In this document: positions 1 through 35,142 of the stretch, one piece after another
Layout: each line of letters opens with the position of its first letter
How positions within the stretch are numbered: the first letter of the stretch is position 1
Assembly (NCBI GenBank): GCA_964534245.1
Contig: CAZHQU010000002.1
Location: 1-35,142 of the forward strand
Direction: 5' to 3'
Origin: an uncultured Coprobacillus sp.
GTDB taxonomy: Bacteria; Bacillota_I; Bacilli_A; ML615J-28; CAG-698
Length of the DNA: 35,142 bases
Notes under the pieces: generated by a model
The model's input: the letters and a program-made list of their open reading frames with translations, nothing else
The model's database searches: none
What the model was told of the DNA's origin: nothing
Translations under genes and position numbers: made by a program

Positions 1-51
1 GATATAAATAAAATTTAATTTAGATAACAATATAAATATGTGAGGTATATT

Positions 52-2256
52 ATGAAAACAAAATCAATGAAAATAGTAGATAATAAAATCTATATGGGTA
101 ATTATTCTTTAGAAGAATTAGGTAAAAAGTATGGAACACCACTTTATGTGTATGATGAAATTGGATTAGTTGATAAAATCAATCGTTACAAGAACTCTTT
201 TAAGAGTGACAAATATGACTGTAGAGTAGTGTATGCGTCTAAAGCTTTTATTTGCCCAAGACTTGCTTCAATTTTAAGAGAAAGAAACGTTTATATTGAT
301 GCTATTAGTGCTGGTGATTTATACTTATTAAAACAATCTAATTATCCAATGGAAATGGTTGTTTTACATGGAAACAATAAATCTTATGCTGAATTAACTG
401 AAGCAGTAGAGTCTAACATTGGTTATGTTGTTGTTGATAACTATCACGAACTTAAACTTTTAAAAGAAATTACTGAAACTAAGAAGATGAAAGTTAGAAC
501 TTTATTTAGAATTAATCCTGGTATTGAAGGACATACTCATGCTTATATTGAGACATCACTTCTTGATTCTAAATTTGGTGAATCTATTTATGATAAAGAA
601 TTACAAGATAAAATCTTTAATTTGTATAAAGAAAGTGAATATATTGAATTTGATGGTTTCCATGCACATATAGGATCTCAAATTACTAATGGGGATTGTT
701 ATATTGCTTTGCAAAAGAAACTTATAGGTTTTATGAAAGAAGTTAAAGAAAAATATGGATTTGAGTTTAAGACTTTAAACGTTGGTGGAGGTTTTGGTAT
801 CAAGTATCTTGATGAAGATGAAGAACTAGATATTGAATCTTTACTTCCAAAATTAATTGAATCAATTGATGAAGAATTAAAAGCTAATGGCTTAGAAGTT
901 AAGAACTTAATGATTGAACCTGGTAGAAGTATTGTTGGAGACTCTTGTGTCACTATCTATACTTGTGGGGGAGTTAAGAGAACTTATGCTAATGTAGAAT
1001 ATATCTTTATTGATGGTGGTATGCCTGATAATATTAGACCTGCTTTATATGATGCTAAATATACTATTAAAAATGCTAGTAGATATGAAGATAAAGAATA
1101 TAAGAAATATAATATAAGTGGTAAATGCTGTGAAAGTGGTGACATTATTGCTAGAGGTGTTGAACTACCAGTTGCTAAAGTTGGTGACACTATTGTAGCA
1201 TTCACTACTGGTGCATATTGTTATTCTATGTCTATGAATTATAATGAATTAACAAAACCTGGTGTTATTTTTGTTAATGGCGATAAAGTTACTGAAGTTG
1301 TTAAGAGACAAACGCCAGCTGATATGTTATCTTGTCATGTGTTTACTGATGATGTGAAAATTTTTGATACTCATAGTGATATGTTATATGCTCTTGATCG
1401 TAAGTTGAAAGCAGGAGTAGAAAATCATTTTGAAGATTATCATGTTAATCAATTAAAGAATAGTGTAATCTCTGGTGGTTTATGGACAATGTATTCTCCT
1501 GATGACTTTGATTTAGTTGAAGGATTAAAGAATGCTTTAAAACAAATTGATATGTCTAAACTTCCTGGATTTAAAGTTATCTTAGGTTTAGAAGGATTAA
1601 GAAACTTAAAAACTGTTGAAGATTTAGATGAAATCTATGCATTGGGTTTCCGCCATGCGATGGTTACTTGGAATGAAGCTAATCACTTCGCAACAGGAGC
1701 TAGACCTGGAAAAGATGTAGACCCAAATAGAGGAATTACTGAAGAAGGTAAGAAATTATACAAACGTATGCAAGAGTTGGATATGATTATCGACTTAGCG
1801 CATTTAAACGAAAAGAGTTACTATGAAGCTTTAGAAATCGTTGATAAGAATATTATTTATTCTCACGGCTTATGTAAAGCATTATGTGATCACCCAAGAA
1901 ATCTGACTGATGATCAAATGATTGCTTTAAAGAAAGTTGATGGTTTATTTGGTTTAACTTTAGCTAATAACTTTGTAAGTCCTAATAAAGCGGAACAAGA
2001 TTTAGAACATTTCTTAGATCATTTAGATCATGCTGTTAAATTCATGAGCATTGATAATATTTGTTTTGGTTTCGACTTTATGGATTATTTAAGCGAATTC
2101 CCTAATTCAAATATCGTTGATGTATCAGACGCCACAAAAGCATATAGAATTATTGATGGAATGAGAAGAAGAGGATATAGTGAAGAAGATATTCAAAAAG
2201 TATGTTATAAAAACTTTTATGAAAGATATAAGGACAAAGTAGTTTATGGTAAATAA
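52..2256 (+). CDS. lysA: Fusion protein: diaminopimelate decarboxylase (PLP, fold-type III) N-terminal domain + M19 (renal-type) zinc dipeptidase C-terminal domain
   Basis: LysA motifs: VYASKAF (PLP lysine), GGGFGIKY, EPGRSIVG, GKCCESGD, GAYCYSMSMNYN. From about nt 1357 there are M19 motifs: FDTHSD (HxD), ILGLEGL, DLAHLNEKS, IYSHG, HPRNLTDDQ, FGFDFMD. The frame is continuous across the junction. The ORF track starts at GTG 40, but ATG 52 lies 6 nt after GAGG (42-45), so 52 is preferred. Confidence 0.8.
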   Translation: MKTKSMKIVDNKIYMGNYSLEELGKKYGTPLYVYDEIGLVDKINRYKNSFKSDKYDCRVVYASKAFICPRLASILRERNVYIDAISAGDLYLLKQSNYPMEMVVLHGNNKSYAELTEAVESNIGYVVVDNYHELKLLKEITETKKMKVRTLFRINPGIEGHTHAYIETSLLDSKFGESIYDKELQDKIFNLYKESEYIEFDGFHAHIGSQITNGDCYIALQKKLIGFMKEVKEKYGFEFKTLNVGGGFGIKYLDEDEELDIESLLPKLIESIDEELKANGLEVKNLMIEPGRSIVGDSCVTIYTCGGVKRTYANVEYIFIDGGMPDNIRPALYDAKYTIKNASRYEDKEYKKYNISGKCCESGDIIARGVELPVAKVGDTIVAFTTGAYCYSMSMNYNELTKPGVIFVNGDKVTEVVKRQTPADMLSCHVFTDDVKIFDTHSDMLYALDRKLKAGVENHFEDYHVNQLKNSVISGGLWTMYSPDDFDLVEGLKNALKQIDMSKLPGFKVILGLEGLRNLKTVEDLDEIYALGFRHAMVTWNEANHFATGARPGKDVDPNRGITEEGKKLYKRMQELDMIIDLAHLNEKSYYEALEIVDKNIIYSHGLCKALCDHPRNLTDDQMIALKKVDGLFGLTLANNFVSPNKAEQDLEHFLDHLDHAVKFMSIDNICFGFDFMDYLSEFPNSNIVDVSDATKAYRIIDGMRRRGYSEEDIQKVCYKNFYERYKDKVVYGK

Positions 2257-3319
2257 TAAAGTTAGAGAACTCATTGAAAGATTAGAAACAGCAGTTAAAG
2301 AAGGGATATTTCCAGGAGGAAATTTTGCTTTAGTATGTAGCGAAGGAACGTTTACTGGAACTGTTGGTAAAAAAGCCTTATTTCCAAAAGAAGAAGCTAA
2401 TGATATCGATACACTTTATGATATGGCATCATGCTCTAAAGTATTAAGTACAACAACTTGTGTTTTAAAACTTTTAGAACAAGGGAAATTAAAATTATTT
2501 GATACAGTAAAAAAATACTTGCCTAGATTTAAATATGAAAATATTCTTATATGGGACTTAATAACTCATACATCAGGACTTCCTGCTGGTGTAAGTGGAG
2601 TATGTAAGATTAAAAGTCGTGAAGAAGCATTAGATAAGATTTATGACTTAGATTTAATTTATGAAAAGAATACAAAAATAGTTTATTCTGATATCGGATT
2701 CATATTATTAGGATTTATAATTGAAGAGGTATCAGGAATGACTTTAGATAAATATGCTAAAGAAAATGTGTTTGATCCTTTAGAAATGTATGATACAGGA
2801 TACAATCCAGTTGACAAATTAAGATGTGCACCAACTGAAGAACGTAATGATGATATCGTAAAAGGTATAGTACGTGGAAACGTTCATGATGAAATGGCGT
2901 ATATCTTGGGTGGAGTTGCTGGGCACGCAGGACTATTTAGTACATGTAAAGACGTATCTCATTTTATTGAGATGGTTCTTAACTATGGTGAATACAATGG
3001 TAAAAAGATTTTATCAAAAGCTACTATTGACTTAATGTTCACTCCTCAAGTTCAAGAGAAAAAAGGTATTGCTTTAACTCTTAATACTCGTGGAATCGGT
3101 TGGATTGTACAAGGAGATTACTGCTCAGCTGGTGACTTAGCTAGCCCGGAAACAATACTTCATACAGGTTTCACTGGAACAAATGTGTTTATTGATCGAA
3201 TAAATATGGTCGGATTCTCTCTTCTTACAAATAGAGTTCATCCAACTAGACAAAATACAAAAATCATACCTTATAGAGGTATGTTAGGAAATTATATTAT
3301 TGCTAATTTTGGCGAATAA
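2246..3319 (+). CDS. Cytoplasmic serine hydrolase of the beta-lactamase/PBP fold; possible AmiE-like MurNAc-L-Ala amidase
   Basis: SxxK motif ASCSKV, YxN-like YSDIGF and KTG-like HTGFTG. No signal peptide. The start overlaps the upstream stop by 11 nt. The amidase role is inferred only from context (LdcA and NagZ nearby) and from the B. subtilis AmiE precedent. Confidence 0.7.
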   Translation: MVNNKVRELIERLETAVKEGIFPGGNFALVCSEGTFTGTVGKKALFPKEEANDIDTLYDMASCSKVLSTTTCVLKLLEQGKLKLFDTVKKYLPRFKYENILIWDLITHTSGLPAGVSGVCKIKSREEALDKIYDLDLIYEKNTKIVYSDIGFILLGFIIEEVSGMTLDKYAKENVFDPLEMYDTGYNPVDKLRCAPTEERNDDIVKGIVRGNVHDEMAYILGGVAGHAGLFSTCKDVSHFIEMVLNYGEYNGKKILSKATIDLMFTPQVQEKKGIALTLNTRGIGWIVQGDYCSAGDLASPETILHTGFTGTNVFIDRINMVGFSLLTNRVHPTRQNTKIIPYRGMLGNYIIANFGE

Positions 3320-3354
3320 AAACTTACGATAATTTAAATAGAGGAGAAAAAAAT

Positions 3355-4344
3355 ATGTGTAATGTTACATTAAAACCATTTAAGAAAGAAATGACTGAAG
3401 AAGTTGTAAAACTTTGGAATGAAAATGCTTATGGCCATACTATTTATGCTGAACTGTCTACTGAAGAATTTACTAGTAAATTCTTAAATAATCCTGATTA
3501 TAAAGAAGAAGGTAGCGTAGTAGCCTGTGATGGTAATGAAATAGTTGGTTTTGGTAATGCTATTTACAGATTAGGAACTGATCCTGCTGTTCAACCAGGA
3601 TATATCACTATGATTGTTGTAAAGATTGAATATCAAAGAAAAGGAATTGGCACACAAATTCTCAAATATCTTGAAGCGTTCTTAAAAGCTGAAGGTAGAA
3701 CATTTATTCGTAATTTCTTTGGTTCACCAATTAATTTAAAATGGTACGTTCCAGGATATGATAAACATGAACATGCTGGAGCACCTGCTGTTCCATATAA
3801 CACACCTTATTACTATTTGTTATTAGCAAATAGATATGTTTCAAATGGACAACAAGATGCATTCCATGTTGATTTAACTAAATTTGAAATGCCTAAGCCA
3901 GTATTAGATAAAATTGCTGAAAATGAAAAAGATGGATATACATTAACTTACTACGATCCAAAATTACATTATGGATTTGAAGAAATGTTTGACGCATTAA
4001 ATCATGATGGATTTAGAATGGCAGTAAGAAACGTATTAGCACAAGAAAACCCAGCTCCATTATTAATTGCTCAAAAAGATGGAGAAATCTTAGGATTCAC
4101 TGGACCAGTTAGAACTGAACCGAGTGGAAGAGCGTTCTTAGCAGGTGTTGCTATTCATCCAAAAGCTCAAAAACGTGGACTTGGTAAAACAATGTTCTGC
4201 GAATTATGTAATAGATCAAAACAAAATGGTGCTACATTCATGACATTATTTACAGGTAGTGACAATAAAGCTCGTAACATTTATTTATATGCTGGTTTAA
4301 GAATTGTTCAATCATTTAATGTTATGAGAAAAGATTTAGTTTAA
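3355..4344 (+). CDS. GNAT-family N-acetyltransferase with two tandem GNAT domains (329 aa)
   Basis: Two acetyl-CoA motif-A-like segments, QRKGIGTQIL (N-terminal half) and QKRGLGKTMF (C-terminal half). A GAGGAG RBS sits upstream of ATG 3355. Confidence 0.75.
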   Translation: MCNVTLKPFKKEMTEEVVKLWNENAYGHTIYAELSTEEFTSKFLNNPDYKEEGSVVACDGNEIVGFGNAIYRLGTDPAVQPGYITMIVVKIEYQRKGIGTQILKYLEAFLKAEGRTFIRNFFGSPINLKWYVPGYDKHEHAGAPAVPYNTPYYYLLLANRYVSNGQQDAFHVDLTKFEMPKPVLDKIAENEKDGYTLTYYDPKLHYGFEEMFDALNHDGFRMAVRNVLAQENPAPLLIAQKDGEILGFTGPVRTEPSGRAFLAGVAIHPKAQKRGLGKTMFCELCNRSKQNGATFMTLFTGSDNKARNIYLYAGLRIVQSFNVMRKDLV

Positions 4345-4378
4345 TTTATAAACTAATATACAAAAATAAAGTGAAAAA

Positions 4379-4415
4379 TATAGACTATATAGTGAATAAT
4401 ATAGTATAGACTATA
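4379..4415. promoter_or_regulatory. Candidate operator: two exact copies of the 11-bp palindrome TATAGaCTATA (4379-4389, 4405-4415)
   Basis: Exact 11-mer repeated 26 bp apart in the 121-bp gap upstream of the LD-carboxypeptidase gene. The second copy extends to TAGTATAGACTA, which resembles the TGGT-N-TA-N-ACCA core of GntR/HutC (DasR/NagR-type) sites. No binding protein is encoded in the window. Confidence 0.3.
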
Positions 4416-4465
4416 AACAAATAAAAAAATATTTATATAAAAATTATTAGATAGGAATTAGAATT

Positions 4466-5401
4466 ATGCTATTAAAACATCTATCAAAAGGTGATACAAT
4501 TGGGATTATTAATCCATCATTTAAAAACCCTATAGACTCATTGACTAGATATAGCAAAATGATTGAGTGCATTGAAGGTTTAGGCTATAAAATTAAATTT
4601 GGTAAATCATTCTTTGCTGAAGAGGGTTATTTAGCTGGTAGTGATGAACTTCGAGCAGAAGATGTTAACGATATGTTTAGAGATGAAGAAGTTAAAGCAA
4701 TCGTTTGTATGCGTGGTGGTTATGGCGCTAGTAGAATGATTGATAAAGTTGACTTTGCTTTGATTAAAGAAAATCCAAAAATTATTTGTGGATTTAGTGA
4801 TATTACCGTGTTATTAAATGCAATTAGTAAGAAATGTGATATTCCAACTATTCATGGTTTGGTTGGTATATATATTGGATCTAACTCTTGTGATGAAGGT
4901 TCACTTGATGATTTTTGGAAAGTTCTTACTGAAAAACAAAAAGGAAGAGTTTTACAAAATCCTAATGATAAGTGTAAAACGTTAGTGGGTGGTAAAGCTA
5001 CTGGAAAACTAGTTGGTGGTAACTTAAGCTTAGTAGCAACGCTTGTTGGATCTGAGTATGAAGTAGATTTCACTGATAAAATTGTATTCTTAGAAGAAGT
5101 TTCTGAGGAACCTTACCAAGTTGATAGATATCTTTCAGCAATCCGTCTTCGTGGAATGTTTGAAAAGGCTAAAGGTTTTGTGTTTGGATATTTTACTGGT
5201 AGTGAACCAAGTGAAAGTCGAAAAGGAACTCAAACAATAATGGATGTAATAAAACATTATGTTGAAAAATTAGGAAAACCAGTTATATATGATTTTGCAT
5301 GTGGTCACAGTTTTCCATTTGTTAACTTACCGATAGGCACTACTGTTACACTAGATGCCGATGCAAAAACAATAACAATTGAGGAGGAAATTTATGAGTA
5401 A
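4466..5401 (+). CDS. ldcA: LD-carboxypeptidase (peptidase S66; muramoyl-tetrapeptide carboxypeptidase)
   Basis: S66 triad context: GFSDITVLL (Ser), FLEEVSEEPYQVDRYL (Glu), CGHSFPFVNLPIG (His). About 310 aa, with no signal peptide. Confidence 0.85.
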   Translation: MLLKHLSKGDTIGIINPSFKNPIDSLTRYSKMIECIEGLGYKIKFGKSFFAEEGYLAGSDELRAEDVNDMFRDEEVKAIVCMRGGYGASRMIDKVDFALIKENPKIICGFSDITVLLNAISKKCDIPTIHGLVGIYIGSNSCDEGSLDDFWKVLTEKQKGRVLQNPNDKCKTLVGGKATGKLVGGNLSLVATLVGSEYEVDFTDKIVFLEEVSEEPYQVDRYLSAIRLRGMFEKAKGFVFGYFTGSEPSESRKGTQTIMDVIKHYVEKLGKPVIYDFACGHSFPFVNLPIGTTVTLDADAKTITIEEEIYE

Positions 5402-6710
5402 ACCAATTAAAAGATTTTGTTTTGAGGGGAATATTAAATATTTTGGATCTAATGTTGATGTAACGATTCCGGATGAATATGTTGAAAAAGATGTTGAACT
5501 TCGTGGTGCGTGGTTATCGACTGTTGCAAATATTGATATTCCTAAGATGAAGGATACGTCTTTAGAAAGTCAAGAAGAATTAAAGAAATATTTATTAAAG
5601 GTAATTGACACATTGAAGGAATTTAATATGAATACTATTATTTTCCAAGTAAGACCAGTTAATGATGCTTTATATAAATCTAAATTAAATCCATGGAGTT
5701 CTGTATTAACAGGTGTTGAAGGTATGGATCCTGGTTTTGATGTGTTTGGATACTTCTGTGAAGAAGCTAAGAAAAATAATATTGATGTTCATGCTTGGAT
5801 TAATCCATATAGAGCAGGAAGAATTGACATTGTTGAAGCGAAGATGACTAAAGAAGAATTCATTGCCACTCTTGCTCCAAATAACTTTGCAAGAATGCAT
5901 CCAGAGTGTACAATTCTTACAAAACAAAATAAATTATTATTAGATCCTGCTAATGAATTAGTAAGAGAATATGTAAGTGATAGTATTGTTGAGATTGCTA
6001 AAAACTATGATATTAAAGCAATTCACATTGATGATTATTTCTATCCATATGAACAAGTAGCTGATCCAGATGAAGAACAAAAACAAAAAGAAGCTGGATT
6101 TGAAAAAGTAAGTGACTTTAGAAGACATAATGTTAATTTAATGATTGAATTAATTCATAATAAACTTGCTAAACTTGACAAGAAAGTTGAATTTGGTATT
6201 AGTCCATTTGGTATTTATCGTACTGATAGTAAATATTTTGATGAAGAAGATGAATCTGCTTGGGAATTTGGATCTAATAATGCTAAAGGCTGTACAACTA
6301 ATTATAAAGGTTTATATGCTGATGTTTATAAGTGGATGGAAGAAGGCTGGATTGACTATGTAGTTCCTCAAGATTATTGGGACTTAGATAATACTAAATT
6401 AGATGAAGAAGGAAAAGAAGTTTGCGTAGTTAGATATGCTGATATCGCTAAATGGTGGAGTTGGGCTGCTGAAAAGACTAATACTAAACTTTATATTGGT
6501 CAAGCATTCTATCGTTATACTAAGGAAGGCCCTTGGGCTAATCCAGAAGAAATTCCTAATCAATTAAAATATAATCAAAACTATGAAAACATTCTAGGAA
6601 CAATTTTCTTTACATTTAGAGATTTCTATCGTGAAGATTGTGAAAGTATTGTTGAAGGAAAGAAACTTCTTAAGACTTTATGGACAAAACCAGCTAAAAG
6701 TGGTTATTAG
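5394..6710 (+). CDS. Glycosyl-hydrolase-like family 10 protein (GHL10/UPF0748, YddW/DigH/YngK-like), cytoplasmic
   Basis: Family-typical segments ELRGAWLSTVANIDIP, FQVRPVNDALYKS and VHAWINPYR. No signal peptide. The ORF track starts at TTG 5379, but ATG 5394 follows GAGGAGG (5381-5387), so 5394 is preferred. It overlaps the ldcA stop. Confidence 0.7.
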   Translation: MSKPIKRFCFEGNIKYFGSNVDVTIPDEYVEKDVELRGAWLSTVANIDIPKMKDTSLESQEELKKYLLKVIDTLKEFNMNTIIFQVRPVNDALYKSKLNPWSSVLTGVEGMDPGFDVFGYFCEEAKKNNIDVHAWINPYRAGRIDIVEAKMTKEEFIATLAPNNFARMHPECTILTKQNKLLLDPANELVREYVSDSIVEIAKNYDIKAIHIDDYFYPYEQVADPDEEQKQKEAGFEKVSDFRRHNVNLMIELIHNKLAKLDKKVEFGISPFGIYRTDSKYFDEEDESAWEFGSNNAKGCTTNYKGLYADVYKWMEEGWIDYVVPQDYWDLDNTKLDEEGKEVCVVRYADIAKWWSWAAEKTNTKLYIGQAFYRYTKEGPWANPEEIPNQLKYNQNYENILGTIFFTFRDFYREDCESIVEGKKLLKTLWTKPAKSGY

Positions 6711-6852
6711 TAATAATATAAATTTATAAATTATATAAGTATTTAGGTTACATATTGAATATCTTAAACTAGGTAAAACTGATATTGATATTAGCGTTAT
6801 TTCTTTAGGATGTGAAGGTTTTTCGGAAAAATCTAAAGAGGAATGCTATGAG

Positions 6853-7905
6853 ATGTTTAAGTATGCATATGAAAGAGGCGTTAACTATATAGATATGTAT
6901 GCATCCGATCCTGTGTTTCAAGAAAATATAGGGTATGCTATTAAAAAATTAGGTAGATCTAATATTTATATTCAAGGGCATTTATGTTCGGCTTGGAAAA
7001 ATGGTCAATACTATAGAACTAGAAATATTGATGATACTAAGAAAGCTTTTGAAGATATGCTTAAACAAATGAATACATCTTACATTGATGTTGGAATGAT
7101 ACATTATTGTGATGAAATAAGTGATTTTGATAATATTATGAATGGTCTTATTATTGAATATGTTAAAGATTTATTAGATAAAGGCATCATTAAAATGATT
7201 GGTATTTCAACTCATAATCAAAGAGTAGCGATTAAAAGTATCGAGTCAGGTATAATAAATGTTATTATGTTAAGTGTTAATCCTGCGTATGATATGCTTC
7301 CAGAAAATGAAGATGTTGATATTTTATTTGAAGATAAAACTTTTGATAGAGTATATATGGGAATTGATCCATTGAGAGATGAAATGTATAAGCTTTCTGA
7401 AACGAATAAAGTATCTATTACAGTAATGAAACCATTTAGTGGAGGCTTGCTATTTGATAAAAAACGTTCACCATTCGGAAAAGCATTAACTCCAGTTCAG
7501 TGCATAAGCTATGCTCTAGACAGATTGGGTGTTGCTTGTGTATTAGTTGGCGTTAAAAATATTCATGAACTTGAAGAATCATTAAAGTATTTAGTTTCAA
7601 AAAAAGAAGAAAGAGATTATTCGGAAATAATATCAAAAGCTCCTAAAAAAGAATTCGATGGAAACTGTATGTATTGTGGACATTGTGCGCCTTGTACAAA
7701 GGGAATCAATATAGCTAAAGTAAATAAGTTTTTGGATTTAGCTATTACTGAAGGAAAAGTTTTAGAAACTGTGAGAGAACATTATGATGTTTTAGAACGT
7801 CATGCGAGTGAGTGTATTGCCTGTGGAAAATGTTTGAAAAACTGTCCTTTTGGTGTAGACATAATTGGAAAAATGAAACAAGCAAGAAATGTATTCGGTA
7901 GATAA
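6853..7905 (+). CDS. Aldo/keto reductase fused to a C-terminal 2x[4Fe-4S] ferredoxin-like domain; the true start is probably upstream (ATT 6754)
   Basis: AKR body plus cysteine clusters CMYCGHCAPCTKG and CIACGKCLKNCPFG. The conserved AKR N-terminus (EYLKLGKTDIDISVISLGCEGF) is encoded in-frame at 6757-6852, but no ATG, GTG or TTG follows the TAA at 6736-6738. Confidence 0.7.
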   Translation: MFKYAYERGVNYIDMYASDPVFQENIGYAIKKLGRSNIYIQGHLCSAWKNGQYYRTRNIDDTKKAFEDMLKQMNTSYIDVGMIHYCDEISDFDNIMNGLIIEYVKDLLDKGIIKMIGISTHNQRVAIKSIESGIINVIMLSVNPAYDMLPENEDVDILFEDKTFDRVYMGIDPLRDEMYKLSETNKVSITVMKPFSGGLLFDKKRSPFGKALTPVQCISYALDRLGVACVLVGVKNIHELEESLKYLVSKKEERDYSEIISKAPKKEFDGNCMYCGHCAPCTKGINIAKVNKFLDLAITEGKVLETVREHYDVLERHASECIACGKCLKNCPFGVDIIGKMKQARNVFGR

Positions 7906-7954
7906 ATTTGATATAATAATTTAAATTTAAAATATAAAATATTATAAAAATATT

Positions 7955-7985
7955 AGAGTGAAAGTACTAACTTTCGCTCTTTTTT
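7955..7985 (+). terminator. Rho-independent terminator ending unit 1
   Basis: 10-bp stem AGAGTGAAAG / CTTTCGCTCT (one G-T pair), 6-nt loop, followed by TTTTT. Confidence 0.8.
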
Positions 7986-8109
7986 AACATAAAAAAACAG
8001 TAAGAAAATGTAGGAAATTATCGCTAGGTTTTTAAGCAAAACGTTAATTGAGATTATAAAATTTTATAAAAAAAGAATAAAAATAATAAATATAATTTAG
8101 TTTTAAGCA

Positions 8110-8138
8110 TTGAAAAAAAATGGCTTTTGTGCTATAAT
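8110..8138 (+). promoter_or_regulatory. SigA-type promoter with extended -10
   Basis: TTGAAA (8110-8115), 17-nt spacer, TGc-TATAAT (8130-8138). It lies 40 nt upstream of ATG 8178, which has an AGGAG RBS at 8167-8171. Confidence 0.65.
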
Positions 8139-8177
8139 ATGAATAATGAGGAAACTATGAAGATATAGGAGCGTAAT

Positions 8178-10058
8178 ATGATAAATTTATCCCCAAACGT
8201 TTCTAAATTTAAATCACTTATCGGTGAGTATGTTTGTACAAAACCGCTTAAGTATTTCTTTTTGGAACAAAAAGTAAACGCTTTTATTTTCTTAAACCTT
8301 GAAGCACAAAAAGCCGATGATGAAGATAAGGCTGATATCGTTTTTAAATTTAATGAAACTCTCAAACCTGAGAGTTATTCTTTAAAAGTTGATGAAAAGG
8401 TTATCATTGAATATTCTTCTGAATCTGGTGCTTATTATGCTATCCAAACTCTAAAGTGGTACGTTAAAGAATTTGAGGCTGATATTGGAGTTAATATTAA
8501 AATTCCTAAGTTTGAAATTTATGATGAACCTAAAACTAAAGTAAGAGGTTTGATGCTTGATATAAGTCGTGATAAAGTTGCTTCGCTAGAAACAATTAAG
8601 AAAATAATTGATTTAATGTCAGAACTTAAGATGAATCATCTAGAGTTGTATGTTGAAGGCTTCTCTTTTGAATATAAGTCATTCAAAGAGTATTTAGAAG
8701 AAGATGGATTTATTACTTTAGATGAATACTTGAAACTTGAAAAGTACGCTAATGAAAGATTTATTGATTTTGTCCCTAATCAAAATGGATTCGGTCATAT
8801 GACTGATTGGTTGGCAAAAGACGAATTAAAAGATTTAGCTATTTGTCCTAACGGGATAAATTTATGGGGTCGTTGGAGAAAACCAAGTACATTAGATCCT
8901 TTAAATCCAGGATCATTAGAACTTGTTAGAAAAATGTATGCGGATATGCTTCCATATGCAAATTCAAAATATTTTAATATGAATTTTGATGAACCGTTTG
9001 AACTTTCTAGAGGTCTTCCTGAAGGAGAAGACGCTGAAGAGGTTTATTTAGAATTTGTTAATAAAGTTTATAAAGAAGTTAAGAAATATGATAAAATACC
9101 ACTTCTTTGGGGTGATGTTTTAGTTAAACATGAAAGCAAATGGGATAAACTTCCTAAGGATATGATTTTTATTGACTGGGGTTATGATGCACCTTATTCA
9201 TTTGCAAATCATGCGAAAAAACTTAGTGAGAAGAAAGTTCCATTTATGTGCGCACCAGGAACAACAAGCTGGTCAAGCTTCTTAGGAAGATATATTGACT
9301 GGTATGAAAATATCAAAAATGCAGTTGATGCTGTGTATGATTATTCTGGTGAAGGTGTTATCTTAACTGACTGGGGTGATTTTGGTCACTTGCAATTTTG
9401 GTCAATAACTTTAGCTCCACTGATTTATATGGGATTATATTCATGGAGTCATAAAGAAGGAATTATATTAAAAGTTAGAGATTATTTAAATCAATATTTA
9501 CAAGATAAAGATAAATTAATAGGTGATTTAATCTTAGATCTCGAAAATAGCTATCGTTATGATAATGATTATTGTGGTAATGGTAGTAGAAGTTTTTATA
9601 CATTTATGTGGGCAAGTTGTGCATTTGAAGATTCTAAAAAACTAGGAATTACTCCCTGTGAGTATTTCTTGTCTAAGGTCAAGGGTGTTCAACTGTCTAA
9701 GAAAAAATTTAAGGTTATCAACGAGCTCTTAGACTTAAAATGTCAAGACCTGGATTTAATAGATAGGCACAATGATGAACTAGATTTAGTTTGTGAAGAA
9801 CTAAAACAATCAGTTCGAACTGTTAAATTAATTACTTATCTAAGTGTTGCGTTAAATAAGGAAGAAGATTTAACTAGAGAAGAAAGGCTTAACTATTTAG
9901 ATTATGTGTTGAGCAAAAAAGATGAGCACATTGATAAACAAAGAACGTTATGGCTTAAACGAAATAAGTCTGGTGGATTGGAAAGATCTATTAGCAGACT
10001 TACTGAGTTTTTCAGATTAGTCGAGGAATCAAAATTATGTCTACAAAATTATTTCTAA
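8178..10058 (+). CDS. GH20-like beta-N-acetylhexosaminidase, cytoplasmic
   Basis: VRGLMLDISRDK (GH20 substrate-arginine region), MNHLELYVEG, and a candidate catalytic Asp-Glu pair in NMNFDEPFEL. No signal peptide. The family call rests on motif resemblance only. Confidence 0.6.
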   Translation: MINLSPNVSKFKSLIGEYVCTKPLKYFFLEQKVNAFIFLNLEAQKADDEDKADIVFKFNETLKPESYSLKVDEKVIIEYSSESGAYYAIQTLKWYVKEFEADIGVNIKIPKFEIYDEPKTKVRGLMLDISRDKVASLETIKKIIDLMSELKMNHLELYVEGFSFEYKSFKEYLEEDGFITLDEYLKLEKYANERFIDFVPNQNGFGHMTDWLAKDELKDLAICPNGINLWGRWRKPSTLDPLNPGSLELVRKMYADMLPYANSKYFNMNFDEPFELSRGLPEGEDAEEVYLEFVNKVYKEVKKYDKIPLLWGDVLVKHESKWDKLPKDMIFIDWGYDAPYSFANHAKKLSEKKVPFMCAPGTTSWSSFLGRYIDWYENIKNAVDAVYDYSGEGVILTDWGDFGHLQFWSITLAPLIYMGLYSWSHKEGIILKVRDYLNQYLQDKDKLIGDLILDLENSYRYDNDYCGNGSRSFYTFMWASCAFEDSKKLGITPCEYFLSKVKGVQLSKKKFKVINELLDLKCQDLDLIDRHNDELDLVCEELKQSVRTVKLITYLSVALNKEEDLTREERLNYLDYVLSKKDEHIDKQRTLWLKRNKSGGLERSISRLTEFFRLVEESKLCLQNYF

Positions 10059-10077
10059 TGAAAAGAGGAAAACAATA

Positions 10078-13000
10078 ATGAATAAAATTACTTATAATCC
10101 AAATTTAATGAAGAAATTAGTTTTAGGGTTAATTTGTTTATTATTAGTTGCTTGGTTAGCATATGCGATTATATCAAGCTATACTGATAAAGGACATATT
10201 ACTTCTAATTCAAGTGCTTCTTCATCAGAAATTCCAACGGGTTCTTATCAAAATTATATTAAATTAACAGCTGGAATTGAAGAATCTAAATTAGAATCAT
10301 TTGATATCAGCTATGTAACAGATGCAAATGAAGATAATCAATATTCTGCTATTTACAAAGATTATACAAGTACTAGACTTGAAAACGAAATCGTAATTGA
10401 TGGCAATGATGCAGAAGTTGAAGGTGAAAGCTCAGAATTAAATTGGCCAAGTACTGATGGTTATAAAGATATGTATGATAAATACTTAAATGGTGAAACT
10501 GGTGCTTATACTGATGAAACTGGTAAAGTTTCTTTCACTATTAAGGGAATTCAAAAAACAGGTTTTTATAATTTAATGATTAGTTACTTCATTCCTAAAG
10601 GAAAAGGCTCAGTATCTCAAAGAAAGATTTTAGTTAATGGTGAAGTTTTATTTGAAGAGTTATTAAACTATTCATTTGCTAGAGAGTATGAAGACAGTGC
10701 TGATAGTAAGGATGCTAATGGAAATTTCAAGACTGACGTTAATGGTAATGACTTAAAACCAAGTCAAACAGAAATCTTTGTTTATCATGAAGATGAATAT
10801 ATTCAAGATAGAACAGGTTATATTTCAAAACCTTATATGATTCTATTACAAGGTGGACAAGATAACGTTATTACTTTTGAAAGTGTTAAAGAAAATCTTC
10901 TTATTACTGAATTAAAAGTTTTAAGCATTGATTCTTACAACATTCCAACATATGAAGAATATATTGCTAAATATCAAAGCGAATTAAATAAACAAATGAC
11001 AATTAAAGATATAAGCACTTATAAGTACGAAAGTGAAGGTTCTGGTAGAACATCTACTACTCCTACATTATATCCTACTACTGATAGAACAAGCGCAACA
11101 AACTATCCAACTGACCCAGTTAGAACTAAGTATAATGCAATTGGTGGTTCAAAATGGACAACAGCTGGTGACTCTATCAGTTGGCAAATTACAGCTGAAG
11201 AAGCAGGTTTATATCAATTATCATTCCGTGCTAAACAAGATTTAGCTCGTGGTATGTTCGCAACAAGAAAACTTTATGTTGATGGTAAGCAACCATTTGC
11301 TGAAGCTGAAAACTTAAGATTCTATTATAACTCTGAATATAGCTTAGTTACATTAGGATCTGGTGAAGGCGAAGAACAAGAAACATATTATATCTACTTA
11401 GATGAAGGAACTCATACAATCACTTTACAAGCAACATTAGGTGATTATGCTTCTGCAATAAGTAGAGTTAACCAAGTTGTAGATAAATTAAATGCTATTT
11501 ATTTAAAGATTATTGCAATCACTACAACTAGCCCTGATGATTATACTGATTATGGTATTTATGGTGAAAACAGTCGTTTAGGTAATGATGAAGAAGGTAA
11601 TCCAATTGATGTTCAAAAAATCTTCTCTGATGCTGCGATTGAAATTAATTCTATTTCTCAATATATCACTGAATTAACAGGTGAAAAGAGTAGCTTAAAT
11701 AATGTATTGGATAAATTAGTATTACAAATCGGTGGTAAAGTGGATTATAATGGTGACGGCGAAGCTGAAGATGTTGGTGGATTTGCAACAAAACCTCGTA
11801 ATATTACTAAAGACTTAGCTGCATTCAAAACTAACTTATCATCATTAGGTACATGGGTACTTGATATTCAAGAACAATCTTTAACAATTGAATCATTCTA
11901 TGTTGCTCCAAAAGGTGCTGAACTTCCAAATGCTGAAGATAACTTCTTCAAAGGCTTATGGTTCAGTATTCGTGGATTCTTTGCTTCATTCTTCTTCGAC
12001 TATGAATCAATTGGAGTAATCGATACAGAAGGATTTGAAAGAGAAATCGAAGTTTGGTTCTTAACAAGTGAAACTTCAGGTCGTGAACAAGCAAACGTAT
12101 TAAAGAATTTAATTGATATGTACTTCACTTATGAAAGTGAACAAACAGAACAAGAAGTAGATAATTATAAAGATTATGATTGCAATGTAATATTAAAAGT
12201 ATTAGCTGCTGGTGTATTACTTCCTGCAACTCTTGCTGGAACTGGCCCAGACGTAGCAATCAACGTTGGTGAAGGTTTACCAATGAACTATGCACTTCGT
12301 GGTGCTGTATATGACTTAGAAAGATTTAATTATAGCGATTGGGATAATCCAAACTTAGTTAAAGGTGGCCCAACTGCTGCAAACTATACTGGTGATTTCG
12401 ATAAGGCTGTTGAAGAAAGATTCACTTCTGCTGAAATGGTTCCATTTAGATTAGATGACCAATTAGAAGATGGAACTCCAGTTACTGGTTATTATGGTTT
12501 CCCTAACACTGCTTCATTCTTAGTAATGTTCTATAGAACAGATATCTTTGAAGAAAATGGTTGGGAAGTTCCAAGAACATGGGATGATGTAATTGATTTA
12601 GCTAGAGAATTAAGTGTTATGAACTTAGGATTCTACATTCCATTTGAAGGTGCGGGTTCAACAATCTTTGCGACTTTATTATATCAAATGGGTGGTCAGT
12701 TCTACTTAGAAGATAATACAGCATGTGCATTTTCACAAGAAGTTGCTAAGAAAGCATTCGAACAATGGTGTAGCTATTTCTGTGATTATGGTTTTGATAA
12801 AGCTGCGAACTTTACAAACAGATTCCGTAGTGGTGAAATGCCAATTGGTATCTCTAGTTATACATTATATAATACATTAGCGGTATTCGCACCTGACATT
12901 GCTGGTAAATGGGCATTTGCACCATTACCTGGTATCGAACAAGAAGATGGAACAATTGAAAATACTGGTACTTTAACAATTACTTCATCTATTATTATGG

Positions 13001-13386
13001 AACAATCAGATGATCTAGAAGCGTCTTGGGCATTCTTAAAATGGTGGACATCAACTCCTGTTCAAGAAAAATATTCAATTGAAATTGAATCAATCTTAGG
13101 AAGTGGAGCTCGTCATAACACTGCTAATAGATACGCACTTGAAAGTTTACCATGGAGTGCAAGCGAATTAGAAACTTTAACTTCTCAATTTGATAATGCA
13201 TTCGGTATTCCTGAAGTGGCTGGTGGTTACTACATTAGTCGTAACTTAGAAAATGCTATTCGTGAAGTTATTAACAATGACTCAAATCCACGTGAAACAT
13301 TTGCTGAATATGTAGAATTAATCGACAGTGAAATTACACGTAAACGTGAAGAGTTTGAATTTAAACTTGCTGAGGAAAGTAGGTAG
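10078..13386 (+). CDS. Giant membrane-anchored extracellular solute-binding protein (1102 aa): N-terminal signal anchor, two CBM-like beta-sandwich modules, C-terminal family-1 sugar-binding domain
   Basis: TM segment LVLGLICLLLVAWLAYAII with no lipobox. Two CBM-style segments: TGFYNLMISYFIPKGKGSVSQRKILVNGEV and AGLYQLSFRAKQDLARGMFATRKLYVDGKQ. The C-terminal ~450 aa has a binding-protein signature (YRTDIFEENGWEVPRTWDDVIDLAREL). Confidence 0.7.
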   Translation: MNKITYNPNLMKKLVLGLICLLLVAWLAYAIISSYTDKGHITSNSSASSSEIPTGSYQNYIKLTAGIEESKLESFDISYVTDANEDNQYSAIYKDYTSTRLENEIVIDGNDAEVEGESSELNWPSTDGYKDMYDKYLNGETGAYTDETGKVSFTIKGIQKTGFYNLMISYFIPKGKGSVSQRKILVNGEVLFEELLNYSFAREYEDSADSKDANGNFKTDVNGNDLKPSQTEIFVYHEDEYIQDRTGYISKPYMILLQGGQDNVITFESVKENLLITELKVLSIDSYNIPTYEEYIAKYQSELNKQMTIKDISTYKYESEGSGRTSTTPTLYPTTDRTSATNYPTDPVRTKYNAIGGSKWTTAGDSISWQITAEEAGLYQLSFRAKQDLARGMFATRKLYVDGKQPFAEAENLRFYYNSEYSLVTLGSGEGEEQETYYIYLDEGTHTITLQATLGDYASAISRVNQVVDKLNAIYLKIIAITTTSPDDYTDYGIYGENSRLGNDEEGNPIDVQKIFSDAAIEINSISQYITELTGEKSSLNNVLDKLVLQIGGKVDYNGDGEAEDVGGFATKPRNITKDLAAFKTNLSSLGTWVLDIQEQSLTIESFYVAPKGAELPNAEDNFFKGLWFSIRGFFASFFFDYESIGVIDTEGFEREIEVWFLTSETSGREQANVLKNLIDMYFTYESEQTEQEVDNYKDYDCNVILKVLAAGVLLPATLAGTGPDVAINVGEGLPMNYALRGAVYDLERFNYSDWDNPNLVKGGPTAANYTGDFDKAVEERFTSAEMVPFRLDDQLEDGTPVTGYYGFPNTASFLVMFYRTDIFEENGWEVPRTWDDVIDLARELSVMNLGFYIPFEGAGSTIFATLLYQMGGQFYLEDNTACAFSQEVAKKAFEQWCSYFCDYGFDKAANFTNRFRSGEMPIGISSYTLYNTLAVFAPDIAGKWAFAPLPGIEQEDGTIENTGTLTITSSIIMEQSDDLEASWAFLKWWTSTPVQEKYSIEIESILGSGARHNTANRYALESLPWSASELETLTSQFDNAFGIPEVAGGYYISRNLENAIREVINNDSNPRETFAEYVELIDSEITRKREEFEFKLAEESR

Positions 13387-13394
13387 TTAACATT

Positions 13395-14384
13395 ATGGAA
13401 GTAAAGAACGAACAAAAACTAAACATTTTCCAAAAAATTAAAAAATGGTATTTAGAAAAACAACGTAAGATGGAAAATTGGAGTAAGAATGGTAAACCTA
13501 TACGTCGTAAATTATATTTGAATAGAAAATTATATTTAATGATGTTCCCTTATTTATTACTATTCTTTGTATTCACAATTCTTCCAGTTATAATCAGTTT
13601 CTTAATCAGTTTTACTGACTTTAACTTATTAGAATTTCCACCAAATTGGCGTGGATTTAGAAACTATTTAGACTTATTCTTAGAAGATACAATCTTTATA
13701 ATAGCTGTTAAAAACACATTGATTATTGCTGTTATCGTTGGTCCAGGTGGATATTTATTATCATTCGTATTTGCATGGTTAATCAATGAGTTACCAAGAT
13801 ATTTGAGAGCTGTAGTAACATTTATGTTCTACGCTCCAGCCTTAACGGGTGCCGTATCAATTTGGGCTTTAATCTTTAGTAGTGATATGTATGGATGGGC
13901 AAACTCATTATTAATTAATATGAATTTTATTCGTGAACCAATATTATTCTTAAAAGATACAGATTATATTTTACCAATTGTTATTGTAGTTCAATTATGG
14001 ACAAGCTTAGGTGTTAACTTCTTAACATTAATTGCTGGTCTTAAAGGTGTAAATAAAGAATTTTATGAAGCTGGTGCCATCGATGGTATCAGAAATAGAT
14101 GGCAAGAATTATGGTATATTACTTTACCATGTATTAAAGAACAATTATTATTTAGTGCCGTTATCCAAATTTCAAATACTCTTGGAGTAGGTGCAATTAC
14201 AACAGCACTTTGTGGATTCCCTTCAGTTGGTTATGCTGGTCATACAATTGTTAACCACTTAACTGACTACACTAGTACAAGATATGAATTAGGTTATGCT
14301 TCAGCAATAGCCACATTACTATTCGTAGCATCAATCGGATTAAATAGTTTAATTAGAAAAGTTATTAGAAAGGTAGGTTCTTAA
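13395..14384 (+). CDS. Sugar ABC transporter permease (MalF/LplB-like)
   Basis: Multiple TM segments and the EAA loop EAGAIDGIRNRWQELWYITLPCIK. Confidence 0.85.
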   Translation: MEVKNEQKLNIFQKIKKWYLEKQRKMENWSKNGKPIRRKLYLNRKLYLMMFPYLLLFFVFTILPVIISFLISFTDFNLLEFPPNWRGFRNYLDLFLEDTIFIIAVKNTLIIAVIVGPGGYLLSFVFAWLINELPRYLRAVVTFMFYAPALTGAVSIWALIFSSDMYGWANSLLINMNFIREPILFLKDTDYILPIVIVVQLWTSLGVNFLTLIAGLKGVNKEFYEAGAIDGIRNRWQELWYITLPCIKEQLLFSAVIQISNTLGVGAITTALCGFPSVGYAGHTIVNHLTDYTSTRYELGYASAIATLLFVASIGLNSLIRKVIRKVGS

Positions 14385-14386
14385 AA

Positions 14387-15373
14387 ATGGCTAAAGAAGT
14401 TAAACAAGCAAAGTCTTTTGAACAATTAGAACAAGAACGTTTACAGGCTAAGAACAATAAAAAGGCTCGCCATATAGATTCTCGACCTTTTGCTGAAATC
14501 TCGGATGCTAAATTAAAAAGAAGATCAAAAATTAAGAAACGTATAAATCGTTCAAAATTTGGGGATACAGTTTTATTCATCTTCCTTATCGGATCATCAA
14601 TCTTAAGTATTTTACCACTTATTATGATTGTAAATAATGCCTTCAAACCATTAGATGAAATTTTCCTATTCCCTCCAAAGATTTTCGTTATGAATCCAAC
14701 TCTTAATAACTTCGCTGACTTAGGAGTTGTACTTGGAACTTCACTTGTTCCATTCTCAAGATATTTATTCAATACTGTTTATGTAACTTTACTTGGTACA
14801 TTTGGACACGTAGTAGTTGCTTCAATGTGTTCGTATGTATTATCTAGATATAAAGTTCCTGGTGGTAAATTAATATTCTCATTAATCGTTTATGCATTAA
14901 TGTTCCCATCAAGTGTTACAGCAACTCCTAACTACATTATTTTAACTTATTTAGGATTAATTGATACACACTGGTCAATCGTATTACCAGTTATCGGTGG
15001 TACTATGGGTCTATTCTTAATGAAACAATTTATGGATCAAATTAGTATGGAATATATTGAATCAGCTAAACTAGATGGTGCTGGTGAATTTAGAATTTAT
15101 TGGACAATTGTTATGCCACTTGTAAAACCTGCTTGGATTACACTTGTTATCTTAAACTTCCAAAGTTTATGGAATACATATGGTTCAACAACAATTTATC
15201 GAGAAGACTTAAAGATGTTAAGTTACGCAATCAACCAAATTGCCTCTGCTGGTGTTGCTAGAACTGGTACATTAAATGCCGTTCAATTGGTTATGATTAC
15301 AGTTCCAATTGCCGTATTCATTTTCTCACAAAGTAATGTTATGGAAACAATGGCTCATTCAGGTATGAAGTAA
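14387..15373 (+). CDS. Carbohydrate ABC transporter permease (MalG/LplC-like) with a ~60-aa basic N-terminal extension
   Basis: EAA loop ESAKLDGAGEFRIYWTIVMPLVKP. It starts 2 nt after the upstream stop. Confidence 0.85.
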   Translation: MAKEVKQAKSFEQLEQERLQAKNNKKARHIDSRPFAEISDAKLKRRSKIKKRINRSKFGDTVLFIFLIGSSILSILPLIMIVNNAFKPLDEIFLFPPKIFVMNPTLNNFADLGVVLGTSLVPFSRYLFNTVYVTLLGTFGHVVVASMCSYVLSRYKVPGGKLIFSLIVYALMFPSSVTATPNYIILTYLGLIDTHWSIVLPVIGGTMGLFLMKQFMDQISMEYIESAKLDGAGEFRIYWTIVMPLVKPAWITLVILNFQSLWNTYGSTTIYREDLKMLSYAINQIASAGVARTGTLNAVQLVMITVPIAVFIFSQSNVMETMAHSGMK

Positions 15374-15383
15374 GAGGTGAAGT

Positions 15384-17156
15384 ATGAAGAAGATTATGAA
15401 AAAGTTTTTAATAATATTCTTATTTGTTGTATGTTTTAGTGTATCATTTAATGTATCTGCTGCAGGAGGTCATGGCGGTGGATACATGTATGATAGCGAT
15501 GGTCAATTAATTGAATCATCAGTTGGTTATACAGTTACTGAAGAAAATATTTATCATATTTTATCAGATGCTTGGATTAATGGATTTACATCAACAGAAG
15601 GTGTTATCGAATCTGAAATATTTAATAATCCAAGTGATATGTTCTTATACAAAGATGCTGAAACAGGTGAAGAAACAATTTATATTGTTGACTCAGGATC
15701 AAATTTTCTATTTATCTTTGATAAATCATTAAACTTTGTTAATAAATTTAGTACATTTGAAGTTGATCCTAGTGAATTCAGTATTCTTGAATTATCTAAG
15801 ATGAATACTTCAACAGATGGTAAAACAAAATCTGCTTTCTGGAATAGCAATAATAAAGCAAATTGGGAAAAAGTTAAAGATAATTGGGACGTTATTACTG
15901 AAACTAAATTTGAAGATCGTCAACCCGAAGAAAAATTCTCAATTAGTTGTTTAAATCTTTCAGGTGTATATCGTGCTTTAAGACCACTAAGAGATGAAAA
16001 TGGTAAAATCATTTTAAATGAAAATGAACAAACAGTTTATGAAGATGTTTTATATTTATGTGATGCTGGAAATCAACAAGTGGTTATTTTAGATTCAAAA
16101 ACTCTTAAAGTTAAACAAATTGTTTCTGCTCCTGAAAATGTAGACTTCACTTCAAAATTTCAACCAGTTAAAATGGTTACTGACTCAATGGGTAGAATGT
16201 ATATCATTTCTACAAACGTTTATGAAGGTATTCTATTAATGAACTATGATGGTACATTTATGACATTCGTTGGTGTTAACTATACTTCATTATCAGTTTG
16301 GGATGCTTTAAAGAGAAGTTGGAAAACTGAAGAACAATTAGCTCAAGAAACTACAATTTTACAAACATCATTTAACAATTTAACAATTGATAAAGATGGA
16401 TTCTTGTATACAGTTTCTGGTCCAGTTACAAATGTTGACGGATCAGTTAATACAGAAGCAATGATTAAGAAAATTAATCAAACTAATAAAGACGTATTAA
16501 AGAGAAATGGTTATTCTAAACCAATAGGTGACTTAATTACTATTAAGACTGGTGCTAATGCTGGTACAAGTAATTTCGTATCTATTACAATTAATGAATA
16601 TGGTGTATATACTGTAGCTGATACAAAAGGTAACAAATTATTTACATATGATAACGAAGGTAACTTATTATACATTTCTGGTGGTAGAGGTAGTCAAATT
16701 ACTAATATCAGTAATCCAGTAGCTATTACTTATCAAGGTGAAGATATTTTAGTTCTTGACAAAGGTAATAAATGTGTAATGCGTTATGAACCTACAGAAT
16801 TTGCTCAAAACATTAATAAAGCTGTTTATTATGAATATATTGGTGATTCAGCACATGCTGCTGATGAATGGCAAAACGTTATCAACAAAAACAACGCTTA
16901 TGAGTTAGCATATGTTGGTGTTGGTAAAAAGTATTATGATGAAAAGAGATATTTAGACGCAATGGAATATTTCAAGAATGGTTCAGATGTTAAATACTTC
17001 TCTAGAGCTTATAAGAATTATAGAGATGATATAATTGCTGAATACTTCCCATTTGTTGGTGGTGCTTTACTAGTATTAATCGGAGCAAATTATGCTTGGA
17101 AACTTGTTAAGAAAATTAAAGGAAAAAATCCTAAGTTTGAGGATGGTGAATTATAA
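15384..17156 (+). CDS. Secreted NHL-type beta-propeller repeat protein with a C-terminal TM anchor
   Basis: Signal peptide FLIIFLFVVCFSVSFNVSA|AGG. About 6 repeats of the type IYIVDSGSNFLFIFD, LYLCDAGNQQVVILD, MYIISTNVYEGILLMNYDG, VYTVADTKGNKLFTYDNEGN and ILVLDKGNKCVMRYEP. A TPR-like stretch is followed by the TM segment FPFVGGALLVLIGANYAWKL. Confidence 0.6.
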   Translation: MKKIMKKFLIIFLFVVCFSVSFNVSAAGGHGGGYMYDSDGQLIESSVGYTVTEENIYHILSDAWINGFTSTEGVIESEIFNNPSDMFLYKDAETGEETIYIVDSGSNFLFIFDKSLNFVNKFSTFEVDPSEFSILELSKMNTSTDGKTKSAFWNSNNKANWEKVKDNWDVITETKFEDRQPEEKFSISCLNLSGVYRALRPLRDENGKIILNENEQTVYEDVLYLCDAGNQQVVILDSKTLKVKQIVSAPENVDFTSKFQPVKMVTDSMGRMYIISTNVYEGILLMNYDGTFMTFVGVNYTSLSVWDALKRSWKTEEQLAQETTILQTSFNNLTIDKDGFLYTVSGPVTNVDGSVNTEAMIKKINQTNKDVLKRNGYSKPIGDLITIKTGANAGTSNFVSITINEYGVYTVADTKGNKLFTYDNEGNLLYISGGRGSQITNISNPVAITYQGEDILVLDKGNKCVMRYEPTEFAQNINKAVYYEYIGDSAHAADEWQNVINKNNAYELAYVGVGKKYYDEKRYLDAMEYFKNGSDVKYFSRAYKNYRDDIIAEYFPFVGGALLVLIGANYAWKLVKKIKGKNPKFEDGEL

Positions 17157-17860
17157 TGACTGGCACAGAAAATAAAACAATGAACCAATCAAAATTTTCT
17201 AAAGTTTGGCAAGTTATTTTAAAAGGATTAAAGATATTCAAAGAGGAATTTATTACTTATCCACTTTATATCTTAGCTCATCCTATTAAAGGATTTGATG
17301 ACTTTAAACGTGATAAAAAAGGAAAATTATGGGTAGCAATTACATTTATGTGCTTCTTAATTTTCTTAAACATTATGGAATATCAATACACTGGATTTAT
17401 TATTTCACAAGTTGATATTACTACATTAAACTCATTTAAAGAAATTGTATTAATTTTTGCTGTAGTATTAGTTATTACATTTGCAAACTGGAGTGTAACT
17501 ACTTTATTTGATGGCAAAGGTAAAGTTAAAGAGATTTTCTCAATGTTAGGTTATTGCTTGTTCCCATTATGTTGGGCTAAACTTATTGGTTTATTCATGA
17601 GTAACTTCTTAACTCAAAATGAAGCAGCATTATATAGCTTAACAATTGGATTAGGAATTTTCTTAATGTGTTATATGGGATTTTTTGGATTTATCAGTAT
17701 TCATGAATATGGTTTATTCAAATCAATCTTATCAATTTTAGGTACAATTCTTGCAATCTTAATTATTGCATTTATTGGTATATTAACATTCGACTTAGTG
17801 CAAAAGATGAGTGGATTTGTATATACAATCTACCAAGAAATTTCACTAAGATATCTGTAG
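17156..17860 (+). CDS. Yip1-like polytopic membrane protein (about 5 TM)
   Basis: 234 aa with five hydrophobic segments after a short cytoplasmic N-terminus. The ATG overlaps the upstream TAA (TAATG). The Yip1 assignment is from topology and size only. Confidence 0.5.
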   Translation: MTGTENKTMNQSKFSKVWQVILKGLKIFKEEFITYPLYILAHPIKGFDDFKRDKKGKLWVAITFMCFLIFLNIMEYQYTGFIISQVDITTLNSFKEIVLIFAVVLVITFANWSVTTLFDGKGKVKEIFSMLGYCLFPLCWAKLIGLFMSNFLTQNEAALYSLTIGLGIFLMCYMGFFGFISIHEYGLFKSILSILGTILAILIIAFIGILTFDLVQKMSGFVYTIYQEISLRYL

Positions 17861-17872
17861 GAGGTTGAGACT

Positions 17873-20800
17873 ATGAAATATAAAAATTTAAGACTTAGAA
17901 TAGTTCTTCCTTCAATTTTAATTGTAATAATTGTTGCTATGGTTGTTGCATTCTTCACTGGCGGATTAGAACTAGGTGCAATTACTAAAGATGACATTGA
18001 ATGGTCAGAAGAAGGATTTATTACTCCTGAATTACAACTTTTAGAGGATGGTTCTTCTAAATGGGTGTTCTATAAAACTAATGAAAAAGGTGAACAAGAG
18101 GCTGTAGATTTAAATAAAAATAGATTAGTTTCTGAACAAGGTAACTATAGAATGTATTTTGATGAAAGTACTACAATTATTACTATCAAAGAAATACTTC
18201 GTGATGCTGATGGAAATGAAACTGGTGAAAAAGAATTATATTCAACAGCAAAAGCAAATGGATCATCAAATGCTGAAAAATCAAGTATTACACTTTATTA
18301 CTATGATGCAAATGGTACATTAAACCCTGCATTCAACTCTTTTGATAAGAGTGTTAACTATGATAATACTTTAAAAGGTGTTAAAGAAAAACATTATTCA
18401 ATTAGATATAATGAAACAGATGGATCAATTGATTTATTATATCAAATTGGTAACTTTGCCAACCTTTTAGAAACATTCCCTAAGTATTACAATAGAGCTG
18501 ACTTCGAAGATACTTTTATGGGTAATATAATTATTCAATATACTTCTAGAAGTTATAATAGCATCCAAGTTGAAACGGCTGAAGGATTAGTAAACGCTAA
18601 AGAAATCGCTGTTGATTCTAAAAATGGTGGTTTAGCAGTATGTTTCGACAATGAATGTGCATTATACATTCTTAAAAATGGTTTAGGTACATTAAAATAT
18701 GAATATTCAGATGCTTCTTATAAACCTGCTTATGGTTCAACAGAAGAAGAAATTGCTGATACAACATTTGATTCTGTACCTGAAGATGAAGCCAAGATTT
18801 TAGAAAAATCTGGTGGTGTATGGTATGTATACAATATTGTTGATGAAAATGGAAAATTAAAATTTGTATTAGGTGAAAACTGTAATAATGGTTCTTCTCC
18901 AGTTAAATTAAATCCATTTCTAAATTCTGCTATATTCGTTGACTCAATTTTCAGTCAAGGTTATTATCCTATTAAATATGATTCTACAAATGAAGCTGGT
19001 GAAAAAGTAATTAAAGACTTATCTTATAAAGATAGATCTCAAGTTGAAGATGCATATTTACAATTCAATGCTAATACTTCATTACCTTCTCAAGAATTAT
19101 ATCAATATTTAGTAGTTGGTGGGTATTCATATTTAAGTACTTCACAAGAAATTTATAGTTATTTACAAGATGAAGATAAACCTGGTCAATTAAAAGTGTT
19201 AAACTCTGTAGTATTAACTCAAGGTTCTGAAAATGTATATTATGACTACAATGGTGATGGTACTATTACTTCAGATGAAGGCTATTTATTAGGTGGATAT
19301 CAAGCAAAAGACCCTCAAGGTAATTACTTATATATTGATGAAAATAATTATGTATTCTACTTCGATGCAAATGGAAATAGAATGTTAAATGATGAAGAAG
19401 GCAATCCACAACCTGTTGATAGTACTTCTGCTTATAAACCTTTCCAAACTGGTTTAACATCTGAAATGACACAAACTCAAAATGATAGATACAATGTTGG
19501 TGCTGAAGCATCTTCTGTTGCTTTTCAAGTGGCATTAAGATACAAATTAACTGAAAATGGAATGGAAGTTACTATTATTAATGATAGTATTATTGAAGGT
19601 TTAGGTAAGGATGCTGATTCTGCTGTTACTCCTGCTCAATTCAAACATGATTGTAAAATTGCTAAGATTGAAGTTAATAAATTCTTAACTACAAATAATG
19701 ATTCATCAAGCGTTGGTAGCATTGTTATTCCTGATGGAAGTGGTGCTGTTATCTCATTTAACAGTGCTAAAGTTAAGCAATACGTTGATATGTATAAAGA
19801 AAAATTCATCTATGGTGCTGATATGGCAATTAATAGAGATGAAGCTGGAAATAAAGTACAAGATATTTTATTACCAATGTATGCATTTATAGAAGATGGA
19901 GATAATGGAGCTAAATCTAAAGGTGTATCTATTACTGCTATCGTAGAAAAAGGTGCCGCTCAAACATCTATTACTGCTGACTTCATGCGTTCAAGTGAGC
20001 TAAGTGGTATGAACCCATATAACTATGCGTATTTCACTTCTTACTTCCGTAGCAGTGAAAGTGTAAGTATTACTTCAAGTTCAAGTTATACTAAGATTAG
20101 TGAGGCTTTATATGATTCAGATATTAAATATGTTTACAGAATCCTTACTAATAAAGATTTAGGTAAAGGATATGATGAAAATGGTAATTATAATCCAATT
20201 AATTATGTAGATATCGCTCAAGATTATCGTGCATATTTGGTTGATTTATATGATTTATCAGAAAAAGATGAAACTAAAGTTGCTACTCCAACAATCACAT
20301 TTGTTGGTGCGTATGAAAAGAAAACTATCAAACTGGGTGTTGTTTATGATAAAGAATATGCATTAACAACATTTGAAGAAGCTGGTAAGATCGTTGATGA
20401 ATTAACTAATAAAGGAATTTCATCGATGAATGTAACTTATACTTTATGGACTGATGATGAAAAATATAATAAGATTTCTGACGAATTTAAAGTATCAAGT
20501 GTTCTAGGCGGTAAAAATGATTTAGAAGATTTAAATAACAAGCTAACTAATTATAAATATAATTTCTTCTTAGATTATACATTTACTACTGGATTTGGAT
20601 ATGATTATTCATTTGGTGCCTTAAAATTTAACTCTAAGTCTATTTCTGGTGCTCAATCTAACGCTTTAAGTTATGTATTATCTACTGGCTTAGCTGATGC
20701 ACAAGGAAAAGTTGGTGGAAGATTATCTCCAGTGTTCTATAACTCATTAGTAACTAAGTTTATGAAGAATTATGGAAAATTAAATATTAATGGTATTAAT

Positions 20801-21445
20801 GTTACTGATTTAGGTAATAGAAATTCATCTGACTACTCTAAAGATAGAATAATTTATTCTGCTGATGGTTCTTTATATCAAGTAGAAGCTCTTAAGACTC
20901 TTTCTGAAAGTGGTAAGAAAGTAATGTTAGAATCACCATTTGATTATGCGTTCAAGTATCTTGATATCGCTACAAATGTTCCTGTTGAGACTACATTATA
21001 TCCAATCGTTGATTACTCAATTCCATTCTATCAATTAGTTGTAAGTGGATTATTTGATTACTCAGCTCCAACAATTAACTCTGGTAATGATTACAGTGTT
21101 GATTGGAACTTATTAAAAGCTATTGAAACTGGTTCTAATATTGCATTTGAAGTTTCTTCAAGTGATACAATTAACTTATTAGATACTGATTATACTAGTT
21201 ATTACAATTCATATTTCTCTAACTGGGAAGATAAGATTTTGTCAATGAATGAAAAATTACAAAAGACTGGTATCTATGAAAGTAAATTAGTTAACCATGA
21301 ATTTATTACTGATACATTAGTTAAAGTTACTTATAACAATGGTTTAGAAATCTTAATTAACTATAGTAAAGATAATTATTATGGTGATGGTTTAGCTATT
21401 CGTTCATATGATTTTGCTATCTTAAAACAAGGAAAGGAGGCATAA
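17873..21445 (+). CDS. 1190-aa N-terminally membrane-anchored extracellular protein of unknown function
   Basis: AGGAGG RBS and TM anchor IVLPSILIVIIVAMVVAFF. I recognise no catalytic motif. From memory, the architecture recalls the DUF5696-type proteins found next to Yip1 genes in sugar-ABC loci, but I cannot verify this here. Confidence 0.5.
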   Translation: MKYKNLRLRIVLPSILIVIIVAMVVAFFTGGLELGAITKDDIEWSEEGFITPELQLLEDGSSKWVFYKTNEKGEQEAVDLNKNRLVSEQGNYRMYFDESTTIITIKEILRDADGNETGEKELYSTAKANGSSNAEKSSITLYYYDANGTLNPAFNSFDKSVNYDNTLKGVKEKHYSIRYNETDGSIDLLYQIGNFANLLETFPKYYNRADFEDTFMGNIIIQYTSRSYNSIQVETAEGLVNAKEIAVDSKNGGLAVCFDNECALYILKNGLGTLKYEYSDASYKPAYGSTEEEIADTTFDSVPEDEAKILEKSGGVWYVYNIVDENGKLKFVLGENCNNGSSPVKLNPFLNSAIFVDSIFSQGYYPIKYDSTNEAGEKVIKDLSYKDRSQVEDAYLQFNANTSLPSQELYQYLVVGGYSYLSTSQEIYSYLQDEDKPGQLKVLNSVVLTQGSENVYYDYNGDGTITSDEGYLLGGYQAKDPQGNYLYIDENNYVFYFDANGNRMLNDEEGNPQPVDSTSAYKPFQTGLTSEMTQTQNDRYNVGAEASSVAFQVALRYKLTENGMEVTIINDSIIEGLGKDADSAVTPAQFKHDCKIAKIEVNKFLTTNNDSSSVGSIVIPDGSGAVISFNSAKVKQYVDMYKEKFIYGADMAINRDEAGNKVQDILLPMYAFIEDGDNGAKSKGVSITAIVEKGAAQTSITADFMRSSELSGMNPYNYAYFTSYFRSSESVSITSSSSYTKISEALYDSDIKYVYRILTNKDLGKGYDENGNYNPINYVDIAQDYRAYLVDLYDLSEKDETKVATPTITFVGAYEKKTIKLGVVYDKEYALTTFEEAGKIVDELTNKGISSMNVTYTLWTDDEKYNKISDEFKVSSVLGGKNDLEDLNNKLTNYKYNFFLDYTFTTGFGYDYSFGALKFNSKSISGAQSNALSYVLSTGLADAQGKVGGRLSPVFYNSLVTKFMKNYGKLNINGINVTDLGNRNSSDYSKDRIIYSADGSLYQVEALKTLSESGKKVMLESPFDYAFKYLDIATNVPVETTLYPIVDYSIPFYQLVVSGLFDYSAPTINSGNDYSVDWNLLKAIETGSNIAFEVSSSDTINLLDTDYTSYYNSYFSNWEDKILSMNEKLQKTGIYESKLVNHEFITDTLVKVTYNNGLEILINYSKDNYYGDGLAIRSYDFAILKQGKEA

Positions 21446-21448
21446 TAA

Positions 21449-22723
21449 ATGAAGGAAAATTTTATTAAGAAAATATTTGATGTTATCCTTACAGTTTTAA
21501 ATGCAATATTTGGTGTTTTTGCATATGCCTTTAAAGGTTTAGGATTTGTTTTAAAATACATATGGAAAGGTATTTCTTGGTTATTTATCACTATTGGTAA
21601 AGGTGTGCATGTTGTTATAAAGAAAGTATTTGTTCCTTGTATTAATGCAATTAGTAATTTATTTAAAGCAATTGGAAATGCAATTAATAAAGTTTATCTT
21701 AAACTTACTAATGGTGGTACTGATAAGGGCGATATTAAAGAAGGAACTCAAAAGAAGAATTTCATTTCTAGATTTCTTTCAACAAAGCTTACTTATCATA
21801 AACGTCAAGCATTATGGGGATATGTATTTATCACACCATTAATCATCGGATTTATTTATTTCTTCTTATTTCCATTTATTACTACTGTAGTATTCAGTTT
21901 CTCTAACATCTATCGTGCCGGTGTTATTAATAGCACTAACGAAACATTAGGTGTTGTTACTGAGTGGGTAGGATTTGAAAACTATAAATATATTTGGAGT
22001 GTTCATGCAACATTCAAAGAAACATTAGGTAATGTATTTGTTGATACATTATTAAATGTATTATTAATCTTAATTTTTAGTTTAATTATTGCTGTTGTAT
22101 TAAATTCTAACTTCAAAGGTCGTTCATTCGTTAGAGCCGTATTCTTCATGCCAGTTATTTTCAACTCTCAAGCAGTTGAATTAGCTATGAGTAAAGGAAC
22201 AGCACTTACTGATGCAATGGAACAAGAAGGACAAACAGTATTTTCAGCAGTGTTTAACTTTGCGGATTTCTTAACAGAAGCAAATTTACCTGTTACAGCA
22301 GTTAATTTCTTAACTAATGCTTCTGATTCAATCTTCGATGTAATTTCTTATTCAGGTGTACAAATTCTGATCTTCTTATCAGCAATTCAATCAGTTCCAA
22401 AACACTTATATGAAGCTGCTAAAATTGAAGGTGCTACACAATATGAAATTTTCTGGAAGATTACTTTCCCTATGGTATCACCTCTGATGCTGACAGCTGG
22501 GGTATATACTGTAGTTGACTCATTCTTGAGGTCTGATTTATTATCATTAATGGATAAATTTGCTATAGCAAACGATGATTTCCCATATACATTAGGTTTA
22601 GGTAACTTGACACATGATGGTATCTATGCAGCAATGTCTATGTTATTCTGTCTAGTAAGTTTAGCTGTAGTAGTAATCGTTATATTAGCAATAAGAAAGT
22701 TGGTGTTCTATCATGACGAATAA
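21449..22723 (+). CDS. Sugar ABC transporter permease (MalF-like) with a ~115-aa N-terminal extension carrying extra TM segments
   Basis: EAA loop EAAKIEGATQYEIFWKITFPMVSP. An AAGGAGG RBS lies upstream. Confidence 0.85.
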   Translation: MKENFIKKIFDVILTVLNAIFGVFAYAFKGLGFVLKYIWKGISWLFITIGKGVHVVIKKVFVPCINAISNLFKAIGNAINKVYLKLTNGGTDKGDIKEGTQKKNFISRFLSTKLTYHKRQALWGYVFITPLIIGFIYFFLFPFITTVVFSFSNIYRAGVINSTNETLGVVTEWVGFENYKYIWSVHATFKETLGNVFVDTLLNVLLILIFSLIIAVVLNSNFKGRSFVRAVFFMPVIFNSQAVELAMSKGTALTDAMEQEGQTVFSAVFNFADFLTEANLPVTAVNFLTNASDSIFDVISYSGVQILIFLSAIQSVPKHLYEAAKIEGATQYEIFWKITFPMVSPLMLTAGVYTVVDSFLRSDLLSLMDKFAIANDDFPYTLGLGNLTHDGIYAAMSMLFCLVSLAVVVIVILAIRKLVFYHDE

Positions 22724-23726
22724 TCAAGAAGTTCAAACATTTGCATCTATTTTAAAAGACCCAATTAGAAGAAAAGTATTCTTTGGTAAAATACTTATGT
22801 TTGCTGGTAAGTTATTAAGAGCTATCTTATTATTAGGTTTATGCTTTGTAATCTTACTTCCAATCATTGAAAAGCTATCTGCAGCTTTAAGACATCCTAC
22901 GGATATCGCGAATAATCAAGTTGTATGGATTCCTGCTCAATTTAGTATTATTAACTTCCAAGTAGCTGCTGAGATGCTTAATTATACTGAGTCATTCTTT
23001 AACTCTCTTATACTTTCTACTATAACTACTATTATCCAAGTTATAGCTACAGCGATTGCTGGTTACGCATTTGCAAGATTAAAATTCAAAGGCAATAGTT
23101 TAATATTCTATATTATATTATTTACATTAATCGTTCCAAATGAAGCCCTAGATAGATCAAGAAATTGGATCATGAATGAAACTACTTTTTTAGGCATTTC
23201 ATTAATTGGTAACATTTTCTCAATGTATATCTTAGCAGCATTTGGTCAAGGTATTCGTTCAGCAATTTTTATCTTCTTGTTCAGACAATTCTTCAAAGGT
23301 ATTCCTATTGAATTAGAAGAATCTGCACAAGTAGATGGTGCAGGAGTAATTAGAACATTCTGGTCTGTTATGCTTCCAAATGCACGTGGTGCTATCGTAA
23401 CAGTTGCATTATTCGCATTTGTATGGCAATGGAATGACTGTTACTTCGGTCAATTATTAGGTTATACATCAGGAAATATGTCATTACTTGCTGTTCAATT
23501 AAGTACTGGTACAGAACAATTAAGAACTGTTATTGCAACATGGATTGCAGCTGGTAATCCTGTATTAGAATCATTCTTAGGAAGTGGTGTAGCAACTGAC
23601 CCATTATTTACAGCATTAATTGCTAATACTTCAGCATTAATGATAATGGCACCATTATTAATCGGTTACTTCTTCGTACAAAAACTATTTGTTGAAAGTA
23701 TTGAAAGAACTGGTCTTGTTGGATAA
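22713..23726 (+). CDS. Carbohydrate ABC transporter permease (MalG-like)
   Basis: EAA loop ESAQVDGAGVIRTFWSVMLPNARG. It overlaps the upstream gene by 11 nt. Confidence 0.85.
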   Translation: MTNNQEVQTFASILKDPIRRKVFFGKILMFAGKLLRAILLLGLCFVILLPIIEKLSAALRHPTDIANNQVVWIPAQFSIINFQVAAEMLNYTESFFNSLILSTITTIIQVIATAIAGYAFARLKFKGNSLIFYIILFTLIVPNEALDRSRNWIMNETTFLGISLIGNIFSMYILAAFGQGIRSAIFIFLFRQFFKGIPIELEESAQVDGAGVIRTFWSVMLPNARGAIVTVALFAFVWQWNDCYFGQLLGYTSGNMSLLAVQLSTGTEQLRTVIATWIAAGNPVLESFLGSGVATDPLFTALIANTSALMIMAPLLIGYFFVQKLFVESIERTGLVG

Positions 23727-23736
23727 TTAAATTTAT

Positions 23737-23770
23737 GGTGCTACAAGTAATTTGTAGCACCTCTTTATTT
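23737..23770 (+). terminator. Rho-independent terminator ending unit 2
   Basis: Stem GGTGCTACAA / TTGTAGCACC, 5-nt loop, then a T-rich tail CTCTTTATTT. Confidence 0.8.
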
Positions 23771-23786
23771 AGATGAGAATTAAATT

Positions 23787-25352
23787 ATGAGTAAAAAAAA
23801 TATAGATAAAATAGACAATATAAACAATTTAAATATAGATAATTTAACTTTAGAAGAAAAAGTGGGACAGTTATTAATGTTTGCTTTTCATGGCACTGAG
23901 TTTAATGAGCAATTATTAACTCAAATTGAAAAGTTAAAAGTAGGAGGAGTGATATATTTTGGAAGAAATATAGAGACTCCAGAACAAGTTTTAAAAATGA
24001 ATAAACTTATTCAAGCAAAAGCTAATATTCCTCTTTTCGTTGGTGTTGACCAAGAAGGTGGAACAGTCCAAAGAATCATTAAAGGAGTAACTCCTTTTCC
24101 TGGTGCGATGGCTATTTCAGCAACTTCACTTTCTAATTATGAAGTTAGTAAATGTGTTGGTGATGATTTAAGAAAAATGGGATTTAATATGAATTTTGCA
24201 CCCGTTGGTGATGTAAATAATAATCCTAATAATCCAGTTATTAATTCTAGATCATATAGTGATGATCCAAAAGTATGTGCTAAATATGTTATAAGTGGTG
24301 CTCAAGGATTTTTAGATAGTGGGGTTATTCCTACATGTAAACATTTCCCTGGTCATGGTGACACATCAGTTGATTCTCATGTTAGTTTACCAACTGTTAA
24401 TAAAGATATAGAAAGTTTAGAAAAAACTGAACTTCTACCGTTCAAGATGGCTATAGATGGCGGATTACAAGGCATTATGGCTTCTCATATCCTTTATCCT
24501 GCTATTGACGATAAATTCCCAGCTACTCTTTCAAAATCGATTATAACTGATTTATTGAAGAAGAAAATGGGGTTTGATGGATTAATTGTTACTGATTCGC
24601 TTACAATGGGAGCAATTAACAATAACTATTCACATAGAGAAATTGTAAGACTTGCTGTAAATGCGGGGATTGATTTAATGATATTCTGTGGTAAAGCAGA
24701 CTTAAATGATCAAGAGGACATTTATAATTGTTTATTAGAAGAAGTTAGAAATGGAAATATTCCAATGGTGAGAGTAAATGAATCTGTATCTAAACTTCTA
24801 AAGTTTAAAAAACATTATGTAATTAATAATTCATTTACTTGTGAATATAGTGAAGATGAAAAAAGAACTATTGGAACAAATTTATCTCGTAAAAGTATTA
24901 CATTAGTTAAAGAAAATAATTTCCTACCATTAACTGACAAAACATTAGTTATTTCCCCTAAAATTAAGTTATTTAGTTTGGTTGATAATGAAAATGATGA
25001 ATATGTTAGTTTAGGTAATGTGTTTAAGAAATATAATATCAATTATGATGAAATTGTTTATTCTGACGAAAGTGATATTTATGATTTAATTAATGATAAA
25101 CAAAGTAAATATGATAAGATTATTTTATGTACATATAACGTTACAAAAGAAGATTATCAAGTTAAACTTTGGGATAAGCTTGACAAAAATAAAACTATGG
25201 TTGTATCGATGAGATCACCATATGATATTAATCATTTAGAAAACGTAAGTAATTATATTTGTATTTATGAAGCGACTTTACTTGCGCTAGAAAGTTTAGT
25301 AGAATCATTTATAAATAATAAATTCTTTGGAAAATTACCTGTTAGTTTATAA
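23787..25352 (+). CDS. nagZ: GH3 beta-N-acetylglucosaminidase (NagZ/YbbD-type, two-domain), cytoplasmic
   Basis: GVDQEGGTVQR, KHFPGHGDTSVDSH (NagZ Asp-His dyad region) and IVTDSLTMGA (nucleophile Asp). No signal peptide. Confidence 0.85.
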   Translation: MSKKNIDKIDNINNLNIDNLTLEEKVGQLLMFAFHGTEFNEQLLTQIEKLKVGGVIYFGRNIETPEQVLKMNKLIQAKANIPLFVGVDQEGGTVQRIIKGVTPFPGAMAISATSLSNYEVSKCVGDDLRKMGFNMNFAPVGDVNNNPNNPVINSRSYSDDPKVCAKYVISGAQGFLDSGVIPTCKHFPGHGDTSVDSHVSLPTVNKDIESLEKTELLPFKMAIDGGLQGIMASHILYPAIDDKFPATLSKSIITDLLKKKMGFDGLIVTDSLTMGAINNNYSHREIVRLAVNAGIDLMIFCGKADLNDQEDIYNCLLEEVRNGNIPMVRVNESVSKLLKFKKHYVINNSFTCEYSEDEKRTIGTNLSRKSITLVKENNFLPLTDKTLVISPKIKLFSLVDNENDEYVSLGNVFKKYNINYDEIVYSDESDIYDLINDKQSKYDKIILCTYNVTKEDYQVKLWDKLDKNKTMVVSMRSPYDINHLENVSNYICIYEATLLALESLVESFINNKFFGKLPVSL

Positions 25353-25412
25353 TAGGTATATAATATAATTATTAAAATTTTAAATATATAAAATAAATTA
25401 AGGAGAAAGAAA

Positions 25413-26138
25413 ATGAAAATCGTTGTTGTTAAAGATTATGAAGAAATGAGCTTAAAAGCTAGTGAAATTATCGTTGAATTATTAAAAGAAAAGTCAGATG
25501 CTACTTTAGGTTTAGCTACTGGTAGTAGTCCAATTGGAATTTATCAAAACTTAATTAAGAAATATCAAGCTGGTGAAATCTCTTTCAAAGATGTTACTAC
25601 TTATAACTTAGATGAATATTGTGAATTACCAAGATCTCATCCAGAAAGTTATTATTCATTTATGCATAGAAACTTATTCAGTCAAATTGATATTAACGAA
25701 GCTAATGTTAATATTCCTTGTTCTGAAGGTGATGATTTAGAAGCATTATGTAAAGAATACAATGATAAATTAAATAGTGCTAGTGTTGATTTACAACTAT
25801 TAGGAATTGGTGCAAATGGACATATCGGATTTAATGAACCAAATACTCCATTTTCTCAAGAAACATTTATTGTTAAATTAACTGAGAAAACAAGATTAGA
25901 TAATCAAAGATTCTTTAATTCTTTAGATGAAGTTCCAAAGTTTGCTATGACAATGGGTATTAAAAACATTATGAATTCTAAGAAGATTTTATTAGTTGCT
26001 AGTGGTAAGAATAAAGCTGAAGCTGTTAAGAAATTAGCTAGTGGTGTTGTTACTGAAGAATTTCCAGCATCTATATTAAATAATCATAAAGATGTAATCG
26101 TATTTGTTGATGAAGAAGCTGCTGAATTAATTAAATAA
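25413..26138 (+). CDS. nagB: Glucosamine-6-phosphate deaminase
   Basis: LGLATGSSP and GIGANGHIGFNEP motifs, 241 aa, with an AAGGAG RBS. Confidence 0.9.
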   Translation: MKIVVVKDYEEMSLKASEIIVELLKEKSDATLGLATGSSPIGIYQNLIKKYQAGEISFKDVTTYNLDEYCELPRSHPESYYSFMHRNLFSQIDINEANVNIPCSEGDDLEALCKEYNDKLNSASVDLQLLGIGANGHIGFNEPNTPFSQETFIVKLTEKTRLDNQRFFNSLDEVPKFAMTMGIKNIMNSKKILLVASGKNKAEAVKKLASGVVTEEFPASILNNHKDVIVFVDEEAAELIK

Positions 26139-26143
26139 TATTA

Positions 26144-27133
26144 ATGATTATAAAATATAATAATTATTCTAGTTCTAATTCAAGTGAGATAATAAAGTTA
26201 TGGAATAGTGAAGTAGGATATATATATCCTATTACTAAAGAAATGTTTAATCAAAACATTAATGAATGCAAATACTTTAGTAATGAAGTATCATTTGTGG
26301 CGATTGAAGGGAAGAAAATAGTAGGATTTATATTCGGGAAAATATACGATAATGATCCAATAATGAGTAAATATATTAATGCATCTTTTATATCTTTAAT
26401 ATATGTCTCTCGTGATTATCGTAGAAATGGAATAGGTAGCAAACTATTAGAACTATTTGAATCTTGTATTAAGTCTCGCAAAATCACTAAAATTATGTTA
26501 GGTTCAGATTTGGATAATTTCTTTCCAGGAATACCTAATGATTTTGATAATCTTACTGATGTTTTCTTTAGAAAAAGAGGTTATACTGTAACTTATTATA
26601 CCCATGATTTAGTTAAAAAATTGACAAGAAATGATGTTTTAGTATATAATAGTTATGCAAGAGATAATAAAACTAATTTTGAAATTAGATATTATACTAA
26701 GGAAGATGAACAAAAAGTAAAAGAGTTTTTTGAAAAATGTTTTTATGGTAGATGGTATAATGAAGCTATTGAATATTTCGAAAATGATGAAATTAACGAT
26801 GAATATTTGTTGGCATTTGATAACGATAAAGTTGTTGGTTTTTTAAGGCTAAATAAACAAAAAATTAAAAAGATTTCTTATAACATTATGTGGAGTAAGA
26901 GATTTGATAAACTTTTAGGCGTAGGACCACTTGGAGTTGATGCTGATTATCGTAAAAACGGAATTGCAACTAGGCTACTTTTGAAAGGTATTGCTGATGG
27001 AGTAGTTGAAGGGTTCTCTCACGCTATGATAGACTGGACAGGATTAGTTACTTATTATCAAAAATTTGGTTTTGAAACATGGAAATGTTATCAATATGCA
27101 AATAAAATTATTAATTATGAGGAGGAAAAATGA
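26144..27133 (+). CDS. GNAT-family N-acetyltransferase with two tandem GNAT domains (329 aa); second copy of this architecture in the window
   Basis: Motif-A-like RRNGIGSKLLELFE and RKNGIATRLLLKGI. No clear SD sequence. The TGA stop overlaps the next ATG (ATGA, 27130-27133). Confidence 0.7.
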   Translation: MIIKYNNYSSSNSSEIIKLWNSEVGYIYPITKEMFNQNINECKYFSNEVSFVAIEGKKIVGFIFGKIYDNDPIMSKYINASFISLIYVSRDYRRNGIGSKLLELFESCIKSRKITKIMLGSDLDNFFPGIPNDFDNLTDVFFRKRGYTVTYYTHDLVKKLTRNDVLVYNSYARDNKTNFEIRYYTKEDEQKVKEFFEKCFYGRWYNEAIEYFENDEINDEYLLAFDNDKVVGFLRLNKQKIKKISYNIMWSKRFDKLLGVGPLGVDADYRKNGIATRLLLKGIADGVVEGFSHAMIDWTGLVTYYQKFGFETWKCYQYANKIINYEEEK

Positions 27134-30090
27134 AGAAAATTCTAGCGTTTTTACTAGTTCTTGCTTTAGGATTAGTTTTTGTTGGATGTGGAGATTCTGA
27201 TGTTAAACCTACAAAAATTGAAATCTCTGGTGCCAGTGAAGTTGTTGTTGAAGCAACAATTAAATTAGAGGCTGTTGTTTCTCCATCTGATGCAACTGAT
27301 AAGAGTGTTTCTTGGGAATCAAGTGACTCTGGTATCGCTACTGTATCAAATGGAACTGTTAAAGGTGTAAAAGAAGGTACTGTTACTATTACAGCTACTT
27401 GTAATGCTGATAAATCTGTAAAAGATGAAATTAAAGTTACTGTTAAAGCTAAAGAAGAACAAAAAGATGTTCTTCCTACTTCAATCAGTGTATCTGGTTC
27501 TACTGAAGTAGAAGTTGGTAAAGAAGTGGCTTTAACTGCTATAGTATTACCAGCTGATGCTACTAATAAAGGTGTTGTATGGTCAACAAATGATGCAACT
27601 GTTGCAACTGTTGCTAATGGAACTGTTAAGGGTGTTTCTGTAGGTGTTGCTACTATTACAGCTACATCTACAGCTGATGTAAATGTTAAGAGTGATTTCC
27701 AAATTACAGTTAAAGAAGCTAGTGATGAAACTAGTGCTCCATCTGTAACTTTATCGGGTGTTTACTATGTTATCATTGGTGAAACTGGAACATTAGATTT
27801 AACTTTTGATCCAGAAACATCTGCAAATGAACCTGTAGAATGGTCATCATCAAATGAATCAATTTTAACAGTAAGTGAGGGTATTGTTGAAGCTGTTGCT
27901 GAAGGTTCTGCAACTGTTACTGTAACTTTAGTTAACTTCCCAGAAGTTAAAGTTGAGAGAACTATTACTATTGTTTCTCCAGAAAAAGTTGCTCAATATA
28001 TTGAAGTTTCATTAGAAGATGAAGAAATTTATGATATTGATGTTTATAAACTAGTTAAAGCATATGAACCTGCAGATGCAAAATTATCTTTAACTTATAC
28101 ATCAAGTGATGAAACTATTGCTACTGTTGATAAAAGTGGTAATGTTACAACATTAAAAGAAGGTACTGTTACTATTACAGTTGTTGATACTATTTCTCAA
28201 TGTGAAACAACATTAGAAATTACTATTGTTGCTTCTCCAGAATTAACTGGATTAGAAATTAAAGGTAGAGAAATTAGTACTGAAGAAACATGCACATTAA
28301 ATGTTACTCCAGTTCCAGAACATGCTAATTATCAAGTTTCTTGGGAAGCTTTGACTCCTGAAATTGCTACAATTGATGAAACTGGTAAAGTTACTCCTGT
28401 TGCTGAAGGTGAAGCTAAATTCAAAGCTACTGATGTTACTGGTGTTGTAGGCGAATATACATTAACAATTACAAAACCATTCGTTCCTGGCCAAGGTCCT
28501 GATACAGTTGCTGCTGTATTTAATGGTGATAAAGAATTATACATTGGTTATCAATTAAGATTCTCTGTAGAAGTTACTCCATCAGGTGCTTCAACATCTG
28601 TTACATGGGAATTACATTCTAAGTCTGAAGGAATTGCTACTATTTCACCAGAAGGTGTATTAACTGGTGTTTCTGAAGGTACTGCACGTGTTAGAGCAGT
28701 AAGTACTGTTAATGGTAAAGAAAGTCCATGGGTTGCTATTAAGATTTCAAAAGAACCTGAATTACCTGCAATTCCTGACTTACAAGGTTATGAGATTTTA
28801 ATTATGAATGCTGACTCAGCATTAACTGATATTGACCCATTCTTAGATGGATATGTTAGTCCAGATAAAACTTACAAACAAAAAGCTTGGGAAGAAGTTC
28901 AAAACGAATACAATTGTAAGATTATCGTAAAAGCTTATCCAGTAGAAGCTCCATGGGGAACTGCTCGTGTTAACTGGATTATTGACAATGCTACAAACGG
29001 AACAAGTCAAACTGACTTTGGTGTAGTAGCTGGTCAATGGATTAACCAATTCGCTGGTGCAAATGCTGCAGTTGATACTACTAAATTCTTTGCAACATAT
29101 GGAAAAAACCAAATTGAACCTGCATTAAAAGAAGTTTCTTCAGCAAATGGTAAATACTATTGCGTATCAGTAGGTTTAAGTGGAACTCGTAACTATGTTA
29201 TTAAAGGTATGTTCTATAACTATGGTTTAGTTAAACAACTTGGATTAGAAAGTCCAGCAAAACTTTTCAATGAAGGTAAATGGACTTTATCTGGATTCGA
29301 ACAATGGGCGAAAGAAGCTCAAGCTAAATTACCTGAAAATAGTTATGTATTATCTGGTGGACCAAGTATTTATTGGTCAGGTATGGTTAATGCTGCTGGT
29401 GTTAAATTAGCTGATAAGACATCAATGCAATTAAATTTAACTCATCAATATTCTCTTGATGCAATTGAAACTTTAGAAGCATTAGTTTCTGCAGGTTGCT
29501 ATTCAATTAATGAAATTGGTTATGACCAAAGTAATGTTCCATTCAATGAACAACGTGCAATTTTTGCTCCAGGTGAATTCTGGTTCGTAAGAAATTCTGG
29601 TAGATGGCCTGTTGATCTATTTGGTAAAGGCACAACAGAATACGGTTATGTTCCATTTCCATATCCAGATAACATGGATAAAGAAGATACAAGAGTTAAC
29701 TTTGTTGGTGAATCAGTTATTATGATGATTGCTGGTAGACAATATCCTGCTGGCGTAGAAGCTGAAGGAATCTATCGTGCAGTTCAAGATATGTTTTTAA
29801 GAACTATTCAATATCAAAAATCTGACCCATTATATAATGAATATGAAACTAAAGCTACTTCACTAAAGAGTAGAATTGATGACCCAGAATCTGTTGATGC
29901 AGCAATTTTCTATGATGGATCTAAGACATTATTTGACCCATTATTTGATCAATCATTCCAATACAACTGGTCTGGTGAAACTACTACAGCAATTATTAAT
30001 TCTGTAAAAGGTGCTGATGCAATGGCAGAATTAGATGCTATTTACTCAGCAGTTGAAAATAAATTCATTGTTGCATACGGTTCTAAATAA
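27130..30090 (+). CDS. Lipoprotein: about 6 Big_2 (bacterial Ig-like) domains + C-terminal solute-binding-protein-like domain (986 aa)
   Basis: Lipobox LVFVG|C. Repeated Big_2-type units are present (e.g. SVSWESSDSGIATVSNGTVKGVKEGTVTITAT). The C-terminal ~440 aa has a binding-protein-like pattern (YNYGLVKQLGLESPAKLFNEGKWTLSGFEQWAKEAQAKL). Confidence 0.7.
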   Translation: MKKILAFLLVLALGLVFVGCGDSDVKPTKIEISGASEVVVEATIKLEAVVSPSDATDKSVSWESSDSGIATVSNGTVKGVKEGTVTITATCNADKSVKDEIKVTVKAKEEQKDVLPTSISVSGSTEVEVGKEVALTAIVLPADATNKGVVWSTNDATVATVANGTVKGVSVGVATITATSTADVNVKSDFQITVKEASDETSAPSVTLSGVYYVIIGETGTLDLTFDPETSANEPVEWSSSNESILTVSEGIVEAVAEGSATVTVTLVNFPEVKVERTITIVSPEKVAQYIEVSLEDEEIYDIDVYKLVKAYEPADAKLSLTYTSSDETIATVDKSGNVTTLKEGTVTITVVDTISQCETTLEITIVASPELTGLEIKGREISTEETCTLNVTPVPEHANYQVSWEALTPEIATIDETGKVTPVAEGEAKFKATDVTGVVGEYTLTITKPFVPGQGPDTVAAVFNGDKELYIGYQLRFSVEVTPSGASTSVTWELHSKSEGIATISPEGVLTGVSEGTARVRAVSTVNGKESPWVAIKISKEPELPAIPDLQGYEILIMNADSALTDIDPFLDGYVSPDKTYKQKAWEEVQNEYNCKIIVKAYPVEAPWGTARVNWIIDNATNGTSQTDFGVVAGQWINQFAGANAAVDTTKFFATYGKNQIEPALKEVSSANGKYYCVSVGLSGTRNYVIKGMFYNYGLVKQLGLESPAKLFNEGKWTLSGFEQWAKEAQAKLPENSYVLSGGPSIYWSGMVNAAGVKLADKTSMQLNLTHQYSLDAIETLEALVSAGCYSINEIGYDQSNVPFNEQRAIFAPGEFWFVRNSGRWPVDLFGKGTTEYGYVPFPYPDNMDKEDTRVNFVGESVIMMIAGRQYPAGVEAEGIYRAVQDMFLRTIQYQKSDPLYNEYETKATSLKSRIDDPESVDAAIFYDGSKTLFDPLFDQSFQYNWSGETTTAIINSVKGADAMAELDAIYSAVENKFIVAYGSK

Positions 30091-30102
30091 GATAGGAAAT
30101 AT

Positions 30103-30137
30103 TGCCCTTGTAATGCTTTTTACAAGGGCATTTATTT
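30103..30137 (+). terminator. Rho-independent terminator ending unit 3
   Basis: 11-bp perfect stem TGCCCTTGTAA / TTACAAGGGCA, 6-nt loop, tail TTTATTT. Confidence 0.85.
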
Positions 30138-30191
30138 ATAGATATAATATATAAAAACGCAGTTAACTATCATGATTTATTTGAAATAGTA

Positions 30192-30220
30192 TTGCAAAAA
30201 ATTATGAAATGTGTTAAAAT
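30192..30220 (+). promoter_or_regulatory. SigA-type promoter with extended -10
   Basis: TTGCAA (30192-30197), 17-nt spacer, TGt-TAAAAT (30212-30220). AGGAGG at 30271-30276 precedes ATG 30282. Confidence 0.6.
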
Positions 30221-30281
30221 ATAGACAAGATATGAAAAGGTTTTCTACTTTTTTCAATATCAAAATAATTAGGAGGAAAAC

Positions 30282-33200
30282 ATGAAAAAAATTCTAGCAT
30301 TTTTACTTGTTCTAGCTTTAGGATTAGTTTTTGTTGGATGTAGTGAAAAGAAACCTACTGAAGTCAAAATCTCTGGTGCTAATGAAGTTGAAGTTGGCGC
30401 TACTATTAAGTTAGAAGTTAATGTTTTACCAGAAGATGCTGTTGATAAGAGCGTTACTTGGGAATCAAGTGATCAAGCAACTGCTACAGTATCTAATGGG
30501 TCTGTTAAAGGTGTTAAGGAAGGAACTGTTACTATTACAGCTACTTCTAATGCTGATAGTTCTGTAAAAGGTCAAATCGAAATTACTGTTAAAGCTAAAG
30601 CTCACGTTCATAACTATGTAGATGGTAAATGTGAATGTGGTGCTGAAGAAGAAAAACATGAACATGTATTCGTAAAGGGTTCTTGTGCTTGTGGTGAAAA
30701 ACATGACTGCGTATATGTAGATGGTGTTTGCTCATGCGGTAAAGAAGAAGTTAAAGAACATGAACATATATTTGTAAATGGTTCTTGTGAATGTGGCGAA
30801 CCTCACGACTGTGAATATGTTGATGGTGTTTGCTCATGTGGTAAAGAAGAAGTTATCGAAGGTTTACCAACTTATTTACAAATCACTGGTCAAAAAACTA
30901 AGCATGCATTAGGTTCTGCTTTATCTTTAGACGTAGTTGTTTACCCTATTGATGCACTTTACACTGATGTTGTTTGGTCTGTTGATAACGAAGCTGTTGC
31001 AACAGTTGACCAATCTGGTGTTTTAACACCTGTTGCTACTGGTAAAGTTAAAGTTACTGTTACATCTGCTGCTACTGCAAAAGTTACAAGTTCAATCACT
31101 GTTGAAATCGTTGCTACTGCTGAAGAAGCTGACGTGTTAGTTGAAGGTTTAACTATTACTTCTGCAAAAGAAAGTTATTTATTACATGATGTTTTAAGTA
31201 CTCAATTAGAAAAAACATTTGAACCAGCTACTGTTTCAAATAAAACTGTTTATTGGGAATCATCTGATGAATCTGTAATTGGTATTTATGCTTCATCAAG
31301 AAATCCTTATATTGCTGGCGTTGGTACTGCTACATTAATTTGCTTCAGTGCTGCTAATCCAGAAGTATACTTTGAAATTGATGTTACTGTTGCTGATTAT
31401 GTTGCTCCAACATCATTTGTATTAACTGGTATAAGTGGAGCTGAATTATCTACTAAACCTATCACTGAAGGTCTAACTAGACAATTAACTGTTTCTGTTG
31501 AACCTGAAAATGGTGATCCAAGAGTTACATTCGTTTCTGATAATGAAGCTGTTGCTACAGTTGATGAAGATGGTAAGGTTACTGCTGTTGCTCCTGGTAC
31601 AGCTAATATTACTGTAACTTCTAATGCAAATCCTGAACTCGTAGTTGTTTATCCAGTTACTGTTGAGGAAAAACAAGATGAAATTTGGACAGTAGATTAT
31701 TTAACAGTTGACGGTGAAAAGAATATGTATGTTGGTTATAAATTAAAGATTTCTGCAAAAGTATATCCTGAAAACGTTTCTCAATCAGTTACATGGGAAG
31801 TTCATAGTGGTAGTAAAGAACTTGGTACAATTGATGAAACTGGTATAATCAATGCTATAGCTCCTGGTACATTCAGAGTAAGAGCTGTTTCTGTATTAAA
31901 CCCAAATAAGAAATCTAATTATTTCTCAATCGAAATTAAAGAAGAACCTGAACCATATGAAATTGGTGATATGAAAGGTTATGTAATTGTTATCATGAAT
32001 GCTGATTCAGCATTAACTGATAACGACCCATTCTTAGAAGGTTACAAACAACCTGACAAAGTTTATAAACAAAGAGCGTGGTCAGAAGTTGAAAATAATT
32101 ACAACTGTGATATTCAAGTTGTTAAATATCCAGATGACGCTCCATGGGGAACTGCTCGTATTAACTGGATTATTAACAATGCTACAAACGGAACAAGTCA
32201 ATGTGACTTAGGTATTGTTTCTACAAACTGGATTTACCAATTTGCTAACGCAAATGCTGCTCTTGACGTATCTGATATGTATGGTAGATATGGTCTATCT
32301 CAAATGGAACCTGCATTAAAAGCTGCTGGTAGCTATAGAGGTAAATTATATGTTGCATCAACTGGTATTTCTTCAACAGCTACATTCGTAGACTTAGGTT
32401 TATATTACAACTATGGTTGGTTAAAAGAATTAGGAGTTGAAAATCCAGCTAAGATGTTTAATGAAGGTAAGTGGACTTACACTAACTTCAAACAATGGGT
32501 ATTAGAAACTCAAGCTAAATTAGGTGAAAATGAATATGTACTTGGTGGAGCTCCATATTATTATTGGTATGGTATGACAAATGCTGCTGGTCAAGTTATT
32601 GCTAACACTGAAAGTTCTAAAGTTAATATTTTAACATCTAAATCAAAAGAAGCTACAAGCTTAATTTGGAGCTTAGTTGAAGCTGGTGCTGTTAATACTA
32701 ATATTACATGGGCAGAATCAGATGACGTTGCTAACTCATTCTTCAGATCAGACGGTGGTGGTACATTAATGACTTCTGGTTACTTATGGTTCGTAAGAAA
32801 CTCTGGTAGATGGACTGATAAGATGTGGGGTGAAGGTACAACTGAATTCGGTTATGTTCCATTCCCATATCCAGATGATGTAGCTAAAGAAGACACTAGA
32901 ATTGGTGTATCTGGCTTATCTGCATATATGTACGTTGCAGGTAGAAGTTATCCAGCTGAATTAGGTGCTAATGGTTACGAAAAAGTATGGGCTGTTATGA
33001 ATGAAATGTTCTTAAATACTATTAAGTATCAAGAAGCTGACCCAACATTCAATGCTGAAAATATTATTGAAACAAGTTTAAAGAGCCGTATCGATGACCC
33101 AGAATCAATCGAAGCTATTATGTTCTATAATGCTAAACGTGTATTTTACGATCCAGCACATGCATTATATGGTTCTACATCTGCAACTCCATTAAAAGCT

Positions 33201-33305
33201 CCTGCAAACAATGCTATGTTTAAAGGTTCTGATTATGAAGAAGAATTCGCTGCAGTATATGAAACTTATGAAACAGACTTCTTAAGGATTTACTCTGCTT
33301 CTTAA
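30282..33305 (+). CDS. Paralogous lipoprotein: Big_2 domains + inserted His/Cys-rich repeat + C-terminal solute-binding-protein-like domain (1007 aa)
   Basis: The first 20 residues (MKKILAFLLVLALGLVFVGC) are identical to those of the 27130 gene. The first Big_2 domain is highly similar, and the C-terminal domain is roughly half identical by eye (e.g. APWGTAR(V/I)NWII(D/N)NATNGTSQ, LWFVRNSGRW, YGYVPFPYPD). Confidence 0.7.
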   Translation: MKKILAFLLVLALGLVFVGCSEKKPTEVKISGANEVEVGATIKLEVNVLPEDAVDKSVTWESSDQATATVSNGSVKGVKEGTVTITATSNADSSVKGQIEITVKAKAHVHNYVDGKCECGAEEEKHEHVFVKGSCACGEKHDCVYVDGVCSCGKEEVKEHEHIFVNGSCECGEPHDCEYVDGVCSCGKEEVIEGLPTYLQITGQKTKHALGSALSLDVVVYPIDALYTDVVWSVDNEAVATVDQSGVLTPVATGKVKVTVTSAATAKVTSSITVEIVATAEEADVLVEGLTITSAKESYLLHDVLSTQLEKTFEPATVSNKTVYWESSDESVIGIYASSRNPYIAGVGTATLICFSAANPEVYFEIDVTVADYVAPTSFVLTGISGAELSTKPITEGLTRQLTVSVEPENGDPRVTFVSDNEAVATVDEDGKVTAVAPGTANITVTSNANPELVVVYPVTVEEKQDEIWTVDYLTVDGEKNMYVGYKLKISAKVYPENVSQSVTWEVHSGSKELGTIDETGIINAIAPGTFRVRAVSVLNPNKKSNYFSIEIKEEPEPYEIGDMKGYVIVIMNADSALTDNDPFLEGYKQPDKVYKQRAWSEVENNYNCDIQVVKYPDDAPWGTARINWIINNATNGTSQCDLGIVSTNWIYQFANANAALDVSDMYGRYGLSQMEPALKAAGSYRGKLYVASTGISSTATFVDLGLYYNYGWLKELGVENPAKMFNEGKWTYTNFKQWVLETQAKLGENEYVLGGAPYYYWYGMTNAAGQVIANTESSKVNILTSKSKEATSLIWSLVEAGAVNTNITWAESDDVANSFFRSDGGGTLMTSGYLWFVRNSGRWTDKMWGEGTTEFGYVPFPYPDDVAKEDTRIGVSGLSAYMYVAGRSYPAELGANGYEKVWAVMNEMFLNTIKYQEADPTFNAENIIETSLKSRIDDPESIEAIMFYNAKRVFYDPAHALYGSTSATPLKAPANNAMFKGSDYEEEFAAVYETYETDFLRIYSAS
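30657..30860 (+). repeat. Tandem 102-bp (34-aa) in-frame duplication inside the 30282 gene
   Basis: The units 30657-30758 and 30759-30860 differ at about 16 of 102 nt by my count. They encode HEHVFVKGSCACGEKHDCVYVDGVCSCGKEEVKE and HEHIFVNGSCECGEPHDCEYVDGVCSCGKEEVIE. Confidence 0.85.
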
Positions 33306-33342
33306 GATAATTAAATAATTAACTCTATGATTTTCCATAGAG

Positions 33343-33360
33343 TCAGAGTGTTGACAAATT
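33343..33360 (+). repeat. IS left terminal inverted repeat
   Basis: See the mobile element entry. With a short indel, similarity continues inward through GTCAGCA and a T-run. Confidence 0.7.
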
Positions 33361-33385
33361 AATTTTTGTCAGCACTTTATTTTTT
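33347..33385 (+). terminator. Hairpin + T-run that probably terminates the 30282 transcript; it lies inside the left end of the IS element
   Basis: Stem AGTGTTGACAAA / TTTGTCAGCACT (one G-T pair), 6-nt loop, tail TTATTTTTT. An upstream hairpin at 33322-33343 lacks a T-run. Confidence 0.55.
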
Positions 33386-33463
33386 ATATTATTAAAATGT
33401 AATGAAAATATACAACTATTTTAGCTATTTATTACTAAAAAATAAAAAACTAGAGAATTATCT

Positions 33464-34868
33464 CTACATATCACATATCTTTGTTTTGTTTATAGCCCTT
33501 TTACTTAGTAATAGGGCTACTTTTTTGATGTTAAGGCATGCGTAAAGAAGACATTGTAAATGTCTGTTTTTTTTAAGTCCTTTAAATCTAGTATATCTAA
33601 GACCATGTTTTTCTTTTCCGTCAGCAAAGACTCTCTCTATTGTTTCTTTTCTTAAACTATAGATTTCTTTACCTTCATCTGATAGTCTATTATTTTTACA
33701 AACATCAACACAATCTTGAAACATATGTCTTCTAATAGTTTTTCTTTTATAACTTTTTAAACATTCTTTTTTAAAAGGACAATTATTGCAATTATGTGGT
33801 TCAATTATATATTCAACATAACCATCTTTTGTTACGTTGTTTTTATGTAATAGATTACCATTTGGACATAGATAACTCTCACACTCTAAAATATAACTAA
33901 ACTTATTATTAAATAAATCTTTTCCACCTTTTGGTCTAGCATACGGAACTAATAGATTTACATTATTATCCATCATACATTTAGCATTAAAGGCATTATT
34001 ATATCCCGCATCACAGCATACCACATATGGATTATATTTTGATAAGTATTTTTCATAAAAAGGTAAGAAAGCTTTAGAATCATGCATATTACCACTATTT
34101 TCATCAAAACCTAAAATATATCCATTATGATCACATGCTACTTGATCGACATAAGCAAAAACTCTTTCGTGCTCTCCTTTTACAAACATTCTACTATCAG
34201 GATCAACTTTACTAACATTTATATCTTTTGTTTCTTTTATGTCTTTTACTTCGCCAGTTTCTTTATCAATATCAATATTTTCATCATCATCTTTACGACC
34301 GATTTCTTTTCTATATGCTTTTATTTCTTTTTGAATTTCTTTTTCAAATTTAGTAAATTCAACATTAACAGCTTTTTTAATAAATTTCTTTTTATTAGCA
34401 TTAGCTTTTATATGTGTTCCATCAACAAATATAATAGATGTATCAATTAAGTTATTATCAATTAAAGCTTCAAGGATAGTATTAAATATTTTATCGAATA
34501 CATCAGATGATTCGTATCTACGAGAATAGTTTTTACTAAAAGTAGAATAACTAGGTACTGTTCCAGTTAAAGATAGGTTTAAAAACCAACGATAAGCCAT
34601 ATTAACTTTAGTATCTTCTAAAGTTGCTCTAATACTATTCTTTCCTGTTAAGAAACTAAGTATAACAATTTTAAAAAACGTAACCGTATCAAGACAATTC
34701 CTACCAGCAGTATGACTATATAGGTCTTTTGTTAAGTCGTGAATAAATTCAAAACTAACTGCATTTTCAATTTTTCTTAAAATATGATCTTGAGGAACTA
34801 ATTGTTCTAAACATACAAATTCAAGTTGTTTTTTTTATAATGAAGTTGAGATTTTTACTTTTTCTCAA
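33464..34868 (-). pseudogene. IS1182-family DDE transposase, reading frame interrupted at an A8 tract near the 5' end
   Basis: The 378-aa ORF has AYRWFLNL, FVDGTHIKANAN, VVCCDAGYNN and ERVFADGKEKHGLRYTRFKGLKK. The same frame stays open upstream to 34834 and encodes the conserved N-terminus KKQLEFVCLEQLVPQDHILRKI, but it has no start codon. A short TTG-initiated ORF (34868-34821, MRKSKNLNFIIKKTT*) lies in another frame. The two frames meet at T8 on the + strand, 34829-34836. Confidence 0.7.
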
Positions 34869-34890
34869 TCATAAAAAAGACTGCTGACCA

Positions 34891-34908
34891 AATTTGTCAA
34901 CAGTCTGA
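34891..34908 (-). repeat. IS right terminal inverted repeat
   Basis: Its reverse complement matches 33343-33360 at 17 of 18 positions. Confidence 0.7.
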
Positions 34909-34962
34909 GGGGATGTAAAAAAATAAAATAATTTTTATCTTACATCAACCCTAATAACATTA

Positions 34963-34990
34963 AAGAGGAGCAAATCGCTCCTCTTATTTC
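34963..34990. terminator. GC-containing hairpin, possibly a terminator for a gene outside the window
   Basis: Stem AAGAGGAGC / GCTCCTCTT with a 5-nt loop. The flanks are T-rich on both strands and no ORF in the window is associated with it. Confidence 0.35.
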
Positions 34991-35142
34991 ATTATATCAC
35001 CCTTATATTATATTTACTTGCTTTTCCTCCTAAAAAAGTGTGTACAAAAAATCGTAAAATAGACATTTTTAAAATTTTAGATTAGGCTTCTTTTTTTCTT
35101 ATTATGCAGTTTATAAAAGTTAAAACCTAATGCTATTATATA

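Follow-up and report, generated by a model that had tools for sequence, protein, structure and literature searches.

A gene on the forward strand of a 35,142-nt window of DNA from an uncultured Coprobacillus sp. (the whole stretch analysed here, to which all coordinates refer) encodes a single polypeptide in which a diaminopimelate decarboxylase (LysA) is followed by an M19 dipeptidase. We think it probable that this is a bifunctional cytoplasmic LysA–M19 enzyme heading an operon for peptidoglycan fragments, and that its LysA half serves salvage—i.e., obtaining lysine from peptidoglycan—rather than the end-step of de novo synthesis. LysA is nearly always taken for the final step of lysine biosynthesis, and fused proteins of this kind are labeled simply "diaminopimelate decarboxylase" in public databases. 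It combines two familiar enzyme kinds in a new, uncharacterised form. No structure in the PDB has the LysA–M19 architecture, and a literature search for a LysA–dipeptidase fusion found no description, in agreement with the original prediction, which knew of no characterised enzyme of this architecture. Literature searches on M19 in peptidoglycan recycling and on DAP/lysine metabolism in Acholeplasma returned nothing relevant.

Is the fusion a true gene? The fused lysA–M19 gene occupies 52..2256 (+), a single ORF of 734 aa plus stop. The ORF listing of the window gives the frame as 40..2256 (+), with ATG 52 as the likely start and a Shine-Dalgarno sequence, GAGG, read off the sequence at 42..45 (+), 6 nt 5′ of that ATG. 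Between nt 1300 and 1400 the frame is open, with neither stop nor frameshift, which confirms the one uninterrupted frame originally described. The linker, previously placed at about nt 1335–1356, lies at 1342..1353 (+) and comprises about four residues (F-T-D-D, residues 431–434); by homology it corresponds to the region where SD, stop, and start overlap in split pairs. A sequencing or assembly error that erased a stop codon between two genes would give the same picture, and relatives do carry split versions whose genes are only 1–12 nt apart or overlapping. Against such an error stand at least 110 independent protein clusters at 90% identity with the fusion architecture (domain-architecture check), the four nearest reference genomes (L001–L004), all of which read through the junction, and an independent assembly (L046, 92% amino acid identity) with the identical uninterrupted frame. 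The codons of the window and L046 differ by 223 synonymous and 61 nonsynonymous changes, which are distributed across the two halves as well as the junction; those at the junction are mostly synonymous, and the junction region is, judging from the codons, under purifying selection. The chance of an artefact is negligible, and the fusion is a true gene. Internal initiation at Val435 (GTG) is also unlikely, as the window has no SD there and L046 has GTT in that place.

The LysA half (residues 1–430; 52..1341, +) is a fold-type III PLP-dependent meso-diaminopimelate decarboxylase by its match to TIGR01048, its alignment with 1hkv, and Foldseek. It scores 412 bits against the NCBIfam lysA equivalog TIGR01048 (cutoff 297.9) over residues 10–427, matches Pfam Orn_Arg_deC_N (E = 1.9e-45) and Orn_DAP_Arg_deC (7e-17), and aligns end to end with Mycobacterium tuberculosis LysA (1hkv). 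The AF2 model of residues 1–430 (pLDDT ~95) has the two-domain fold, a TIM-like barrel plus a beta-sandwich, and Foldseek places it at TMt 0.92 to the DAPDC structures 5x7n, 1tuf, and 1hkw. The key residues (K64, H206, G245–G247, E289–R292, R329, Y333, C360, E361, and Y389) are invariant. Among 56 aligned homologues this holds for the PLP lysine K64, EPGR (289–292), and CESGD (360–364), for H204/H206-I-G-S209 (the HIGSQ motif) and the G245–G247 phosphate loop, both of which align to M. tuberculosis LysA, and for all of R292, R329, Y333, C360, and E361, whose equivalents in published LysA structures we take to bind the distal L-centre of meso-DAP. With this residue set present, the domain is predicted to decarboxylate meso-DAP to L-lysine.

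The M19 half (residues 435–734; 1354..2253, +) is a renal-dipeptidase-type domain by PF01244, PDB alignments, and AF2/Foldseek. It scores 205.9 bits against Peptidase_M19 PF01244 (gathering threshold 26), with the best stretch covering profile positions 104–315; the region 440–505 is shorter than in the profile, and the HxD segment at the N-terminus therefore aligns on its own. Val435 aligns with Met1 of stand-alone M19 orthologues. The ligands of the binuclear metal site—H441/D443 of HxD, the bridging E514, H584, H605, and D675 of DF-D—do not vary among orthologues, whether fused, split, or stand-alone. H614-x-R616-N617, which aligns to hprn in 3lu2 and 3ly0, is invariant too; its R616 is a putative carboxylate-binding arginine, presumably the counterpart of Arg230 in the HxRN motif of DPEP1, which binds the C-terminal carboxylate of the substrate. 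An equivalent of DPEP1 His152 was absent from the PDB alignments, where the window protein has W540 (TWNE). Because Lmo2462 (TWNN) and the Rhodobacter enzyme (VWS) also lack that histidine, it is not universal in bacterial M19 proteins and is probably not a family-defining residue. The M19-only AF2 model (pLDDT 94.6, pTM 0.92) has eight strands and forms a complete (beta/alpha)8 amidohydrolase barrel; its top 20 Foldseek matches are all M19 (TMq 0.76–0.83), and among the solved M19 homologues are complexes with mimics of L-Ala-D-Ala and L-Leu-D-Ala. Each domain is complete and, from its sequence, appears competent for catalysis. The earlier description of a complete LysA-type decarboxylase with PLP-Lys, CESGD, and EPGR motifs, joined to a complete M19 dipeptidase with all metal-ligand motifs, therefore holds: the decarboxylase motifs are present and invariant with the HMM score above cutoff, and the metal ligands are invariant in the 56 homologues. 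A NagA-like deacetylase function for the M19 half is ruled out by its family membership.

What surrounds the fused gene? In relatives the genes 5′ of the fusion are housekeeping (SRP RNA, dus), with the operon directly following dus, and the fusion therefore heads the cluster. All operon genes described below are on the forward strand. The stop codon of the fused gene is overlapped by a gene (2246..3319; PF00144, E = 4e-50) for an S12 beta-lactamase-fold serine hydrolase, a PBP4B/AmiE-like protein and putative MurNAc-L-Ala amidase that is present in every LysA-containing cluster. Its best NCBIfam match is PBP4B (181 bits, below the cutoff of 385), and a PDB sequence search returned generic esterase and beta-lactamase matches only; presumably it has the same fold as Bacillus subtilis AmiE. 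The role of AmiE has been described (PMC8054146). There follow a GlmA-like tandem GNAT acetyltransferase (3355..4344; Pfam), a putative GlcN/glucosaminide N-acetyltransferase with a weak match to the 328-aa tandem GNAT 5kf1 (E = 1.7e-4); an LD-carboxypeptidase of the S66 family, LdcA/YkfA-like (4466..5401; PF02016 and PF17676); and a GHL10 glycoside hydrolase (5379..6710; PF02638), homologous to the catalytic domain of Clostridioides difficile Cwp19 (PDB 5oq2, E = 4.8e-69), a peptidoglycan lytic transglycosylase (PMC6016235). Farther along are a GH20 beta-N-acetylhexosaminidase-like protein (8178..10058; Pfam), conserved in its operon position; a giant solute-binding protein (1,102 aa) with two ABC permeases (10078..15373), conserved 3′ of GH20 in relatives, the N-terminal part of the former giving a weak, below-threshold CBM35-like match; and a GH3 protein (NagZ-type), NagB (GlcN-6-P deaminase), and a second tandem GNAT (23787..27133; domain scans). 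The link of the operon to peptidoglycan rests on LdcA, the Cwp19 homologue, the PBP4B/AmiE-like hydrolase, GH3, NagB, and the GlmA-like GNAT. The LD-carboxypeptidase and AmiE-like hydrolase that the original prediction had placed in an operon headed by the fusion are both there.

The operon order is conserved in ~40 species-level genomes, and its hosts are uncultured ML615J-28/CAG-698 and Acholeplasmataceae-type Bacilli, genome-reduced inhabitants of guts and digesters. The presence of LysA in a cluster goes with that of LdcA (30/38 vs. 0/9 clusters, Fisher P = 1.8e-5). Translations judged by eye show no evident signal peptide on the operon enzymes, which are therefore taken to be cytoplasmic. 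An L-box lysine riboswitch was found neither in the window nor in five related loci, and the window holds no MurQ/SIS-domain or MurK-like protein. Pfam scans that covered every window ORF of 100 aa or more, together with the extra genes of related clusters, found no gamma-D-Glu-mDAP enzyme (MpaA/M14, YkfC/NlpC-P60) and no L-Ala-D/L-Glu epimerase (MR_MLE). A mercapturate/thiol role for the triad of M19, PIG-L, and GNAT was set aside, as the GNAT resembles GlmA and the triad lies among peptidoglycan glycosidases. Genes with no evident relation to the rest also ride along in the operon, QueH in 8 relatives and an AKR/Fe-S gene in the window, which makes adjacency by itself an imperfect guide to common function.

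How stable is the fusion among its hosts? Among 44 reference genomes, 26 have the fused gene, in 17 the slot is filled by two genes that are translationally coupled, and in the remaining 1 the two lie apart; at least three switches between the fused and split states are needed to account for this distribution. The fusion is evolutionarily labile, and lysA nevertheless adjoins the M19 gene in 43 of the 44 genomes despite repeated remodeling of the junction. A translationally coupled lysA–M19 pair can exist in two interchangeable states, of which the fusion is one; being fused would secure co-expression and perhaps a complex but is not mechanistically required. In the genome-context look-up, a relative (P0001, 92% identical) stood in for the window protein. 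M19 orthologues without LysA occur in the wall-less Haploplasma modicum and in peptidoglycan clusters lacking LysA. These keep 48–49 of the 50 family-invariant positions checked, with one (L034) keeping 47. Searched as a single sequence, the H. modicum M19 recovered only itself and one distant match, and a profile scan took its place. None of the other long M19-containing proteins is an independent LysA fusion: each is a tandem M19 protein, a Maf–M19 protein, or one with an N-terminal extension. A distant M19 of Anaerosphaera (L037) was dropped, its context not being operonic.

These genes can be arranged into a putative salvage pathway. Muropeptides would be imported by the ABC system; the GlmA-like GNAT would re-acetylate GlcN, after which GH20, GH3, and the Cwp19-like GHL10 would, by homology, strip the sugars. 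The AmiE-like S12 hydrolase would then detach the stem peptide, and LdcA, going by its family membership, would remove D-Ala4. The M19 domain would cut the stem peptide at an L-Xaa-D-Xaa bond; L-Ala-D-Glu is the most probable one, a prediction suggested by the preference of the family for L-Xaa-D-Xaa together with the operon context; the M19 half would in that case be a core stem-peptide dipeptidase. Finally, the LysA domain, whose catalytic residues are observed, would convert free meso-DAP to L-lysine. The step that liberates free meso-DAP is missing from this model because no gamma-D-Glu-mDAP enzyme was found in the window or related clusters. In B. subtilis and Escherichia coli, L-Ala-D-Glu is handled by YkfB/YcjG plus a dipeptidase (PMC3305447). 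In this operon, which encodes no L-Ala-D/L-Glu epimerase, the step would be filled by an enzyme that hydrolyses L-Ala-D-Glu directly; according to a 2012 source, such a hydrolase had not yet been described in bacteria. The hosts fit a salvage role: Field et al. 2024 described these orders as short of many biosynthetic reactions and dependent on salvage, and predicted for them either no wall or one of the m-DAP type for which some precursor steps are missing (PMC10868615).

Does the pairing imply that the two active sites work in series? The original prediction had read the fusion as channelling, with a stem-peptide fragment such as L-Ala-D-Glu or a DAP-containing dipeptide being cleaved and the released meso-DAP decarboxylated. 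In true channelling M19 itself would release meso-DAP, from gamma-D-Glu-mDAP or the L,D-dipeptide mDAP-D-Ala, and pass it to the fused LysA site. Several observations point that way. M19 is the sole operon peptidase without an assigned bond, no other gamma-D-Glu-DAP peptidase was found, mDAP-D-Ala is formally an L-Xaa-D-Xaa dipeptide and so belongs to the preferred M19 substrate class, and both activities remain adjacent or fused across at least three rearrangements. However, the two proteins are unfused and separately encoded in 17 of the 44 genomes, so that channelling is not required, and the mDAP-D-Ala bond is already covered by LdcA. To our knowledge, characterised M19 enzymes cleave alpha-peptide bonds and not gamma-glutamyl bonds. 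Moreover, M19 orthologues with nearly the same invariant set occur without LysA, both in wall-less H. modicum and in clusters that lack LysA and LdcA alike, which makes a dedicated meso-DAP supplier unlikely. We consider true channelling unlikely, and obligatory channelling is not supported. What survives of the original prediction is lysine salvage from peptidoglycan, favored by the conserved catabolic operon, the salvage-reliant hosts with their reduced genomes, and the lack of a lysine riboswitch; channelling and the supply of meso-DAP by M19 are weakened.

Two further readings concern the LysA half itself. It could be an ordinary biosynthetic enzyme, doing the housekeeping job of completing de novo lysine synthesis, whose gene became neutrally fused to a neighboring dipeptidase gene. 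This would suit its passing of the lysA equivalog model with every canonical residue conserved, the lability of the fusion, and an operon that directly follows dus and carries unrelated genes (QueH, AKR/Fe-S), as well as the m-DAP-type wall predicted for ML615J-28 (PMC10868615). Yet neutral fusion sits poorly with a lysA–M19 adjacency that persists in nearly every genome through repeated junction remodeling, with the co-occurrence of LysA and LdcA, and with the absence of LysA from sister clusters beside a Mur ligase in apparently walled relatives. A lysine riboswitch was not found in the window or the five related loci, and the host orders are described as having little biosynthesis and much salvage (PMC10868615). 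We judge an ordinary biosynthetic role to be distinctly improbable. The other reading is that LysA acts on meso-DAP within the stem peptide, decarboxylating its free D-centre and converting DAP-type to Lys-type peptides, with M19 trimming the product. The D-centre of DAP is indeed free in uncross-linked stem peptides, and fusion to a peptidase would suit a peptide substrate; but R292, R329, Y333, and E361, whose equivalents in solved LysA structures bind the carboxylate and amine at the distal L-centre of free DAP, are all invariant. With these residues kept, free meso-DAP is the favored substrate, and editing at the peptide level is highly improbable. Salvage of lysine from peptidoglycan by a fused or coupled pair is thus the reading we prefer.

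A bolder version of this salvage reading, which we offer tentatively and hold to be possible rather than probable, makes the LysA–M19 pair, fused or complexed, a dedicated stem-peptide-to-lysine module in which M19 directly hydrolyses L-Ala-D-Glu or, unusually, gamma-D-Glu-mDAP; with LdcA, it would enable gut Bacilli with a reduced wall or none to live off the peptidoglycan of their neighbors and so cover a lysine auxotrophy. Such a module, if true, would parallel in bacteria the conversion of DAP to lysine that has been ascribed to bacterivorous protists. If the salvage reading is true, the peptidoglycan of other bacteria would be a lysine source for genome-reduced Bacilli hosts, and LysA would gain a new catabolic role. 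A distinct M19 subfamily would become a concrete candidate for direct hydrolysis of the L,D-bond in stem peptides, a step otherwise taken by an epimerase and a dipeptidase. For the uncultured lineages ML615J-28, RF39, and Acholeplasmatales, reconstructions of metabolism would improve and cultivation could be guided (e.g., by muropeptide supply).

How does the operon compare with known recycling systems? With B. subtilis ykfABCD and E. coli LdcA–MpaA–YcjG–PepD it would share cytoplasmic breakdown of stem peptides, in which an LD-carboxypeptidase acts first and free DAP, Ala, and Glu come out; unlike them, it lacks a YkfC/MpaA-type peptidase and a YkfB/YcjG epimerase and has M19 and a dedicated LysA instead. 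With B. subtilis murQRP-amiE-nagZ-namZ and Clostridium acetobutylicum GlmA, which is reportedly a GlcN re-acetylating tandem GNAT, it would share the dismantling of muropeptides by a combination of such a GNAT with a NagZ-type GH3 and a putative amidase, the AmiE-like S12 protein. The B. subtilis genes differ from the window operon, whose enzymes have no evident signal peptides and so would be cytoplasmic rather than secreted, and which lacks MurQ, MurP, and NamZ and contains a Cwp19-like GHL10, GH20, and PIG-L.

At the level of single enzymes, the M19 half shares with Lmo2462 (3lu2/3neh), Sco3058, the Rhodobacter protein 3ly0, and human DPEP1 the barrel, the HxD/Glu/His/His/Asp metal site, and the HxRN arginine. 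Like Lmo2462, it is compact (~300 aa) and has a TWN motif where DPEP1 has its His152 motif. It differs from all of these in being fused or translationally coupled to LysA, in being cytoplasmic with no membrane anchor, and in having invariant residues of its own (e.g., Y481, S482, F486, R517, N518, and M677). The LysA half resembles characterised LysA enzymes (EC 4.1.1.20; M. tuberculosis 1hkv, Corynebacterium glutamicum 5x7n) in fold (TM 0.92), in scoring above the TIGR01048 cutoff, and in conserving the PLP lysine, phosphate loop, EPGR, DGGM-DN-R-ALY, and CESGD. Unlike them, the window protein adds a C-terminal M19 and heads a peptidoglycan-degradation operon with no lysine-biosynthesis context and no L-box, and its role is probably salvage rather than de novo synthesis. 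The bifunctional aspartate kinase/DAP decarboxylase NF006515 likewise unites LysA with a second enzyme in one polypeptide; that fusion joins two steps of lysine biosynthesis, whereas in the window fusion the partner of LysA is a peptidase from an operon for degradation, and the window protein scores 172 bits against NF006515, far under its cutoff of 802.

Is the fusion of diaminopimelate decarboxylase (LysA) to an M19 dipeptidase a real gene? In the window sequence the reading frame at 40..2256 (forward strand) is unbroken, without a stop or frameshift across the junction at nt 1300-1400, and encodes 734 residues counted from a probable ATG start at 52, which GAGG precedes at 42-45. The original prediction of both enzymes in a single frame (52-2256) was borne out by profile searches, with matches far beyond chance: Orn_Arg_deC_N (E 1.9e-45) and Orn_DAP_Arg_deC (7e-17) at residues 32-387, the NCBIfam lysA equivalog TIGR01048 (412 bits; cutoff 297.9), and Peptidase_M19 in the C-terminal part (205.9 bits; cutoff 26). 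The M19 match begins at profile position 104 solely because the profile has a longer segment between HxD and the bridging Glu than the window protein does. The continuity predicted between the domains also holds in the closest relative, L046, an independent assembly with 92% amino acid identity. Because L046 keeps the frame through 223 synonymous and 61 nonsynonymous codon changes, which are distributed across the linker and both halves, an assembly artefact is ruled out as far as possible without reads.

Both halves are complete, as had been claimed, with LysA motifs and M19 metal ligands that are conserved in homologues, and each half clearly belongs to a known family. Mycobacterium tuberculosis LysA aligns end to end with the N-terminal 430 residues (E 2e-80). 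Two homologue sets, one of 110 full-length proteins and the other a 56-sequence alignment, both showed invariance or at least 99% conservation for the PLP lysine K64, HIGSQ 204-209, the GGG phosphate loop 245-247, EPGR 289-292, the DGGM-DN-R-ALY block (R329, Y333), CESGD (C360, E361), and Y389; among them are the residues that, in solved LysA structures, bind free meso-DAP at its distal L-centre. The second half aligns with bacterial and human M19 dipeptidases, and its invariant residues are H441-x-D443, E514, H584, H605, D675, and the HxR616N carboxylate-binding motif; Trp540 (TWNE) occupies the position of DPEP1 His152, as does a Trp in Listeria Lmo2462 (TWNN). AlphaFold gave confident models: the full-length protein with pLDDT 92 and pTM 0.63, which leaves the interdomain orientation undefined, and M19 alone with pLDDT 94.6, pTM 0.92, and eight strands. 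Foldseek matched the first domain to DAP decarboxylases (TM 0.92) and the second to M19 enzymes in all of the top 20 matches (TM about 0.8), including complexes with L-Ala-D-Ala and L-Leu-D-Ala phosphinate mimics; the structure search found no PDB chain spanning both.

How widespread is this architecture? It is far from unique to the window, being shared by no fewer than 110 clusters (90% identity level), with identities of 48-92%. All named clusters are called “diaminopimelate decarboxylase”; the architecture is thus already in public databases, labeled only as LysA, and our literature search found no published description of it. An exhaustive phmmer search with the M19 half (1.84 billion representatives) returned one fused representative, and no second LysA-M19 architecture among the best 150 matches. 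The closest “stand-alone” LysA proteins occupy the same syntenic slot, each with an M19 gene of its own following after 1-11 nt, as seen on several independent contigs. At the species level, reference genomes divide into 26 with fused genes, 17 with split neighbors, and 1 with the genes apart. In one split junction, AAAGGAGAGAAATAATG, the stop overlaps the start and M19 begins MK(V/I)FD-HSD, and such junctions are a textbook case of predicted translational coupling. The window linker reads F-T-D-D and then Val435 (GTG), the residue aligned to the start codon of split M19 genes. Fitch parsimony on a neighbor-joining tree of concatenated LysA and M19, without branch support, requires at least three switches between fused and split and puts the fused state at the base. 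As such, the fusion is an evolutionary toggle. The lone genome with lysA in the cluster yet not adjoining M19 (L095, 235-13545) has the order AmiE-like, GNAT, PIG-L, LdcA, LysA, three small genes (one a LytTR DNA-binding protein), M19, GHL10, and may represent a prefusion state.

The gene neighborhood places the pair in a peptidoglycan context. Upstream in relatives lie SRP RNA, dus, a tRNA-type deaminase, and thymidine kinase; the lysA-M19 pair therefore heads the cluster. LdcA and an AmiE-like hydrolase do lie downstream, as predicted, in an order conserved in about 40 genomes: S12 hydrolase (2246-3319), tandem GNAT, PIG-L deacetylase (in many relatives, absent from the window), LdcA (4466-5401), GHL10 (5379-6710), GH20 (8178-10058), and a giant solute-binding protein with permeases, with GH3, NagB, and a second tandem GNAT farther on. 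The best NCBIfam match of the S12 beta-lactamase-fold hydrolase is PBP4B. The two GNATs (3355-4344 and 26144-27133) are paralogs, both 329 aa long; the first is a weak match to the 328-aa tandem-GNAT structure 5kf1, which we take to be Clostridium acetobutylicum GlmA. GlmA is described as a GlcN/glucosaminide N-acetyltransferase (Reith and Mayer 2011, as cited by PMC4680927). This suggests that the GNATs re-acetylate de-N-acetylated peptidoglycan sugars ahead of GH20/GH3 cleavage. The GHL10 protein, which has no signal peptide and would be cytoplasmic, is a strong homologue of the catalytic domain of Cwp19 (E 4.8e-69), a surface autolysin of Clostridioides difficile that acts as a lytic transglycosylase on peptidoglycan (PMC6016235).

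M19 also occurs in two settings without LysA, where it retains 48-49 (47 in L034) of the 50 family-invariant positions checked. One is Haploplasma modicum, which is cultured and wall-less, together with related MAGs, in some of which PIG-L and tandem GNAT come next. In strain ATCC 29102 (L031, 10001-13317) and two further loci (L032, L050) the order is M19, PIG-L, tandem GNAT, sometimes followed by a HAD phosphatase, and this module holds no LysA, AmiE-like gene, LdcA, or glycosidase. The other comprises clusters of other Bacilli (M19 39-48% identical) ordered AmiE-like, GNAT, PIG-L, GHL10, M19, GHL10, GHL10, GH20; LysA-less relatives carry two to three paralogous GHL10 genes per cluster, some on proteins of 730-840 aa. 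Some LysA-less clusters adjoin a Mur ligase and LacI regulator: in the apparently walled L103 (1951-5816) and L110 (242-4169), a MurC/Mpl-like ligase (419-423 aa), a LacI-family regulator, and TyrRS lie upstream, which hints at recycling rather than pure catabolism. LdcA is present in 30 of 38 LysA-containing clusters versus 0 of 9 LysA-less ones (Fisher p = 1.8e-5); by this pattern, LysA and LdcA act like an accessory module that serves DAP-type stem peptides. Gene content points to an M19 enzyme that works independently of both and is the older, core component of the system.

The best-supported reading of these gene contents is a salvage LysA that would make lysine from the meso-DAP of imported muropeptides. 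These would lose their sugars, the AmiE-like hydrolase would set the stem peptide free, LdcA would take off D-Ala4, and the LysA domain would decarboxylate free meso-DAP to lysine. No N-terminal signal peptide is evident on the window's enzymes (translations judged by eye), and the pathway would therefore be cytoplasmic and fed by an ABC importer. The named relatives, which come from guts, rumen, and digesters, are “Coprobacillus sp. CAG:698,” Acholeplasmataceae, Acholeplasma sp., Mollicutes, and Bacilli MAGs. CAG-698 belongs to order ML615J-28, predicted to have an m-DAP-type wall, to miss precursor steps, and likely to need to scavenge muropeptides; Acholeplasmatales is treated as a peptidoglycan-deficient order (Field, Bowerman and Hugenholtz, PMC10868615). 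It is quite improbable that the decarboxylase is an ordinary enzyme of de novo lysine synthesis: across these orders synthesis reactions are generally missing and salvage reactions retained (PMC10868615), and we found no lysine riboswitch in the window or five related loci.

What would M19 cut? Most probably an L-Xaa-D-Xaa bond, for which L-Ala-D-Glu is the obvious candidate; no YkfB/YcjG-type epimerase is encoded in the operon, and as of 2012 a direct L-Ala-D-Glu peptidase was undescribed, the known route being epimerase plus dipeptidase (PMC3305447). The weak point of the salvage pathway is the gamma-D-Glu-mDAP bond, which would be cut either by M19 or by an enzyme encoded elsewhere. That M19 itself frees meso-DAP and channels it to the fused LysA is favored by the lack of an MpaA- or YkfC-type enzyme in any cluster copy examined, and we consider it unlikely. 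Bacillus subtilis takes peptidoglycan apart sequentially with NagZ, AmiE, and NamZ (PMC8054146). The window operon resembles this amiE-nagZ-namZ system, B. subtilis ykfABCD, and Escherichia coli LdcA/MpaA/YcjG/PepD; it differs by the lack of MurQ, a gamma-D-Glu-DAP peptidase, and an epimerase, and by the inclusion of LysA and M19. More interesting than the fusion are the putative catabolic use of LysA and an M19 subfamily as a candidate core peptidoglycan-peptide enzyme in near-wall-less gut Bacilli.

Several further features accompany the cluster. Unrelated hitchhiker genes sit between GHL10/LdcA and GH20: in the window an aldo-keto reductase with a 4Fe-4S region at its C terminus (6853-7905), and in eight relatives epoxyqueuosine reductase QueH (L008, 7574-8173, and seven other loci). 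In the 1102-aa solute-binding protein (10078-13386), SBP_bac_1/8 is confined to the C-terminal third and the N-terminal region weakly resembles CBM35, its 22.2 bits falling short of the cutoff of 28; the protein may catch glycan directly at the cell surface. A second transporter block (15384-23726) encodes two further permeases, a membrane protein with a Yip1 domain, a DUF5696 protein of 1190 aa, and a protein of 590 aa in which an NHL repeat is faintly recognizable; the window holds no ABC ATPase gene for either permease pair. A few kilobases upstream of the operon, L046 alone among the relatives examined has an 826-aa TIR_2-domain protein (1673-4153), a possible defense gene. The codirectional cluster ends with two proteins of ~1000 aa bearing multiple Big_2 Ig-like domains (27130-33305), probably surface proteins. 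A DDE transposase (DDE_Tnp_1_6/DUF772; 33464-34600, minus strand) lies opposite to the cluster and coincides with the sole GC-skew reversal in the window, at ~33 kb.

Follow-up and report, generated by a model that had tools for sequence, protein, structure and literature searches.

A putative peptidoglycan-feeding locus with a LysA::M19 fusion in an uncultured animal-gut bacterium

Cytoplasmic murein recycling in E. coli relies on AmpG, NagZ, AmpD, LdcA, MpaA, YcjG/PepD, Mpl, AnmK and MurQ. In B. subtilis, a muropeptide rescue operon (murQ-murR-murP-amiE-nagZ-namZ) is present, of which the enzymes take peptidoglycan apart step by step, starting at the non-reducing end (PMC8054146, PMC5061867). 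Cwp19 of C. difficile is a GHL10 lytic transglycosylase (PMC6016235, PMC5765458) acting on peptidoglycan (PMC6016235), while peptidoglycan salvage is described for Tannerella forsythia (bioRxiv 10.1101/2021.12.02.470905). According to Reith and Mayer (2011), as cited in PMC4680927, GlmA of C. acetobutylicum is a glucosamine/glucosaminide N-acetyltransferase. A literature search found no paper on a locus like the one presented here, in which the genes at 52-6710 probably form the part of a peptidoglycan-feeding locus that trims peptides and glycans.

Extent and gene order of the locus

The window is a stretch of 35,142 nucleotides from an uncultured animal-gut bacterium. It spans a whole contig and ends in an IS transposase (DDE type, 33464-34600, minus strand, Pfam matches). 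The six co-directional open reading frames of the initial annotation were recovered on the plus strand at 52-7905, profile matches confirmed their domains, and a single strong hairpin with an 11-bp stem and a T-run (7955-7980) follows them. This is the sole intrinsic-terminator-like site on the plus strand between 52 and 8300; region 7906-8000 has a folding energy of -16.8 kcal/mol (z = -5.0 versus shuffles). Of the promoter-like sites in 12 kb, the best one (8110-8138, plus strand, 11/12 matches, TG extension) lies before the GH20/ABC unit, and same-genus genome G004 has an equivalent site 5' of GH20.

The operon is the front of a one-strand locus of ~42 kb. Downstream on the same strand are a cytoplasmic GH20 beta-N-acetylhexosaminidase (8178-10058, Pfam and PDB matches), an ABC import cassette (10078-23726, Pfam matches and conserved gene order) and GH3 NagZ and NagB (23787-26138), with GH3 matching B. 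subtilis YbbD/NagZ (E 3.5e-70) and NagB matching PF01182. The cassette comprises a 1102-aa anchored binding protein, four permeases, an NHL-like protein, Yip1 and DUF5696; the binding protein has a weak CBM35-like region scoring under Pfam's cut-off.

Twenty-eight related loci cover the operon, 18 of them complete loci in the host's family and 10 in a sister family. The order LysA-M19-Bla-GNAT-LdcA-GHL10-GH20-ABC is held in 18 genomes from 14 genera of the host's family, the sister family retains the core Bla/M19/GHL10/GH20/ABC, and in each complete locus of either family GH20 comes after GHL10. Among the relatives' loci, five operon genes are conserved, namely LysA::M19, the AmiE/YfeW-family enzyme, the tandem GNAT, LdcA and the Cwp19-like GHL10. 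As a point against the peptidoglycan reading, the upstream gene dus stops 10-25 bp 5' of LysA or overlaps the LysA start in relatives, which bears on where the transcript begins.

The sixth gene, encoding an aldo/keto reductase with a 2x[4Fe-4S] dicluster (6739-7905, plus strand, Pfam), is a local addition. Its proposed membership in the pathway was dropped: the gene is absent from this slot in 28/28 related loci covering the operon, homologues in relatives sit elsewhere, and a canonical start codon is lacking, as the open frame extends 38 codons 5' of ATG 6853 and this extension, which codes for the usual AKR N-terminus, contains no ATG, GTG or TTG.

MurQ, NagA, kinases and a regulator had been reported absent from the 35 kb, which is correct. 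MurQ is missing from the window because the assembly breaks there, probably at the DDE transposase, ahead of a NamZ, GH3::MupG, AnmK and MurQ block that is located on another contig (C16) of the same genome. In same-genus genomes G004 and G005, one strand continues uninterrupted through NagZ, NagB, GlmA, NamZ, GH3/MupG, AnmK and MurQ. The genome searches also located NagA and candidate kinases elsewhere, and returned no Mpl above cut-off for tripeptide re-use. As the host genome is only 85% complete, absences from it are weak, and those in relatives are the stronger evidence.

The five conserved operon genes

The first gene (52-2256, plus strand) encodes a 734-aa LysA::M19 fusion, with the decarboxylase at residues 1 to ~430 and an M19 zinc dipeptidase at ~434-734. 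The LysA part scores 412 bits with TIGR01048 (equivalog cut-off 297.9; next best family 175 bits) and contains K64 in YASKA, EPGR289 and CESGD360, corresponding to the PLP lysine, EPGR and CESGD motifs that we take to define the LysA family. The M19 part matches PF01244 (206 bits, E 1e-60, above the Pfam gathering score), and its binuclear zinc ligands H441/D443, E514, H584, H605 and D675 align with PDB 3ly0/3fdg, the N-terminal HxD (H441/D443) being assigned by motif match only. Bacterial M19 enzymes are said to be specific for L-Xaa-D-Xaa dipeptides, reportedly from work of Cummings in 2010 on Sco3058.

This fusion is the only LysA in the host genome. LysA and M19 are fused in 13 relatives of the host's family and split yet adjacent in six, giving 20 of the 25 genomes searched with the host included, and M19 is inside the catabolic locus in all cases. 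The sister family fits this picture less well, with LysA unlinked to the locus and, in one genome, beside polyamine genes. Across 41 genomes (the host and 40 relatives), DapA was detected in three and DapB above cut-off in one, and at least 37 yielded neither. Since both are missing in almost all 40 relatives, LysA is best seen as an orphan salvage enzyme, and the host lineage apparently cannot make lysine itself. A weakness of the peptidoglycan reading is the gap in the route to free mDAP, as no enzyme that would cleave the gamma-D-Glu-mDAP bond was found.

The second gene (2246-3319, plus strand), of which the start overlaps the upstream stop codon by 11 nt, encodes a 357-aa beta-lactamase-fold enzyme of the AmiE/YfeW family without signal peptide. 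Clustering with esterases or D-aminopeptidases, an outcome considered in the initial annotation, was not seen: E. coli YfeW/PBP4B matches at E 4e-55 (35% identity), compared to E ~1e-19 or worse for PDB esterases and D-peptidases. In a quick tree without B. subtilis AmiE itself, the product groups with Bacillaceae AmiE-position proteins, and the genome's four other beta-lactamase-fold genes fall outside its group. The motifs S62xxK65, Y147-S-D149 and H306-T-G308 do not vary among 15 relatives and are common to YfeW. Although PBP4B is the best-scoring family, assignment to its equivalog was rejected (181 bits versus a cut-off of 385), a further point against the peptidoglycan reading. Across phyla, the family neighbours GH3, NamZ and MurQ, and the Bacillaceae orthologues have the order Bla-GH3-NamZ (amiE-nagZ-namZ). 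Together, these relationships point to a probable exo-MurNAc-L-Ala amidase.

The third gene (3355-4344, plus strand) encodes a 329-aa tandem GNAT with two GNAT domains, a GlmA-fold paralogue that has diverged. Its AF2 model (pLDDT 90) has C. acetobutylicum GlmA as the top six PDB matches in Foldseek (E 9e-17, TM 0.63-0.66), whereas the sequence match is only E 1.7e-4 at 18% identity over one domain, and it was therefore not accepted as a GlmA orthologue. The host's family and its sister family within the order both place it next to the AmiE-like gene, as do two clostridial loci; its absence from the locus in two genomes counts against the peptidoglycan reading. The GlmA orthologue, a predicted glucosamine/glucosaminide N-acetyltransferase, is encoded at 26144-27133 (plus strand), as indicated by a full-length phmmer match to PDB 5kf1 (E 2e-37).

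The fourth gene (4466-5401, plus strand) encodes a 311-aa LdcA-type LD-carboxypeptidase (S66) matching PF02016 and PF17676, with an invariant Ser-Glu-His triad (S111, E210, H281). Two observations are less favourable to the peptidoglycan reading: its score of 146 bits falls short of the E. coli equivalog cut-off (378 bits), and LdcA is found in 13 of the 18 complete host-family loci and 0/10 sister-family loci.

The fifth gene (5394-6710, plus strand) encodes a 438-aa cytoplasmic, Cwp19-like GHL10 glycan-cleaving enzyme (PF02638, 177 bits). It matches the Cwp19 catalytic domain (PDB 5oq2) at E 4.6e-69 and conserves the proposed active-site residues DDY, Arg, Trp, PQxYW and GQ, with Phe-Thr in place of Phe-Ser. 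A lytic transglycosylase chemistry of this type, with a 1,6-anhydroMurNAc product, would fit the presence of AnmK in the same locus. This copy without signal peptide is conserved in both families, and the host genome encodes five further GHL10 paralogues, all secreted.

A hydropathy scan (not SignalP) detected no N-terminal hydrophobic segment in the six operon products, as initially claimed, nor in GH20, GH3 and NagB, while such a segment is present in the binding protein, the NHL-like protein, DUF5696 and the Big_2 proteins. The all-cytoplasmic set had been considered unusual; however, clostridial relatives of the 2246 product are likewise short and without such a segment, which is present in the Bacillaceae orthologues (559-573 aa). 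Nor is the organism all-cytoplasmic, as the five secreted GHL10 paralogues would act outside the cell.

Proposed route and alternative readings

In the proposed route, secreted GHL10 and perhaps DUF5696 would cleave foreign cell wall extracellularly, after which the ABC cassette would take up GlcNAc-MurNAc-peptide fragments; import of large oligomers is plausible. Inside the cell, GH20 and GH3 would take off GlcNAc, the AmiE-like enzyme would remove the stem peptide from MurNAc, and the cytoplasmic GHL10 and NamZ would cleave the leftover glycan. AnmK, MurQ, NagA and NagB could then convert the sugars to fructose-6-phosphate, with the GlmA orthologue and its operon paralogue re-acetylating de-N-acetylated amino sugars to make them substrates for the glycosidases. 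On the peptide side, LdcA would take the terminal D-Ala off tetrapeptides, the M19 domain would cleave an L-D dipeptide (mDAP-D-Ala or L-Ala-D-Glu) and the fused LysA would decarboxylate the freed meso-DAP to L-lysine. Family membership, catalytic residues, missing signal peptides, gene order and the spread across genomes can be read from the sequences themselves; all substrates, the bond that M19 cleaves, the imported fragment size and the co-regulation of the genes we infer from homology and from the order and distribution of genes. Of the initial interpretation, the idea that imported peptidoglycan fragments are broken down in the cytoplasm is retained, with the 2246 family and the Cwp19 match as strong predictive support, but without the AKR gene and with MurQ present in the genome.

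Among high-quality relatives, 12 lack both MraY and MurG; 10 of these keep the locus and 10 keep AnmK-MurQ. Because the locus persists in 10 relatives without MraY and MurG, it appears to scavenge foreign wall instead of recycling the products of the cell's own wall turnover as in E. coli or B. subtilis. The latter is unlikely, but is the strongest of the alternatives: the host genome has MurG, along with three transpeptidase-domain genes, MraY is present in four of six same-genus genomes, and LdcA and AmiE/NagZ/NamZ/MurQ are classic recycling enzymes (PMC8054146, PMC5061867). It is further opposed by the lack of an Mpl above cut-off, the direction of DAP to a decarboxylase, the five secreted GHL10 and the giant binding protein with its sub-threshold CBM35-like region. 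Own-wall recycling and foreign-wall harvest could coexist in walled members. An orphan LysA without DAP pathway, combined with a locus kept in wall-less relatives, is the main point, and was missing from the initial annotation.

GH20, GH3, NagB and GlmA are generic for GlcNAc and GlcN and equally suited to chitin or chitosan, which counts against the peptidoglycan reading. A locus for chitin, chitosan or host GlcNAc-glycans, to which the weak CBM35-like match of the binding protein is also open, would nevertheless make the peptide enzymes chance neighbours; this is quite improbable, as LysA, LdcA, the AmiE-like enzyme, the Cwp19-like GHL10, NamZ, MupG, AnmK and MurQ are peptidoglycan-specific, co-directional and syntenic in two families. 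Least credible of all is that LysA::M19 serves ordinary lysine biosynthesis, placed by chance in a fusion unrelated to wall catabolism, for although the dUTPase/Dus neighbourhood of LysA is kept in both families and LysA is unlinked in the sister family, the missing DapA/DapB leave no internal DAP supply and the position of M19 and its linkage to LysA follow the catabolic locus.

Comparison with known systems

If the peptidoglycan-feeding reading is true, the wall of other bacteria is dismantled inside the cell and its DAP turned into lysine. The locus shares with the B. subtilis operon a beta-lactamase-fold MurNAc-L-Ala amidase family, GH3 NagZ, NamZ and MurQ. B. subtilis secretes AmiE, NagZ and NamZ and takes up the sugars via the MurP PTS, whereas the host counterparts lack signal peptides and uptake would use the ABC cassette; MurR and MurP are not present in the host locus, which adds LysA::M19, LdcA, GHL10, GH20, AnmK, MupG and two GlmA-like GNATs. 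As in E. coli, anhydro-muropeptides would be processed in the cytoplasm by LdcA, NagZ, AnmK and MurQ. However, the amidase is of the AmiE/YfeW and not the AmpD type, DAP would be decarboxylated instead of re-used through Mpl, and the host lineage is without DAP pathway and, in several members, without wall synthesis.

The operon GHL10 resembles the catalytic domain of Cwp19, but is a bare cytoplasmic domain, whereas Cwp19 is a secreted autolysin anchored to the wall by CWB2 repeats. The tandem-GNAT fold of C. acetobutylicum GlmA (PDB 5kf1) is found twice, once as full-length orthologue and once, in the operon, as a fold match with weak sequence similarity. As in T. forsythia, wall material from neighbouring bacteria would be needed and NamZ-type enzymes used. 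T. forsythia salvages MurNAc for its own wall with periplasmic processing, whereas the use proposed here is catabolic and yields lysine, in a locus that persists in members without wall synthesis.

Organisation of the locus

The source genome is a metagenome-assembled genome of 1.93 Mb (85% complete, roughly 30% GC), of which the window is the whole of contig C2. ORF and profile searches recovered six plus-strand ORFs with the domains named in the initial annotation: a LysA::M19 fusion (52-2256), a beta-lactamase-fold enzyme termed Bla (2246-3319), a tandem GNAT (3355-4344), LdcA (4466-5401), GHL10 (5394-6710) and an AKR-ferredoxin protein (ATG 6853 to 7905). Bla and LysA::M19 share 11 nt at the LysA::M19 stop, and GHL10, whose ATG at 5394 follows a GAGGAGG, begins before the LdcA stop. 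The proposed shared terminator is borne out by a hairpin at 7955-7980, the sole terminator-like site on the plus strand from 52 to 8300; the region around it folds at -16.8 kcal/mol (z = -5.0). The best promoter-like site within 12 kb stands upstream of the GH20 gene, as it also does in one same-genus genome. No lysine riboswitch or other leader was found near the operon with Rfam at gathering thresholds in the window and five related loci; the only matches in the relatives' loci were an SRP RNA and an L31 leader, upstream of the operon. In relatives, dus ends 10-25 bp upstream of LysA or overlaps its start. By a hydropathy scan, all six products lack a hydrophobic segment at the N-terminus, in agreement with the cytoplasmic location claimed for them. 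The same holds for GH20, GH3 and NagB, and such a segment is present in the transporter-associated proteins.

The window proteins were searched by tblastn against 40 fetched loci. The order LysA-M19-Bla-GNAT-LdcA-GHL10-GH20-binding protein-permeases-NHL-Yip1-DUF5696 recurs in 18 genomes of 14 genera within the window's family, with LdcA absent in five and the GNAT in two. In the sister family, the order is Bla-(GNAT)-(GHL10)-M19-GHL10-GHL10-GH20-binding protein, with LysA unlinked. Its GHL10 trio comprises one cytoplasmic orthologue and two proteins of 725-985 aa, with a signal peptide in 5/6 first copies and 9/10 second copies. One of the unlinked LysA genes (locus L033, 9309-11050, minus strand) lies beside an S-adenosylmethionine decarboxylase and an agmatinase-family gene of polyamine synthesis, which may be a coincidence or reflect a second role of that LysA.

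The AKR-ferredoxin gene does not belong to the conserved operon as had been proposed. No related locus carries it, the slot being taken by QueH, by a small ORF or by nothing, and the homologues in relatives are located on other contigs. It is thus an add-on to the operon. Its frame remains open for 38 codons 5' of ATG 6853 (6739-6855) without any ATG, GTG or TTG, and translation of this stretch yields the conserved AKR N-terminus (YLKLGKT...SLGCEGF). Judging from the reading frame, a rare start codon may be used (ATT near 6754), or the start may have been lost in a decaying gene.

In two same-genus genomes (G004 and G005) the locus runs on, along the same strand, through permeases, GH3, NagB, GlmA, two Big_2 lipoproteins and an unknown protein, and through NamZ, GH3/MupG, AnmK, MurQ and a hydrolase, giving an uninterrupted locus of about 42 kb. 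The window ends in an IS DDE transposase (33464-34600, minus strand) at the place where these genomes continue into the NamZ-MurQ tail. MurQ, reported missing, is indeed absent from the window but is encoded on contig C16 of the same genome, within an unk415-NamZ-GH3/MupG-AnmK-MurQ-hydrolase block (locus L006, 1-7878). Because exactly that tail is found on C16 and an IS lies at the window's end, the absence of MurQ reflects an assembly break, probably caused by the IS insertion. On C16, a single 874-aa ORF (L006, 2457-5081) fuses a GH3 NagZ-like domain to MupG; in G004 and G005 these halves occupy adjoining or overlapping segments and may be separate genes. Likewise, NagA and candidate sugar kinases lie outside the window: NagA is found on C24, and the kinase candidates occur on C27 (BadF-type) and on C226 and C60 (ROK). 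A profile search of the window's own genome returned no Mpl over the cut-off.

Predicted activities of the enzymes

The LysA part of the fusion scores 412 bits (equivalog cut-off 298) and contains K64, EPGR and CESGD, while the M19 part has its full set of metal ligands. Bacterial M19 enzymes prefer L-Xaa-D-Xaa dipeptides. The bond assigned to M19 here is inferred from this preference and from the fusion to LysA. Thirteen relatives have the two genes fused, and six have them as adjacent, separate genes. Within the window's genus, five genomes have the fused form and two, G004 (48-nt gap) and G006, the split form, an example of the latter being locus L025 (2784-4993). Since both states occur within one genus, the fusion state changes over short evolutionary distances.

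PBP4B is the top NCBIfam match of Bla, which shares 35% identity (E 4e-55) with E. coli YfeW, encoded after murQ-murP. Matches to esterases, Flp/FmtA, ClbP and D-peptidases in the PDB have E-values of 4e-19 or worse. The assignment to an AmiE-like family was examined using a quick tree, and the protein groups with YfeW and with proteins from Bla-GH3-NamZ clusters, and not with the genome's other beta-lactamase-fold genes, as the initial annotation would predict. Within this tree, it joins the forms of its own order first, followed by clostridial ones. A 15-sequence profile run against species genomes retrieved at least 596 relatives. The order Bla-GH3-NamZ occurs in seven genomes of Bacillaceae and related bacteria and equals the published B. 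subtilis order amiE-nagZ-namZ (PMC8054146). This synteny in other Bacillaceae serves as a proxy for B. subtilis AmiE; in a PBP4B family search of control genomes, B. subtilis gave a match below the cut-off only, which does not link AmiE to this family. Relatives in Acidobacteriota and other phyla adjoin GH3, NamZ and MurQ. In Bacillaceae the proteins are 559-573 aa long and carry a signal peptide; those of the window's order and of Clostridia are about 350 aa without a hydrophobic N-terminus. Many Gram-negative members combine GH3 and Bla in one fusion protein (GH3::Bla) of about 950-1000 aa, mostly with a hydrophobic N-terminus. Such fusions, with Bla C-terminal, were seen in Acidobacteriota, Bacteroidota, Ignavibacteria and some Proteobacteria (among loci L072-L131, e.g. 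L087 8001-9071, L095 and L097), where they adjoin NamZ and MurQ, and each resembles NagZ joined to AmiE. ORF extension also gave apparent Bla::GNAT and GNAT::LdcA fusions (L017, L021, L026); these were rejected as artefacts, because the gene calls of L008, on the contig of L017, are separate.

The operon GHL10 aligns with the Cwp19 catalytic domain at an E-value of 4.6e-69 and conserves the proposed active-site residues. Cwp19 itself cleaves peptidoglycan as a lytic transglycosylase (PMC6016235). LdcA retains Ser111, Glu210 and His281. Five further GHL10 proteins of 872-1008 aa, every one with a signal peptide, are encoded elsewhere in the genome as two tandem pairs and one single gene (C30:5463-9391, C141:109-3887, C224:2384-3259), an unusually large set for a 2-Mb genome. 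These are candidates for extracellular attack on the wall.

The model of the operon GNAT (pLDDT 90) has C. acetobutylicum glucosamine N-acetyltransferase structures as its six top PDB neighbours, although the sequence match to C. acetobutylicum GlmA is weak. A second tandem GNAT after NagB (26144-27133) is a clear GlmA orthologue (E 2e-37), and the two share about 32% identity in the N-terminal half only. GH3 and GH20 enzymes require the acetamido group of their substrates. As exo-digestion is also blocked by de-N-acetylation (PMC8054146), the acceptor of the operon GNAT would most obviously be a de-N-acetylated amino sugar.

Diaminopimelate supply and wall synthesis in the order

LysA::M19 is the sole LysA in the genome, and DapA was not found in this 85% complete assembly. 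Forty relatives, of which 38 are at least 90% complete, were surveyed alongside control genomes, which gave the expected matches. A LysA and/or M19 match is present in 36/38 of the more complete relatives. DapA matched in only three of the 41 genomes and DapB exceeded its cut-off in one of these, G022, indicating that LysA in this order lacks an internal substrate supply. G022 is the sole relative with both dapA and dapB over their cut-offs, and the two genes are adjacent (C1:181009-182582). Since it has neither MraY nor MurG, its DAP would be made in a cell that builds no wall.

Within the window's family, 12 high-quality genomes, representing 12 genera, lack both MraY and MurG. Ten of these have the LysA-M19-Bla...GH20-ABC locus, and ten the AnmK-MurQ pair. 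A locus retained in organisms that build no wall cannot serve recycling of their own wall. The window's genome does encode MurG and PBPs, so that recycling and the use of foreign walls may coexist there.

Proposed use of foreign peptidoglycan

The proposed route of import and digestion is based on the family assignments of the locus genes. It is possible, if somewhat on the unlikely side, that this whole order of small-genome gut Bacilli, in which some members have lost peptidoglycan synthesis, gains part of its living by feeding on peptidoglycan and relies on neighbours' walls for both lysine and amino sugars, with no DAP pathway and with LysA, often fused to a meso-DAP-freeing dipeptidase, as the sole lysine-synthesis route. 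Related contigs, named 'Bacilli bacterium' and 'Acholeplasmataceae bacterium' by NCBI, come from rumen, rabbit, chicken, human gut and digester samples. The 20 listed sequencing runs bearing parts of the window (shares up to 0.39) are DNA runs without exception, made from animal faeces or gut metagenomes.

If peptidoglycan feeding holds, it would explain why LysA is kept in genomes without a DAP pathway, and it would give testable functions to the cytoplasmic GHL10, the AmiE-like amidase, the second GlmA-like GNAT and LysA::M19. The supply of lysine would then be tied to the death of gut bacteria and the turnover of their walls, and muropeptide consumers could shift the pool of immune-active wall fragments within animal hosts. 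For lytic transglycosylases, activity in the cytoplasm on imported glycan oligomers would mean a new cellular setting.

A full-text literature search found no published description of the locus. The enzyme families are known; what is new is their combination, the cytoplasmic setting, the logic of an orphan LysA and the persistence of the locus in relatives that lack a wall. Much carbon and nitrogen in the gut is stored as peptidoglycan. To our knowledge, the known peptidoglycan pathways are own-wall recycling or MurNAc salvage. The locus would equip Gram-positive-derived and wall-less bacteria with a dedicated nutritional system, similar to a polysaccharide utilisation locus but with the cell wall as its target.

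What the first reader, a model, noticed from the sequence alone, without database searches (positions are those of the whole stretch)
10078..23726. Atypical 13.6-kb sugar-ABC cassette: giant binding protein, two permease pairs, and three non-transporter envelope proteins between them, with no ATPase
The gene order is: 1102-aa anchored binding protein, MalF-like, MalG-like, secreted NHL propeller with C-terminal TM, Yip1-like 5-TM protein, 1190-aa anchored exoprotein, MalF-like (with an extra N-terminal TM module), MalG-like. Gaps are 2-12 nt or the genes overlap (TAATG at 17156; 11-nt overlap at 22713). The whole cassette lies between one strong promoter (8110) and one terminator (23737). This argues for co-translation and a stoichiometric assembly rather than a casual neighbourhood. 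A canonical CUT1 importer needs one binding protein and one permease pair. Here the propeller, Yip1-like protein and giant protein are wedged between two pairs. All three have membrane anchors, so they could dock onto the permeases. I interpret this as a possible cell-surface capture, processing and import machine for a large glycan (peptidoglycan or another GlcNAc polymer, given the flanking genes), functionally analogous to a Gram-positive PUL. The accessory proteins have no assigned function that I know of.
Basis: partly seen in the sequence, partly recalled or inferred. Interest (0 to 1): 0.8.

Follow-up and report, generated by a model that had tools for sequence, protein, structure and literature searches.

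The report
Conserved eight-gene glycan uptake cassette
This is a real, tightly packed eight-gene unit, kept in the same order in every related Bacillota locus examined, that joins two sugar ABC-importer channels to a giant sugar-binding protein, a hidden glycosidase-like surface protein and a propeller–Yip1 membrane protein; I found no paper on it.

Summary
No ABC ATPase is encoded in the window.

The embedded genes pass the synteny test. All 49 DUF5696-seeded genome loci with enough contig, plus three loci seeded from the binding protein, carry giant SBP–P1–P2–propeller–Yip1–DUF5696–P3–P4 in that order, even at about 22% identity. In nine of these 52 loci the propeller and Yip1 are fused into one protein.

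The 1190-aa protein belongs to Pfam DUF5696. I show it is a remote GH129 homologue by profile against PDB sequences (E=7e-12) and by Foldseek (E=2e-23). It is therefore a cryptic, membrane-anchored glycosidase-like protein. Its catalytic residues could not be mapped.

Two corrections apply. A cytoplasmic GH20 gene shares the transcription unit. The system also has more than one binding protein: two Big_2–SBP lipoproteins lie downstream (27130–33305), and a second SBP accompanies the cassette in most lineages.

Flanking enzymes differ between lineages, so the cassette is a generic module. Here they point to peptidoglycan fragments.

My best reading is a surface capture, cleavage and two-lane import module, powered by a shared ATPase encoded elsewhere. 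It is a new variant of a known kind and is uncharacterised in the searchable literature.

The parts
7955..7980 (+). Terminator-like hairpin that closes the upstream unit
   Evidence: 11-pair stem followed by a T-run
8110..8138 (+). Sigma-70-type promoter-like site (TTGAAA-17-TATAAT with extended TG)
   Evidence: 11/12 matches, the best site in 6700-26200. This is a consensus match only.
8178..10058 (+). GH20-family hexosaminidase-like protein, predicted cytoplasmic, first gene of the unit
   Evidence: Glyco_hydro_20 and 20b hits, no hydrophobic segment. Conserved upstream of the cassette in the window's clade.
10078..13386 (+). Giant TM-anchored binding protein: N-terminal TM, CBM35-like region, helical region, then a C-terminal family-1 SBP domain
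   Evidence: SBP_bac_1/8 at aa 690-1001. CBM_35 scores 22 bits here and 33 bits, above the cut-off, in homologue P0094. The nearest PDB sequences are sugar SBPs (Lin1841, 5ysb).
13395..14384 (+). P1, a MalF/UgpA-like permease with an EAA loop (EAGAIDG)
14387..15373 (+). P2, a MalG/UgpE-like permease with an EAA loop
15384..17156 (+). Secreted six-bladed NHL beta-propeller with TPR-like helices and a C-terminal TM
   Evidence: The model has pLDDT 75, and Foldseek matches TRIM-NHL, Pizza and Vgb propellers at E down to 5e-13.
17156..17860 (+). Yip1-domain 5-TM membrane protein; its start overlaps the propeller's stop codon (TAATG)
   Evidence: It is fused to the propeller in nine related loci.
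17873..21445 (+). TM-anchored DUF5696 protein: a clade-specific N-terminal beta-rich module (aa 40-545), then a beta-sandwich, an irregular (beta/alpha)8 barrel and a C-terminal sandwich. It is a remote GH129 homologue.
21449..22723 (+). P3, a MalF-like permease with an N-terminal hydrophobic extension and an EAA loop
   Evidence: The extension is specific to this clade (lengths).
22713..23726 (+). P4, a MalG-like permease with an EAA loop; it overlaps P3 by 11 nt
23737..23761 (+). Terminator-like hairpin
23787..25352 (+). GH3 NagZ-like beta-N-acetylhexosaminidase, predicted cytoplasmic
   Evidence: (205.5 bits against a cut-off of 207). Conserved downstream in the clade.
25413..26138 (+). NagB, glucosamine-6-phosphate deaminase
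   Evidence: TIGR00502, 300.7 bits against a cut-off of 236.9
26144..27133 (+). Two-domain GNAT acetyltransferase, conserved downstream partner in the clade
27130..30090 (+). Lipoprotein (LVFVGC lipobox) with six Big_2 repeats and a C-terminal SBP-like domain; candidate second binding protein
   Evidence: (E=8e-10 to the small SBP beside the Lederbergia cassette)
30282..33305 (+). Paralogue of the preceding Big_2-SBP lipoprotein
   Evidence: 41% identity over 805 aa
40..6710 (+). Upstream catabolic genes: LysA-M19 dipeptidase fusion, PBP4B/AmpH-like protein, GNAT, LdcA-like S66 peptidase and GHL10
   Evidence: GHL10 is conserved upstream in several relatives.

Best explanation
The eight genes form a conserved glycan-acquisition module of Bacillota.

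What is shown: it encodes two complete type-I (CUT1-like) ABC importer membrane channels, P1P2 and P3P4. All four permeases carry the EAA coupling loop.

Proposed mechanism (inferred):
1. The giant TM-anchored binding protein holds a polymer or large oligosaccharide at the surface through its CBM35-like N-terminal half. Its C-terminal SBP domain feeds one channel.
2. The TM-anchored DUF5696 protein, a remote relative of GH129/GH101 retaining alpha-glycosidases, trims or cleaves the captured glycan next to the membrane.
3. The products enter through the two channels. The second channel is served by the smaller SBP lipoproteins encoded nearby.
4. Both channels are energised by an MsmK/MsmX-type ATPase encoded elsewhere, as is usual for CUT1 systems of Bacillota.
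5. The NHL propeller and the Yip1 5-TM protein act as one unit. This unit is a membrane-embedded accessory or scaffold of the transporter, by analogy with YknW, the Yip1-family subunit of the ABC transporter YknWXYZ.

In this window's lineage the cargo is probably GlcNAc/MurNAc-containing peptidoglycan fragments. Inside the cell these would be dismantled by GH20, the NagZ-like GH3, NagB, the LdcA-like peptidase and the LysA-dipeptidase fusion. In other lineages the same module serves other glycans.

Shown versus inferred: the gene content, order, conservation, topology, folds and homologies are shown. Catalysis, ligand, direction of hand-over, physical complex and energising ATPase are inferred.
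For: Structure and signals.

Strict conservation of content and order: 42 complete cassettes plus 7 with a fusion make 49/49 informative loci. The 8 others are cut by contig ends. The same cassette appears when sampling from the giant SBP instead, and the divergent protein in the DUF5696 slot of L065 is confirmed by hhalign.

Each permease is its own orthologue group at a fixed position. P1/P3 share 22% identity and P2/P4 share 28%, so the pairs are anciently distinct.

Median intergenic gaps run from -11 to +12 nt across loci.

Propeller-Yip1 fusions occur in Paenibacillus/Cohnella and in Oscillospirales-type loci.

DUF5696 resembles GH129/GH101/GH36/GH31. Foldseek gives E=1.7e-23 to 5opq and 5e-20 to 5wzr. 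The A2 profile hits ZgGH129 at E=7.4e-12 and NagBb at about 6e-6.

A CBM35-like module is present in the giant SBPs.

A second SBP lies beside the cassette in 37 of 48 loci.

CAZyme or catabolic neighbours are present in every lineage examined.

Precedents from papers: Yip1-family YknW as an ABC-transporter accessory (PMC4887032). A shared MsmK ATPase is reported for Streptococcus suis (abstract of PMC4519317, listed).
Against: No catalytic pair could be assigned in DUF5696. The barrel half that carries the nucleophile and acid/base in GH129/GH101 gives no sequence match. The candidate acidic residues are not invariant: D987 34/40, D1047 34/40, D979 26/40. Only N1069 and E1085 are invariant there.

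All characterised structural relatives are alpha-glycosidases. The flanking genes imply beta-linked substrates here, and quite different polymers elsewhere.

Nothing here tests physical association of DUF5696 or propeller-Yip1 with the permeases.

The small SBPs could in principle be sensors rather than transport partners.

Promoter and terminator calls are consensus matches only.

About 4 of 48 loci with adequate flanks show no second SBP.
Confidence: 0.6

Rival explanations
1. DUF5696 has lost or never had hydrolytic activity. It would act as a membrane-tethered lectin or scaffold that presents glycans to the transporters or organises them. The real depolymerases would be encoded elsewhere.
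For: The catalytic half of the barrel is unrecognisable by sequence. No strictly invariant Asp/Glu pair sits at the expected strand ends. The same protein is kept alongside very different CAZyme sets.
Against: Several strictly conserved polar and aromatic residues suggest a conserved pocket. They are P620-D/E621-G622-x-G624, Y647, T832, N1069 and E1085. D987 and D1047 are present in 85% of members. In several Bacillales loci no recognisable GH gene was seen among the flanking ORFs that were scanned.
Confidence: 0.22
2. The cassette is simply two ordinary, independent CUT1 importers plus unrelated surface proteins. They would be kept together only by co-regulation, with no complex and no functional coupling between the embedded genes and the permeases.
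For: Each permease pair can be matched to its own SBP type. Gram-positive sugar loci commonly mix transporters and surface enzymes. No direct evidence of interaction exists.
Against: The interleaved order is invariant in 52/52 loci at 21-26% identity, with near-zero gaps. DUF5696 was never seen without all four permeases in the informative sampled loci. Loose co-regulated neighbourhoods normally shuffle over such evolutionary distances.
Confidence: 0.15
3. The propeller-Yip1 unit is a sensor or gate rather than a scaffold. An extracellular NHL propeller, as in the PknD sensor domain, would detect the glycan and regulate transporter activity.
For: Foldseek hits include Pizza proteins, which from my own knowledge derive from the PknD sensor propeller, and ligand-binding NHL domains. 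No transcription regulator occurs among ORFs of 100 aa or more in the window.
Against: The protein has no kinase, HTH or other output domain, and only a short cytoplasmic tail. The only characterised bacterial Yip1 protein modulates transporter assembly.
Confidence: 0.12
4. The module recycles the cell's own envelope glycans rather than foraging on external ones.
For: Peptidoglycan-recycling-type genes flank it here.
Against: The cassette, with GH20, GH3 and NagB, occurs in records titled Acholeplasmataceae, Acholeplasma or Tenericutes, lineages that from general knowledge lack a wall. The cassette also occurs in an Izemoplasmatales record. Other lineages pair it with xylanases, pectinases or a mannosidase.
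Confidence: 0.08

Closest known systems
CUT1-family (MalFGK2 / UgpAEC-type) type-I ABC sugar importers of Bacillota that share an orphan ATPase (MsmK/MsmX)
   Same: There are four BPD_transp_1 permeases in MalF-like/MalG-like pairs, each with an EAA loop. There are family-1 SBP domains. No ATPase gene lies in the locus.
   Different: Two ancient, non-interchangeable permease pairs sit in one operon. One SBP is about 1,000 aa, TM-anchored and fused to CBM35-like modules. Three obligatory non-transporter membrane proteins lie between the pairs.
GH129 (NagBb alpha-N-acetylgalactosaminidase; ZgGH129 3,6-anhydro-D-galactosidase) and GH101 endo-alpha-N-acetylgalactosaminidases
   Same: The architecture is the same: a beta-sandwich, an irregular (beta/alpha)8 barrel and a C-terminal sandwich. 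Homology is detectable by profile (E=7e-12) and by fold (E=2e-23). PMC8106489 describes the GH101 catalytic domain as a 'partially broken' barrel and the NagBb (GH129) catalytic domain as similar to it.
   Different: Identity is about 12%. No Pfam GH model matches. The catalytic half is not alignable. The protein has an N-terminal TM anchor. It is always encoded between Yip1 and a permease pair.
YknW of the four-component ABC transporter YknWXYZ (Bacillus)
   Same: It is a bacterial Yip1-family polytopic membrane protein encoded with, and required for or modulating the assembly of, an ABC transporter (PMC4887032).
   Different: YknWXYZ is a MacB-type exporter with a membrane-fusion protein. 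Here the partners are type-I importers, and Yip1 is coupled, sometimes fused, to an extracellular NHL propeller.
Gram-positive polysaccharide utilisation loci (gpPULs)
   Same: An ABC importer is co-localised with surface-anchored and cytoplasmic glycoside hydrolases for one glycan.
   Different: gpPULs vary in content and order. This module is a fixed eight-gene core that is re-used with different CAZyme sets. No regulator lies in the 35-kb window.

Membership tests
Type-I ABC importer (CUT1-like) | Two BPD_transp_1 transmembrane subunits with an EAA coupling loop | tested here: met
   all four permeases qualify, giving two pairs
Type-I ABC importer (CUT1-like) | Extracytoplasmic family-1 solute-binding protein | tested here: met
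   (giant SBP). (Big_2-SBP lipoproteins, which match by homology to small SBPs and not by Pfam).
Type-I ABC importer (CUT1-like) | Cognate ABC ATPase | tested here: not met
   none in the window, and no CUT1-type ATPase within 10 kb in any of the L001-L061 loci. A shared orphan ATPase is assumed from what is known of Bacillota.
Pfam DUF5696 (PF18952) | Score above the gathering threshold | tested here: met
   409.9 bits against 25.6, covering aa 533-1181
GH129 / GH101 glycoside hydrolases | Sequence membership (family model or significant similarity) | tested here: inconclusive
   No Pfam GH hit at E<=10. Profile A1 found nothing in the PDB. The broader profile A2 hits GH129 chains at 7e-12 and 6e-6 over three partial stretches. 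This supports remote homology, not family membership.
GH129 / GH101 glycoside hydrolases | Beta-sandwich plus irregular (beta/alpha)8 barrel fold | tested here: met
   (model pLDDT 75, pTM 0.70; the top 11 hits are GH129, followed by GH101, GH36 and GH31)
GH129 / GH101 glycoside hydrolases | Conserved Asp nucleophile and Glu/Asp acid-base on the barrel | tested here: inconclusive
   the candidates D979, D987, D1047 and E1085 could not be mapped because no coordinates were available and that half has no alignment
Yip1 domain family (PF04893), YknW-like ABC accessory | Yip1 domain with about 5 TM helices | tested here: met
   (56.8 bits against 28.6)
Yip1 domain family (PF04893), YknW-like ABC accessory | Physical and functional association with an ABC transporter | not testable with these tools
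   The only evidence is invariant gene adjacency
NHL six-bladed beta-propeller | NHL repeats and propeller fold | tested here: met
   Pfam NHL is only marginal. PDB sequence hits to TRIM NHL domains reach 1e-6. Foldseek gives 5e-13.
Gram-positive PUL | Transporter plus CAZymes co-localised | tested here: met
Gram-positive PUL | Locus-specific transcriptional regulator | tested here: not met
   No HTH or two-component domain occurs among ORFs of 100 aa or more in the window, and there is no Rfam element
Peptidoglycan / muropeptide catabolic locus | NagZ, LdcA-type peptidase, NagB, DAP-handling enzyme | tested here: met
   NagB and LysA score above their equivalog cut-offs. NagZ falls just below its cut-off and the LdcA-like protein well below its cut-off (146 against 378 bits).
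Peptidoglycan / muropeptide catabolic locus | MurNAc-specific steps (MurQ etherase, MurNAc-L-Ala amidase, NamZ/MupG) | tested here: not met
   None occurs in the window. NamZ and a GH3-MupG fusion are present in relative L002.

The most novel reading that the evidence does not exclude
The cassette encodes one supercomplex of a kind not described before. In it the GH129-like DUF5696, which occupies the gene slot normally held by a binding protein directly upstream of P3P4, would hand its cleavage product straight to that channel. The propeller-Yip1 unit would bridge the two permease pairs. The result would be an enzyme-coupled, two-channel ABC importer for glycans too large or too insoluble for a classical SBP cycle, a Gram-positive functional counterpart of SusCD-type machines.
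Probability: 0.15. Interest if true: 0.85.

Novelty: new variant of a known kind. Interest (0 to 1): 0.62.

Why it matters
The DUF5696 family is large. It has about 4,960 representatives at 50% clustering, and in every informative locus sampled it sits in this one fixed cassette. Carriers include gut Lachnospiraceae and Coprobacillus, soil Paenibacillus, and records titled Acholeplasmataceae, a lineage that from general knowledge lacks a cell wall.

No paper in the searchable library mentions the family or the arrangement.

If the model holds, four things follow:
- It defines a widespread, modular glycan-uptake engine of Gram-positive bacteria.
- It assigns a probable enzymatic fold to a DUF.
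- It gives bacterial Yip1 proteins a second transporter-linked role.
- In this lineage it points to scavenging of other bacteria's cell walls.

Cultivable carriers exist, so the model is directly testable.

Tried and rejected
- Profile A1 (16 close DUF5696 sequences) against PDB sequences gave no hit at E<=10. Only the broader profile A2 found GH129.
- Scanning all A1 members against Pfam at E<=10 gave no GH family.
- Profile A4, restricted to the second half of the barrel, gave no GH129 or GH101 hit, so catalytic residues could not be transferred.
- Model coordinates are not exposed to the sandbox. Spatial clustering of the conserved residues could therefore not be checked.
- I tried length co-variation of P3 with DUF5696 as a hint of contact. 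It was rejected because all cassette proteins co-vary in length (rho 0.33-0.84). That is a clade effect.
- Nine literature searches were run on DUF5696, PF18952, Yip1 with ABC, SBP, PUL or Paenibacillus terms, NHL with permease, multiple permease pairs, and GH129/GH101. None found a paper on the cassette. They yielded only the YknW precedent and GH129/GH101 background.
- Rfam found no regulatory RNA.
- I considered the 378-aa ORF at 33464-34600 as a possible MsmX-type ATPase. It is a DDE transposase.
- I considered chance neighbourhood and rejected it on 52/52 synteny.
- I considered the small SBPs as sensor components of three-component systems. No histidine kinase or response regulator was seen beside them in the loci scanned, so transport partners are favoured, but this is not proven.

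Full report
**1. The observation.** The window is about 30% G+C and almost every gene lies on the + strand.

The junctions are 8, 2, 10, -1 (TAATG), 12, 3 and -11 nt.

Pfam and NCBIfam give these assignments:
- a 1102-aa protein with a family-1 SBP domain at aa 690-1001 and a weak CBM35 signal near its N-terminus;
- two MalF/UgpA-like and two MalG/UgpE-like BPD_transp_1 permeases;
- a 590-aa protein with marginal NHL repeats;
- a Yip1-domain protein;
- a 1190-aa protein that is a strong member of Pfam DUF5696 (410 bits).

Hydropathy shows an N-terminal anchor on the giant SBP and on DUF5696. The propeller has a signal peptide plus a C-terminal TM, Yip1 has five TMs, and P3 has an extra N-terminal hydrophobic segment. 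All four permeases keep the EAA coupling loop.

The best promoter-like site of the region is at 8110-8138. Terminator-like hairpins lie at 7955-7980 and 23737-23761. These are consensus matches, not evidence of transcription.

No ABC ATPase is encoded in the window. The 378-aa ORF at its right end is a DDE transposase.

Two corrections are needed. First, the promoter precedes a cytoplasmic GH20 gene at 8178-10058, so the predicted unit has nine genes. Second, the system is not limited to one binding protein, as section 3 shows.

**2. Is the arrangement meaningful?** I used the DUF5696 protein to collect homologues and scanned one genome per species. That gave 57 loci from these groups:
- Coprobacillus;
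- many 'Bacilli' MAGs;
- Acholeplasmataceae, Izemoplasmatales and 'Tenericutes';
- Paenibacillus, Cohnella, Lederbergia, Halalkalibacter and Gracilibacillus;
- Lachnospiraceae, including Acetatifactor, Herbinix and Mobilitalea, plus Clostridium sp. KNHs205;
- Ruminococcaceae and Oscillospiraceae.

I mapped the window's proteins onto all ORFs of these loci. The order giant SBP-P1-P2-propeller-Yip1-DUF5696-P3-P4 is complete in 42 loci. It is complete with a propeller-Yip1 fusion in 7 more. The remaining 8 loci are cut by contig ends, so 49 of 49 informative loci carry the cassette.

Each of the four permeases always finds its best match at its own position. P1 and P3 share only 22% identity, and P2 and P4 share 28%. 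The two pairs are therefore ancient and not interchangeable.

Median intergenic distances across loci run from -11 to +12 nt. These values rest on longest-ORF start calls.

Sampling from the giant SBP instead of DUF5696 gave the same cassette three times out of three. Two of those loci have NHL-TPR-Yip1 fusions. The unannotated 999-aa protein in the DUF5696 slot of L065 is a divergent DUF5696 by hhalign (probability 100%, E=1e-91).

The fusions were verified by domain-level hits, with propeller aa 222-581 followed by Yip1 aa 16/33-233. They fit the predicted topology: propeller outside, then a TM, then Yip1 starting in the cytoplasm.

The cassette is a unit.

**3. A second binding protein.** In Bacillales an ordinary 440-490-aa SBP sits immediately upstream of the giant SBP. 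In Lachnospiraceae one sits immediately downstream of P4.

The window's two 'Big_2' giants (27130-30090 and 30282-33305) are lipoproteins with an LVFVGC lipobox. Their C-terminal 430 aa or so are homologous to those small SBPs (E=8e-10). They are paralogues of each other. Such a protein follows GH3-NagB(-GNAT) throughout the window's clade.

Overall, 37 of 48 complete loci show a second SBP within the retrieved flanks. Most of the exceptions have flanks that are too short.

The parts list is therefore two SBP types, two permease pairs, propeller-Yip1 and DUF5696.

**4. What DUF5696 is.** An AlphaFold2 model built on 16 homologues has pLDDT 75 and pTM 0.70. It shows these elements in order:
- a TM helix;
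- a beta-rich N-terminal module (aa 40-545) that is largely specific to this clade, since other clades' proteins are 780-890 aa;
- a beta-sandwich;
- an irregular (beta/alpha)8 barrel;
- a C-terminal sandwich.

Foldseek against the PDB puts GH129 first: ZgGH129 5opq at E=1.7e-23 and NagBb 5wzr at 5e-20. GH101, GH36 and GH31 enzymes follow, at about 12% identity.

Sequence methods initially saw nothing. A profile of 40 diverse family members then hit ZgGH129 at E=7.4e-12 and NagBb at about 6e-6. The hit has three collinear stretches: the first strands of the sandwich, the linker plus the first barrel strands, and the C-terminal sandwich. DUF5696 is thus a remote homologue of GH129, not merely a look-alike.

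It is not a member of that family by any curated model. The barrel half that carries the catalytic residues in GH129/GH101 gives no match.

Conservation across 40 sequences is as follows:
- Invariant: P620, G622, G624, Y647, Y778, A782, T832, G879, G981, P1051, N1069, E1085 and G1087.
- Position 621 is always acidic.
- D650 is present in 36/40, D987 in 34/40, D1047 in 34/40 and D979 in 26/40.

Catalytic competence is therefore plausible but unproven.

The family is large, with 4,962 representatives at 50% clustering at E<=1e-3.

**5. The propeller and Yip1.** The 590-aa protein models (pLDDT 75) as a six-bladed NHL propeller with an inserted helical segment. TPR-like helices and a long TM helix follow. 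The best structural matches are TRIM-NHL domains, the designed 'Pizza' propellers and virginiamycin B lyase. These give no specific enzymatic signal.

The only characterised bacterial Yip1-family protein I could find is YknW. It is an accessory subunit that modulates assembly of the ABC transporter YknWXYZ (PMC4887032). That is a precedent for a transporter-accessory role, but in a MacB-type exporter.

**6. Context and substrate.** In this window and its clade the cassette lies among genes for amino-sugar and peptidoglycan-peptide catabolism:
- a LysA (above the equivalog cut-off) fused to an M19 dipeptidase;
- a PBP4B/AmpH-like protein;
- an LdcA-like S66 peptidase;
- GHL10;
- a cytoplasmic GH20;
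- a NagZ-like GH3;
- NagB (above the cut-off);
- GNATs.

A relative adds NamZ and a GH3-MupG fusion. The inference is that this lineage imports GlcNAc/MurNAc-containing wall fragments.

Other lineages differ:
- Clostridium sp. KNHs205 has GH10, GH43, an esterase and GH8.
- Acetatifactor has GH28 and GH10.
- Paenibacillus phytorum has a GH20-like protein and GH38.
- Another locus has a SASA esterase and a Pel9A-like lyase.
- In the two Bacillales loci whose flanks I scanned, the neighbours checked were not CAZymes.

The cassette is therefore a generic module re-used for different glycans.

This creates an unexplained tension. All characterised structural relatives of DUF5696 are retaining alpha-glycosidases, whereas the neighbouring enzymes mostly imply beta-linked backbones.

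**7. Mechanism.** I commit to the following model, at about 0.6 overall:
1. The CBM35-bearing giant SBP captures glycan at the surface.
2. The GH129-like DUF5696 trims it next to the membrane.
3. The products are imported through two channels, each with its own SBP type.
4. An orphan MsmK/MsmX-type ATPase supplies the energy.
5. Propeller-Yip1 acts as a membrane accessory or scaffold.

The content, order, conservation, topology, folds and homologies are shown. Catalysis, ligands, pairing of SBPs with channels, complex formation and the ATPase are inferred.

The rivals are a non-catalytic DUF5696 (0.22), mere co-regulated neighbours (0.15), a sensor or gate role for propeller-Yip1 (0.12) and autologous wall recycling (0.08). 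The last is disfavoured because the cassette occurs in records titled Acholeplasmataceae, Acholeplasma or Tenericutes, lineages that from general knowledge lack a wall.

**8. Novelty.** The components belong to known kinds: CUT1 permeases and SBPs, a GH129-like fold, an NHL propeller and a Yip1 domain. DUF5696 is already catalogued in Pfam, and these genes are annotated piecemeal in genomes.

What appears undescribed is the fixed eight-gene architecture, the GH129 relationship of DUF5696, the propeller-Yip1 unit with its fusions, and the module's re-use across substrates. Nine full-text searches found nothing on any of these. That library lacks most subscription-journal papers.

I rate it a new variant of a known kind, with interest 0.62. 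It would surprise specialists moderately and is readily testable in cultivable carriers. The most novel reading not excluded is an enzyme-coupled two-channel importer supercomplex (probability about 0.15).

Noticed in passing
window 40-2256: Single ORF that fuses a diaminopimelate decarboxylase (LysA, TIGR01048, 412 bits, above the equivalog cut-off) to an M19 membrane-dipeptidase domain. This is an unusual fusion and suggests coupled breakdown of DAP-containing stem peptides.
   Followed up: partly
window 33317-34934: IS-like element at the right end of the locus. It has a DDE transposase (33464-34600, minus strand) flanked by imperfect 44-nt inverted repeats (33317-33360 and 34891-34934).
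   Followed up: partly
L010, L014, L016, L020, L021 (with GH20/GH3/NagB-type flanks); L035, L039, L060 (cassette with other flanks): The cassette occurs in MAGs titled Acholeplasmataceae, Acholeplasma, Izemoplasmatales or Tenericutes. In L010, L014, L016, L020 and L021 it is accompanied by GH20, GH3 and/or NagB genes. From general knowledge Acholeplasmataceae and other Tenericutes lack a wall. This hints that they scavenge other organisms' amino-sugar polymers.
   Followed up: no
P0019-P0023; locus L062 1854-4163: Stand-alone proteins of about 767 aa carry a Flg_new (Listeria-Bacteroides) repeat plus the N-terminal module of about 560 aa of the window's DUF5696 protein (43% identity) but no barrel. 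They lie next to Peptidase_C39_2 proteins. The N-terminal module is therefore an independent, mobile domain of unknown function.
   Followed up: partly
L017, L019, L022: Contigs titled 'uncultured Bacteroidales' carry a locus organised exactly like those of the Bacilli MAGs. They are probably mis-binned contigs.
   Followed up: no
L002 21397-23630: A relative's locus continues with NamZ (exo-N-acetylmuramidase family) and a GH3-MupG fusion protein. This strengthens the MurNAc/peptidoglycan reading for this clade.
   Followed up: no
window 27130-33305: The tandem Big_2-SBP lipoprotein paralogues are 76% identical over their first 108 aa but only about 41% identical over the rest. This suggests gene conversion or strong constraint on the signal/lipobox and the first Ig domain.
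   Followed up: no
window 1-35142: No transcription regulator domain occurs among ORFs of 100 aa or more, and no Rfam family matches, in a 35-kb, almost entirely co-directional catabolic island. How the locus is regulated is not evident.
   Followed up: partly
window 5379-6710; L035 19176-21638; L039; L060: GHL10 (PF02638, a hypothetical glycoside-hydrolase-like family) recurs near the cassette in distant lineages. It is a 443-aa form here and forms of about 820 aa in the Acholeplasmataceae and Izemoplasmatales loci.
   Followed up: no
window 14365-14772 (minus strand): A 135-aa antisense ORF overlaps the P1/P2 junction. It was not examined further and is probably spurious.
   Followed up: no
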